Positions 1 through 64,000 of a stretch of DNA of 64,000 nt are shown one piece after another. The stretch's first letter is position 1, and the number at the start of each line of letters is the position of its first letter. The stretch is from Hypanus sabinus (lineage: Eukaryota), in contig NC_082707.1 of NCBI RefSeq assembly GCF_030144855.1, forward strand, positions 39,122,001-39,186,000. Reading direction: 5' to 3'. Made by a program: the position numbers and the translations under genes. The notes beneath the pieces are model-generated. The model had not been told where the DNA came from. It was given only the letters and a program-made list of their open reading frames with translations, and made no database searches.

Positions 1-88
1 AACAAGCAGGGAGAAAACAATTCCTTTGACAATAGATGCAACCAAGATAGGGAGCACGGTAGTGTTCTGATTAGCACAAAGCTTTACA

Positions 89-870
89 GTAGTGGTCACC
101 AAACTTTTTAAGCCCAGGATCCCCTACCTCGGCCTTAGTGAAAGGCAAGATCGACCTACTAAATCGTTAGAGAAAAGACAGCTCAGATTGTACTTCCAAC
201 TTGAGGCCCTTTATTTGAGCTAATTGTATATTAATTACATAAAATGCTTTTGTCAAACTTTCAAATTAATTCAACCAAGAAAACACTATAACCAGCATAT
301 CAAACAGGCCATAGCAGCATCGAGCTTATCCAATAATGCTTTGAATAAGTGGTGCTGAAGCACTTTTGCTCGAATCAAATTTATCAGCTTGACCACCAGT
401 GACATCACATGAGAAAAGTCCACGACCTTCCCAGCCAAGGCCTGCTGATGAATCACAAAGTGATAATCCAGGAAGTCAGGAAAATCAGGGTCATTACGGC
501 ACAGTGCTATAAAAACCAAAATGCAAACCGCGCATTGCTGGGCCCCATCATTAGCAATTGCTCCCAGTTTATGAATGGGGATGTCATTTTCACGGACATT
601 TTTTTAAAACTCATTGTAAATATCCTCACCTCTCATTCTCTCCTTTAAGTGCAAAAGAGTGAGGAAGTCCTCCTTTGTTGTAAAATCCCGGAAAGCCATT
701 CTGACAAATACAACAAGCTGAGCTGTTTGCGTTACATCCAGGGATTCATCGAACTGTAGTGAAAAATATTCATAGAGTGACAAGTCCTTTAACACTTGTC
801 GATCCACGTCTTCTGAGCAGCATGTTTGCTGGGCCTTCAACCCCGCTTTCAGCTCCTCAACTTTCCTGGT
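89..870 (-). mobile_element. Internally deleted hAT (Charlie/Buster, GTF2IRD2-like) transposon remnant
   Basis: Frameshifted transposase pieces FSLQFDESLDV (604-840), IANDGA (about 540-570) and HFVIHQQAL (286-519); hAT-type terminus AGTGGTCACCAAACTTTTT near 90. Confidence 0.85.
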
Positions 871-894
871 ATTGGTAAAATATTACTGAGACAC

Positions 895-1397
895 ATGGGG
901 TGTATGGGGTGTCAGGGAGAGGTAGTACCTCTGACAGGGAACACGTCGTACTCTTCTGGGTAGATCGTCCGCATTGGTCCTCACCTGACACTCAGCTCTC
1001 ACCAGTGGTTCCTCTTAGCTGCTTGCATGCAACAGCGGCCACACCCCGGGCAACGGCTTCGACTGGCCGGCAAAACCTGGTGAGGGTAGCCGATGGGCCT
1101 CAAACCCTCGGTGAGTTAGAGTTTATCTACCTACACATGCAAAGACTGAATTCGGCAGACTACGCGGAGGAGACCACCACTTGGCGGTCCAACGAGTAGA
1201 AAGGCGGACCCAGCAAAGCATTGTGGAGTGCAATCAGGGCACAGTGAGACACGTAGGACACTGCTGGCCATCCACTGCAACCTGACTTATCTCCAGCCGT
1301 CTCAACTCCGTCTTGCAACTGGATACAGATAGGTCGGGACGAGAGGGTGAGGCTGACGATTTGCATGCCACAATTCCTGAACGAAGTCAAAAAAAAA
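895..1397 (+). repeat. GC-rich non-coding interspersed element with A-tail (possibly derived from an RTE-clade 5' UTR)
   Basis: Abrupt CpG-rich block interrupting the hAT remnant and ending in an A run near 1389-1397; no credible ORF. Confidence 0.4.
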
Positions 1398-3489
1398 GGT
1401 CGATCATCCCCAAGACGCTGAATGACATTAACTTTATACAATCCTTTGAACTCGGATAACTCCGGTAATGCCTTCACTCTCTGATACCAATCTGTAAGGG
1501 AAAAATAAACGTGCAACAAACAAAACTGGTGGAGCCTCCACACCTCCGACTGGCAACAACAACGTTGCACAAAAATAAAAATGAGAACTGCGTCACAGAC
1601 TACGGGTTGGTTGAAGTACTGTTTGGAATATGCCATCACATGACATAATATCACCCTATGGTCATAAGATAATTATATCATCCCACTCACAAGACTATTA
1701 CATCGTCCCACTGTCCCGTGATCAAACTGTGAGCATGTAGCTTAGCCTTCTCACTTCCTTTCTTCATTCAGTGTAAAATTAACTTAGTTTTCCTAAATTC
1801 TCTCAACATTGTACTTTTCTGTTGAATCATAGCTCACAAATCCTAACAATGACATCTATCACCAAGGGCAGCAGGCACATGGGAATGTCACAACCTGTCT
1901 GTTTCCCCAAGTGCACACAACTCTGATGTGATAATATTTCACCAATCCTTTAATACTGTAGCGTCTAAGTCTTGGAACAACTCACCCAACAGCATTGTGG
2001 AGATATCTTTACGTAAAAGACTACAGCCATTCCAAAAAGCTGCTTACTAACAACATTTGAAGGGCAAATAGAGTGGGGCTTGTGATGCCCAGATATTGGA
2101 AAATGAATTAATTTTTTTTAAAAAATCTTCACAATACCTTTGGCTTCTTTCCGAGATTGTGGTGCCTGAAACTGAACATAGTTCTTCAGCTGAAAGTTAA
2201 CCTTTGGTTGCTAAGAAACGAAATCTGAGAGTGCTGGAGAACCTGGCATGTCAAGGAGCATCTGTGGAAGGAAAAACACTCAGTGTTTCAACGTAAGGTT
2301 TCGGACGACTCTTCATTAAACCAGACAGCCATTTGCCCTCTTTATTTGTGCCAAAGAAATTCAACAGGAGGAGGAATACCTTTTCTGAGAAGTTTGAATG
2401 TGATGAGGGTGAATTGCTGTTGCGTGACATGTTAACCACTGGCCTCTGCTCTTCTCCATCTCTTATTATGCTCTTGTTTTAGGTTTTGCTGAGACCTGAT
2501 ATTTGCCAGAAAAAGAGGTTACTTGTTTCCTTTAAACAAACCCTTGCATTGAGGAAACAATATTAGATTTTTAACCTTAACTAAAGATATAAATTCCTCC
2601 AGTCTTTCTTGGAAGCATGAATGGCCTTTTCTTCAGGAACATTTTTTTAACTGAGGAAACAGAAAACAATATTCAATAAAGCTTTGGTAATTATTAATAA
2701 GTTGAATAAGAGAAAGTCACTTAAGTCACGCACCAAACCAAATAAATTTAATTAGTTTACCACTGGTTGATCCGAACTTTGGAATGCAGATGATTATTTC
2801 AATGTTTGAAAATGAAACAAAACTTTGAAATGCAGTAAAGAGCATAGAGAATATAAAAGGCTTTAGGAAGATGGAATGGAGAGACATGTGGAAAATTAAT
2901 TTTAAACAAGGAAGTGCAAAACAATATATTTTGTATGAAGAAGGAGGCTTTTCATTGACCATGTAAGTAAATGATGGTATACAAGCACAAAATCAGCATC
3001 ATTCTATTAAATTTCTGGTTTGGTGCATGACTTAAGAAACCTTCCCACAGGCAGTTTTGTATATACTGGGGGATGTACCGAGGCAAATAGTGAGTATGGG
3101 CTGTTTTCCAAAGTTCAGCTCAACACATAATCAGAAAAGCAAAGGACCAAAGGGAATAGGAGCAGAATTAGACCATGGCCCATAAAGTACATTCTGCCAT
3201 TCCAACATGGCTGATTTACTGTGCCTCTCATTCTCCTGCCTTCTCCCCACAACCATTGACACCCTACACTGTAAGCAAACTAAAGAAGAACTAATTAAAT
3301 TTATTAAGCTTATTGTTCATGACGAATCACAAAGGTGTTCTTTAAATCCCCCTCCTGTAACTTTAATCGTGCTTACTTGCACGGAGGCTTTATTGAATTG
3401 GATTTTTAGATTACTGACTGAAAATTAGTGACATTCATTATAAGTGCGTTACCATCTATGTGATAGAACATCCCTTTGGCTCTTAATTT

Positions 3490-4310
3490 CATAAGACCAT
3501 AAGGTATAGGAGGAGAATTAGGCCATTTGGCCCACCCAGTCTGCTCCACTATTTCATCATGGCTCATCCAATTTTCCTTTCAGCCCCAATCTCCTGGCTT
3601 CTCCTTGTATCTTTTCATGCACTGACCAATCAAGAATCTGTCAGTTTCTGCCTTAAATATACATGAAAACTTGCCCTCCTTAACTGCCTGTGACAAAGAA
3701 TTCCATAGATTCACCACTCTCTGGCAAAATAAATTCCTCCGCAGCTCCATTCTAAAAGGACACCCCTTTATTCTAAGGTTGTGTCCTCTGGTCTTAGACT
3801 CTCCCACCATAGGAAACATCCTCTCCACATTCACTCTTTCAAGGCTTTTCACCATTCAATAGGTTTCAATGAGGTCACCCCTCATTCTTCTGAATGACTG
3901 TGAATGCAGGCCCAGAGCCATCAAACACTCTTCATATGACAAGCTATTCAATCCTTGAATCACTTTCGTGAACCTCCTTTGAACCCTCTCCAGTTTCAGC
4001 ACATCCTTTCCAAGATAAGGGGCCCAAACCTATTGCTCCAAGTGAGGCCTCACCAATGCTTTATAAAGTCTCAACATTACATCCTTGTTTTTACATATTA
4101 GTCCTCTTGAAATGAATGCTAACATTGTATTTGTCTTCTTTACAACAGAATCAATCTGTTAATCAACCTTTAGGGAATCCTGCACAAGGACTCCTTTTAC
4201 ACCTCAGTTTCTTTTTGTATTATCCCTCCATTTAGAAAATAGTCAACTGTTGCATTTCTTCTAACAAAGTGCATGACCATACACTTCACGACACTGTATT
4301 CCATCTGTAT
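3490..4310 (-). mobile_element. CR1 LINE, 5'-truncated 3' fragment
   Basis: ORF2 C-terminus (TRGHNLRI...RRNLFCQRVVNLWNSL) and the tail shared with other CR1 copies in the window. Confidence 0.9.
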
Positions 4311-5590
4311 ACATGGAATGACGAACATTAAAGAAAGATCTAAAATATATTCTTGGTTTTGAGAATAAAATAGAACAAGCAGAAGAAATTGGTTCCACTG
4401 GGTCAGCAGCCCAATGGAGCAGTTCAAATACATACTGATTGTGGAACAGCAAGTGAGCGAGTGTCTTTGACGCGATCTATGTTGAGTCTAGCTTGAAGGA
4501 AATATTTGCTCCAATAGTGGATCTTAATTTCTCTACCCATTCTATACAGGCCTCCTCAGCTGAGTTACATTTTAGAATAATGGTTGAAGAAACATATTTT
4601 TATACCTTCCTTAAGGATTAATGTTTTGGAGCTCCACAGGTTTTGCCCTGAAATGTCCACAGTTCCTTTCCCCTAGAGATGCTGCTTAAACATTGAGTTC
4701 CTCTGGCAGATTGTTTGTTGATCTAGGTTTTGGGGCTTGTGACTGTTTTGCTGACTGCACTAAAAAGTATTGCTTTTAGAATGGGGATGCAAATTCTAGG
4801 AAATAATAAAAGAATTAAAATTAATTATGGTGTCTGAACAGCAAATCCAGCAATTCATCCAGTAATTCGTCCAGGAATTACTCATAACAGATGATAAACA
4901 TAAGTCAGCTTTTCAGTTCTTATATCTTCAGAAAGACAAATCTCAGGGTTGTATTCTGCATACATACTTTGATAATAAATGTACTTTGAATCTTTATAAG
5001 TGACAAGGCAACTCCAGATATTTTATCTGCTTTTCCAAACTGAGGTTCTTAAAGAATAAAGGGCAGATGATATACAGTACAGCTTCAATATAAGGAGGTT
5101 ATCAGGAATTGGTATGTGCATAAAAATTCTTCTACATTTAGCAGGTTTCATTTTTATTTATGCAATTCTCACCTTGGGCCACATGATATTGCCTACAGTA
5201 TATCTGAGGTGTTGATATAATGAGGTGCATCATGCTCTTTTTATTTTAGCTAAGCAAATAAATGAATTACACTCAGCATATAAAATCTAAGTGCCAGATG
5301 ACGCTAATAACTTTCTCTTTGCATTATTTTATTCCTGCTTTCTTTAAATTATAAAAGAATCTACCTGAGCTCAAACTTTAGCAGGATAGAAAGTTGTTAG
5401 AATATTCATTATTAGTAGAAATAATTAAATATAGAAAGAGGAGTAAACATTTCAACTCTAAAAGCCTTTACACCTTCAAGTGGGAAGCTGTGATTAAGCT
5501 GTCATTACGAATTTGGTTCCAGTTTTGTAACTTTTTTAATCTTAAAAAATTTAAACTTTTTAGTTGAATTTATTGAAATTATTTATTTAT

Positions 5591-6610
5591 CAAGTCAAGT
5601 CAAGTTACTTTTATTGTCATTTTGACCATAACTGCTGGTACAGTACATAGTAAAAATGAGACAATATTTTTCAGGAAAAATATAATAAAAACACAAAATG
5701 CTGGCAGAACTCAGCAGGCCAGACAGCATCTATGGGAGGAGGTAGTGACGACATTTCGGGCCGAAACCCTTCATCAGGAGGATCACTACCTCCTCCCATA
5801 GATGCTGTCTGGCCTGCTGCGTTCTGCCAGCATTTTCTGTTTTTATTTATTTCCAGCATCTGCAGATTCACTAATGTTTTTCAGGAGCATGGTGTTACAT
5901 GACACAGTACAAAAACTAGACTGAACTACATAAAAAACAACACAGAGAAAGAAAAAAACACACAACAACTACACTAGACTACAGACCTACCCAGGACTGC
6001 ATAAAGTGCACAAAACAGTGCAGGCATTACAATAAATAATAAACAAGACAATAAGGAAGTAAGGTGTCAGTCCAGACTCTGGGTATTGAGGAGTCTGATA
6101 GCTTGGGGGAAGAAACTGTTACATAGTCTGGTCGTGAGAGCTCGAATGCTTCGGTACCTTTTCCCAGACAGCAGGAGGGAGAAGAGATTGTTTGAGGGGT
6201 GCATGGGGTCCATCATAATGCCGTTTGCTTTGTGGATGCAGCATGTAATATAAACGTCCGTGATGGCAGGAAGAGAGACCCCGATGATCTTCTCAGCTGA
6301 CCTCACTATCCGCTGCAGAGTCTTGCGATCCGAGACGGTGCAATTTCCGAACCAGGCAGTGATGCAGCTGCTCAGGATGCTCTCAATACAACCCCTGTAG
6401 AATGTGATGAGGATGGGGGGGTGGGAGATGGATTTCCCTCAGCATTTGCAGAAAAAAGAGACGCTGTTGGGCTTTCTTTGCTATGGAGCTGTGTTGAGGG
6501 ACCAGGTGAGAGTCTCCGCCAGGTGAACACCAAGAAATTTGGCGCTCTTAACGATCTCTACCGAGGAGCCGTCGAAGTTCATGGGGAGTGGTCCCTCTGT
6601 GCCCTCCTTC
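5591..6610 (-). mobile_element. Rex1/Babar-type LINE 3' fragment
   Basis: ORF C-terminus SAEKIIG...LFSLLLSGKRYRSIRALTTRLCNSFFPQAIRLLN; (CAAGT)n tail at 5591. Confidence 0.8.
5677..5876. mobile_element. Fold-back Penelope-derived mini-element with a hammerhead core in the loop
   Basis: 64-bp inverted arms 5685-5748 / 5783-5846 (2 mismatches); 10-bp TSD TTTTTCAGGA (5667-5676, 5877-5886); minus strand reads CTGATGAAGGGTTTCGGCCCGAAATGTC. Confidence 0.85.
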
Positions 6611-9600
6611 GTTAAATGATCCTACCTTTCTTTTTTGGAGGAATAAAGGGGTTTATTCCTTCATGGATCTGTTCCAAGATGGCCGATTGACTTCTTTTGA
6701 GAAATTAGTAACTAAATACTCTCTCTCATATTCACATTTCCTGCAATATCTTCAGGTCAGACACTTCTTACAAAAATACTTAAGTAATTTTCCATATATA
6801 CAAGATTCTGACCTGTTAGATATTATTTAAAAAATTAATCCTTTAGTGAAGGGTTTTATTGGGAAAATTTATAATTTATTGTTACAACAGCACAATTACC
6901 TTTCACTTAAGATTAAGCAAGATTGGGAGAGAGAGCTTAACATGACCCTGATAACAGAAGATTGGTTGTGGATTTTGAAGCTGGTTAACTCTTCTTTGAT
7001 CTGTGCCAGTCACTCTTTAATTCAATTTAAAATTGTAAATCATTACTGTTTGACAAAGGAGAGACTGTCTAAAATGTTTCCTAATGTTGATAGTCAGTGT
7101 GACAGATGTAAAACCGAGACAGCCACATTGACACATATGTTTTGGTCATGTTCTGTACTGAAACATTTTTGGAAGTCTATTTTCTCTACAATTTCTAAAG
7201 TTTTAAAAATTAATTAACAACCTAATAAATTGACAGTTTTATTTCGTATAATCCCTCAGTATATTCATGGTATTTCTCCATCAGACCAACATGTAATTGC
7301 GTTTGTTACATTATTGGCCAGAAGGGCTATTTAGTTGAAATGGAAATATGTTTCTGCTCCTACTTTGATACAATGGTTCTCTCAGGTGATGCTATGTCTT
7401 AGTTTGGAGAAAATCAGAAGTCAAATTCTTCAAGGCATTCTTCAATTATGTGAAAAACAAAAGGATGACAGGAGTGAAGGTAGGGCCGATTAGAGATAAA
7501 AGTGGGAAGATGTGCCTGGAGGCTGTGGAAGTGAGCGAGATCCTCAATGAATACTTCTCTTCAGTATTCACTACTGAGAGGGAACTTGATGATGGTGAGG
7601 ACAAGATGAGTGAGGTTGATGTTCTGGAGCATGTTGATATTAAGGGAGAGGAGGTGTTGGAGTTGTTAAAATACATTAGGACGGATAAGTCCCCGGGGTC
7701 TGACGGAATATTCCCCAGGCTGCTCCATGAGGCAAGGGAAGAGATTGCTGAACCTCTGGCTAAGATCTTTATGTCATCGTTGTCCACGGGAATGGTACCG
7801 GAGGATTGGAGGGAGGCGAATGTTGTTCCCTTGTTCAAAAAAGGTAGTAAGGATAGTCCTGGTAATTATAGTCCAGTGAGCCCTACATCTGTGGTGGGAA
7901 AGCTGTTGGAAAAGATACTTAGAGATAGGATCTGTGGGCATTTAGAGAAACATGGTCTGATCAGGGACAGTCAGCATGGCTTTGTGAAAGGCAGATCGTG
8001 CCTAACAAGCCTGATTGAGGAGGTGAGCAGGCATATAGATGAGGGTAGTGCAGTGGATGTGATCTACATGGATTTTAATAAGGTATTTGACAAGGTTCCA
8101 CATGGTAGGCTTATTCAGAAAGTCAGAAGGCATGGGATCCAGGGAAGTTTGGCCAGGTGGGTTCAGAATTGGCTTGCCTGCAGAAGGCAGAGGGTCATGG
8201 TGGAGGAAGTACATTCAGATTGGAGGGTTGTGACTAGAGGTGTCCCACAAGGATCTCTTCTGGGACCTCTACTTTTTATGATTTTTATTAACAACCTGGA
8301 TGAGGGGGTTGGCAAGTTTGCAAATGACACAAAGGTTGGTGGTGTTGTAGATATTGTAGAGGATTGTCGAAGATTGCAGAGAGACATTAATAGGATGCAG
8401 AAGTGGGCTGAGAAGTGGCAAATGGAGTTCAACCCGGAGAAGTGTGAGGTGGTACACTTTGGAAGGACAAACTCCAAGGCAGAGTACAAAGTAAATGGCA
8501 GGATACTTGGTAGTGTGGAGGAGCAGAGGGATTTGGGGGTACATGTCCACAGATCCCTGAAAGTTGCCTCACAGGTAAATAGGGTAGTTAAAAAAGCTTA
8601 TGGGGTGTTAGCTTTCATAAGTCGAGGGACAGAGTTTAAGAGACGCGATGTAATGATGCAGCTCTATAAAACTCTATTTAGACCACACTTGGAGTACTGT
8701 GTCCAGTTCTGGTCACCTCAGTATAGGAAGGATGTAGAAGCATTGGAAAGGGTACAGAGGAGATTTACCAGGATGCTGCCTGGTTTAGAGAGTATGGATT
8801 ATGATCAAAGATTAAAGGAGCTAGGGCTTTACTCTTTGGAGAGAAGGAGGATGAGAGGAGACATGATATAGGTGTACAAGATATTAAGAGGAATAGACAG
8901 AGTGGACAGCCAGCGCCTCTTCCCCAGGGCACCACTGCTCAGTACAAGAGGACATGGCTTTAAGGTAAGGGGAAGGAAGTTCAAGGGGGATATTAGAGGA
9001 TGGTTTTTCACTCAGAGAGTGGTTGGTGTATGGAATGCACTGCCTGAGTCAGTGATGGAGGCAAATACACTAGTGAAGTTTAAGAGACTATGAGACAGGT
9101 ATACGGAGGAATTTAAGGTGGTTGGTTATATGGGAGGCGGGGTTTGAGGGTCAGCACAACATTGTGGGCCGAAGGGCCTGTAATGTGCTGTACTATTCTG
9201 TTCTACGTTCTAAATTTTCGATCCACAATTTGATTTTGAGAAAAGGTGGGGTTCATTCGCCCACTACTATCATCTGATTTGAGTTAATTAATATGGTTTC
9301 CTTCCGATTTTTCTTTGAGTGGATTTGAGTTGGCAGATTGATGTTTTTCTTTAATGGAAGCTTGTATGATGTATAGCTCCGGGGTTGTGCTCCCAATGGG
9401 TTTTTTTTCCAGTTAGTAGGGGTTTTTTTAGTTAGAAGGGTTTTTTTTTCCTTCTTTTTCTTTCAAAAAATTTTCTTAACACTTTATTTTCTCTTATTAT
9501 TATTGATATATTACTTAGCTTTGTTAATCAGTTATTTGCTAATTTAATTCCTTATTGTATATAATGATATATTGACTTAATGTATCTTTTTACTTGTTAA

Positions 9601-9640
9601 TCTTCAATAATAATTAATAAAAAGATTTTAAAATGAAATG
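6611..9640 (+). mobile_element. L1-clade LINE 3' fragment, split by a CR1 insertion
   Basis: ORF2 C-terminal cysteine-rich motif CDRCKTETATLTHMFWSC (6846-7217). The reading resumes after 9211 (FDPQFDFEKRWGSFAHYYHLI*), followed by a T-rich 3' UTR and AATAAA near 9616. Confidence 0.85.
7427..9211 (+). mobile_element. CR1 LINE, 5'-truncated, relatively young, RT region open for 473 aa
   Basis: KSPGSDGI, QHGFVKGRSCLT, DFNKVFDKVPH, GVPQGSLLGP; catalytic FADD altered to FAND with a small deletion; tandem TTCTA-like tail. Confidence 0.93.
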
Positions 9641-9647
9641 GAAGTGG

Positions 9648-9861
9648 TGTGGCGACTCACTTTCTGTGCAGGCAAACCGGCTCACAAATAGCCAGCGCGT
9701 GGGGGGAGACTTTGGTAATGCACCTCTGATGTAATTTCCGCCCGGAGAGGGCGGGCGCTAGGGATTAAATGCCAGTGCCGCAAAGTTTGAATAAACTAGT
9801 CTCGAAATGACTTACCAACTGCGTGTCATTATTTCAGCGCTGTGTGTAGCACATCGCTACA
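9648..9861 (+). mobile_element. Solo LTR (Gypsy-like)
   Basis: TGTGGCGA...TCGCTACA inverted termini, internal AATAAA, 4-bp TSD GTGG (9644-9647, 9862-9865). Confidence 0.85.
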
Positions 9862-9909
9862 GTGGGAATATTTTCTTATCTAACACCATCCATCATCTTT
9901 AGTCTCAAT

Positions 9910-11270
9910 TCATAGATTCATAGAGTTAGACAGCACAGTAATGGACTCGTGACCATACAAACCAAGATGCCTGTCTAAGTTGATCCATTTGCCTGTGTTT
10001 GGCAGACAACCCTCTAAACCAGGAGTTCCCAACCTTTTTTTTATGTCATGGACCCCCACCGTTAACTGAGCGGTCCGTGGTCCCTGGGTTGATAACCCCT
10101 GCTCTAAATGTTTCCTAACCATATTCCTGTCCAAATGTTTTATCAAACATCATAATTGTATTTGTCTCTACCAACTCCATAGGCAGTTTGTTCCATTTAC
10201 CTATCACCCTCTGTGTGATAAACTTTCCTCTCAGATCCTCTTTCACCGACAACCCAGATGACTGCCCTGGGACATACCTTCGCACCAGTGGTCCCAGTTT
10301 ATCCATTCTATCTCCATATCTCAAGCCCGTCATTCCAAACAATATCCATATGAATATTTTCTTCATATGATCATGCTTGTTCATGTCCTTCTTGTAATGT
10401 GGGGACTAGAAATGCACACAGTGATCTGTCTCTGGATAAATGAATCTTTTATACAACTGTAATATAAGGTCCCAGTTCTTGTACTCAATGCCATATTCAG
10501 GAAAAGCGAGCAAGCCATACACCTTCTTTACCAGGTTATCTGCGTATGTTGTTATTTTCAGGAACAATGTACTTCTACACCTCTGGTCTCTATGTTCAAC
10601 AACACTTCAAAAGGTCCCTGCCATTCTCTGCAGATGTCATACCTGGTTTAACTCCCCAAAATGGATCAGGTCGCACTTACCTAGGTTAAATTCCATCTGC
10701 TGTTTTTTTGCCTGATTTCCTGGTTGATCAATCTCCTGTTATAACCTTAGACAACATTCTTCACTAAAATCTATAAGATAAGATAAAATAAAACTTTATT
10801 TATCCCAAAGGAAATTATTGTAGCAAGGTTACTCAGTCAGCAATGTATTCCAGTATTCAGAAGAGCTTGCTCTAAGTATGAACAGGATTATGATTGTAAA
10901 CAAGGTGGAACAGCAGAAACCTGATTGGTTGAAGTCTAACCAATCAAGAAGGTCGGACGACAGGGGTACATATACCAGCAGAGTAGACGTGCCTAGGATT
11001 CGTCCCTGATCAAGGTGATGGAGTCTGTCATCAAAGCGTTGGTTGAAATCGATACCTGTACCTAGCTGGAAGCCTGGGAAGAGTTTATTCATCTGCAAAC
11101 TTGTTATCCATGCCATTAATAACCTCATCCAAATCATTTAGAAGATAAACAACAGAGGATCCAGCTCTGACCCATCACAAGCCTCCAATCTGTAAAACAG
11201 GGCCCTCCACACATTTCTCCCCCAACCGACCTCTGCCTCCTGCCACCAAGCCAGCTAGGAATAGCTGATT
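9910..11270 (-). mobile_element. Old, degraded CR1 fragments
   Basis: Decayed ORF2 motifs (KFITQRVIGKWNKLP) and a CATAGA-type tail at 9911. Confidence 0.65.
10020..10101. mobile_element. 82-bp hAT MITE
   Basis: CAGGAGTTCCCAACC...GGTTGATAACCCCTG termini; 8-bp TSD CTCTAAAC / CTCTAAAT. Confidence 0.8.
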
Positions 11271-11389
11271 CCTAACTAAGAATAAATGATCAACCTCACA
11301 TATTAAGTCATTATTTGAACTAATAGCCACTGTGAATTTCCACATTTTCAAATTCCCTGATGAATGAGCTACATCTGCTTTTCATGCGC

Positions 11390-11900
11390 AAAAGCAAACT
11401 GTTGGAAGATGCACCTGTTGAGGCAAACAGATGGTTGAAAATAGGGAAGGTAACAAGGTGAGAGAGCAGTTGGAAAGATATTCAGTAGGTGGATCCAGGT
11501 GAGGAGTGAGTGATTGACAGATTGAGCCAGATGGGGAGGAAAAGTTAGAGATAGTGAATGAGGCTGGGAGGTGATGGGTGGAGGCAACAAAGGGCTCCAG
11601 ATAATGGAATCAGATAAGTAAGGAAGCTGATGAGTGAAAGCAGATGCTGGTTAGACGGAAACGGTGAGGGGTTAAGAGGAGACAGGTTATCAAATGGATA
11701 GAGGGTGTTACTGATAGGCAGGTGGGGAGGGTAAAGAGCCTCAGTAAAAGGAGCTGGTGAGGAGGGTAGTGCTGAGAAAGCAAGCGGTGTGTAAAACAAC
11801 CTGGATGTATCAGAGGCAAAGGGAAAGGAACCGAATGGGTGTGGGTTACCTGAATTTAAGTTTACTTGAAATCAGTGTTCATGCTGTTGGGTTGAACACT
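11390..11900 (-). mobile_element. Degraded Penelope-like 3' fragment
   Basis: Purine-rich tract and remnant similar to the reverse complement of 56490-56780. Confidence 0.55.
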
Positions 11901-12711
11901 ATGTAAGAATACCTTGGTCCCCTTCGAATTCCTGTGATCCTTATTTTTCACATTACCTGCCTCTACATCCAGAACTTTTCTCACTCCTCAGAGCCCTAGT
12001 AACCTTATGCACAATCTGCCCTGTGTGTTACTGAGACTTCAGCATTCTATGTTCAGTATTATGTAATGGTCATTCTGTACACCAAGTTTGGTCCAGAACT
12101 CCAGATTTGAAAACAATTAGCTTTAAAAACTATTTTTAAAGCTCACTGCTTCTTTTTACTGATGTGTGTTTGAACCATTAACTCACTCATGATTTTCTTT
12201 TCTTCAACATGCAAACTCATACCTTTTCCTTTCTGATCAGCATGGATGATCTCACAATTAACTTCCTGCGGGTTCTGGTGAACTGGTGCATCAGAGGAAT
12301 TAAACTTGAGATGGATCATCTTTCCTCTTTTTACTGCATGGTGGGTCAGGCTTCAGAGACCAGGTGGCTCCTATGTTCTTGGATGCTGTGGAGGTCAGTG
12401 AACACCCAGAGCCCCATTAGGTATTCCTGCAGGTAATGGCCAGAGCAGGTTTCTCCAGGGATAAATGACCCAGCGGCATGCAGCAATGTTGCAAGAAAGC
12501 TCATGATCTCATATGATAATATCAAAGTGAGTTTACACACTAGTGGTAAGACTGCTGTCTTATCAAGATGGACTTTTAGACACACATATACACTCCCTCT
12601 CATGTACTCACATAAACTGTCTAGCACCTAAATTGTCACTTGATTATACTGACTCAATTTCACCCACATCAACTCACTGCTGAGATGGTGCTGATGACTG
12701 AGGATAGGCTA

Positions 12712-13443
12712 ACTGAACTGAATAGAATTGAATTGACTTTATTACTTACATGCTTCATATACAGGAGGAGTAAAAATATTTGTGTTACTTCTCCATCTAA
12801 ATGTGCAATGTGCAATTAATAGTAATTTGTAATAAATAGTACGTACAACAGGAAGGTCAATATAACATAGAAATACAATTGAATCAGCATGAATTAATCA
12901 GTCTAAAGGCCTGATGGAAGAAGCTGTCCAGAGCCTGTTGGACCTGGTGGTAGCATTTCCTGGATGGTAGAAGCTGGAACAGTTTGTGGTTGGTGTGACT
13001 TGGGTCCCCAGTGACCTTTCGGGGCCTTTTTACACACTTGTCTTTGTAAATGTCCTGAATCATGGGAAGTTCACAACTACAGGTGCGCTGGGCTGTCCGC
13101 ACCACTCTCTGCAGAGTCCTGCGATTAAGGGAAGTACAGTTCCCATACCAGGCAGTGATGCAGCCAGTCAGGAAGTTCTCAATTGTGCCCCTGTAGAAAG
13201 TTCTTAAGATGTGGGGACCCATACCAAACTTCCTCAACCGTCTGAGGTGAAAGAGGCACTGTTGTGCCTTTTTCACCACACAGCCCGTATACACAGACCA
13301 CGTGAGATCCTCAGTGATGTGTATGCCAAGAAACTTATAACTGCTCACCCTCTCAACCCCAGATCCATTGATGTCAATAGGGATTAGCCCATCTCCATTC
13401 CTCCTGTAATCCACAACCAGCTCCTTTGTTTTGCAACATTGAG
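12712..13443 (-). mobile_element. Rex1/Babar-type LINE 3' fragment
   Basis: 176-aa ORF ERVSSYKFLGIHITEDLTWS...KKAQQCLFHLRRLRKF; (GAATT)n tail; near-identical copies at 46915 and 56950. Confidence 0.88.
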
Positions 13444-14002
13444 CTGGTAGATATTAGCCGGATTAGATTTGTCCTGCTTTAATGAACAGAGAGTCAACTA
13501 TCCCTTTTTACTGAGCACACGAGTTGCTGAGGACAAAAGTTAAAAGCTGATCTGAATAAAGTAGATATTGCGCAAGATGTGAATATCTTCAAAAAGGATT
13601 TGCCTCTACATCTGGATTTTGTGGCATGTCATTTGAGTTGTACCACCAGGGAATCAAAGGTCAATAAGCCAAAGCCAGGCTGGACAACTCATCGTCTATG
13701 CCCAATCTGGGCAGCTCATTAACCAAAGGCCAGAGGACACTCTGTGAACACTATCCAGCCTGGATATTCACTAACCACAACTCACTGATCTGCACAGCAG
13801 ATTTTGGGAGAATTTTTTCTGTCATTTGAGCTCTCCCAACTGAATATTGGTGCACTATATTGATGTTATGGGTTGTACTATACAGAGAGTCACTTGTTTT
13901 GCATTGGGAAGCATGATTTTACTGGTTCTTTAAAAAAATACTCTCCCTATGAATGATTTTCATACAGATAGCATACATTATTGACAAGTGAGAGACAAAA
14001 TT

Positions 14003-14845
14003 ACAAACAAGAGAAAATCTGCAAATGTGTTAAATCCAAAGCAATACACACGAAATGCTGGAGGAACTCAGCAGGCCAGGCAGCAGCTATGGAAAAGAGT
14101 ACAGTTGATGTTTTGGGCTGAGACCCTTCATCAGGATCGGTGGAAAAAAGATAAGAAGTCAGAGGAAGAAGGTGGGGAGAGGAGGTAGAAATAAAAGGTA
14201 GCAGGTGATAGGTGATATTGGAGGGGAGAAGGGTGAAGTAAAGAGATAAAAGGCTAGAGAAGGGGGATCTTTAATAGGAGAGGACAGAAGCCCATGGAAG
14301 AAAGGAAAGGAGGAGGTGCACCAGAGGGAATTGATGGGCAGGTAAGGTGCGAGAGGGAAATGTGAATGGGGAATGGTGAAGGAGAGGGTGGTGTCATTAC
14401 CGGAAGTGACACATCTCTGGAGACAGAGATCATTTACAAACATCTTTTACTTGTTTTACAAACCTGTCACTAACAAAAATGTCAGTTCTTCTGTCTCCTC
14501 CACATCTGCTTTCAAAATGGGGTTTTCCTCTCCAGAACATCTGAGATGTCACCTCTTTCAAAGAATGGGATTTCCCTTCTGCCATCATTGATGCTGCCTT
14601 CACCCACATCTGCTCCATTCCCCGCACATCTTCCCCACCCCATTCTCCTGCTATCACAACAGGGATAGGGTTCTCTATGTCCTTACCTACCAACCCATGG
14701 CCCTCCATATCCAGCAGATCATTCCAACCACTAAGGCAAGCTTTACCACACACTCATACACTCCCCACTTTCTGTACAGGTCACTCTCTATACCTCCGTC
14801 CACTCATTCCACCCCACTGATCTCCTTCCTGTCACTTATCCCTTT
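14003..14845. mobile_element. Penelope-like element fragment with inverted pseudo-LTR
   Basis: 14003-14410 is the inverted 3' end (minus-strand CTGATGAAGGGTCTCAGCCCAAAAC at about 14110-14134). It is followed by plus-strand RT/linker remnants (SEMSPLFKEWDFPSAIIDAA..., RDRVLYVLTY). Confidence 0.75.
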
Positions 14846-14847
14846 AA

Positions 14848-15690
14848 GACCATAAGATCATAAATTATAGGAGCAGAATTAGGCCATTTGGCCCATTGAG
14901 TATGTTCCACCATTTCATATTGGCTGTTCCAAATTTCCTCTCAACCCCAATCCCCTGCCTTCTCCCTTTATCCCTTCATGCCCTGACCAATCAAGAATTT
15001 ATCGACCTCTGCCTTAAATATAAATAAAGACATGCCCTCTACAGCTGCCCTTGACAAAGAATTCTGCAGATTCACCACGCTCTATCTAAAGAAATTCTTC
15101 CTCATCTCCATTCTAAAAGGATGCCCCTCTATTCTGAGGCTGTGTCTTCTGGTCTTAGACTCTCCCACCACAGGAAACATCCTCTCCCCGTCCACTATAT
15201 CAAGGTCTTCCACTGTTCAATAGGTTTCAATGAAGTCACTCCTCATTCTTATGCAGTCTAGTGAATAGAGGCCCGGAGCCATCAAATGCTGTTCACTTAA
15301 CAATACATTCAATCCTGAAATCATTTTCCTGAACCTCATTTGAACCCTCTCCAGTTTCAGCGCATCCTTTCTAAGATAAGGGGCCCAGAACAGTTCACAA
15401 TAGTCCAACTGAGGCCTTACCAGTGCTTTATAAAGTCTCAACATTACATCCTTGCTTTTATATTCCAGTCCTCTTGAAATTAATGCTAACATTGCATTTG
15501 CCTTCCTCACCTCAGACTCAGCCTGCAAATTGAACTTTAGGGAATCCTGCACAAGGACTCCCATGTCACTTTGCACCTCAGTTTTATGTATTTTCTCTCC
15601 ATTTAACAAAATAGTCAACCCTCTCTTTTCTTCTACCAAAGTGCTTGACCATATACTTCCCCAGACTCTATTCCACCTGCCATTTCTTTG
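14848..15690 (-). mobile_element. CR1 LINE 3' fragment
   Basis: KANAMLALISRGLEYKSKDVMLRLYKALVRPQLDYC; CATAAGA tail. Confidence 0.9.
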
Positions 15691-16267
15691 CCTATTTTCT
15701 GTGCACTTGATGAGGGTATAGAGGAGCATGGCCTGGGATGGAGTGCCTCCACTTCTCCTTGGAGCAGAGGCACCTGATGGTGGTGCACCGAATTAAGCAT
15801 CATTAGGACAGACTTAAGGAAACTCCTTCATCTGCGAGAGGTGTCTAAGACCAGAGGACATAGGTTTACTGTAAGGAGTAAGAGGGGATCTGCAGAAGAT
15901 ACTTTATCACCCAAACAGTAGTAGCGACGTGGAACACATTGTCTGTGAAATTGGTACAGGCAGAGCCGCTGACAATGTTTGAGTAGCATCTGGTTTAGCA
16001 CTTGAATTCACCCAAATATAGTAAGTAAATAGGATTAGTATGGATAGATATTTGACAGCTCGTGTAGACAAGGTGAGCTAGAGGGGCTTTTCCTGTCTTG
16101 TACGATTCCATGACTCCATGGAGAGAAGCTGTCAATGTTCCAGGTCAAAGACCCGGCATCACAACTGACAGCGAGCTCAACAGCAGGCAAAATATTTTTT
16201 TTAAATGCAGGTCTGGAAATCTGATTTAACAACAGAAGTGCTGAAAGCAGTCAAGTTTTATATTTCA

Positions 16268-16410
16268 AGCAAGGGAAAATCTGCAGATGCTGGAAATCCA
16301 AGCCACACACACAAAATGCTGGAGGAACTCAGCAGGCCTGCTGAATCATTGACTGTACTCTTCTCCATTGATGCTGCCTGGCCTGCTGAGTTCCTCCAAC
16401 ATTCTGTGCA
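16268..16410. mobile_element. Short fold-back Penelope-derived mini-element (ribozyme core deleted)
   Basis: Same TCTGCAGATGCTGGAAAT head and inverted AATGCTGGAGGAACTCAGCAGGCC arms as the other copies. Confidence 0.75.
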
Positions 16411-17476
16411 AATTTTATATTTGATGCCCTGGAGTATTAATCCGATCTTTTTCCCAGAGATGTTTCCTACATTTTCCAGTTTTATATTAAATAATTCTGT
16501 TACAGCACACAGGAATTGAATGGTCATCATATGCCACCTTTCTATGTATTTTGTCTTGCGTGACACTTAATAGAAAATCTAGAAAATTTGCTCATTATTT
16601 TAGAGCTTCACCATAGACAGCAAAATTGTATTTACCTGCATCACTTTTGTATTCCACAGTTAAAAATCACCTTCTAAGCAATGGTTTTCAATATCATTAA
16701 GCTGGCTTCAGAGTCAGAGATGCCTTATTCCTTATTTAGTTACAGAATCTCTTGCTACAAATCTTATTGTATCTTCATGCAAAGCAGAAAAATTTGGATA
16801 AAATAATTTAACATCAAATTATCTGTGTTTATATAAAAAGGAGAGTTATGTGATGTGTTAATTTGCAGTGTTATAGTTTATTATCGTTATGGTAATTTCA
16901 CAATGAGTGACTTTTTCTTTTAAGTCTCCAAACAAAAGATTATATGAATTTTGCTTCAGAAAGCGTTTTGATAATAGTGCATTCAGGGTATTCAACAGTA
17001 GGATTATATACTTTTGTTGTAAAACTATTTAGCAATTAGCAGGATACCATAATCTCCATCTCATTAACAGTAAGATTATTGAAAATATTACCATTAAGTT
17101 TTTAATAAAATATGTACTTATACATAAAGATACAGCTCTGATCTTTTTGGATTTGTAAAAGCTGAAGGAATCCTGATCATGTAGCAAAAATGGCAATAGG
17201 TACTCTACATAATTTTCATGCATTTTAAATAGATGTAGAATTCACAGCTATTACTAGTCAACTTAATTACAAATTAAACATTTCTGAAACAGTAAAAGCT
17301 TAATCGGCACACATTGAAAGACACAAAATATGTCCAATTAGCGATGCCATTTGCCTTTATTCTGTTTTTTAATTAATGCGACAATTGAAATTCGATACAG
17401 AATATTGTTTCACATCTTTCTACTCACATAGTAGTTAATCTCGTTTCAGGGCACAATCTTTCTAAGGCTGTCACAT

Positions 17477-17478
<2 letters not shown>

Positions 17479-17516
<38 letters not shown>
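17479..17516. repeat. (AC)19 microsatellite in the probable NLR 3' UTR
   Basis: Perfect dinucleotide run about 290 nt downstream of the stop codon. Confidence 0.97.
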
Positions 17517-17518
<2 letters not shown>

Positions 17519-17806
17519 TATACAGTAATAATGTCTGATAATGAATGCTGAGGCCAAGCAGGGCAAAACAGAAATTAAACTTTTATGTACCCCAGACTTT
17601 ATAGTTCATGTCTCTGCTATGATATATACAAGTAGTTAAACTAGCTGAACAAATCCATCATAAAAATAAAATGATTTCACACAATCACCCAATTGCTATG
17701 ATTACATAATTTTGAAGTTTACAGTATGCTTTCTGGCATTTTTCTATTAATTCCTATAGAATTATAGATATTCAAAACAAAGCACAGGGCAATTCAGTGA
17801 CGTTAC

Positions 17807-17912
17807 TTAGATTTTTTCCACCTTAGACACTCTTACATGGAGATCGTTCCTTTTCTTCTCCAGCTCCTGTAGCTTTTTGTAACCATCTGTAGAAAAACGA
17901 TTCTTTTCCACC
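17807..17912 (-). CDS. NLR terminal coding exon (last LRR and cap, stop TAA)
   Basis: ctgtcataaag|G GTG GAA AAG AAT CGT TTT TCT ... ATC TAA; VEKNRFSTDGYKKLQELEKKRNDLHVRVSKVEKI*, resembling the C-terminal LxxNxFSxxGxxxL cap of RI-type LRR proteins. Confidence 0.8.
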
Positions 17913-20900
17913 CTTTATGACAGATAAGAAATAATATTAGCTAATACAAATATCTACAAGTATAAGTCCCTTTTGGTTCATCTGATTTTTGCAATGTCCA
18001 GGGAAGAAAGGTTCTGCCTAACTCTCATCATTTCTCTCGTGGGAAACCACAACAAAACAAATGTGCTAAAATGGTCCATTAATGGGAATTTCCTCTATCC
18101 ATCCGGCCTTTAAAAGAAAAAAACATCAAAGGAGAGATTGCTTAAGCTTAAGCTATAAGGATTCACTTGGTAGAGATTCCTTCACCCATATGTGGAAGGT
18201 TGTAGTTAAGTTATTATTATTTTGGCTGAATGCAAGCTCTTTGTTCTTTGTAAAGAACATTGGCAGCCTCCATCAACAACAAGTCTGTGAGGTCAATGAG
18301 ACCAAAGTTCTAAGTTCAAAATTCAAAGTAAATGTATCATCAAGGTACATAAATGTCACTCTATACAACCCAGAGATTCATTTTCTTGTGGGCATGCTCA
18401 ATAAATCCATGATAGAATAATATCCATAATAGAATCAATGAAAGACCACTTGGGCATTCAACCAGTGTGCAATAGATAACAAAGTGTGCAAGTACAAAAA
18501 GAAAGAAATAATAATAATAAACAAATAAGCAATAAATATTGAAAACATGAGATGAAGAGCCCTTGAAAGCGAGCTCCACCTAAAACCACCAAATTTTTAC
18601 TTCAGAAAAAAGATTAAGTTGGCTGTCTTGATCAAGGACAATGGTTTACTGGGGAGGAGGATTAAGCTAAATAACTTCTGATCTCTCAGTCAGGAGGTGG
18701 GGTCAAGTAAAGTATCCTCCTGAAATGGCCAGTTTAGTTTCCTCTGAATACCGGGGATATGCTGATGAAAGATGCCAGTTAAGCTGAATCGATGTTGAAC
18801 AGAAGTAGCCAATGTACAATTAATCTTTAATACTTAGCTATTTTTAATTTATCTTATCAAAATTAAATAGAGATAATTTCTAAAATAGTACAGTATAGTG
18901 TTCATTTATGGTCATGATCTGAGGCACAATATCAGGAAACACAGTATTTTCTCTTCAGTGCCTCAGTGGAACTGAATTGCAGAAGTAGAGTGTGGTGAAC
19001 TACATATACCTGTCTGGACACGCCCCCCCCCCCCCCCCCGACTGCTCCTGTGGCTCCTCCCACAGACCCCTGTATAAAGGCGATTGGAGGCACTGCTCCT
19101 CCCTCAGTCTCCAGGATGCTGTGTGGTGGGCTCATGCTGCTGACGGTGCTTTCCTCCAGCTAATAAAAGCCTATCTCACCTCACGTCTCCGAGAGTTATT
19201 GATGGTGCATCATAGAGTTCGAAGCATCTACGTTATCTTTTAAATAGTGTGTTCAGTGCATGCTTCCTGACTGCAGTCTGAAAGCCAATGATGACCAGGC
19301 AAGGAAAAGTCTGCAGCTGCGACATCAAATAAAGCACCCTCCAGATGTTCCATTTAAATTTAATTGGTTGAATCCAAAAAAGAAAACAATATTTGGGATT
19401 CAGGGGAAGAAACCAATCAAAGTACTAAAGCAAATACCTTGTGCTGCTGGATTCAGATTATTTGGTGTTTTCACTATTAGGTGTTCAATGTGACCAAAAA
19501 TCGAATATTTATGTCAAAAGTCAAGAAGAAGATCTTTCTTCAAGCATGTATTAAAAGTAATGTTTGATTTTGCAAACAGTAGCCTGCCTTGGTTGGAGCA
19601 TAGAGCAGTACAGCACAGGATCAGTTCCTTCAACCCACAATGTTGAAAAATACTTGCAATAGCACTTTTAGATTTGACTTCTGTCTGAAGCAGAGGTAAG
19701 ACTTTACCTTATTGTCGTAAGAGTTTTACAATCTGAAATGAAGTCTTGAAACCATTGAATAGATTTGTCTGTAAACTTATTGTAACTTAAATCAAGGTGT
19801 AGCAGTGACTGAAGTGTTGAAAATGATTTGACTTTGGTGAAGGCATCTGTGAGTCCAACTTTTGATAGCCTGAAAAAATAGAAATGGGGACAAAAAATGG
19901 AGATTTCACAAAGCAAAAATTAGCACCTGAGTGGTAGATCCTCTAGCAAATTAAGATCATTGAAGTGACTAATCTTTTTTCAAAATTCATCTTGAGAAAG
20001 GGGAACCTATTGACAGATTGAGATTAGAGGCTGTAATTTGACTGTGAGACAATAGCAGATTTGTATGACTAGATTTTTAGCAAAGAAATAATCTCATTTA
20101 CTTCAGCTGTTAAATTGATTGTAAAATTCCAGACCAGAGACATTTTAAGTGTACTAACATATCAACTAATAATATTAATAGGCTTAAAGTTGCACTGTGT
20201 TATGTCTCACACATAGGCAGAATGCAAATACAGTTATCAATTGGGAGTAAAGTACTGAAAGGGTAAGGCTTTCATGGGTTCAGAACCAATTGAAAGAGGT
20301 TGTTGAGATGAAAGCAGAACCCTTAATTGACAGTAGAGTTTTATGTGATGTTCATCAGGACAGTGAAAATCCACTTCCTAATCAATGCAAAATTGTGCAT
20401 ATATAATCATTAATTCATCACCAAATTACAATCTGTTTAGAAAATAGCTGGTATGAAATATAGTACATGAAATATAATTTTATTAATGACTATGCGTATT
20501 CTCAGAAGGGTCAGTTACTTAATGCCCATTTCTAACTGCCTCTCAATTGAAGAGATATTCAAGAGATCTGGAGTCACATACAGGCAACTATGGGTGAAAG
20601 GATGAAAGGCTTCTTCTCTGAAAGACGTTAATGATCTAGATAAGTTTTCACAACAATCTGTAGGTTTCATGGTCAGCAATACTGAAGCTAAAGCAGACAC
20701 ACAAAAAAGCTGGAAGAACTCTGCAGGTCATGCTGAATCTGTGGAAAGAAGCATACCAGATGACACAAAATATCAACTCTTCAGATTCCTCTATAGATTC
20801 TGCCTGACCTGCTGAATTTCTTTGGCTTTTGTGTGGTGCTCCATTTTCAGCCTCTTGTGTCTCCCATACTGAACTTGCATTTCACTAAAGGCTTGTGTAA

Positions 20901-23900
20901 TTAATTATGAGCTGTGTCATGCAGAGAATGATTGTGAGCAATATCTTGCCAGTTGTGATATTATTCTTTTTACTAGAGATAGTGCTAAAAACAAAAATCA
21001 AAATAACATCAATGTTGCATTAACGTAATTTCTTGATTGATGGGATTCCATTTGCTTGAATCCAAATTCAGAGATATATCAATTTATTAAAATCAATCAC
21101 TCTATGTGTTTACATACCCCAGCTTCTGCAATTTACAGCCTGCAAGATTATTGAAAAGACTAATCAGTCCATTATCTCCCAGTTCATTCATGCTCAGGTC
21201 CAGTTCCATCAATGTCTGGTTGGTTTTGAACACAGATGAAAGTTCCGCACAACAATCACTTGTTAATTTGGTGCACACCACCCTATGGAAAATACAAGAG
21301 ATGGAGGAGTAAAGTTGAAAAAAAAGATGATAGAAGATTTTACTCAACATGACCATTTCCCAAACTTAGCAACAAGAGGACTAGGCTGATATTTTCATTG
21401 ATGGTTGGGTAGGGTTGTGGTATTGGTCAAGAAGTAGTTTAGGTTATTGATTATTGAAATACATATTACTGGGTTGACATTGTTGACTATGCAAAGAGAT
21501 TACCCTTTCCACAAAGACAGAAGCTGTATGACAGAAGATGTCATAACCATATCTGGGGATTCATTGGATGATTGGCTAATTCCATTGTAGTACATCAGAA
21601 TGAGAAATAGTTAGAGGTGGCAATGAGGCTCACTGCTTGATTACTTTCAGTTTTGATACGACAGTGCTGAATTTCATATAATACTATTTCTCAGAACATG
21701 ATTAATAACAGATACTTCAGTGAATGAAGTTTGCAGCCCGGTCCACTCAGAATCTCGCACAATGCAGTCATTCCTTCATTCTGCAAGCTGTTGGAGCTGA
21801 GGTCCAGCTCTTTCAGGCTCTGGTTTTCTTTCAGGGCTGAGATGAGCTGCTTGCAACTTTCTACTGTGTATGAATTCTTCGCCAACCTTTAAGATACAAA
21901 ACAAAGCCACCATTATCAGTCTGTTGTGAGGTGAATAGATAAAGAAAAAAAGGTCAAAATGGAAANNNNNNNNNNNNNNNNNNNNNNNNNNNNNNNNNNN
22001 NNNNNNNNNNNNNNNNNNNNNNNNNNNNNNNNNNNNNNNNNNNNNNNNNNNNNNNNNNNNNNNNNNNNNNNNNNNNNNNNNNNNNNNNNNNNNNNNNNNN
22101 NNNNNNNNNNNNNNNNNNNNNNNNNNGTGAATAATTTCATTTACCCCAAACTTTGCAATGTGCAATTTTTGTCTTGCAGCAGGTCATAAAGATTTTCAGC
22201 TCCAGGAGCATCCTCATAAGTTCCCATGATTCCAAACTCAAACGCAAATATAGAATTCAACCTAAACAGAACATAAATTAGCTTGATACAAATTTCATTA
22301 TCTTAATTCATTTTTGGAATTTGGGTATTGACAACAAGACCAGCATTTATTGTCCATCCCTCTTTGCTCTGTGCCGTTGTTGGTATTTTTGATCTACTGC
22401 CATCCTACTGACTCAGTTACAATGCTTCTCCTTATTTACATGTTATCCAATTCTACATAACCCTTTATCTAATAATCACATTAAATGAAACCAAAAACAT
22501 TGATAGCCATCATATAGGTTAATATTTAAGATACATTATGACTCCTTCCCACCTATTTGACTTGGTAGCCACAATTTTTTTGAAGTTCTCACATAACATA
22601 ATTTCATTTAAATTAGCATGTTTTGAAGTCAATAGGACCTCAAATAGGTCTTTATGTTGCAATTGAACTTATAAAGGGTGATTTTTTTTAACATGCAATT
22701 GACTAGCAACATATTAACATATTATTTGATTTCTTTTCATGGAAAGTAAAGCCAGATTGAGTTAGAGGCACAGAGGAACTCGGAAAGAGAACCTTCAGCC
22801 CACTAGTCCACACCAACCACAGCATCTTCCTTGCTGGACACCGTCGCCTGTGTTGGCCCATAACACACCAAGCCCTTCCCCTCCGTGTACCTAGACCATA
22901 ACACCAGAAGATATAGGAGCAGAATGAGGCTATGCACCCATCTAGTCATCTCTGCCTTTTGATACATTTCACCTCTCAATACTATTCTCCTGCCTTCTCC
23001 CCATAACCTTTGACACCCTTACTTATCAAGAACCTGTCAACCTCCACTTTAAATATACCAAATAACTTGGTCTCCACTGTGATCTGTGGCAATGAATTTC
23101 ACAGATTCACCATTCTCTGGCTAAAGAATTTCCCCCTCAGCTCTGGTTAAAGGGACATTCTTCCATTCTGAGACTGGGCTCTCTGCTCCTAGATGCTTCC
23201 ACTATTGGAAACATCCTTTCCACATCTGGTCTATCTAGGTCTTCCAATATTCTGCAGATTTCAATGAGATTCCCTTCATTCGTCTAATCTCCTGCAGGCG
23301 CAGGCCCAGAGCCATCAAAAGCTCCTCATATTTTAACCAACAAGAGAAAATCTGCAGACACTGGAAATCCAAAACAACACAAACAAAATGCTGGAGGAAC
23401 TCAGAAGACCGGGCAGCATCTATGGAAAAGAGTACAGTCACTGTTTCTGGCTGAGACCCCTCATCAATCCTGATGAAGATTCTCAGCCCAGAACATCAAA
23501 CGTATTCTTTTCCATTGATGCTGCCTGGTCTGCTGGGTTCCTCCAGCAATCTGTGTGTGTTATTTATACCTTAACCATTTCACTTTCAGGATTGTTCTCA
23601 TAAACATCCTCTGGAACTTCTGCAATACCAGCACATCCTTTCATAGGTATGGGCCCAAAACTGCTCAAAGTCCTCCATATGTGGCCTTATAAATTCCAAG
23701 CATTACATCCTTGCTTTTATATTCAGTCATCTGGAAATGAATGATAACATTCCATTTGTCTTCCTTACCACCAATTCAACCTGCAACTTAACCTTTAGAG
23801 AATCCTGTACTTGGACTCCCTAATCCCTTTGCACTTCCAATTTCTGAATTTGTTCCCTGTTTAGAAAATAGTCGATGCCTTTATTCCTTCTGTAAGAGTG

Positions 23901-26900
23901 CATGACCATACACTTCCTTACACTGGGTTCCATCTGTCATTTCATTGCCAATTCTCCTAATCTGTCCAAGACTTCTGCAGATACCCTGCTTACTCAACAC
24001 TACTTCCCCAACACACCATTCTTAATAAAGGAACCTAACATCTTACCAACTCCTGAAGTCAGGCTAACGGGCCTATAGCTTCTTGACATTTGCAATTTTC
24101 CAGTCCTCCAGAACCATTCCAGAATCTAGAGAATCCTGAAAGGTCACACTACTGCTTCAACCACCTCTTCAGCGACCTCTTTCAGAACCCTGAGATGTAG
24201 TTCATCTGGTCCAAGTGACTTATCTATCATCAGACCTTTCATTTTCCCAAGCTCCATTGTCTTAGTGATAGTGACTACATTCACCTCTGCTCCCTGCCTT
24301 TCTCGGAAATCTGATCCACTGTTAGTGCCTTCCACAGAGAAGACTAACACAAAGATACTTATTCATTTTGTCTGCCATTTCTTTGTTCCCCATTACAAAT
24401 GTCTCTAGTGTCATTTTCCAGCAGTCTGTAGTCAACCTTTTTGGTATCTTCTTTTATATTATTGGCTAGCTGACCTTCATATTTCATCTTTTCTCTCCTT
24501 ATTGATTTTTAGTTGCCTTGTATATAACTTTCATCAGTTTCTTTTTACAGTTGCTGCATCTTAGCTCTACCCACGGAAATTCTACGTCTTCTTATCCTGC
24601 ATCACTTATTTCTAAGGCTTTTAGATCACTTAATTTGTGGAATGTTACAAGAAAGCATTAAAAAATGACGCATAACTGAAGAACAACTTACATTTAAAAG
24701 AGCAATTGAAATTGTCATATCAATGGAAACAGCAAACAGAGATGCAGTTGAGTTGCAGTCAGGAACAAAAGTGAACATTATTGCAACACATAAGCAGAAA
24801 CCGGCCTGGCTAAACAAATTTAAATGTGAAACTTGCAGAAAATGCAGAAACTTGCAATAAACTGGGACACATGCAAAGAGCATGTTGGGCAGATAAAAAT
24901 AAATGAACTGTACAGGGAAGAGAAAAGTATAAAAAGGCAAGTTGCATTTTCAAAAAGAACACTAATCTGCATGCAGAACCACCAGCCTTGTGGGGACATG
25001 ATTGGCTGAGACAACTACAAGTTGATTGGAGATCAATGAAGCCATCTGAAAGTGCATTTGGAAAGGTACTGGATGATCCCACAGCAGTGTTCAAGGATGG
25101 CTTTGGAAAACTGAAACATACCAAGAGTAGTTTTAAATGAAAATGCTGCATCCAAGTTTTGCAAAAACCTGTCCAGTTCCTCATACCATCTGTGATAAGG
25201 TAGCCAGTGAGAATTCTGAAGGAGTTCTTTTCAAGTTTGAGTGGAGCCCATGGGCAATGCTAGTGGTCCCAGTAACCAAGAAGAATGGATCTGTGGTGAT
25301 TTTAAGGTTACCATCTACCCAGTACTAAGAGTAGATCAATACCCTCTGCCCAGGATAAAAGATATCTTTGCAGAACTTTCTGGAAGAAAACACTTCAGCA
25401 AAGTTGGCCTGGCTAAGGCCTACTTGAGACGGAGATGGAAGAAGAGACCAAAGTGTTTCTCACCAAGGACACCCACAAAGGGCTTTATCGCGATAATAGG
25501 CTTATTTTTGGAGTAGGAGCTGCACTCTGGAAGAAAGCTAGGTTGCCCAAGCACTCAGTGTTACCAGTAAGGATGACAAGAAACATCTCCAAAACCTCAA
25601 GACACTGATAGAAAGACAAGAAGATTGTGGCATTATGTGACAAGTGTGAATTCTTTAAACAAAGCATCACTTACTGTGGTCATACAATTCATGCTCAAGG
25701 ATTACACAAGTGTGATGAGGAAATCCAAGCAGTGGTGGATGCCCCAAGGCCTAAGAATGTGTCACAGTTAGGGTCCTTTTTAGGATTTCACCTACTATAA
25801 CAGGTTCCTGCCAAACATGACTACTGGACACTGTCCCTTGAACTCATTACTACAGATCTGGACAAAAAGACAGAGGACAAAGTAGTGTGAGATGGCTTTC
25901 AAAAAGGTAAAGGAAATGGTGACATCAGACACTGTACTCACACATTATGATCCACGTTGTCCAATGAGGTTTGCCTGTGATGCCCCACCTTGTGGTACAG
26001 GTACAGACATGTCACATGTTATGAGTGATGGAAGTGAACAGCCCACAGCCTTTGCATTACCTTCCCTTACCACCACAGAGAAAAAATATGCACTGATTGA
26101 CAGAGAGGCCTTGAGTCTGGTTTGTGGTGTAAAACATTTTAACCGGTACTCGTATGGGAGAGAGTTTACCCTCATTACTGATCATCAACCACTAGTGTCC
26201 ATTTTCAATCCACAGAAGCATGTTCCACCAACAGCAGCAGCACGAATGCAGAGACGGGCTCTGTTCCTTGGTGGATACAACTACAAGACTGAATTCAAGT
26301 GGATGATTAATCATGGAAATGCTGGGAGATTGTCCCATTTTCCCTTGGAAAAGAAATCATTGGAAAAATTTACATAAAAGGACACATCTCTTGTCATATT
26401 CTCCCTAATGGAAATCGGAAGTCTCCCTCTTACAGCAGAAATTATCCAAACGGAAACCAGAAAAGACCCCACACTGTCTCAGGTCTACCTGGGCACCCAA
26501 AATGGCTGGAATGTGCAGCAGAACTCCAGATCCCCCATTTTAACAAGTGCTGATAGTAACCTGCCTTTGACAGATGTTGCCTAAAGTGGGTATTGAGAAT
26601 TGTGCCATCCAAGCTAAGAGCTAAAGTGTTAGAAGAGCTACATGCAGTTCATCTAGGCATGGTCAAAATGAAAGCGTTGCCTCACTTTTGTCTGCTGGCC
26701 TGAGATAAAATAGCAGATCAAGCACCGTTCGTAATGCCAACACATCCAGAAGATGCCAAGAGCATCCCTGGGAATGGCCTGCATTGTTCTGGCAGAGGAT
26801 TCATTTGGAGTTTGCTGAACCATTCATGGGTACAAATTTCATGGGACTAGTGGATGCACCTGAAGTGTCCCAATAGCCTTCACAACAGCCTCACACACTG

Positions 26901-29900
26901 TTGGTGTATTGATAAGCCTATTTGCAAAGTCTGGTGTTCCAGAACACTTAATCAGTGATAATGGACCACTATTTGCGTGGGAACAGTTTCATGCATTCCT
27001 AAAAATGAATGGAATAAGACATATTACATCTGCACTGTACCATCAGCTACAAATAGCTTGGCGGAAAGGTTTGTCCAGTGTCTAAAGAAAGCACTGTGAG
27101 CAACGTCAGTAGAACACACGACACTAACACTGAAACAGAAGCTCACCAATTTCCTCCATGCATATCATAATGCAACACACTCCACAACCAACAACTCACC
27201 AGCTGTGCTGTGCCTGGGTCATCCCTTACGCTCACATTTGGATCTCCTCAAACCCAGTATCATAAGGAGTTTGCAGGACAAACAGTTGAAACAAACTGAA
27301 GACTCCTCAAACAAATAGGTTAAATGTTTCATTCTTTTGGACACGCAGTCCTGCTGAGGGACTACAGAAATTATCAAAACTGGGTACTTGGAAAAGTTAA
27401 GGACAGAACTGGACCACTCTACAAAGTGGAGATTGCATCTGATATCATCTGGAGATGACACATCAATCAATTGAGGAGACCAGTGTCAATTGTTAAAGAA
27501 GATATTTGGCTACCACCATCAGACCCACTTCCTGCAGTCCCAGAGTCAATTCCTACAACCACCATGGAGATGGCCCCAAAATCTGAGAATGTTTCACAGC
27601 CACAAGTCTCACCTGCCAAACAGAGTGCTACCCCTTGTCAGAAAAATCATTATCCAACAAGAGTAAGAAATCCACTGCACTGATTAAATCTTAAAGCTTA
27701 AGTGGGACGATTTAAAATTTACTGCACTGAAGATGTCTGTATATAGTAGTTGTATTGTGTAGTATATTCTGTACATTGGTGAGATACATTCTATATTGAG
27801 TTGGAGACCTTTGACCAGCCGCCAATCCAGACATCAGAAGCTTGGAGAGGAGGGGACTTCAATCAGGTCCACTGTCTGAGGATAAACGGCAGGAGCGGGT
27901 CACGGCTGCTTAATAGAGCTTTGACCAGCAACCAGTCAACATCTGGGATTGATTAGTAGGAGCAAATTAAAGTAAGTCAGGGGCAGGTGCAGCAGCCATC
28001 ATTGCAATGGACAGAGAGTGGTGATCTTAACTCTTTGAGGCTCCAATGAAGAGAGTCTTCATTCAGCCGATGCTTTTTCATTTTCTTCTTTATATCTTCT
28101 CTGCTCAGATGGTAGGGATGACAGGCAAGATAGTGAAATGCTCCTCTTGTAGGAAGGCAGGGAAACCTCCAGTATCCCTGACCACTACAGCTGTGACAAG
28201 TGCATCCAGCTGCATCTTCTAAAAAACCACATTAAGGAGTTGGAGCTGGAACTGGATGAACTGCAGATCATTTGGGAGGCTGAGGGGGTGATTGATAAGA
28301 CGTGTGGAGAGGTAGTTACACCCAAGGTGCAGGGCACAAGAAACTGGGTGACAGTCAGGAGGTGGAAAGGGGTTAAAGAACCAGTGCAGAGTACCCCTGT
28401 GGCCATCCCCCCTCATATCACCTTGGACACTGTTGGGGGGGGTGGGGTTGACCTAACAGAGGACGTTTGCATTGAGCAAGTCTCTGGCGCTGAGCCTGCC
28501 TCTGTGACTCAGAAGGAAAAGGCGGGTGAAGAGGCATGGCATGGTGACAGGGGATCCATTAGTAAGGGGAACATATAGGAGATTCTGTAGGCGAGAAAGA
28601 GATTCCCGGATGGTATGTTGCCTCCTGGGTGTCAGGGACATCTCAGATTGAGTCCTCAGCATTCTTAAGTGGGAGGGTGAACAGCCAGAAGTTGTGGTCC
28701 ATGTAGGTACCAATGACATGGATAGAATGAGGAGTGATGAGGTTCTGCATTGGAAGGTCTGGGAGTTGGGTGCTAAGTTAAAGGGCAGGACCTCCAAGGT
28801 TGTGATCTCAGTATTGCTACCCATGCCACATGCTGGTGAGGCCAGAACTGGGAGGATTATATCATTTAATACGTGGCCAAGGAGTTGGTGTAGGAGGGAG
28901 GGCATAAGCATTTTAGATCATTGAGCTCTCTTCTGGGAATGTGGAACCTGTACAGAAAGGACAGTTTGCACCTGAACTGGAAGGGGTCTAATGTCCTAGT
29001 GGGAAGGTTTGTCAATGCTGCATGGTGGGGTTCCAACTAGACATGCAGGGGGATGAGAACCAGAGTGCCAGAGCAATTAGTGGAGAGGCTGTGGAAGCAG
29101 ATGTTGGTAAGACTTCAGACAAAGTTAGGCATCAAAAGGTTGAGCTTGGTGTGACCAGTGTCCTGAGCTGCATGTATTTAAATACAAGAAGTATCGTAGT
29201 AAAGGCAGATAATAGTACTGAGGATGAGGTAGCTGGTTTACAAACAGAGGCAATGTGTAATGAGGAGAGGCTGTTGTTAGGGCAAAATTTCTGTTAACAG
29301 GATGAGTTACAACGTAAAAAGAGGGCAAAATTGAAAGGGGTGAATACAGGACTGAAAGTGTTGTATTTGAATGTGCTCAGTATATGGAATAAAGTGGATG
29401 AGCTTGCAGCACAGATACAGATTGGCTGGCATGATTTTGAAGGCATCACCAACCCATGGCTGAAAGAAGATTATAGCTGGGAGTTTAATATCCAAGAATA
29501 CACATTTTATCAAAAGGACAGACAGGAAGGCAGAGGAAGAGACGTTGCACTGTTAGTAAAAAATGAAATCAAGCAACAATGGTGTTGAATCATTGGGGAT
29601 AGAGCTAAGGAACTGCATGGATAAAAAGACCCTGATGGGAGTTGTATTATACCTAAACAGTGGTCAGGATGTGGTCTACAAATTACAAAGGGGGATAGAA
29701 AATGCATGCCAAAAAGGCAATGTTACCTCAGTCATTGGTGACTTCAATATGCAGGTAGGTTGGGAAAAATAGGTTGGTGCGAGATTCCATGAGGTAGAAC
29801 TTCTAGAGTGCCTTTGAGATGGCTTTGTAGAGCAGCTCGTGGTTGAGTGCACTAGAGGATCAGCTATTCTGGACTGGGTGTTGTGCAATGAAACAGAATT

Positions 29901-32900
29901 TATTAGAGAGCTTAATGTAAAAGAACCCTCAGGGTCAAGTGATCATAATACGATTGAATCCACCCTGAAATTTGACAAGGTGAAGCTACTAAAGTCAGTA
30001 TTGCAGTAGAGTAAAGGGAATTACAAAGGCAAGAGAAAGGAGCTACCAAAATTGATAGAAAAAGAACACTGGCAGGGATGATGACAGCGCAGCTATAGCT
30101 GGAATTTCAGGAAGCAATTCAGAAGGCACTGGATATGTACATTCTAAAGAGGAAGAAGTATTCTAAAGGAAAGATTACACAACCATGGCTAAAATGAGAA
30201 GGCAAAGCCAACGTAAAAGCCAAAGAGAGGGCATGTAACAGAGTAAAAGTTAGTGGGAAGGTAGAGGATTGGGAAGCTTTTAAAAACCAATAGAAGGCAA
30301 CTAAAAAGTCATTAAGAAGGCAAAAATGGAATGAAAGTAAGCTAGCGAATAATATTAAAGAGGGTACCAAAAGTTTCTCCAGATGCATAGAGTGCAAAAG
30401 AGAGGCGAGAGTTTATGTAGGACCGCTGGGTAATGATACTGGAGAGGTAGTAATAGGGACAAAGAAATGGCTGATGAATTGTAAAAGTATTTTGCATCAT
30501 TCTTCACAGTGGAAAATACAGGCAGTATGGTGGAAACTCCAGGTGTCAGGGGTCATAAAATGTCTGAAGTTACCATAGCCAGAGAGAAGGTTCTTGGGAA
30601 AATGAAAGGAATGAAGGTAGATAAGTCATATGGAGCAGATGGTGCATATCCCAAAGTTCTGAAAGAGATGGCTGAAGAGCTTTCAAGAATCACTAAATTC
30701 TGGAATGGTTCCAGAAGACTGGAAAATTGCAAATGTCACTCCACTCATCAAGAAGGGAGAGAGGAAGAAGAAAGGAAACTATAGGCCAGTTAGTCTGACC
30801 TCAGTGGTTGGGAAGATTATGGAGGTGATTATTAAGGATGATGTCTCATTGGAGGCACGTGATAAAATTGGCCACAGTCAGCATGGTTTCCTGAAGGGAG
30901 AATCTTGCCTGACAAACCTGTTGGAATTCTTTGAAGAAATAACAAGCAGGATAGACAAAGGAGAATCGACTGATGTTGTGTACTTGGATTTCCAGAAGGC
31001 CTTTGACAAGGTGCCACACGTGAGGCTGCTTAACAAGCTATACGCCCATGGTAATATAGGAAAGACAGTAATATGGATAAAGAAGGCTGCTTGGTAGGAG
31101 GCAAAGAGTGGGAATAAAGGGAGCCTTTTCTAACTGCCAGTGACTAGTGATGTTCCACAGGGGTCTGTGTTTGGACTGATTCTTTTTACAATGATTTGGA
31201 TGTCAATGACTTGGATGATGAAATTGATAGCTTTGTTGAAAAGTTTGCAGACTATATGAAGATAGATGGAGGGGCAGGGAGTTTTGAGAAAGTAGAGAGG
31301 CTACAGAAGGACTTAGACAGATTAGGAGAATGGGCAAAGAAGCACAGATAGAATACAGTGTTGGGAAGTGTACAGTCATGTTCATTGGTAGCAGAAATGA
31401 AAAGGTTGACTATCTTCTAACTGGAGAGAAAATACAAAAAAGTGAGGCACAAAGGGACTTAGGAGTCCTTGTGCAGGATTCCCTAAAGGTTAATTTGTAG
31501 GTTGAGTTTGTAGTGAGAAAGGCAAATGCAATGTTAGCATTCATTTCAAGAGGACTAGAATACAAAAGCAAGGATGTAATGTTGAGACTTTATAAAGCAC
31601 TGGTGAGGCCTCACTTGGAGTATTGTGAACAGTTTTGGGCCTCTTATCTTAGAAAGGATGTGCTGAAACTGAAGAGGTTCAAAGAAGCTTCACAAAAATG
31701 ATTCCAGGATTGAATGACTTGTCATATGAAAGCGTTTGATGGCTCTGGGCCTGTATTCGCTGGAATTCAGAAGAATGAGCAGTGACCTCATTGAAAGCTA
31801 TCGAATGCTGAAAGAGTGGATGAGGAGAGGATGTTTCCTATGGTGGGAGAGTTTAAGACCAGAGGACACAGCCTCAGAACAGAGGGTGTCCTTTTCGAAC
31901 AGAGATGAAGAGAAATTTCTTTAACCAGAGTGTGGTGAACGTATGGAATTCTTTGCTGTAGGCAGCTGTAGAGGCCAAGTCTTTATATATATTTAAGGCA
32001 AAAGTTGATCGATTCTTAATTGCTCAGGGCATGAAGGGATACAGGGAGAAGGCAGGGGATTGGGGCTGTGAGGAAAATTGGATTAGCCATGATGAAGTGG
32101 TGGAGGAGACTCAATGGGCCAAATGGCCTAATTCTGCTCCTATATCTTATAGTCTTATGGCCTTTGTAGCTCAGCAAGAAAGAGTATTGTGTATTTAATA
32201 TTTCAGTAATATTTGAGTAGTCTTGTATATCTCTGTACATATTGTTTGATTATTCATTCTTGTTCACTTAAATAATTCATTATGGGTTATATGTATACAG
32301 TATATATGTGGATTGCATATGTCTTGCTTAAAGTAAGCATTATATAAGACTCACATTTTAGCCACCTGTGTATTGCTTTGAATTAGTTTAATATTTTGAA
32401 ATTTCAAAAAATAGCATTTCAAGAATATCCAGGTATTTGTGAGAAATATGAGCAAATTCTTAGGACTTAGAATACATTACCAGAAGAGAATTGCATTGGA
32501 TTGAATTGCGCCTGGTAGGTATCTAATCTTTTTTCTGTATTGAGGAGAGTAAGCAGGGAAAGGGACCTTGTTGAATCGATCTGACATGAAGCTGGTACAG
32601 GCTTAATGGACTGAATGGCCTTTCTGCCTTGTAATCATTCTGTGATATTTAAGGAGCATTCCATTTTATAATTTTACCACAATTATGTTACTGAATGGAG
32701 TGAGTTATAAAAGAGGAGTAAAAGTGCAAATACCACTGACAAAAACAGTAGTCACATACCCAAGCTTTTCCAATTTACACTCTTCATTCTTCAGTGCCTC
32801 ACATAGTCGTTTCAGTCCCTCCTCACCTATTCTGTTGAAACTTATATCCAGCTCAGTCAGGGTCTTGTTCGTATTAAGCATAGAGGCGAGCTGTTCAGAG

Positions 32901-35900
32901 CAACTGGCAGTTAATTTATTATTACAGACCCTGGAAATAAAAGAAAACATATAAAATTATTGGAAATACTGACTGACATCAAAATACTACACCTGACAGC
33001 ACAACATTCAATTCAATGCATTTCAACTAGGAATTTCCTACAGTTGCAACTATCTGGAAGAAAGTTAGTTCAAATGATGTTTTGCTTCCAGACACTCTCT
33101 GCAGGGATCATTTCCACAAAAGCCAACGCTAGAAAATTGGTAAGAATCTGGGTGCAATCACATTTTTTGGTTTTCAATTTTCCAGGAGTTCTCAGAGGTT
33201 TACAAAATAAGCACAGATAGTAAAGGTGTTCAATTCATTTCAAAAATTTATTTTCACAACTACTTTTAAAAGAAAACAACATATCATTGTGAAATACCTG
33301 CTGAATAGAAATGGGAGGCAGAGCATGGATTTTTACAAGCATCTTACTTTTGCAGTAAATAAAGCTGTAAAGTATTTGTTTACCTCAGGATTTGCAGCGT
33401 ACAATTCTCTTTTGTTAGAGCATCACATAACAAGCTAACACCCTTGTCCTGTATATTATTATCACTCAAGTCCAAAAATGTTATGCTGTGGTTAGTTGTT
33501 AAGACTTCAACAAGTTGCTCACAACTTTTGTGAGTAAGATTATTTCCATCTAATCTATATAATAAAAACAAAGAAATTAGCCAGGAATATAAAGGAAATG
33601 CCATTAGATATAGCAGATATTTCCTTTCAGTATTGTCATCAACACTAAAAGTGACAATAAACCTCAGGGCATTGTCTGCAAAACTTCTTGCTTTCACTCT
33701 TCTGAAGGTTTGCATATTTTAATTATGAAAGGATCTATACATGCTGAGCCAGATTATTGTTTTATAAGCTAGCTTTGTAATTGGAAATATGCTCATCATA
33801 GTGGAAACAGCTTCCTTACTTCAGACTTTGCAGTTTGCAGTCCTGCCTTTTCATCACACCAGAGAGTATTTTCATCCCAGCATCCTTGATATTGGCTCCA
33901 GATAATCTAAATACAAACAGAAATAAAAAAGGACATGTTTCAAAATTACACCTCATTTCATAAAATCTGAAAATTGCCTTCATGTCACTATTTTCAAGTC
34001 CTGTCGTATCATTTAATATATGTGATCTTGATGACATCACTGTCAGCATCTCAATTTTTCTTTCACCGATATTCCTAGGTTTTTACATTGCCTGCAACCC
34101 ATTATAAGAGCAGAAAGCTTTAAACTTGGCTTTATTCCTACAGACTCTTGGAAAATATACGGGATAGAAACAGGGGTTGTCCATTTATTCCCTTACGTCT
34201 TTTCTGCCATTCATTCTCTGACATCTATGTCATGTTCCAGCACTGGTCTAATATCGCTGATTTACTTAATTTTTAAACATTTATTCTGTCTTCAAAACAC
34301 TAGGTGGCAAAGCCTTCACGGTGTTTTGGACCAGTGAAATGCATGGACTCACCATCCTGTGGGGAATAACTCACATGGGAGCTCAACAGGACCTGAAAGG
34401 GACAAACACGATACAGCTGAAGCAGGTGTGAAAAGAGCTTGAAAGGAACACCCAGACTTCAAGTGGACCTGAAAGGGTGAAAGGTCTGATGGAGCTCGGA
34501 TAGTCTGGAATAGTGGTGGCTGGGTGGAACTCAAGCAGACTTCAAAGCTGAGCTGAGGCAGACATGAGGGTTTTAATGGTCGGATGGGGCTCACGGGGAC
34601 TGGGAATAACAGCACGGTGGAGATCAGGTGTATAGGAAAGTCGACAGCGTTGAACAAACCTAGTGCAAGGGTGGTCAGAGTGTGAATAAATAACCTTTGT
34701 GTGGAAAACACAAGGTGTACAGAAATGGTAAGCGGAAAAGCCTGCTTCCAGATGTACGATTCCGGCTCGTTTGGATTTCCCAATCTTTATGTAGACTATT
34801 AAGCTCGTGAATATTTCACTACCCTCATCACAAGTACCTTTCATATTCTGCTCAGTAGCAAGAATCCCGTGAATTTTCACTGCAAGCTGACAGAAAGGTT
34901 GAAACTTAGGCCAATGCATATAATTGCCGAGAATAATTCCTACCTGGAATTTATTTCAATATTTTGAAATCACATCAAAAGAATAATTGAGTTATAAATG
35001 GATGAAAGGCAGAAGAAACTGGGCTTTTGTTGACATACAATACTGTTCTGGGCAAGTACCAAATTAAACCTGAGAGTGTTTGATGTAATTTTTTTGACAT
35101 AATTGTACTAAAATAAATGATGGATTATGATGGAGATACATACAGTGAGGGTCACTGGGATTTTGTTCTACAGCAGATCAATATATCTCCGAACACCTGA
35201 CAGGAGTTGTATCCAGAGGCAGGAATTCAACTGCTCAGCAGAAGAGTTAACATGGTCTTTGCTCCCTGTCACTGACAATGCTCGCGTTTGTGTTTCCAGG
35301 ATTGTCCTGAAATTTCCAAATATTAAAGGGATTTTCTGAACAGTGTCACAAGGGAACCTAGAAGAAAACTGAGATCCTAAACGTTGTGTCTTATTTTAAT
35401 TTCTATGATAATCTACCTTCATTGGTTATAAAGAAATTCAAGATGGCATTGGAGGCTTTTTAATTTTAGGAGCCAGATGAATTTTAATGAAGCTGCATTG
35501 AAATGTGAAGTCATATTTGGGAACATAGTTGGCAGTGTTCAAACTAGTCATTTAGTCTTTTGTAAGTTATGCTTGGATTCTTGGTGGATACCGATGGAAT
35601 AGTGCTTGGAGTAAAGTACAAGGTAAATGTTCATTAAACTGTTGTAACATCTACTGTACTTTAAACAGGCAGAAGCAGTTGGAGCCACAGTACAAATGAT
35701 GATATTGTGAATTGCAAACTGAGCTCACAGCATGACAAAAAGTAGGAGAATCTGCCTGACTCTGGAAGATGACAATACAAAATACACAAAACCAGATACT
35801 CACTTTATCCCACTAAAATAATTTGCAATGAGAAGCAGTCTCTGTATGCCAATAGATGGCAGTTTATATACAGAGAGATCCAATTCTTGGTAGTTCTCTT

Positions 35901-38633
35901 CTGACATCTGCAACACAAAAGCCAGTTTAGCACATTGAGCTGGTGTCAGAGAACCAGATTTAAAGGTTCCAGTCTTGAAAGCAGCCTTTATATCATCAAA
36001 GGCAGTGATGTCATTTAATTCATATAGGCAATGCAAAATGTTGATGGTTTGCTCAGGAGGAATGTTTCTCTGCAAAGTCTTTTTCAAGAACTTAGCAATT
36101 TTCGGTGAGTCGTCTTTAGCTGCGTCGACTGCCACAAGCCCTCTTAAAAACTCCTGACTTTTTTGTGTTCCTAGTCCACAAAGGAACCTGAGAAAAAATT
36201 CTTGACATCCTTTCTTAACTGCACTCTCACAGGCCTCTTTGCATATCAGGGAGTAACTGAGCTTTTCATACAACTTGAGTTTTTTTCCAAAAGCATTCTT
36301 TTTATGGTTGTGATAAGAAAGGAAGACATACAAGGCTGCAAAGTACTCCTGGACTACCAAATGGACAAAGGAATAGTTGGTTTGTTCATTTTCCCCAGCA
36401 ATCTCTTTACAAAGGCCGCCACAAACAAATGCGATGTCAATTCCATTATCTTCCAAATCCTTTTGACTAAATAAGACTGTCTGGGTAACATCTTTGGAGC
36501 TCATTTCAAAAGCCAGCTTCCCTAATGCAAAGACCGAGTTTTGCTTTGACTGCAGAATTTTAGTCCGTTCACTGCCTTTTGCTTGTTCGTTTTTCCCCTG
36601 CTGGTATATAATCAGATAAACTAGGAATTGGGAATAGACGTCTGTAAGCGTTTGGGGTATCTCATCCATTCCTGCGGATTTCAACACAGCTTCCAAAACA
36701 GCAAACAGAGTGCAACAAAAAGCAGGGACTAGGCACATGAAGAAGAGGCTCCGCTGTTTCTTCACAACCTGGATAATTCGCTCCACCAGTTGATCATCTT
36801 TGCATCGCATACGGAAGTAGGCTTCCTTTTCTGGGTCTTGGAAGCCCTTGATTTCAGTCATCCTGGTTATGAGGCTTTCGGGTATGGCATTTCCAGCCCG
36901 GGTTGTTATCCAAATAGTAGCCGAAGGAACAAGTTGCCCTTTGATGAGATTAATGAGTAAAGTAGCAGGTGTGACAGCCATGTTCACATCTCGACATACC
37001 ATGCATTTGTTAAAGTCTAATTCCAGTTCACCGTCCGATAGGCCATCAATAATAAACATGGACTGGATTGATTCATTTGCCAAAATACTTTCACAGTTCT
37101 CTATATGTGGGTAATGCTGTTTGACAAGGTCAGGTAGACTGATTTCTTTTTTCATTGTGGACAATAAACTAAGCTCGCGGAAGGAAAACCTGAAGATGAA
37201 ATCATATTTGCACAATGCAGCTCCTGTGGCCCAGTCGCAGATGAGTTTTTGCACAAGAACTGATTTTCCAATCCCAGCTATACCCCTTGTAACTACAGTC
37301 ATGGGGGCTTTGGGCCGGTCAGCTGATGGCTCAAACAGGCGATCAAGTTCAATAAAGTTCTGTGAAGCCTCATCGGGCCGATCGGATTCGTTCATATCCA
37401 CCTCAACGATGCTCACTTTGACAAATCGCTGGCACAGCGGGACTGAGCTTCCGCCCTTCTTCCCATATTCTACCATGTACTGAAACCACTCTCTTGATTT
37501 ATTTTTGTGGATCTCTTTGAGATTTTGTAAATCAGCCTCTATGATGGAAAGTAAAAGTAGAGGTTAAAAAGAAAGACTTTTTAGATCAATGTCATTGAGT
37601 CTCTCAGGCTTAATTGGTTAAACTGCAAATTAAAAAAACAGTATCCAGGAAGATGGATTCCATTTAATTATCTCAATTTTATTTAAAAATGAAGAAAACA
37701 AGCACTTTGCAAATGAAATTCGACCCAATCGGATACGGGGAAAATGAACAGGCTGGAGGCTGCAAAAATAGATGGAAACATGATCATAAATTAAAAGACA
37801 GAGAATTGGGGTACTATGGACGAGTGATATTTTGACAAGAGCAGGGATGGAATTGGATGCAGGAAGTGGAGCTGTGGCTGAAATCCATTTTGCATAGGTG
37901 AGGCTGAGGAAGAAAGTGGGGACGTTACAGGTGATACCAAAGGTACAAATAAAATTTTAGTAGCAAAGACTTTGAGGTGGGTGTAGAGGTGGGCATTTTA
38001 TATGAAAGTGGAGAGAAATAAACTTGGAGTTAGTATGAAAAAACTAACAGGAAGGAATAAGATCCAAACTAAGAGAAATAACATACTTACATCATAGCTC
38101 TGAATCTCTGTATTTGTACTTACCTGTTAGTGGTTTTCCTGGGACACCTGAAAATTTAAATAATATCATGAATAATTTATCCAAAAATATTAATATTCTA
38201 ATTGTACACTAAGCACTTGTGATGATAATTAACATGATTACCTCCATAGTAGTTAACAATTGTCTTGTTGTCCATGGAAACTGACACAGGTCCAGAGATA
38301 TGATCACTTTGAATATTGGGTGCAAACAGTTTTCCATCGCCACTGACATTCTGATGAGTCGCAATGTTTTTGCCTTAAAGATAATAACAATTTAAAATAA
38401 TAGATTATCTCATTACAACATGTTTTATTCTCAAGCAAACTGCATTTTAATTAATTGCTTGCAGTTATACTAGTTTTCTATAGTTGCCCCCAAAAGCACA
38501 TTTTCCAACGATATTTTCAGAAGTACCTTCTTGTGCCCTGTTCCATTATGGGGCCCAAATACATTTATTAGTTAATATGCAAAATTATTTTGTTACAAAC
38601 AAATATATTAAACTTTGACTTACCTGTTGCCAT
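17807..38633 (-). CDS. NLR family protein (NLRC3-like; FISNA-like, NACHT, WHD/HD2, LRR), 11 coding exons, about 972 aa, no recognisable N-terminal effector domain
   Basis: Coding exons (-): 38624-38633, 38124-38147, 35804-37538, 33820-33906, 33384-33554, 32760-32930, 22145-22261, 21716-21886, 21118-21282, 19708-19869, 17807-17912. Total 2919 nt (divisible by 3), all GT-AG, phases 1,1 then 2 throughout. Motifs: Walker A GIAGIGKS, Walker B MFIIDGLSD, sensor-1 IWITTR, MCLVPAFC, WHD SFVHLVVQEYFAA, HD2 FLRFLCGL and INILHCLYEL, LRR repeats LxxLDLSxNxLxxxG. Confidence 0.9.
18991..19212 (+). mobile_element. Solo LTR in the last NLR intron
   Basis: TG...CA termini, TATAAA at about 19074, AATAAA at about 19162, perfect 5-bp TSD TAGAG (18986-18990, 19213-19217). 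Confidence 0.88.
19708..19869 (-). CDS. NLR LRR exon (162 nt)
   Basis: ttttttcag|G CTA TCA ... ATA AG|gtaaag; SLLHLDLSYNKFTDKSI. Confidence 0.9.
20697..20865. mobile_element. Old fold-back Penelope-derived mini-element
   Basis: Diverged inverted arms ACACAAAAAAGCTGGAAGAACTCTGCAGGTCA / TGACCTGCTGAATTTCTTTGGCTTTTGTGT. Confidence 0.6.
21118..21282 (-). CDS. NLR LRR exon (165 nt)
   Basis: ttccatag|G GTG GTG ... CTG GG|gtatgt; TLMELDLSMNELGDNGL. Confidence 0.92.
21716..21886 (-). CDS. NLR LRR exon (171 nt)
   Basis: tcttaaag|G TTG GCG ... CTG AA|gtatct; SLKELDLSSNSLQNEGMTALCEIL. Confidence 0.92.
21966..22126. other. Assembly gap (161 N) inside an NLR LRR intron
   Basis: Run of N. Confidence 1.
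22145..22261 (-). CDS. NLR atypical LRR exon (117 nt), not in the ORF track
   Basis: ttctgtttag|G TTG AAT ... TTG GG|gtaaat; LNSIFAFEFGIMGTYEDAPGAENLYDLLQDKNCTLQSL ends in the same NCxLQxL motif as the other LRR exons; phase 2-2. Confidence 0.8.
22895..24600 (-). mobile_element. Degraded CR1 LINE
   Basis: CR1 tail near 22895; DKSLGPDELHLRVLKEVAEE at 24144-24350. Confidence 0.85.
23340..23562. mobile_element. Fold-back Penelope-derived mini-element with two back-to-back degenerate hammerhead cores
   Basis: Centre ...CTGAGACCCCTCATCAATCCTGATGAAGATTCTCAGCCC...; inverted arms; imperfect TSD ATATTTTAACCA / ATACCTTAACCA within CR1. Confidence 0.8.
24620..32416 (+). mobile_element. Decayed Gypsy LTR retrotransposon (gag-pol 24620-27700; 3' LTR about 32184-32416), split by a CR1
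   Basis: RT ICGDFKVT...DQYPLPRIKDIFA; RNase H ACDA...DREALSLVCGVKHF...TDHQPL; integrase SDNGP and AERFVQ remnants; purine tract at about 32174-32183 before an AT-rich LTR. Confidence 0.88.
27814..32160 (+). mobile_element. Near full-length degraded CR1 LINE (ORF1 zinc finger/leucine zipper/esterase; ORF2 APE and RT)
   Basis: ELELELDELQII, VVHVGTND, LYLNVLSIWNK, IGDFN, QHGFLKGESCLTNL, DFQKAFDKVPH; flanked by CCTTTG direct repeats (27808-27813, 32161-32166). Confidence 0.92.
32760..32930 (-). CDS. NLR LRR exon (171 nt)
   Basis: ttccag|G GTC TGT ... CTT GG|gtatgt; ELDISFNRIGEEGLKRLCEALKNEECKLEKL. Confidence 0.93.
33384..33554 (-). CDS. NLR LRR exon (171 nt)
   Basis: tatag|A TTA GAT ... CTG AG|gtaaac; LDGNNLTHKSCEQL...FLDLSDNNIQDKGVSLLCDAL; canonical 171-nt two-LRR exon. 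Confidence 0.93.
33820..33906 (-). CDS. NLR LRR exon (87 nt)
   Basis: tttgtatttag|A TTA TCT ... CTG AA|gtaagg; encodes LSGANIKDAGMKILSGVMKRQDCKLQSL. Confidence 0.9.
35804..37538 (-). CDS. NLR large NACHT exon (FISNA-like segment, NACHT, WHD, HD2, first LRR)
   Basis: Contains the 558-aa ORF 35800..37476 extended 5' to acceptor ctttccatcatag|AGGCT; donor ATAAA|gtgagt at 35803. A single large NACHT exon is typical of vertebrate NLRs. Confidence 0.95.
38124..38147 (-). CDS. NLR coding exon 2, 24-nt microexon (G-V-P-G-K-P-L-T)
   Basis: tttaaattttcag|GTGTCCCAGGAAAACCACTAACAG|gtaagt; phase 1-1 matches both neighbouring exons. Confidence 0.65.
38624..38633 (-). CDS. NLR coding exon 1 (ATG GCA ACA G) within a 61-nt exon at 38624-38684
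   Basis: On the minus strand: polypyrimidine acceptor ...ttctttcag|GAATTT, Kozak context GGCACCATGG, donor AG|gtaagt. An in-frame TAA lies 27 nt upstream of the ATG in the same exon. Confidence 0.7.
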
Positions 38634-38744
38634 GGTGCCAATATGCAGATACTTGCACAATTAAGAACTTGGAATTTGAAATTCCTGAAAGAAAAAATAC
38701 CAACAAAGCAATTTGTTTTTCAGTACTGTTTTAAATTGTCAGAG

Positions 38745-39415
38745 GCTATTTGAGGCACATGCCTTTGGGAGTATTTAATAGGTAGTGGGAGCTACCTATT
38801 ACCAGTCCTGGATATAACAACCTTAAGGAACAAAAGAATGGAATGCTTCATCAACATCCATGTCATCCTTGCACAGGGGCCATGATAATCTTCTCCATAT
38901 CATTCCAATTTTAGTACGTGTGCTGCCAAAGTGAGCAGGTTCAGCTCCTGACCTTCTCATCTGGCTTAGCTACTAAGCCCGAAGGAACCATTTCTACTGA
39001 CAGGAGCAGGGGCAAACATAAAGGTGGGTTACTGATGCCTTAAAATCAGTCACTTTGGACAGATGGGGCTCATCAAATGTGGTTGGCAGCTCATCTAAGA
39101 GAAAGAAGACCCTGATTTGAAACCTCTGATGTCTTGTGGTTATACACCGATGGGGAAGGCTTGTGGAGTAAACCGTGAGGAAAAAAATCCAAAGCTGGAG
39201 TCCCTGAAGTAATCCTACGGTGAGTTCAATGCTGGCTGCCAACTCCTGCAATGCTGCTGGTACAAAACTGTATCGGTCTCTGCCATTCCTTAGGATTTAT
39301 CTGATACGTGGAGAGGGGGAGAATTTTACATGGCCAACACCTTACTCTCCATATTGTACTGTCTAGGCTTGCGTATCTAGACAGCTAGGACGCATCATCT
39401 ATGGTCAACCCTGAA
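38745..39415 (+). repeat. Non-coding interspersed repeat, copy A (carries the U6 insert)
   Basis: Homologous to about 42160-42640: GCTTAGCTACTA..., TTTCTACTGACA.GAG.AGGGGCA, GGGGCTCATCAA, GGAAGGCTT..GGAGTAAACC.TGAGGAA, TGGAGAGGGGGA. Confidence 0.75.
38832..38938 (-). pseudogene. RNU6: U6 snRNA pseudogene, full length (107 nt)
   Basis: Ungapped hand alignment to vertebrate U6 (recalled from memory) gives about 19 mismatches in 107 nt. The ACAGAGA box reads ATGGAGA and the AGC triad reads ATC, so it is unlikely to be a functional spliceosomal RNA. Confidence 0.92.
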
Positions 39416-39889
39416 TGTTGTGAATTATATTTGATCTTTTATTTACTTGTAATGCCAGAAGGAACAAAAACCAATCTGAAATGGCTAGGCAACACTTTCT
39501 TTATATTTATGATATCTATTTATATATATATATTCTTAATCTGAATTCTGATGTGATTCTCCACAAAATAATGTTTGTATTTTTGGATCTTTATGAGTTG
39601 AAGGTAGATGAACAATTGTTCCTGACAAGAGACCGAACTCAGAAATCACCAAGTTTTAAGTAAGTTTGAATCCTACAGAAGAATTCAAACCGTTGGCTGT
39701 AAGCTATGCAGGTGCACTGCTGTGCAGTAACTGAAATGCTCGCATGCACATAGGCTTTGTCGTCGAGCAGATGGAATTTTCTGTTATAGCAACGTTTTAT
39801 TTAAGTGCTGCGCAGTTTTCAGGCCATGTAAATATTTCCTGCTCAGATCAATAGCTAGTCAGCTCAGCTGTTAAAAATATTAGAGAGGA

Positions 39890-40625
39890 CACTCTGCTTA
39901 TCCCACTGCCCTGTACTCTCTATGCTCATGACTGTGTAGCTAGGTACAGCTCAAAATTTTCTGATGACTCCACTGTTGTTGGCAGAAACTCTGATTGACA
40001 TGTACATGAGAGCGATAGATTATCTGGTTGAATGGTGTCACAACAACCTTGCACACTAGCAGCTGGAATTCATTAGGAGTTTGAGGAGATGTTAACAGAG
40101 ACTAGCAAATTTCTGTGGGTGTACGATGGAAAGCATTTTGACTGGTTGTACCTCCTGGTATGGGGGTACCAACGTGCAGCAATGAAAGAGACTACAGAGG
40201 GTTGTAGAGTCAGCTAGCTCTGACACAGGCACAACCCTCCCCTCCACTTTTGATCACTTCAAGAGGTGGTGCCTCAAGAGGCAGCGTCCATCATTATGGA
40301 CCTTCACCATCTGGGACATGCCATCTTCTCATCACTACCATCAAGAAGGAGCCTGAAGACCACACTCAATGTTTCAGAAACAGCTTCTTGCCCTCTGCCA
40401 ACACAATTCTGAATGGTCCATGAACAATACCTTGCTATTCTTCTGTTGCACTGTTTATACCTTTAGTTATTTGTTTGTTATAACTTATAGCAGGGGTTCC
40501 CAACCTGGGGCTCGGTTAAGGGTAGGGATCCATGGCACAAAAAAGCTTGTGAGTCCTTGACTTATAGTAATTTTATGTCTCGCACTGTACTGCTACCACA
40601 AAACAACAAGTTTCACAACATGCGT
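39890..40625 (+). mobile_element. Degraded Rex1/Babar-type LINE fragment
   Basis: LYSLYAHDCVA and KFSDDSTVVG remnants; 3' end TGATAATAAACCTGA. Confidence 0.75.
40491..40559. mobile_element. 69-bp hAT MITE
   Basis: CAGGGGTTCCCAACC terminus; perfect 8-bp TSD ACTTATAG (40483-40490, 40560-40567); same family as 10020-10101. Confidence 0.85.
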
Positions 40626-41099
40626 CACTGATAATAAACCTGACTCCTGGAGCACAGAACAGGTCCTTTGGTCCACCATATCCATGCCAGCCATGATGCC
40701 TAATCCCACTGGCCTGCCCTGCCCTCTACACTGCTTGACATCTTCTATATCCCCAGGTGAAGGATGCAATGTTTCCAAATCTCTTAATCTCTAGTCAATT
40801 CCAACTGGTATTCTAGACCCTGTGAATGAGTGTGACTGTGTAGGAAAGAGATATTTTTACTTCTAGAGCCTCAGATGAAGTCTCTTCCTTATTGTCCACA
40901 TTTTTGATTCCATCCACAGGGTGTAACTGGACCATCATACTCCTATTGTCCTATTTGTTATATTGCATTGTGCAATTTAGGGTTCATAGTGCCCTATACT
41001 AGTTTACCATTATGCCAAGTATGTACACAAATAACACACCATATGGGCTATGCACAGGAAATCAGGCCTGATCTGCACTTGGTACTTGTTTGATTCTTG

Positions 41100-41735
41100 T
41101 CACTTAGAACAGTGCAAGTCCTTTGACCTATGATGTTGTGCCAAGCTAATTCCTTCTGACAGCAAACAGTCACTATCCCTCCATTCTCTGCAGATTCAAG
41201 TGTCTATCTGAAAACCTCAGAAAAGCCTCTAACATATCTGCCTCCACCACTACCCCTTGCAGCGCATTCCAGGCACCCACTGCACTCTGTGTAAAAGATA
41301 ATTTGACCTTCACTTCAACTTTGAATTTTTCTCCCTCTCAGTTTAAATGCATGCCCTCTAGTATTAAACAGGATAAAGATATTGGCTACCCAAGTTATAT
41401 CTTTCATAAACTTACAAACTTCAATCAAGTCTCCCTTTTACCTCTACTGCTGTAGAATGAGGAACACTAGTTGGCCCAACCCCTCCTTATAGTGTACATC
41501 ATCTAATCCAGGCAGCATCCCTTCTTCACCCTCTCCATATCCTCATGAGGCAATCAGAATTGAATGCAATTCTCTAAATGTGGCCTAACTAGAATTTTTT
41601 AAACTGCAACTTAACTTCTTGACTCTTGAACTCAGTGCCTCCATTACTGAAGATCAACATACCCTACACCCTCTTTACCACCCTGTCGACTTGCGCAGCC
41701 ATCTTCAGAGAGCTATGGACTTGGCACCCCCGCCC
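41100..41735 (-). mobile_element. Old CR1 3' fragment
   Basis: Reverse complement of ...GTGCCTGGAATGCGCTG... and the CR1 ORF2 C-terminus. Confidence 0.65.
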
Positions 41736-42109
41736 CCCCAAGACATCTCTATACATCACAAGCACTGTGAAAAACTTTTCTTTTGCATGTTGTCACACAG
41801 GTCATTTCAAACCATACTGTAGGAACATCACAGTAATGCAAACGGAAAAGAAGTAACAGAATACAGAATATAGCATTGGAGTTACAGTTGCAGAGAAAAT
41901 GCAGTGCAGGTAGGCAATAAAGTGCAGGCGTCATGACAGGTAGATTGCGAGGTCAAGAGCCCACCTTTAATGTATAGGATGTAGTGATAAAATGTTCAGT
42001 AATAGTATTAGAGCAAGGATACAAATCTGTTCATCCCTGACATCCCGTACCGTGGGACTCCAATCTCACCAACCCCAACAAGAACTCGCCTTGCCCTACA
42101 CCATAATAT

Positions 42110-42640
42110 CAACGAGGTGAAACAATTGACATCTGTCACTAACAGCCTCTGACAACTAAGTCCAACTCTTGGATTTCACATGTAGCTTAGCTACTAGACC
42201 CAGCAGAACTGTTTCTACTGACAAGAGAAGGGGCATAGGTGGACTACTGGCGCCTCAAAACCAGTTGCTCTGGGCAGGTGGGGCTCATCAACCTTGGATT
42301 GCAGCCTCCCTGGGATAAGGCAAACACCGATTTTAAACCTCCACTGCCTTGTGGCTATATCCACCCAAGGGAAAGGCTTCGGGAATAAACCCTGAGGAAG
42401 GACTCGGGAGTTGGGGTCTCTAAGGCAGTTTGATGTTGTTTACAACTGGCGACCTCTGGGACGACACTGGTGCCAAGCCTTATCGCTGCTGGCCCTTCCC
42501 CTGGACTACATCAGTGATATGGAGAGGGGGAACCCTCTGCATGGGCAACAGCAAATCTTCCCGCCCAGGCTTGTGCCCTGGAGAGGTCAAAGTACACCAG
42601 AGGCACAAATCCATGATCCCCTGGGATCGACAGCTGCCTA
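42110..42640 (+). repeat. Non-coding interspersed repeat, copy B (no U6)
   Basis: Colinear similarity to 38939-39415. Confidence 0.7.
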
Positions 42641-42744
42641 CTACTCCTATTCACCAAGGTTTGCTTTACCCATGGTGAATAAGCCAAGACATGACTGATA
42701 ATAGACCATGGGGTCCATAACTAATTTATATTCCTGTCTGGGTT

Positions 42745-43455
42745 AACTGTTGGGTATTTCAGGTTCCTGGGTGTCAATATCTCTGAGGATCTCACCTGGT
42801 CCCAACATATCAATGCAGTTATAAAGAATGCAAGACAGCAGTGATACTTCATTAGGAGTTTGAAGAGGTTTTGTATGTCAACATATACACTCAAAGACTC
42901 AATGGAGAGCATTCTGACAGGCTGCATCATTGTCTGGTATGGAGGTGGGGTGGGGGGGGTGCTACCACACAGGACCAAAAGAAGCTGCAGAGGGTTGTAA
43001 ATCTAGTCGGCTCCATCTTGGGTACTAGCCCACAGAGTACCCAGGACATCTTTAGGGAGTGGTGTCTCAGAAAAACAGTGTCCCTTATTAAGGACCTCCA
43101 GCACCCAGGGCATGCCCTTTTCTCACTGTTACCATCAGGTACAGAAGCCTGAGGCACACACTCAGTGATTCAGGAACAGCTTCTTCCCCTCTGCCATCCG
43201 ATTCCTAAATGGACATTGAACTCTTGAACACTACCTTACTTTTTTTAATATATAGTGTTTCTGTTTCTTTCACAAATTTTAATCTACAAATGATTTGTAT
43301 TTAATATACATATACTGTAATTGATTTACTTATTTATTTATTATTATTATTTTAATTTGGTTTTTTGTTCTAGATTATGTATTGCATTGAACTGCTGCTG
43401 CTAAATTAATAAATTTCACATCACATGCCGATGATAATAAACCTGATTCTGATTC
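42745..43455 (+). mobile_element. Rex1/Babar-type LINE 3' fragment
   Basis: FRFLGVNISEDLTWS, KKLQRVV, HPGHALFSLLPSG; tail AATAAACCTGATTCTGATTCT. Confidence 0.85.
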
Positions 43456-44902
43456 TAATATAAATATAAAAGAAAATTCTGAAAATACTCAGCAGATTAG
43501 GGTGTGGAATAAGAAATAATTAACATTTCAGGTTGATGATCTGATGAAAATTTCTGTTAAAACATCATTCACCTAAAATATTGACTCTTTTCCCCACTCC
43601 ACAGAGATAATGGTTCTAGTAAATTTTATTATTGTTAATTTGTTATGTTAAAACATGAAATCTTTCAGAGAATAGCTTCAATCGATAGATGGATTTTTTA
43701 AAATAAGGTATAACTCACCACAAATACTCAGAGCTCTTTTCCAGCATTAACTTCAAGTAGAACCCCAATAAATTCAACACTTTGTTCAGGTATCTGTGCA
43801 AGTTTGTTACTGATGTCTTGAAAGACACAAGGATTTTTTTCTCTGGCTATATTTGTCAAGCTCAACTTTCTTTATTGAAGCCATAAAGATTATATATTAA
43901 CTCCAACAGAACTCCACTTACAGTTCTTCTCAATAACGTTATTTTATTGTATTTGGTTACATTGCTTCTTGTTCAACTAATTTGCTCTTCATAAAGAAGG
44001 TACTAGAGTCCAAAGATTTCTGTTTCAGATTTCATAAAATTAATGATTGCTAATCATAAATGTTGATATCTTGGAAAACATATTTATGGTTTAATATTAC
44101 ATTTCAGCCATTACGAACACAAAAGATTTGAAGTGCTTTAACAATTTACTGATGCTGAGTTGATTGTTTTGCTCAAGACCAAAGCTGCTGCTGGAACCTA
44201 GTCTTGAGTTCCAGTGCTGGAACAGACCTGAGGTTTGTTGTTGCATTTTTCTGCTCAGTTGCCTGTTTTCATACTGCCTCTTGTGCAATTTATACTTTAA
44301 TATTTGATGTATTGTTTTGGTGTGCTTTGGCATGTATAATTGATTTCACCTAGCCAGAAATATTAAATTAAATAATGAATAGGTGATATGTTTATGAAAC
44401 CTAGCAATCTCTCAATCTTCATTTATGAAACCTTTCACACAGATTGCACCCAATTTCAATAAAACAATTTCAGTTTCTATTACAATAATAAACAATCCAG
44501 CAATTGTAAAGTGTTTTGATGATAAGGATGAATTGAAGGCAACTGAAAGTAGTTTATGTGCAAAAACTGATGTAACGTTAAAGTTATTTACACGCAATGT
44601 TGGAATCAAGCATAACTGTAAACAAGAGAAATATTGTTAAAAGGCAATTAAACATCATAGAAGCTAAGTTAGTTGAATAAGAAATGAAGTTTTGACTCTC
44701 GGAATTTCTTAAGTAAACCATTTTCATTAGAGAGCTTAAGGTAATGGAACCCGAAATGGCCCAAGTTTGCTAACCATACGAAGATAGATGGAGGGGCAGG
44801 TAGTATTGAGGAAGCCTGAAGACTGGAGAAGGAATTATAGAGATTAGGACAGTGGACAAAGAAGTAGCAGATGGAATATAGTGTAGAAAAGTGTATGGTT
44901 TT

Positions 44903-47900
44903 TGTTACGGCATTTTTGGGGTTAGGATGTAAAGTGAACAGTGACTTCAGTTACCAACCTTCAGATCTGAATATGCATTGAAGATTAAATCTAAAATGCA
45001 ACTCTGAACAATGGGTAGACAATGCTGATTTAAATTCATTATTTGTGTGTCTGTAGTATGGTTGCAAAAGAGGGAGGTATGAAAGGGGGTGTTGTTCAAA
45101 GGAAGCATTGTAAATATGGATTTATTTGAATTGTCATGAATTTGTCTTTGATCGTTAGCACATGAAATGTTGTGTGGACCTGTTTGGGTCAGTGGTTGGG
45201 AACGGTACAGTAAAATGCTAAAACTGTGGCCTATCAGGACATGGTTAGGGGCAGTATCCAAAAAAAAGGAAAGAAAAACAGGCGAAAGACATGTCAGCCA
45301 CATAATCTCTCACCCCCATCAGTGCCCAGTCTGATCAAACTGACTGCCAATCAGATCATAGAGCTGGTGAAGACGGCTTCTAGTTCAGATAAAGAGGTAG
45401 CAACAACCCTCACTGCCTGCACTGGTGACCCGCAGGTGTACACAACAAAATTGTTTGGGGCTGGTTATAGGATATGCTGGTTGACATCAGTATTGATGGC
45501 AGACCTGTCCTTGCCAACATCCAGACAGGCTATTTATCTTACAGGTGTAGGAGGAAAAACAGTGAAAGCAGAAAGAAATGAGTTGCAGATACTTGAAAAG
45601 GATGGGGTGCAGCTTCTAGTTTATATCTGGGTCTGTCCAAATAATGAGAGCACTATCCTTGGAATCACCATTCTAAGGGAACCAGGGGCCATTATTAATT
45701 CAGGAAAGGGAGAAATAATATGGACAAGCCAGGAGCAGCGAACACGTTCAACCAACAGAGAACACAACATAGCCAGCAAAGACTCAGCCACTCTGATGAT
45801 CAGAGACTGGAGCCAGGACAGTGTCCATGGGTTACTTTGTCAGCAGTTCCCAGCAGTGTGGGTCGGACGCAAGCAAGAGGGTCGAGTAAAGATAAAGCCA
45901 ACTAAAATAGTCCCCAATAAGCAGTATCCCATAAATACTGATGCCCTGACAGCTATCCACAGGACAGTAACAACAGTTAGGGACACAAATGAACCCATGA
46001 GCACCATCCTAACAGAGGGAGAGGCATTCAAGTGTGAAAAGGAAATAGAGCTGGAAGAAGATATCGGTGTGAAGGAAACATCCCTGGAAGGGGAAGCAGA
46101 GGAAATGTTTATAGATGGGTCTCGGAGGTACATAGACAGGAAGCCACAGACTAGCTGGGCCATGATGAAGGAAACAGGTGAAGAATTCATTTCAGGAGCA
46201 AGTTGATCAGCTCAGGGTTCGGAACTGGTGGCCCTGATAAAAGCTGTGCGACAGTAAAGGCAGACAAGCAAATAAATATACAGACAGCCGCTATACCTTT
46301 GGGGTATGATTATCTGGTGCTATGGTCATGACAAGGATTTGTAACCTCAACAGGGGCAGGTATTCAACACAGACATCTAATACAAGAACTGCTGGAAGCA
46401 GTGAGTCTGCCAGCAGAGGCAGCAATGATTAAAGTAAATGCTCCCCAGAAAGGAGTGCTTTAAAATTGTTAGTTAAAATTGTACAAGGCATTGGTGAGGC
46501 CAAATTTGGAGTATTGCGTACAGTTCTGCACAGACTAGAAGGGCCGAGATGGCCTGTCTCTGTGCCGTAATTGTTACATGGTAAGGATCAGAAAGGAAAT
46601 GAGTGGGCAGGCATCCGTGATAAGAAGGCAGCAGAGGTACAGGAAGCAATTGAAATTGCAAGTGTGCAGGAAGAAACGACTGAAGCCAGTTTGGTAAAAT
46701 AATATGAAGAGGTGGAGGCAGAAGAGAAGGAGAAATGGAGGAGAAAGGGAGCAAAGGAAATCTTCCCAAGGTGGGAAACCACAATTTTGGTAGACTAGAA
46801 TCAGGGAGCACATTTCACAGAGGAAGTGGTGAAGGAATTGTAATGACTGTTGGGGATTCAACAACAGTTCCACGTACCCTATTACCCTCAGAGTTCAGGA
46901 AGGGTAGAAAGGATGAACTGAACAATCAAGCATTGAACTGAATTGACTTTATTTCTTACATCCTTCACATACATGAGGAATAAAAATCTTTACGTTATGC
47001 CTCCATCTAAATGTGCAATGTGCAATCATAGTAACTTATAATAATTTATAATAAATAGAACAGTCAATATAATATAGAATATACTCAAGTCAGCATGAGT
47101 TCATCAGTCTGATGGCCTGGTGGAAGAAGCTGTCCCAGAGCCAGTGGTCCTGGCTTTTATGCTGCGGTACAGTTTCCCAGATGGTAGCAGCTGGAATAGA
47201 TTGTGGTTGGGTGACTTGGGTCCCCAGTGATCCTTCGGGCCCTTTTTACACACCTGTCCTTGTAAATGTCCTGAATCATGGGAAGTTCACAACTGCAGAT
47301 GCACTGGACTGTCCGCACCACTCTCTGCAGAATCCTGCAATTGAGGGAGGTACAGTTCCCATACCAGGCAGTGACGCAGCCAGTCAGGGTGCTCTCAATT
47401 GTACCCCTGTAGAAAGTTCTTAGGAGTTGGGGGCCTATATCAAACTTCGTCAACCATCTGAGGTGAAAGAGGCGCCGTTGAGCCTTCTTCACCACACAGC
47501 TGGTGTGCATAGACCATGTGAGGTCCTCAGTGATGTGGATGCCGAGGAACTTGAAGCTGTTTACCCTCTCAACCCCAGATCCATCGATGTCAATAGGGGT
47601 TAGCCCATCTCCATTCCTCCTATAATCCACAAACAGCTCCTTTGGTTTTGCAACATAGAGGGAGAGGTTGTTTTCTTGACAGCACTGTGCCAGAGAGATG
47701 ACTTCTTCCCTGTAGGCCACCTTGTTATTGTTTGAGATCAGGTCAATCAATGTAGTGTCATCAGCAAACTTAATTAGCAGATGGAGCTGTTGGTGACGAT
47801 ACAGTCATGGGTATACAGGGAGTAAAGGAGGGGGCTCAGTACACAGCCCTGAGGGGCTCCTGTATTGAGAATCAGGGGGTTGGAGGTGAGGGTGCCCACT

Positions 47901-49773
47901 CTTACAACCTGCCAGCGATCTGACAGGAAGTCTAGGATCCAGCTGCACAAGGCTGGATCAAGGCCGAGGTCTCTGAGCTTCTTGTCGAGCCTGGATGGAA
48001 CTATAGTGTTGTAGTCCAAGAACAGCATTCTCCCATAAGCATCCTTAGCCATAAAATGCCTTAGCCAAAGCTATAACTGAGATGAGAAAGACACGGGTTG
48101 ACATATTACCAGGATCCTGATCAGATTGCAAGCAAACCCAAACTGCACGGTGGTTACGAATTATTGATGGGGCGAGCAATGTGACTCCCTTATGGGGTAA
48201 TTACAGGTTGTGGTGAGCCTGGGGCTTACAGGGGTAGAATGACACAGTACCTGAAAGACTTTTGTAACTAACTTAAAGCGTTGAAGGAGCAAGCAAGAAT
48301 ACAGCAGCACATTGCTGATTAGCGAGAGCCAGAGGGAAAGGGGGTAGTCCTCCCACAGCTGGGTGATCAAGTCTTGGTGAGGGCGAAAGGGCAGGGTTTG
48401 CTCCCAGATGGATAGGACCACAGACAGCACTTTTAACAAGGTGCAGACTCGGTGAGGCAGCCAGTGGAAACACTGGACTCAGGTTAAACCATATGACTCA
48501 CCATCTTGTTGTCCCCACAGACAGAGCAGGGGATCAAGCGTACCCAGTAACCGTGGAATTACAGAGAACCTAGGAGTTGAACACCAGGCAGCCACACCAG
48601 AGCTGAGCACGGCTGATGGAAACACACCCACAGAAAATGTGAAGGCTGAAGACACCGAGATCATGACAGAAACCCATGAACAGCATGCTGAAGTGTGATG
48701 GTCATGGTACTCTGTAATGAAGGCTGGTTGCTAAAGACAGATGATCAGTTGAATAGCACAGAACAGAAAAGATATTGGGGAAAATAGATGGGGAGGGATT
48801 TATGTTAAAGCAGAAACATCAAGTTCCACAACTTCAGTGGCACGGCAGACTGAGAAAGATTCCACGCTGCATCCGAAGGCAGTCATCCTCATCCCGAACG
48901 AGGAGTGAATACAAATCAGCTGGGCCAATGATCGACTGGACAGTTTGCAAGAGGATGTCACTGGGGAGAACTCCTTGCAATCATTCAAACAGAGACCACC
49001 CCAACCCCTTCTGGTACATCGATGAGAGGGCCTGAGAGCCTGATGCACTTATCTTGCTGGCTCCCCTGAAAAGAGAGAGCTTTAGCTACAAGAGAATAAA
49101 AGGGGAAAGACAAGGAACGTGATTAAGCTGCAATTGGCCAGGGGGGGAAGGGCCAACCGGTGTACAAATGAAGCTGCATTTCTAAAGACTGTTGTTCAAA
49201 TTTTCTGGAGAGATCTCTCTGCTTAGCATTTGGGATGATAGGGTAGATGTAGATGCACATAGAGTAATTGGGAGGGTTCTGAAGCAGGGAATTTCTGCTG
49301 CTCTATTTGAGAAGATCCTCCTGAAGGTTGGCCTTTCCTGGTACAATTTTATTTTGTCCAGGAGGCCCAAGAGGAGAGACTGTTTTTGGGATTAGGTTGT
49401 ACAGTGAATATTGACTTCAGTGACCAACCTTCAGATCTGAATATGCATTGAAGATTAAATCTAAAATGTAACTCTGAACAATAGGTAGGCATTGCTGACT
49501 TAAATTCATTATTTTTGTATATTTGGGCGTCCGTAGTATGGGTGCGAAGGAGGGAGGTGTGAAAGGGAGTGTAGTTCAAAGGAAGCATTGTAAATATGGA
49601 TTTTGTTGAATTGTCCTGAATGTGTCTTTGATCTTTAACTCATAAAGTGTTGTGTAGGGCTGGGCAGAGCAGTCCATTTCCAGAAGGATCTGCTGCATTA
49701 CGTTTTGTTGAATAAAGAGGCTGCTTCACAGCTACCAGTACTTTTCTCCGGTGACTTCATTCAAGCAAAAACA
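44903..49773 (+). mobile_element. Defective endogenous retrovirus with two LTRs
   Basis: Direct repeats 44903-about 45190 and 49381-49773 (TG...CA, AATAAA, purine tract AAGAGGAGAGAC before the 3' LTR). Degenerate Gag knuckle KC*NCGLSGH (about 45213-45260); protease-like LTGVGG / ILG; RT start KQYPI; retroviral RNase H FIDGS, SAQGSELVAL, YTDSRY; integrase C-terminal GDQVLV...WIGP. Confidence 0.85.
46915..48045 (-). mobile_element. Rex1/Babar-type LINE fragment inserted in the ERV
   Basis: GAPQGCVLSPLLYSLYTHDC, KFADDTT, 197-aa ORF; (GAACT/GAATT)n tail. Confidence 0.9.
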
Positions 49774-51109
49774 GCACTGCTCTTTGATTGCAGGATAAAG
49801 GTAAAAACTATTTTCTAAATGGGGAGAAAAATCATACATCAGAGGTGCAAAAGGACTTGGGAGTCCTTATGTAGGGTTCCTTAAAGGTTAACTTGCAGAT
49901 TAAGTTGGTGGTAAGGAAGGCAAATGCAGTGTTAGTATTTGTTTGGCGAAGCAAGGATGTAATGCTGAGGCTTTATAAAGCATTGGTCAGACCACACAGA
50001 GTACTGTGAGTAATTTTGGGCCCCTTTTCTAACAATGGATGTGCTGACACTGGAGAGAGTCCAGAGGAGGTTCACAAGTATGATTCCAGAAATGAAAGGG
50101 TTAACATATAGGCAGCTTTCATTGGTTAAGGGCCTGTTTTCACTGGAGTTTAATTAATTAATGAAGGAGAATCTCATTGAAACCTATTGAATATTGGAAG
50201 GCCTAAATAGAGTGGATGTGGAGAGGATGCTTCATATTGCGGGGGATTCTAGAACCAGAGGGACAGCCTCAGAATACAAGGACACCCCTTTAGAACAGAG
50301 GTGAGGAGGAATTTCTTTAGCCAAAGGGTGGTGAATCGGTGGAACTCATTGCCACGGGTGGCTGCGGAAGCCAAATCATTGGGAATATTTAAAATGGAGG
50401 TTGTTAGGTTTTTGATTAGCAAGGGTGTCAAAGGCTATGGAGAGACTTCAGGAGAAAAGGGTTGAGAGGGATAATAAATCAGCTGTGATTGAATGGTGAG
50501 GCACTCCCCTCATTCATTAATTATCTCATTAATCTATAACCAGAAACTTCATAACACTGCAATCACTTTAGCATATCCTGGCCTCTGCCTATCAGAGGTA
50601 CTGCTGTTGTCCTAAGTTTTCCTCCCAGAGACTCTCTGAAACTCTGCTTTCCCTTTCCCATTTCTGATGGAAATCTCAACCTGTTTCTCTTTCTGTAAAT
50701 GTTACTGATGCTATGGGGTGCTTCTGGCCATTTCTGGTTTTATTTTATATTTATATTGCAAGTTTTTTCAGATTTTTTTTCTGCTGATGATCATTGGGAA
50801 AGGTACATTAGAAGTGACGGAGGTGTAGTCAATACAACTTGTGCTGTAAGAATACAGTATTGAAATCCTCTTCCTGAATGTCAGCACATTTTAGCTTTCA
50901 CCATCTCCCAATCAATTCAATAAATTTTCAATTAAGCCCAAAGATCAGTACACTGCTCTACAAGGGCAAGATCTAAAGAGATGCATCTTGCAACAAGCTA
51001 ATTAAATAGAATTGGACTGATCCCAGTCAGTGAACAGGAGCATGAGAAGAAGCAGTTTTTTCACTTATGTCCATGGTTGAAGATTTAAAAAGGCAACACT
51101 TTGTGGCAG

Positions 51110-53095
51110 TTTTCAGAGTTGGACTACGCCCAATCAATAAATGGGATTCATTAGCAAGGGTGAATTAAGAGATGTCAAAGCCAACATAAAAACCAAAGAG
51201 TGGGCATATAATAGAGTGAAAATTAGTGGGAAGTTAGAAGATTGGGAAGCTTTTAGAAAGCAATAGAAGATAAAGATAATATTAAAGAGGATACCAAAAG
51301 TTTCTTCAGATACATAAAGTGTAAAAAAGAGGTGAGAGTGGATATTAGATCACTAGAAAATTATGCTGGAAAGGTAGTAATGGGGGACAATGAAATGGCA
51401 GATGAATTTAAATATTTTGCATCAGCCTTCACTGTGGAAGACATTCCCAGTGTGGTGGAAGTTCCAGGGGGTCAGGGGTCATGAAGTGTGTGAAGTTGCC
51501 ATAACCAGAGAGAAGGTTCTTTGGAAATTAAAAGGTCTGAAGGTTGATAAGTCACCTGGACCAGATGATGTACATGCCAGAGTTCTAAAAGAGGTGGCTG
51601 AAGAAATTGTGGTGGCATTAGTAATGATCTTTCAAGAATCACTAGATTCTGGAATGGTTCCAGAAGACCGGAACATTGCAAATGTCACTCCATTCTTTGA
51701 CAAGGAATAGAGACAGAAGAAAGGAAGCTATAGGCCAGTTTGTATGACCTCAATGGTTGGAAAGTTGTTAGAGTTGATTATTAAGGATGATGCCTCAGGG
51801 TACCAGGAGTAACATGATAAAATAGGCTGTAGTCTGCATGGTTTCTTCAAGGGAATATCTTGCCTGACAAATCTGTTGGAATTCTTTGAAGAAGTAACAA
51901 AGGAGAAATGGTTGATGTTGTGTGCTTGGATTTTCAGAATGCCTTTAACAAGATGCCACGCATGAGGCTGCTTAACAAGGTTGGAGCCTATTGTATTACA
52001 GGAAAGATTCTAACTTGGATAAAGCAGAGGCTGATTGGCAGGAGTCAAAGAGAGGGAATAAAGGGAGCCTCTTCTGATTAGCTGCCAGTGACTAGTGGTG
52101 TTCCATGTGGGACTGTGTTGGGACCGATCCTTTTTATGTTATATGTCAATGATATGAATGATGGAATTAATGGCTTTGTTGCAAAGTTTGCAGATGATAT
52201 GAAATAGATGAGGGGCAAGTGATTTTGAAGAAGTAGAGAAGCTACAGAAGGACTTAGACAGATTGGGAGAATGGAAAAAGAAGTGGCAGATGGAATATAG
52301 TGTCAGGTAGTGTATGGTCATGTACTTCAGTAAAAAAATATGTGCAGACTCTTTTCAAAATGGAGAAAAAAATTCAAAAATCTGAAGTGCAAATGGACTT
52401 GGGAGTCCTCGTACAGAATTCCCTAAAGGTTAATTTGCAGGTTGTGTCGGGGTGAGGAAGGCAGTTGCTCAGTATTCTAGTATTCATTTTGAGAGAACTA
52501 TAGTATAAAAGCAAGGAAGTAATGTTAAGGCTTTATAAAGCACCGGTGAAGCATCACTTGGAGTATTGTGAGCAATTTTTGACTCTTTATCTAAGAAAGG
52601 ATGGGTTGACATTGAAGAGAGTTCAAAAGAGGTTCACAAAAGTGATTCTGGGACTGAAAGGATTGTCAGAAGAGGAATATTAGATGGCTCTGGTCTTGTA
52701 CTCACTGAAATTCGGAAGAATGAGGAGGGATCTCATTGAAATTTATCAAATATTCAAAAGCCTCAACAGAGTGGATGTGGAGAGGATGCTTCCTTTGGTG
52801 GGAGAGTCTAAGACCAGAGAACACAGCCTCAGAATAGAGGGACATCCACTTAGAATGGAGAAAAGGAGGAATTACTTTAGCCAGAGTTGTGAACCTGTGG
52901 AATTTCTTGCCACTGGGAGCTGTGGAGGCCAAGTCTTTATGTACGTTTAAGGCAGAGGGTGATAGATTCTAGAATAATCAGGGCATGAAGGAGAAGGCTG
53001 AGATTGGAGCTGAGAATGAAATGGATCAGCCATGATGAAATGGTGGAGCAGGCTCAATGGGCCAATTGACCAGCTCCTATATCTTATGGTCTTAT
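51110..53095 (+). mobile_element. Degraded CR1 LINE ORF2
   Basis: DKSPGPDDVHARVLKEVAEE, KFADD; tail TCTTATGGTCTTAT. Confidence 0.9.
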
Positions 53096-53169
53096 CGTCT
53101 CATCTCTGGTATATGTGGGTTCTTCAATGTTGTAAAAACCATGCCACTGCTCAACTGAGAGCCAAGAAC

Positions 53170-53870
53170 AAAGCTCAAAGTTCAAAGTGGATTTGTTAAC
53201 AAAGTTAACACGAGGAAATCTGCAGATGCTGGAAATTTAAGCAACACACACAAACTGCTGGTGGAATGCAGCAGGCCGAGCAGCATCTATAGGGAGAAGC
53301 ACTGTTGATGTTTTGGGCTGAGACCCTTTATCAGGGTCCGAAACATCGACAGTGCTTCTCCCTATAGATGCTGCCTGGCCTGCTGCGTTCCACCAGCATT
53401 TTGTGTGTGTTGCTTATTAGCAAAGTTCATATATTTCACCATATATAACCCTGAGACTCATTTTCTTGGGCATGCTCAATAAATTCTTAATAGAATAGCG
53501 ACCATAATAAAATCAAAGAAGACCACACCCAGCAAAGCAGACAAACAACCAAGGTACAAAAGAGAACAAACTGAAAAAACAAAAAAGTAATAATAATAAT
53601 AAATAAATCAGCAATAAATATCAAGCATATGAGATAAAGAGTCTTTGAAAGTGATGTCATAGGTTATGAGAACATTTCAATGACGGGGCAAGTAGAGTTG
53701 AATAAATTACCCCTTCTGGTTCAAGACCCTGATGACTGAGGAGTAATAACTGTTCCTGAACCTGGTGGTATGAGTCCCAAGACTCTTGTTCCTTCTTCCT
53801 GATGGCAGCAGTGAGAAGACAGCATTTCCTGGGTAGTGAGAGTCCCTGATGGTGGACAAAGGTGATCTAA
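53170..53870 (-). mobile_element. Rex1/Babar-type 3' end (same family as 18305-18580)
   Basis: FSLLPSGRRNKSLGTHTTRFRNSYY; (AAGTTCA)n tail. Confidence 0.75.
53207..53415. mobile_element. Fold-back Penelope-derived mini-element
   Basis: Inverted arms of about 78 bp (53239-53317 / 53338-53415); imperfect TSD TTAACAAAGTT / TTAGCAAAGTT. Confidence 0.85.
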
Positions 53871-53897
53871 TCAAGGCAGCAAGATGCATACAAAGTA

Positions 53898-54799
53898 CAG
53901 GTTGAGTAACCCTTGTCCAAAATGCACGTGGTTGATAGTGTATTACATTTTGGATTTTTCTGGGTTTTGGAGAATATAATGAGATTGTGCAGGACTGCTG
54001 TAATTTTCATCCCTGAATTTATGTGCTTCAGGTAAGCAGTCTTTGTCTTACACTTGTTCATCACAAATATGTACTTAACAGTAAAACTTATTACATACCA
54101 TTTATATAATATGTGCAGTGTAACAAAAGCAGCATTGGGAGAATACCCGATTCAACTGCTGAGCAACTGCAGACAACCCAGATTTTCAGCGTCCAGCCAC
54201 AATGCCAAGTTTTGATTAAAAGGTTACAGCACACTGTATTTGTATTTTACTTTTTTTAACTTTCAGGTATTAAAACAATCCATATTGTAGACTTGTTCTG
54301 GTGTTAGTTTTTCATCAGCAGCGCTTTAAAAGTGTATCGTAATTACATAAGATACAAAAATAATCAACATCATATATGTGTTCTGGTGCTAGATTTTCGT
54401 GATCAGCATACACATTAAAAATTTAATGCTATGCCTTTTCTTAAATTTCTGCAACCAGCCTGTTGAATATTCACAATCACCTTCAAATTTCAGTTTGTTG
54501 TGATACATCTTGCCTTGTTTCACAATCAGCACACCTTTAAGCAGCATACATTCACTCCAACACTGACAATACACGATCAAGATCTTCATTCTTTGCTTTA
54601 TGATGTGTTTTTCTATTTTTCCTTAACTTCCATTCATTACATATGTATGTGAGGTCATTTCTCAGAACCACCTGTGTTGTCCAGAGACCTGCGCATGGGC
54701 TGGGAACCTTCCCAGGGTCTTGTGGAATTTTCCATGGTAACATGCCAGTGGTCAAAAACAACGCGGTCTTTGGATTTTGGATAAGGAGTACTCAACCTG
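53898..54799 (-). mobile_element. Tigger/pogo-type non-autonomous DNA transposon
   Basis: TIRs CAGGTTGAGTAACCCTTGTCCAAAAT / ATTTTGGATAAGGAGTACTCAACCTG; TA TSD on both sides; CENP-B-type HTH remnant YSTGWLQKFKKRHSI. Confidence 0.92.
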
Positions 54800-54804
54800 T
54801 AATA

Positions 54805-55280
54805 GAGACAATCGGCAGATCAGGCAGCATCTCTGGAGAGTACTAACCCGTCAACTTTTCAGACCAAGACCCTTCATCAAGACAAGAAAGAAACTAATAG
54901 CAGAAGATGAGGAGAGGGAAAGAGTACAAGCTGATACATCATAGGCGAAACCAGCTGAGGGGGAAGATAGGTGGGTGGGCGAGAGGACAGGAAGTAGGAA
55001 GTTGGGATATGATAGGTGGAAGAGGTAAAGGGCTGAAGAAGAATGTGCCTGATTGAAGAAGATAGTGGACCCAAGGAGAAATGGGAGGAGGAGGGGCACT
55101 AGAGGGAAAAGATGGGCAGGTGAGGAATAGTGAAGAGGGAAGCCAGAATGGGGAATGGAAAAAAAAAAGAAAAGGGAGAAGGGCAAGACTTTGAATATTT
55201 CCTGAACTGTCACTTTGTCCTTGTGAGACTTCCCTTGATTCTATCTCACAGCAGTGTCCTCGATCCAGATTTGCGTCCAC
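54805..55280 (-). mobile_element. Penelope-like 3' fragment
   Basis: GGCAGCATCT...GACCCTTCATCAAGAC followed by a purine-rich tract, as at 14003. Confidence 0.7.
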
Positions 55281-55499
55281 TCCTGAATGGTTTATTGTTG
55301 CTGAAATGTGTTGTTTTGCAGCAGAAATATAGTGCAATACATAAATAATTACTATAAGTCACAAGGCAAAATATAAAAAATCAATATGTGGTGCAAAAAG
55401 AAAACAAAATTGTAAGTTAGTGTTCATGGGTTCAGAGCGTTCAGAAATCTGATCGTGGAGGGGAAGAAGCTGTTCCAAAAATGTTGAGGGTGTGACTTG

Positions 55500-56345
55500 A
55501 TAGGAATCTCCTTTGCCCAAGAATGAAAATCCCCAGCTTGCTTAACCTGTCCTTATGTCATATTCTCTAATCGAGGCAACATCCTCTGCACTCTCTCGAA
55601 AGTTTCAACATTCCTTCTATAATGAGCTGGCCTGAAATGAACACAACAGTCCAAGTGTGGTCTAAGCAGTTTTATAGAGCTGCAACATTACCTCATGGCT
55701 CCTGACTTCAATTCCCCGATCAATGAAGGCCAACAAACCATACACCTTCTACACACTATAAATTTGCGCAGCAATTTTGAGGGTTCTATGGAGATAGACC
55801 CCAAGATCCCTCTGTTCCTCCATACTGTTAAGAATCATGCTATTAATCCTGTAGTCTACCTTCAAATTTGACCTTCCAAAGTGAATTATTCACACTTTTC
55901 CTGATTGAACTTCATCTGCCACTTCTCAGCCCTGCTCAGCATCCTACCAATGTCCTGTCATAACCGATAAAAAGACCATTAGATACAGGAGCAGAATTAG
56001 CCATTTGGCCCATCGAGTCTATTCTGCCATTTCATCATGGTGGATCCAACTTCCAGCCGCAATCTTCTGCCTTCTCCCTGTATCCCTTCATATCCTGACC
56101 AATCACGAATCGATCAACTTTTGCCATAAACATACATAAAGACTTGGCCTCCACAGCTGCCTGTGACAAAGAATTCCACAGATTCACCACTCTCACCCTA
56201 AAGAATTTCCTCTCACCCTAAAGAATTTCCTCCTCCATTCTAAAAGAACGCCTCTCTATTCTAAGGCTGTGTCCTCTGGTCTTAGACTCTCCCACCATAG
56301 GAAACATCCTCTCCACATCCACTCTATCAGAGGTCTTTCAACATT
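55500..56345 (-). mobile_element. Two nested CR1 3' fragments
   Basis: CR1 ORF2 remnants; second tail at about 55972. Confidence 0.8.
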
Positions 56346-56349
56346 TGAT

Positions 56350-56910
56350 TGGCTTCTCGCCAGAGAAAGCGTGATCTCCCAGTGGCCACACATTTTAATT
56401 CCACGTCCCATTCCCATTCTGATATGTCTATCCATGGCCTCCTCTACTGTCAATATGAACCCACGCTCAGGTTGGAGGAATAAGACCTGATATTCTGTCT
56501 GGGTAGCCTCCAACCTGATGGCATGAACATTGATTTCTCTAATTTCCATTAATGCTCCTCCTTCCCTTCTTACCCCATCCCTTATTTATTTATTTATTCC
56601 CCCCCCCCTTTTTTTTCTCCCTCTGCCCCTCTCACAATCACTTCTTGCCTGTTCTCCATTTCCCTCTGGTGCTCCCCTCCCACTTTCTTTCTCCCTAGGC
56701 CTCCCGTCCCATGATCCTTTCCCTTTCGCATTTCCCCCCTCCCACTTTCAAATCTCTTACTATCTTTTCTTTCAGTTAGTCCTGATGAAGGGTCTCGGCC
56801 CGAAACGTCAACTGTACTTCTTCCTATAGATGCTGCCTGGCCTGCTGTGTTCCACCAGCATTTTGTGTGTGCTGCTTGAGTTTCCAGCATCTGCAGATTT
56901 CCTCATGATT
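56350..56910 (+). mobile_element. Penelope-like element 3' end (C-terminus of the GIY-YIG endonuclease region plus pLTR)
   Basis: Translates as DLPVATHFNSTSHSHSDMSIHGLLYC...RLEE*DLIFCLGSLQPDGMNIDFSNF; pyrimidine tract; hammerhead core; terminal CCAGCATCTGCAGATTT. Confidence 0.88.
56773..56814 (+). ncRNA. Minimal type I hammerhead ribozyme motif (Penelope-associated)
   Basis: AGTC-CUGAUGA-A-GGG-UCUCGG-CCC-GAAAC-GUC-AACU: intact core, loop-less palindromic stem III (ACGU), predicted cleavage after C56809; one mismatch at the base of stem I. Confidence 0.75.
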
Positions 56911-56949
56911 GCATTTTTAAATCTTTTTTACGCTTGATTTGATGTTGCC

Positions 56950-58265
56950 AACACTGAGCCCTGAGGAGAGCCACTGATGTGACCGGCACCTTGGTCATCT
57001 CTGAGGCTGTAGTACGCAGGTGTTTCCAACGAGTGGACAGCCACAAGGCTGCAGGACTGGACTGCATCCCAGGGCAGGTACTCAGGATGAATGTGTTTGC
57101 AAACATTTTTAATCTCTCCCTCTTCAAGTGTAGAGTGCCCTCCTGCTTGAAAACATCCACCATTGTTCCTGTACCTAAGAAGACTAAGGTAACATGTCTG
57201 ACCGACTGGCATCCTGTCATACTCACCTCAATAATAAGTAAATGCTTTGAGAGGCTGATGAAGTATTACATCTGCAGCTTGCTACCAGCCAGACTGGACC
57301 CCCTACAATTCGCCTACCAACACAACTGATCAGCAGACGATGCAATAGCCACTGGTCTACACACCGTCCTTACACATCTGGAGAAGAAGGATTCTTATGT
57401 GAGAATGCTGTTCTGGGACTGCAGTTCAGCATTCAACACCATAATTCCCTCAAGGCTTGACAAGAAGCTCAGAGACCTCGGCCTTCACCCTTCCTTGTGC
57501 AGCTGGATCCTAGATTTCCTGTCAGATAACTGGCAGGAAGTAATAGTAGGCTCCCTCACCTCTGCTCCTCTGACCCTCAACATAGGAGCTGGTTATGAAC
57601 AACAGGAGGAATGGAGACAGGCTAACCCCTATCAATGGATCTGGGGTTGAGAGGGTGAACAGCTTTAAGTTCCTCAGCATGTGTGGTGAAAAAAGCACAA
57701 CAGCGCCTCTTTCACCTCAGACAGTTGAAGAAGTTTTGTATGGGTCCCCAAATCGTAAGAACTTTCTACAGGGGCACAATTGAGAGCATCCTGACTGGCT
57801 GCATCACTGCCTGGTATGGGAACTGTACCTCCCTCAATTGCAGGATTCTGCAGAGAGTGGTGCGGACAGCCCAGCGCAACTGTGGATGTGAACTTCCCAT
57901 GATTCAGGACATTTACAGTGACAGGTGCATAAAAGGGATTCAAAGTATTACTGGGGACCCAAGTCACCTCAACAATGAACTGTTCCAGCTGCTACCATCC
58001 AGGAAACCGTACCATAGTGTAAAAGCCAGGACCAACAGGCTCCAGGACAGCTTCTTCCACCGGGCCATTAAGCTGATTAATTCACGCTGATACAATTGTA
58101 TTTCTAAGCTATATTGACTGTTCTGTTGTATACCTTACTGTACACACTATTTATTACAAATTACTATAATTTCCACATTGCACATTTAGATGGAGATGTA
58201 ATGTAAAGATTTTTACTCCTCATGTACTGGAAGCATGTAAATAAAGACAATTCAATTCAATTCAA
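56950..58265 (+). mobile_element. Rex1/Babar-type LINE, 5'-truncated with internal deletions
   Basis: [44 protein letters not shown]; (AATTC)n tail. Confidence 0.9.
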
Positions 58266-58269
58266 CTTC

Positions 58270-59690
58270 CTCCACAACCTCTCCACTAACTGTTCTGGCA
58301 CTCTGGTTCCCATCCCCCTACAACTTTAGTTTAAACCCCACCATGCAGCATTAACAAACCTTCCCACTAGGATATTAGTCCCCCTCTAGATCAGGTGCAA
58401 ACTATCCCTTCTAACAAAAAGGTCCCACCTTTCCTGGAAGAGATCCAATGATCTAAAAATCTTATGCCCTCCCTCCTACACCAACTCCTTAGTCAACTAC
58501 TGAACTGTATAATCTTCCCAGTTTCTGGTCTCACTAGCACATGGCTTGGGTAGCAATCCTGAGATCACAACCCTGGAAGTCCTGCCCTTTAACTTGGCAT
58601 CTAACTCCCTGAACTCCCGATGCAGAACCTTGTCACTCATCCTACCCATTCATTGGCACCTGCATGGACCACGACTTCTAATTGTTGCTGAGGACTCATT
58701 CCAAGATATACCTTAAATCCTGGCACCCAGGAGGCAACATACCATCCAGGAATCAACGTCTCAACCTCATAACCTTTGTCTGTTGCCCTAACTAACAAAT
58801 CCCCTATCACCACAGCATGCCTCTTCTTTCCTCTTCCCGTCTGAGTCACAGAGGCAGACTCAGTGCCAGAGACCTGTGACACTGTTCGGTCACCTCCCCG
58901 ATAGTAACCAAAGTTGTTGAGGGGGATGGTCACAAAGGAACTCCTTAACCCCTTTCCCCTTCCTGACTGTCACAGTTTTCTGTGCTTGTACCTTGGGTAT
59001 AACTACTTCTCCATATGTCCTATCTACCATCTTCTCAGCTTCCCAAATGATCCAGAGTTCATCCAGTTCCGGCTCCAACTCCTTAACAGAAACAAGAGAA
59101 AACCTGCAGATGCTGGAAATCCAAGTAACACACACAAAATGCTGGAGGAACTCAGCAGGCCAGGCAGCATCTATGGAAAAAAGTACAGTCTACGTTTCAG
59201 GCCAAGACCCTTCAGCATTCTGTGTGTGTCACTCCAACTCCTTAACACAGTTTATTAGATGCTGCAGATGGATGCACTTCTCATAGATGTAGTCGTCAGG
59301 GACACTAGAGGTCTCCCTGCCTTCCCACATCCCACAAGAGGAGCATTTCACCATCCTGCCGGGCATCTCTACTGTCTTAGCTGAGCAAATATAATGAAGG
59401 GAAGGAAAAAACTTGAGCTTTTCTTTCCTTTGCTTTCTCTGACTGAAGCTTCTCTTTGCTGAAGCCTCGAAGAGCTAAAGACTCAAGATCACCACTCTGA
59501 CTCTGCCCACTCAGACAACAGCTGCTGTAATAATGGTCACTGCACTTGCCTCTGCCTTCCTTTAATTGGCTCTTACTAATCAATTCCCAAACACTAATTG
59601 GTCAAAGCTCTTTTACATTGCAGTAATCCACTGCTGCCTTTTATCCTCTTGCAGTGGACCTGATTGAAATCCCCTCCTCTTCAAACTTCC
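58270..59690 (-). mobile_element. CR1 5' region (ORF1)
   Basis: ELEPELDELWII, AVVIGD, VVVHAGAN; homologous to 28100-29050. Confidence 0.85.
59089..59231 (-). mobile_element. Penelope-derived mini-insertion with a perfect 16-bp TSD
   Basis: TSD CTCCAACTCCTTAACA (59073-59088, 59232-59247); one full arm plus a short inverted stub. Confidence 0.9.
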
Positions 59691-59699
59691 AATGATTGG

Positions 59700-62290
59700 C
59701 ACTGGTCAAAGTTCTAAACTATCCACAACACAACAACTTTGATGTGACATGCAAACTTACAAACCCTCCCTCTACTTCCTCATCCAGGTCATCTATGGAA
59801 ATCACGAAGATTAGGAATCCCAGAACAGATCTCTACAGAACACCACTGGTCACTGTATTTTGCAAAGCAGAATACATTCCATCTACCTCCACCTTCTGTG
59901 GGCAAGCCAATTCTCAATCCAGTACCAGAGGACATGGATTGAGAATAAGAGGTCAGTTATTTAAAACAGAGTTGAGGAAGAGCTTCTTCTCCCAGAGAGT
60001 TGTGGAGGTGTGGAATGCACTGCCTTGGAAGATGGTGGAGGCCAATTCTCTGGATGCTTTCAAGAAGGAGCTAGATAGATATCTGATGGATAGGGGAATC
60101 AAGGGATATGGGGACAAGGCAGGGACTGGGTATTGATAGTGAATGATCAGCCATGATCTCAGAATGGCGGTGCAGACTCGAGGGGCCGAATGGTCTACTT
60201 CTGCACCTATTGTCTATTGTCTATTGTCTAATCCAGGTAGCCAAATTTCTCTGGATCCTATACCTCTTGACTTTCTGAATGAGCCACCACGGGGGACCAT
60301 AAGACCATAACCAAATGCCAGATGCCTTTCTAAAATCCATATTCACCTCGTCTATTGTTCTATCTGCTTCAATTTGTTTTGTCACTTCCTCAAGGAATTC
60401 AATCAGTCTCATGAGAAATGACCTGCCCCTAACAAAGCCATACTGACTATTCCTAATCACACAATGCTTCCCCAAGTGCTCATAAATCCTGTCTCTTGGA
60501 ATTACCCACCACTGACATAAGACTCACTGTTCATTAATTCCCAGCATTACTCCTTTTATAATTCTTGAACAAAGGGATGACATTTGACACCCTCTAATCT
60601 TTTGGTACTCTTCCTGTGACCAGTGAGGACACAAAGATCATTTCCCTTACTTCCCATAGTAAATTGGATTGTACTCCATTCAGCTCCAGGGACTTGTCCA
60701 GCCGAATGATTTTACATTTCCAGCACATCCACCTTCTTAGTTTTGACATACTCCAGCATAGTTTCCAGGGAACGTGCTAAGATAGTAGCGCAATATTAAT
60801 ATGCAACAGCCTCTCCAGACTCTGGATTTGGGGATTGCCAAATGTTATGCGGATTTTCTGGTGTAGTCTGGTTTGCCGTGTGCTTTTGTGATATAATTCT
60901 GGAGGAAAGTTGTTTCATTTTTTTAACTGCATTGCAGTTGTGGTTTCTAAATGACAATAAACCAAAATTCAATTCAATAACAGCCTGTTTTATGTTGTCC
61001 TCACAAACATCAAGGTCCTTCTCACTGGTGAATACTAAAGCAAGAGATTCACTAAGAACCTTCCCTACCTCTTCTGACTCCAGGCACATGTTTCTTCTTT
61101 TATCCCTAATGGATCCTAGACTCACTGTAGTCATCTTCCTGTGCTTCATGTATGTGTAGATCTTCTTGTGGCTTTCTTTATATATTGTGTCTATATATTG
61201 TGTCAGAAATTCTATTGTGTTAGGACACACCTAACAAATTCTGCCCCATCTGAAACTTTTACCCTAAGGAGGTGCCTGACAATATTGAGATAACAATCCT
61301 GTGATTTTTGCACCTTTCCAAAATCTTCCCTTCCTGTTTTTGACATCCACCCGTACTGACGCAATGCTCAATCCCTCCAGGGTGTCCTCCCTTTCTGCAG
61401 CTGTGATTCTATCCCAGTTAGAAATCCCCCTCCCTCACATCTTTACCATTTTTCCTGTCCCTTTTGAAACAACTAAATCTCAGAACATCCAGCAGCCATC
61501 CCTGGCATTGCGATAGCCAAGTCTCTGTAATGGTCACAACGTCATAGTTCCATGTACTGACCCATGCGCTAAGTTCATCACCTTTGTTCCTGCATTAAAA
61601 TAGAGACACTTTAACCTATTCAACAGACTGCATTTATGCCCTATCAATTACCTATCCTTCCTCACAGTCTCTCTACATATTACAACTACCTGTACACCAT
61701 TTGCCTATCCTCTGACCTATCGTTCTAGTTCCATCTCACAGCCAAATTAATTTAACCCCCCCCCCCCAACAGCTCTAGCAAACCTACCTGCAAGGATATT
61801 GGTCCCTTTCAAGTTCCGGAGTATCCCATCCCTTTTTATACAGGTCATACTTTCCCCAGAAGAGATCCCAATGACCCACAGATCTGCAACAGTGCCTCCT
61901 GCACCATTTCTTCAGCCATGCATCCAACTACCATATCATCCTATTTTTACCCTTCCTGGCAAGTGGCACAGGCAGAAGTCCAGAGATTACTACCCTTGAT
62001 GTGCTGCTTTTCAGCTTTCTACCTAGTTCTCTATACTTTCTCCTCAGGACCTCACAGTTTTTCCTTTCTATGTCATTGGTACCAAAATGTACCATGACTT
62101 CTGACTGCTCACCCTCCCCTTAAGAATGCTACAGATCTGATCTGAGATGTCCCTGACCCTGATACCAGGAGACAACATACCACCTGAAAGTCTCTGTTAT
62201 GTCCACAGAATTTCCTGCTTGCTCCTCAAATTATTGAATCCCCTGTCACCATTGCTCTCCTCAACTCCTCCTGCCCTTCTGTGTCATTGA
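59700..62290 (-). mobile_element. Old degraded CR1 (ORF1 to RT), interrupted by 59923-60229
   Basis: QYGFVRGRS, IRDKRRNMCLES and ORF1 esterase remnants. Confidence 0.8.
59923..60229 (+). mobile_element. Young, short CR1 3' insertion
   Basis: TRGHGLRI...FFSQRVVEVWNALP; (CTATTGT)3 tail; TSD AATCCAG. Confidence 0.88.
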
Positions 62291-64000
62291 TTTAAACTCA
62301 CAAACTTGAGCAACTAAATTTATTTCTTAAATAAGGAAATATATGGAAAATGCCCTTACTTAGAAGAGCTTATAAAGTTTTATTATTCTACTGGAAATGC
62401 CTTTTGTAATGACACTGTGCCCACACATGTTAATAAATAATCTTTACAACATGAACAATCATAAAGAACACTGTACATTAAAATAGAGTTGAACCCAACA
62501 TATTTCAAAAGTATTAAAAGCATAGAGACTTACACTTAAGCATAGCCAGCCTTGCTTCTTCGTTGGTTTTTCCTTGAGGTATTTGTCCTGCTTCATTGAT
62601 CAAGGTAATATTTCAGTTTGTTGTGATGTATACTGAAATTGCTTCAAAGGGGAAATTAAGCCATATGCTTATTAAAGCAAATGTAATTAGTATTTGGTGG
62701 CCAGCCAAAATCTATTGAATTAGAAATGAAATGGTAAGTATAAAAGGGGATGCTTGTTTGATAATCTAGAATTTCGGTGGGTTTCTGTTGGTCCTCAGTC
62801 ATTACGGGTAAGAAATGGACAAAACAACCAGTGCATTCGATCAAAAATGCACTTTATGTCAGGAAGCAATTGCAGCCTTACTTGGTATTTAAATCATTTG
62901 AAGCACCTCTACAAATTTGGAAAGTTGTCCCAATTCTAACACTGTGTTATGAGCATAGAAGTAAATAATAATGCTGGCTTTGTGTACATTGCAGAACAAT
63001 GGTTAGGTTAGCTAATAAGCTGACAAAGGCAAGGAAGACAACAGAAATGTTAACTTGCAGAGAGCAATTTTACAAATTACCGGCTTCAAAAATTTCATGG
63101 GAGTTCCTGTCTGTTCATGGGTTGCTACATTTGGGATAGACTCATCTCACTGTTTGAAGTGAGATGTATCATAGTGAATGAAATTTACATTGTGAAGGCA
63201 GAATAATTGAGCTGTTTTTCCTTCTGGTGAGGGTGGCTTATTCAACAGAAGGATCTGAAAGATGCTGTCTGAATTGAATTTAAAATGCAGCATAAAAATG
63301 GTGTAATGGTTGACATCAAACACTTATACTGTACATTCCACAAAATTGACTGCAGAACTTTCCAACAACCTACGAAGTCCCATTAATGGAGGGCAGTAAG
63401 TCTGGGACATTGAAGGCTGGAACTCTGACACCGGATATGTTGTCTATTTTGTCTTTTGCAAGGAAGTTTCCAGCCACCTCTTTTAAGTCTCCTACTTCTT
63501 CAGTGGTTTGTCCTGAGCTGTCTTCATTATTACAGACTGGAAGCCTGGACTCAACCCCAATGAACCCCTTCAACACAGAGGACAAATAATTGACCCAATA
63601 TAGTGCTGGAGGTTTTGTTTGCTCTGAATTTGCATTTCAATGCTAATCCTGGGAATTCTATCATCCAACTCTCCCCAACTTCCCTGATCCATGTTTACTG
63701 TTCATCCATCTCCTGGTAGGATAGATTTCCAGCCTTGCCTAATTGTTTAATCTTCTCCCTTCTTCCATCCTAAAAACTCTGACCTCTCCACTGGATATGA
63801 CTCCATTTCTTCTACAAGACCTCTCCTTCTAACCAATCTCTCTTCCTCTGACCCCTCTTCTACCCTACCAAAATGTCCAAGATCCCATCAATTCTGGTTT
63901 GGCGTCTAATCTCTCTCCCCAATTCCTTCCTGGTTCTGAGAGAATCAGAGTCAGAATGGGATTTATTATCGAAGACATGACATGGCATTTGTTGTTGTGC

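Follow-up and report, generated by a model that had tools for sequence, protein, structure and literature searches.

The NLR gene on the minus strand of this 64,000-nt stretch of Hypanus sabinus DNA (hereafter the window) raises the question of how a receptor with no recognizable effector domain at either end could signal. The original prediction was of a 'headless' protein of 972 residues, with only about 12 residues ahead of the exon encoding NACHT, that could act as a sensor-only, decoy or inhibitory NLR needing a partner in trans. Here we ask whether the protein is headless and what its N-terminus may do.

Gene model and family placement

We found that the gene is intact, with a reading frame that remains open through 12 coding exons from 38633 to 17807 and canonical AG/GT dinucleotides at all splice sites of the model, including the predicted junctions at 38147 and 37538. 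The start codon also stands as proposed: the ATG at 38633 lies in a strong Kozak context (ACCATGG), and an in-frame TAA (38663-38661) is located ten codons upstream within the same exon (38684-38624). The coding exons are as follows.

38624-38684, minus strand: E1, start exon, with a conserved acceptor, 5'UTR, the ATG at 38633 and 10 coding nt (MAT and the first base of the G codon)
38242-38373, minus strand: E2, 132 nt, phase 1-1, AG/GT, conserved 44-aa N-terminal peptide motif
38124-38147, minus strand: E3, micro-exon of 24 nt, linker GVPGKPLT
35804-37538, minus strand: E4, large exon with a divergent FISNA-like region, NACHT (Walker A GIAGIGKS), winged helix and HD2
33820-33906, minus strand: E5, LRR exon, 87 nt
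33384-33554, minus strand: E6, LRR exon, 171 nt
32760-32930, minus strand: E7, LRR exon, 171 nt
22145-22261, minus strand: E8, degenerate LRR exon, 117 nt, conserved in orthologues
21716-21886, minus strand: E9, LRR exon, 171 nt
21118-21282, minus strand: E10, LRR exon, 165 nt
19708-19869, minus strand: E11, LRR exon, 162 nt
17807-17912, minus strand: E12, last coding exon, 35-aa C-terminal tail and stop codon, no B30.2

A run of N at 21966-22126 is intronic and begins 19 nt past the last base of E8 (17 nt past its GT).

The N-terminus differs from the original prediction in that E2 intervenes between E1 and the 24-nt E3. With E2 included, the predicted protein is 1016 aa long and 55 residues precede the large NACHT exon, not about 12; the length of 972 aa was reproduced exactly, but only if the 132-nt phase 1-1 exon is skipped. 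In order, the layout comprises E1, the exon for the 44-aa peptide, the micro-exon, the large exon, seven LRR exons and a short tail. Over its full length, the protein matches the 1018-aa Hemitrygon protein at 97-98% identity. The annotated stingray protein itself was absent from the results of two protein searches, its 1016 aa being beyond the length range of the first; in the second it may have been grouped with the Hemitrygon cluster. As originally described, it ends after the LRRs, with no B30.2/PRY-SPRY exon beyond the 35-aa tail. A search of the window revealed neither a second NLR nor a second copy of the peptide exon, E2 being single copy. The earlier observation is therefore partly confirmed: the gene lacks any death-fold, BIR or B30.2 domain, but it is not headless, as a conserved 44-aa peptide encoded by its own exon stands at the N-terminus.

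Pfam analysis of the model recovered the expected core, namely NACHT (E = 2.7e-25, 89.6 bits, cut-off 26.7), followed by matches to NOD2_WH and NLRC4_HD2 in the winged-helix and helical domains, and LRR_6 (E = 1.4e-27, in a 97%-identical orthologue), with no match in residues 1-65. AlphaFold2 predicted the LRRs as a confident solenoid and placed a helix and strands at residues 56-101. The label 'FISNA-like' given to the region ahead of NACHT is a fair one. NLRP3 structures align across this region, from query residue 13, but its Pfam FISNA scores are below the cut-off of 28.1 bits in the closest orthologue, that of Hemitrygon (14.1 bits), and in the sawshark orthologue (22.1 bits), compared to 59.9 bits for a paralogue.

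The nearest solved structure is NLRP3 (e.g. 7pzc, 7alv; ~500 residues, E = 1e-38), followed by NLRP6 and NLRP1. Furthermore, a phylogeny grouped the window gene with elasmobranch sequences, in a 100/100 clade of 13 sequences with one per species except for a second skate transcript. It represents, in stingray, a gene that sharks, rays and skates keep in a single copy per species, and it appears to belong to the FISNA-NACHT-LRR group that includes NLRP3 and fish NLR-C. We read it as an ordinary elasmobranch member of that group; the name 'NLRC3-like' was assigned by automatic annotation.

The N-terminal peptide and its possible role

E2 is present in the annotated orthologue models of ten elasmobranchs (Hemitrygon, Mobula, two skates and six sharks), all of which share the same MATG start. 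It was also found in L004, an intronless, hence spliced, transcript contig from a skate, along which every exon of the model lines up in order except E3, which at 24 nt is too short to be reported by blastn. E2 is the best-conserved segment between stingray and skates (89% identity, vs 70% for NACHT and 46-59% for the FISNA-like region). Between stingray and skate 12 of its codons differ, 7 synonymously and 5 nonsynonymously. Conservation is also unusually high in the intron that separates E2 from the micro-exon.

The peptide has a pattern in common with fish NLR-C proteins, G-[GS]-x-[IVL]-x-[AS]-P-x-I, a turn, then [IV]-x-[IV]-x. In the elasmobranch orthologues it takes the form FAPNIQSD...GPV.V.M. 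With a local HMM, the motif was recovered from NLRs outside the seed, at the N-termini of coelacanth, lungfish, sturgeon, gar, bowfin and teleost proteins. Alignment of the orthologue profile with the profile of the others using hhalign placed the two in register (P = 1.5e-4), with a probability of only 51.5% over a short alignment. Judged by its sequence, the stingray peptide belongs with the N-terminal peptide repeats known from fish NLR-C.

The motif was also found outside NLRs. A profile search of 1.84 billion proteins retrieved CARD-motif-motif-CARD proteins of bowfin, sturgeon and arapaima (E = 4e-8 to 1.4e-5), catfish proteins consisting only of the motif, and a CXorf38-like protein that also bears it. 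Three bacterial repeat proteins reached E values of ~1e-5 in the same search, indicating that repeats inflate its scores. In bowfin, sturgeon and arapaima, the motif occurs on both NLRs and CARD-motif-CARD proteins. Every copy of the motif in the CARD-motif genes lies on a separate exon, and exon 2 is in phase 1-1 as read from junction sequences only. The CARD-motif-motif-CARD genes are not next to NLR genes, with no NACHT within 10 kb of them. We found no motif-bearing non-NLR protein in any elasmobranch, and a word-indexed homologue search with the bowfin CARD-motif-CARD protein, an insensitive method, returned four proteins, none from an elasmobranch.

Structure prediction left the peptide without a fold. 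In the AlphaFold2 monomer (mean pLDDT 80.8), residues 1-50 have a pLDDT of 29-36, compared to ~83 for the remainder, and the peptide is not docked on the protein body. In a catfish protein with three repeats, the motif copies were predicted as all-beta with low confidence (mean pLDDT 44). No match to RHIM or to the fungal amyloid motifs (HET-s, sigma, PP) was obtained with Pfam in residues 1-140 at E values up to 1, and all scores in an ESM Atlas search with residues 1-55 were below 0.62 and are treated as leads only. TRAF-binding, IAP-binding and N-myristoylation motifs were considered by reading the peptide sequence, and were dismissed as spacing or residues did not fit.

On balance, we favor the reading that the conserved peptide head encoded by this intact gene is an output module acting in trans. 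The mechanism that we infer is one in which the small head probably recruits partners. Oligomerization of NACHT would gather the peptides together, and the gathered peptides would bind, probably strand to strand, other proteins with the same motif, which would in turn supply the death-fold domains. The best candidates for such partners would be the CARD-motif-motif-CARD proteins of bony fishes. A bolder version, which we hold only tentatively and consider rather unlikely, makes the peptide a vertebrate homotypic signaling motif through which oligomerized NLRs would recruit CARD adaptors strand to strand, possibly in an amyloid-like manner. The motif may then be a mobile phase 1-1 exon common to hundreds of fish NLRs devoid of death-fold domains, to the CARD-motif-motif-CARD adaptors, to the motif-only proteins and to the CXorf38-like protein.

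It is possible, though doubtful, that the peptide acts in cis instead, by docking on its own NACHT or LRRs in an autoinhibitory manner or by setting localization or turnover, while the protein signals via NACHT/LRR contacts or is a negative regulator like NLRC3. Strong conservation without a predicted fold would also be expected of a linear regulatory motif, the protein has no known effector domain, and annotation pipelines do call it NLRC3-like. However, AlphaFold2 left the peptide undocked, the nearest solved relative is NLRP3 and not NLRC3, and a movable motif exon that recurs in CARD-CARD, motif-only and CXorf38-like proteins is hard to explain for a partner-specific tail.

Splicing of the peptide exon and the region upstream

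Since E2 is in phase 1-1, skipping it preserves the reading frame. One Amblyraja model (P0005) lacks E2 and joins E1 directly to the micro-exon; together with the neutrality of skipping for the frame, this suggests that a peptide-less isoform may exist. It is quite unlikely that such an isoform is the main product, which would then be the 972-aa NLR first proposed, with no head at all and a sensor-only, decoy or inhibitory role. Conservation of the intron between E2 and the micro-exon might reflect regulated splicing. Conversely, the Amblyraja model looks unreliable because it is also truncated inside the NACHT exon, E2 is included in ten orthologue models and in the spliced skate mRNA contig, and no other segment is as well conserved with skates.

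The start exon carries a conserved acceptor, which implies at least one exon further upstream. A collinear conserved block (window 44028-43640, matching skate locus L001 at 4973-5368) contains two candidate features.

43890-43896, minus strand: TATA-like element TATATAA within the skate-conserved block, a candidate core promoter
43719-43865, minus strand: putative non-coding first exon, its 3' end set by a donor, GTG/GTGAGT, conserved in skate, and its 5' end a guess at ~30 nt past the TATA-like element

CARD, PYD, BIR and B30.2 were absent from the gene, from the rest of the 64-kb window and from all elasmobranch orthologues, and Pfam annotations of the chondrichthyan relatives contained neither PYD nor CARD. 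In the window, tblastn with the N-termini of 155 relatives matched E2 alone and revealed no death-fold head, while Pfam analysis of ten upstream stop-free stretches identified only a Tc5 transposase fragment. A death-fold exon located further upstream, beyond the window or unrecognized within it, and used from a different promoter so that E1 is bypassed is highly improbable: the E1 acceptor does call for an upstream exon and the window holds only ~25 kb of upstream sequence, but the one upstream candidate that is conserved terminates at a donor and lacks an ATG shared with skate, an in-frame stop lies at the same codon (-10) in three species, the orthologue models of ten species have no death-fold, and the window has no PYD- or CARD-like sequence.

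Partners in trans, as first proposed, are a reasonable expectation because the protein has no death-fold, BIR or B30.2 domain and its start codon is fixed by the in-frame stop. The earlier interpretation is partly supported overall; none of our results suggests that the protein acts as a decoy or an inhibitor. The lack of a death-fold head is the rule in this family rather than an unusual trait. In zebrafish, only 101 of 1513 NLR-C genes carry a PYD, so that absence of a death-fold is the majority state (PMC11192531).

Significance and comparison with known systems

With respect to the original prediction, our results are chiefly corrective: the gene does encode a peptide head, and members of its family normally lack a death-fold. 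They also show that an N-terminal module described for teleost NLR-C as restricted to those NLRs is old, spanning cartilaginous fishes, coelacanth, lungfish and ray-finned fishes. In the single-copy elasmobranch gene, the peptide is more constrained than the neighboring FISNA-like region. The motif is not confined to NLRs, being found between two CARDs in bowfin, sturgeon and arapaima and alone in catfishes. These observations provide a testable hypothesis for the long-standing question of how hundreds of fish NLRs without PYD or CARD reach downstream signaling. If the peptide is a homotypic motif, it would explain signaling by the large 'headless' NLR repertoires of fishes and would stand as an animal equivalent of amyloid-motif signaling by fungal NLRs.

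Among the closest known systems are fish NLR-C/NLR-B30.2 groups 2-4 (Howe et al. 2016, PMC4852459; Schaefer et al. 2024, PMC11192531), for which an N-terminal peptide module has been described (PMC4852459). As in these proteins, a FISNA or FISNA-like region, NACHT, WH and HD2 are encoded on a single large exon, the peptide motif and each LRR unit lie on their own exons, and PYD and CARD are absent, as they are from most members. In contrast, the stingray protein carries the peptide once, not as repeats, and lacks B30.2, which is also absent from zebrafish groups 2b and 4 (PMC4852459), and its FISNA-like region is too divergent for the Pfam threshold. Furthermore, the stingray gene is slow-evolving and single copy across elasmobranchs, and not a member of a rapid-turnover expansion.

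NLRP3 aligns with the stingray protein over the FISNA-NACHT-WH-HD2 core, which is followed by C-terminal LRRs. However, NLRP3 has a PYD that nucleates ASC where the stingray protein has a 55-aa peptide without a predicted fold. Like NLRC3, the stingray protein is a NACHT-LRR protein without a recognizable death-fold head, but its best relatives are NLRP-type proteins with a FISNA region and it owes the NLRC3 name to annotation pipelines. A separate true NLRC3 has been reported in whale shark (PMC8455134).

Finally, fungal and bacterial amyloid-motif NLRs (NWD2/HET-S, PMC4344463; BASS) and metazoan RHIM proteins differ in that the stingray peptide has no Pfam match to RHIM or HET-s, the genes that carry its motif are not adjacent, and no elasmobranch partner was found. 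What they have in common is a short N-terminal motif that replaces an effector domain, a motif sequence that appears beta-strand-prone, as in the low-confidence catfish prediction, and occurrence of the same motif in separate proteins with an executing or adaptor domain, here in bony fishes. The likeness to amyloid-motif signaling is one of analogy, not of membership.

The peptide exon and the gene model

The original prediction described a 972-aa protein with about 12 aa ahead of the NACHT exon. Joining the start exon, the 24-nt micro-exon, the large exon, seven LRR exons and the last exon reproduced these 972 aa exactly, and the protein indeed ends after the LRRs, B30.2 being absent. The ATG at 38633 lies in an ACCATGG context, an in-frame TAA (38663-38661) stands ten codons 5' of it within the same exon, and the AG/GT borders are canonical for both the micro-exon and the large exon. 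However, this model overlooked an exon, E2, that encodes a 44-aa peptide.

38684-38624, minus strand: start exon (E1)
38373-38242, minus strand: peptide exon (E2), 132 nt, with AG acceptor and GT donor, lying between E1 and E3
38147-38124, minus strand: 24-nt micro-exon (E3)
from 37538, minus strand: large FISNA-like/NACHT exon (E4)
17912-17807, minus strand: last exon joined in the gene model (E12)

E2 is open in the frame demanded by phase 1 and its inclusion keeps the frame, giving a product of 1016 aa with 55 aa, not 12, before the large exon. The best protein match, from Mobula (92% identity over the NACHT exon), begins with the start-exon MATG followed by the E2 peptide, and a second protein search revealed the same N-terminus in Hemitrygon, two skates and six sharks. 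The Hemitrygon protein (1018 aa) shares 97-98% identity with the 1016-aa model; the difference in length is explained by two residues (TQ) of the Mobula NACHT that are absent from the stingray protein after WITTRAG (window ~36750).

Furthermore, the skate protein P0125 is encoded as a single uninterrupted ORF by L004, a 3452-nt Logan contig from a sequencing run. Because L004 is colinear with E1, E2, E4-E12 and the 3'UTR, it represents a spliced mRNA; E3, at 24 nt, is below the length that blastn can report and was unreported in this comparison. L004 proves at the RNA level that E2 is spliced in in the skate orthologue. The 5' ends differ among orthologue annotations: P0005 (Amblyraja radiata) lacks E2 along with most of the FISNA region, P0002 (Narcine) takes a Met within E2 as its start, and P0123 (Heterodontus) has 31 extra residues ahead of MATG.

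Further downstream, a run of 161 N (21966-22126) starts 19 nt past the end of E8, a degenerate LRR exon (17 nt past its GT donor). The run is wholly intronic, and the orthologue alignment has no missing residues at that point. The E7-E8 intron (window 22262-32759, ~10.5 kb) is far longer than the other introns and is crowded with long junk ORFs free of stops, as transposon remains typically are.

The 5' flank and domain content

The stingray start exon recurs in the skate genomic locus L001 with an identical TTTCAG acceptor, and codon -10 is an in-frame stop throughout (TAA in stingray, TGA in L001, TAG in the skate transcript). L004 begins one base before the E1 acceptor, which is compatible with, rather than a demonstration of, a junction to an upstream leader exon. 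About 5 kb upstream of the start exon, a collinear block shared by stingray and skate holds TATATAA at 43896-43890 and ends in a conserved donor (GTG/GTGAGT; last exon base 43719). From its conservation alone, we read this block as a putative non-coding first exon, the sole ATG of which is not conserved in skate. In the stingray, this ATG would open an upstream ORF (window 43750-43719, on into 38684-38124) that would run through E1 and E2 outside their coding frame and terminate in the micro-exon.

A U6 snRNA model matched at full length on the minus strand at window 38832-38938 (82 bits versus a gathering score of 44), ~150 nt upstream of the start exon in the presumed first intron; this match is not conserved there in the skate locus. 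Stingray and skate show conserved sequence in the 94-nt intron that separates E2 from the micro-exon (38148-38241) and over ~75 nt upstream of 38373. Intron and flank around E2 are 71% identical overall, conservation of the intron looks equal to that of the exon, and the micro-exon is only 50% identical. This pattern may point to controlled splicing of either the micro-exon or E2. Immediately 3' of the putative leader exon, window 43465-43605 shares 79% identity with the skate locus and may be the tail of a common elasmobranch repeat; other matches in the upstream region fall at several places in L001, as expected for repeats. The upstream 25 kb consist mostly of transposon fragments (45226-46206, plus; 47160-48070, minus; 54392-54622, minus; 57399-58090, plus), among them ORFs that look reverse-transcriptase-like on visual inspection (FADDT... 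and similar motifs) as well as a Tc5 transposase HTH detected by Pfam at E 1.3e-4.

In a tblastn comparison of the 64-kb window with N-terminal regions from 155 relatives, some of which bear PYD, CARD or RING domains, only E2 and LRR exons matched. Among the ten most plausible of 35 upstream minus-strand stop-free stretches (at least 75 aa), Pfam returned only the Tc5 transposase HTH fragment, and NLR homology in the window is limited to 17.8-38.4 kb. Pfam identified NACHT, NOD2_WH, NLRC4_HD2 and LRRs in the protein and no match in residues 1-65. For FISNA, the closest orthologue scored a sub-threshold 14 bits but one paralogue a clear 60 bits. Among solved structures, those of NLRP3 are nearest, with an alignment that starts at residue 13 of the exon and thus covers the FISNA region. 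Among the listed relatives, PYD and CARD matches occurred in bony-fish proteins only, never in chondrichthyan ones. The original observation is confirmed in part and its interpretation supported in part: the tblastn and Pfam searches show no death-fold domain, but the protein is not headless, as the E2 peptide stands at its N-terminus.

Conservation and spread of the peptide

Residues 1-47 share 89% identity with skates, versus 70-71% for NACHT and 46-59% for the FISNA-like region; compared with sharks, identity is 62-77% for the peptide and 67-73% for NACHT. Twelve codons of E2 differ between stingray and skate, 7 of them synonymously and 5 not. We found a peptide at the same place and with the same pattern in three of the four chondrichthyan clades and in coelacanth, lungfish, sturgeon, gar, bowfin and teleost NLRs. 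In this pattern, a G-G/S turn leads into a hydrophobic strand that closes with A/S-P-x-I, and a polar turn then connects to another strand, of alternating I/V. A profile of ten orthologue peptides and one built from the other peptides aligned in register (hhalign, P 1.5e-4, probability 51.5%), which as one planned comparison lends modest but meaningful support to their kinship. The peptide is like those of zebrafish NLR-B30.2 groups 2-4, described as ~30-aa N-terminal repeats, each on its own exon, and said to be confined to such NLRs (Howe et al., PMC4852459).

A 48-position peptide profile searched against 1.84 billion representative proteins (E up to 1e-3) gave 31 matches in four groups. 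The first consists of NLRs and NLR fragments. The second comprises bowfin, sturgeon and arapaima proteins of 288-323 aa, together with a shorter sturgeon model (240 aa), with two motif copies between two CARDs (E 4e-8 to 1.4e-5); this layout is partly read from the sequence beyond Pfam, which reports one CARD per protein, N-terminal or C-terminal depending on the protein. The third group is made up of catfish proteins (156-236 aa) that consist entirely of two or three motif copies. Three bacterial repeat proteins are evident false positives, indicating that repeats inflate scores in this search.

In the CARD genes each motif copy has its own exon, and exon 2 is phase 1-1 as read from junction sequences only. 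No NACHT was found within 10 kb of them, so these are separate genes. A third type of non-NLR carrier is P0244, isoform X2 of a bowfin CXorf38 homologue, with two motif copies in its C-terminal part. Taken together, the CARD, motif-only and CXorf38-like carriers indicate that the motif is a mobile exon module and not NLR-specific. The small bowfin CARD-motif-motif-CARD gene (locus L002, 10001-12309) bears the RefSeq name 'NLRP1b allele 3' despite having no NACHT, and the sturgeon locus L003 holds three CARD genes in tandem. For a catfish three-copy protein, AlphaFold2 predicted every motif copy as beta strands, but at low confidence (mean pLDDT 44; 56-62 within the copies), which amounts to a hint only.

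Family placement and possible role

In a maximum-likelihood tree of the FISNA-NACHT-HD2 core (63 sequences), the gene falls within a 100/100 clade of 13 elasmobranch sequences, one per species except for a second skate transcript, and the branching within the clade largely agrees with the species tree. It is therefore a conserved single-copy gene and not a lineage-specific oddity. Another elasmobranch clade, characterized by acidic N-terminal repeats, is sister to this one (98/96), and outside them the tree places further chondrichthyan clades, a sarcopterygian/gar clade and the ray-finned NLR-C clade. In the sister-clade proteins P0130, P0132 and P0135 the repeat is a different, acidic one of ~45 aa, present twice in Heptranchias; it, too, contains an F-V-A-P-I core and may represent the same exon module in diverged form. 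Absence of a death-fold domain is not unusual here: in a later survey, only 101 of 1513 zebrafish NLR-C genes carry a PYD (PMC11192531), making this state the norm in the family. The gene belongs to an already known type of NLR.

Given this architecture, its conservation and the motif common to bony-fish CARD proteins, we propose that the protein's output end would be the peptide: once the NACHT domains oligomerise, the clustered peptides would bind motif-bearing partners supplying the death-fold domains. Against this mechanism, our searches found no motif-bearing elasmobranch partner, the CARD-motif genes are not adjacent to NLR genes, and RHIM and HET-s models gave no match; the link between peptide and CARD proteins is drawn solely from short-motif statistics.

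The peptide could instead be a cis-acting regulatory tail. AlphaFold2 modeling of the Hemitrygon orthologue (45-sequence alignment) gave a confident NACHT-LRR body (mean pLDDT 80.8) and pLDDT 29-36 for residues 1-50, predicting neither a fold in the monomer nor docking on the body. A dominant isoform lacking E2 would agree with the one Amblyraja model that skips this exon, but that model is doubtful. A further, very unlikely alternative is an undetected head far upstream.

What merits following up is how old the motif is and that CARD adaptors carry it. By analogy only, the proposed peptide-partner mechanism resembles that of fungal NLRs, which signal through short N-terminal amyloid motifs shared with their effectors (PMC4344463).
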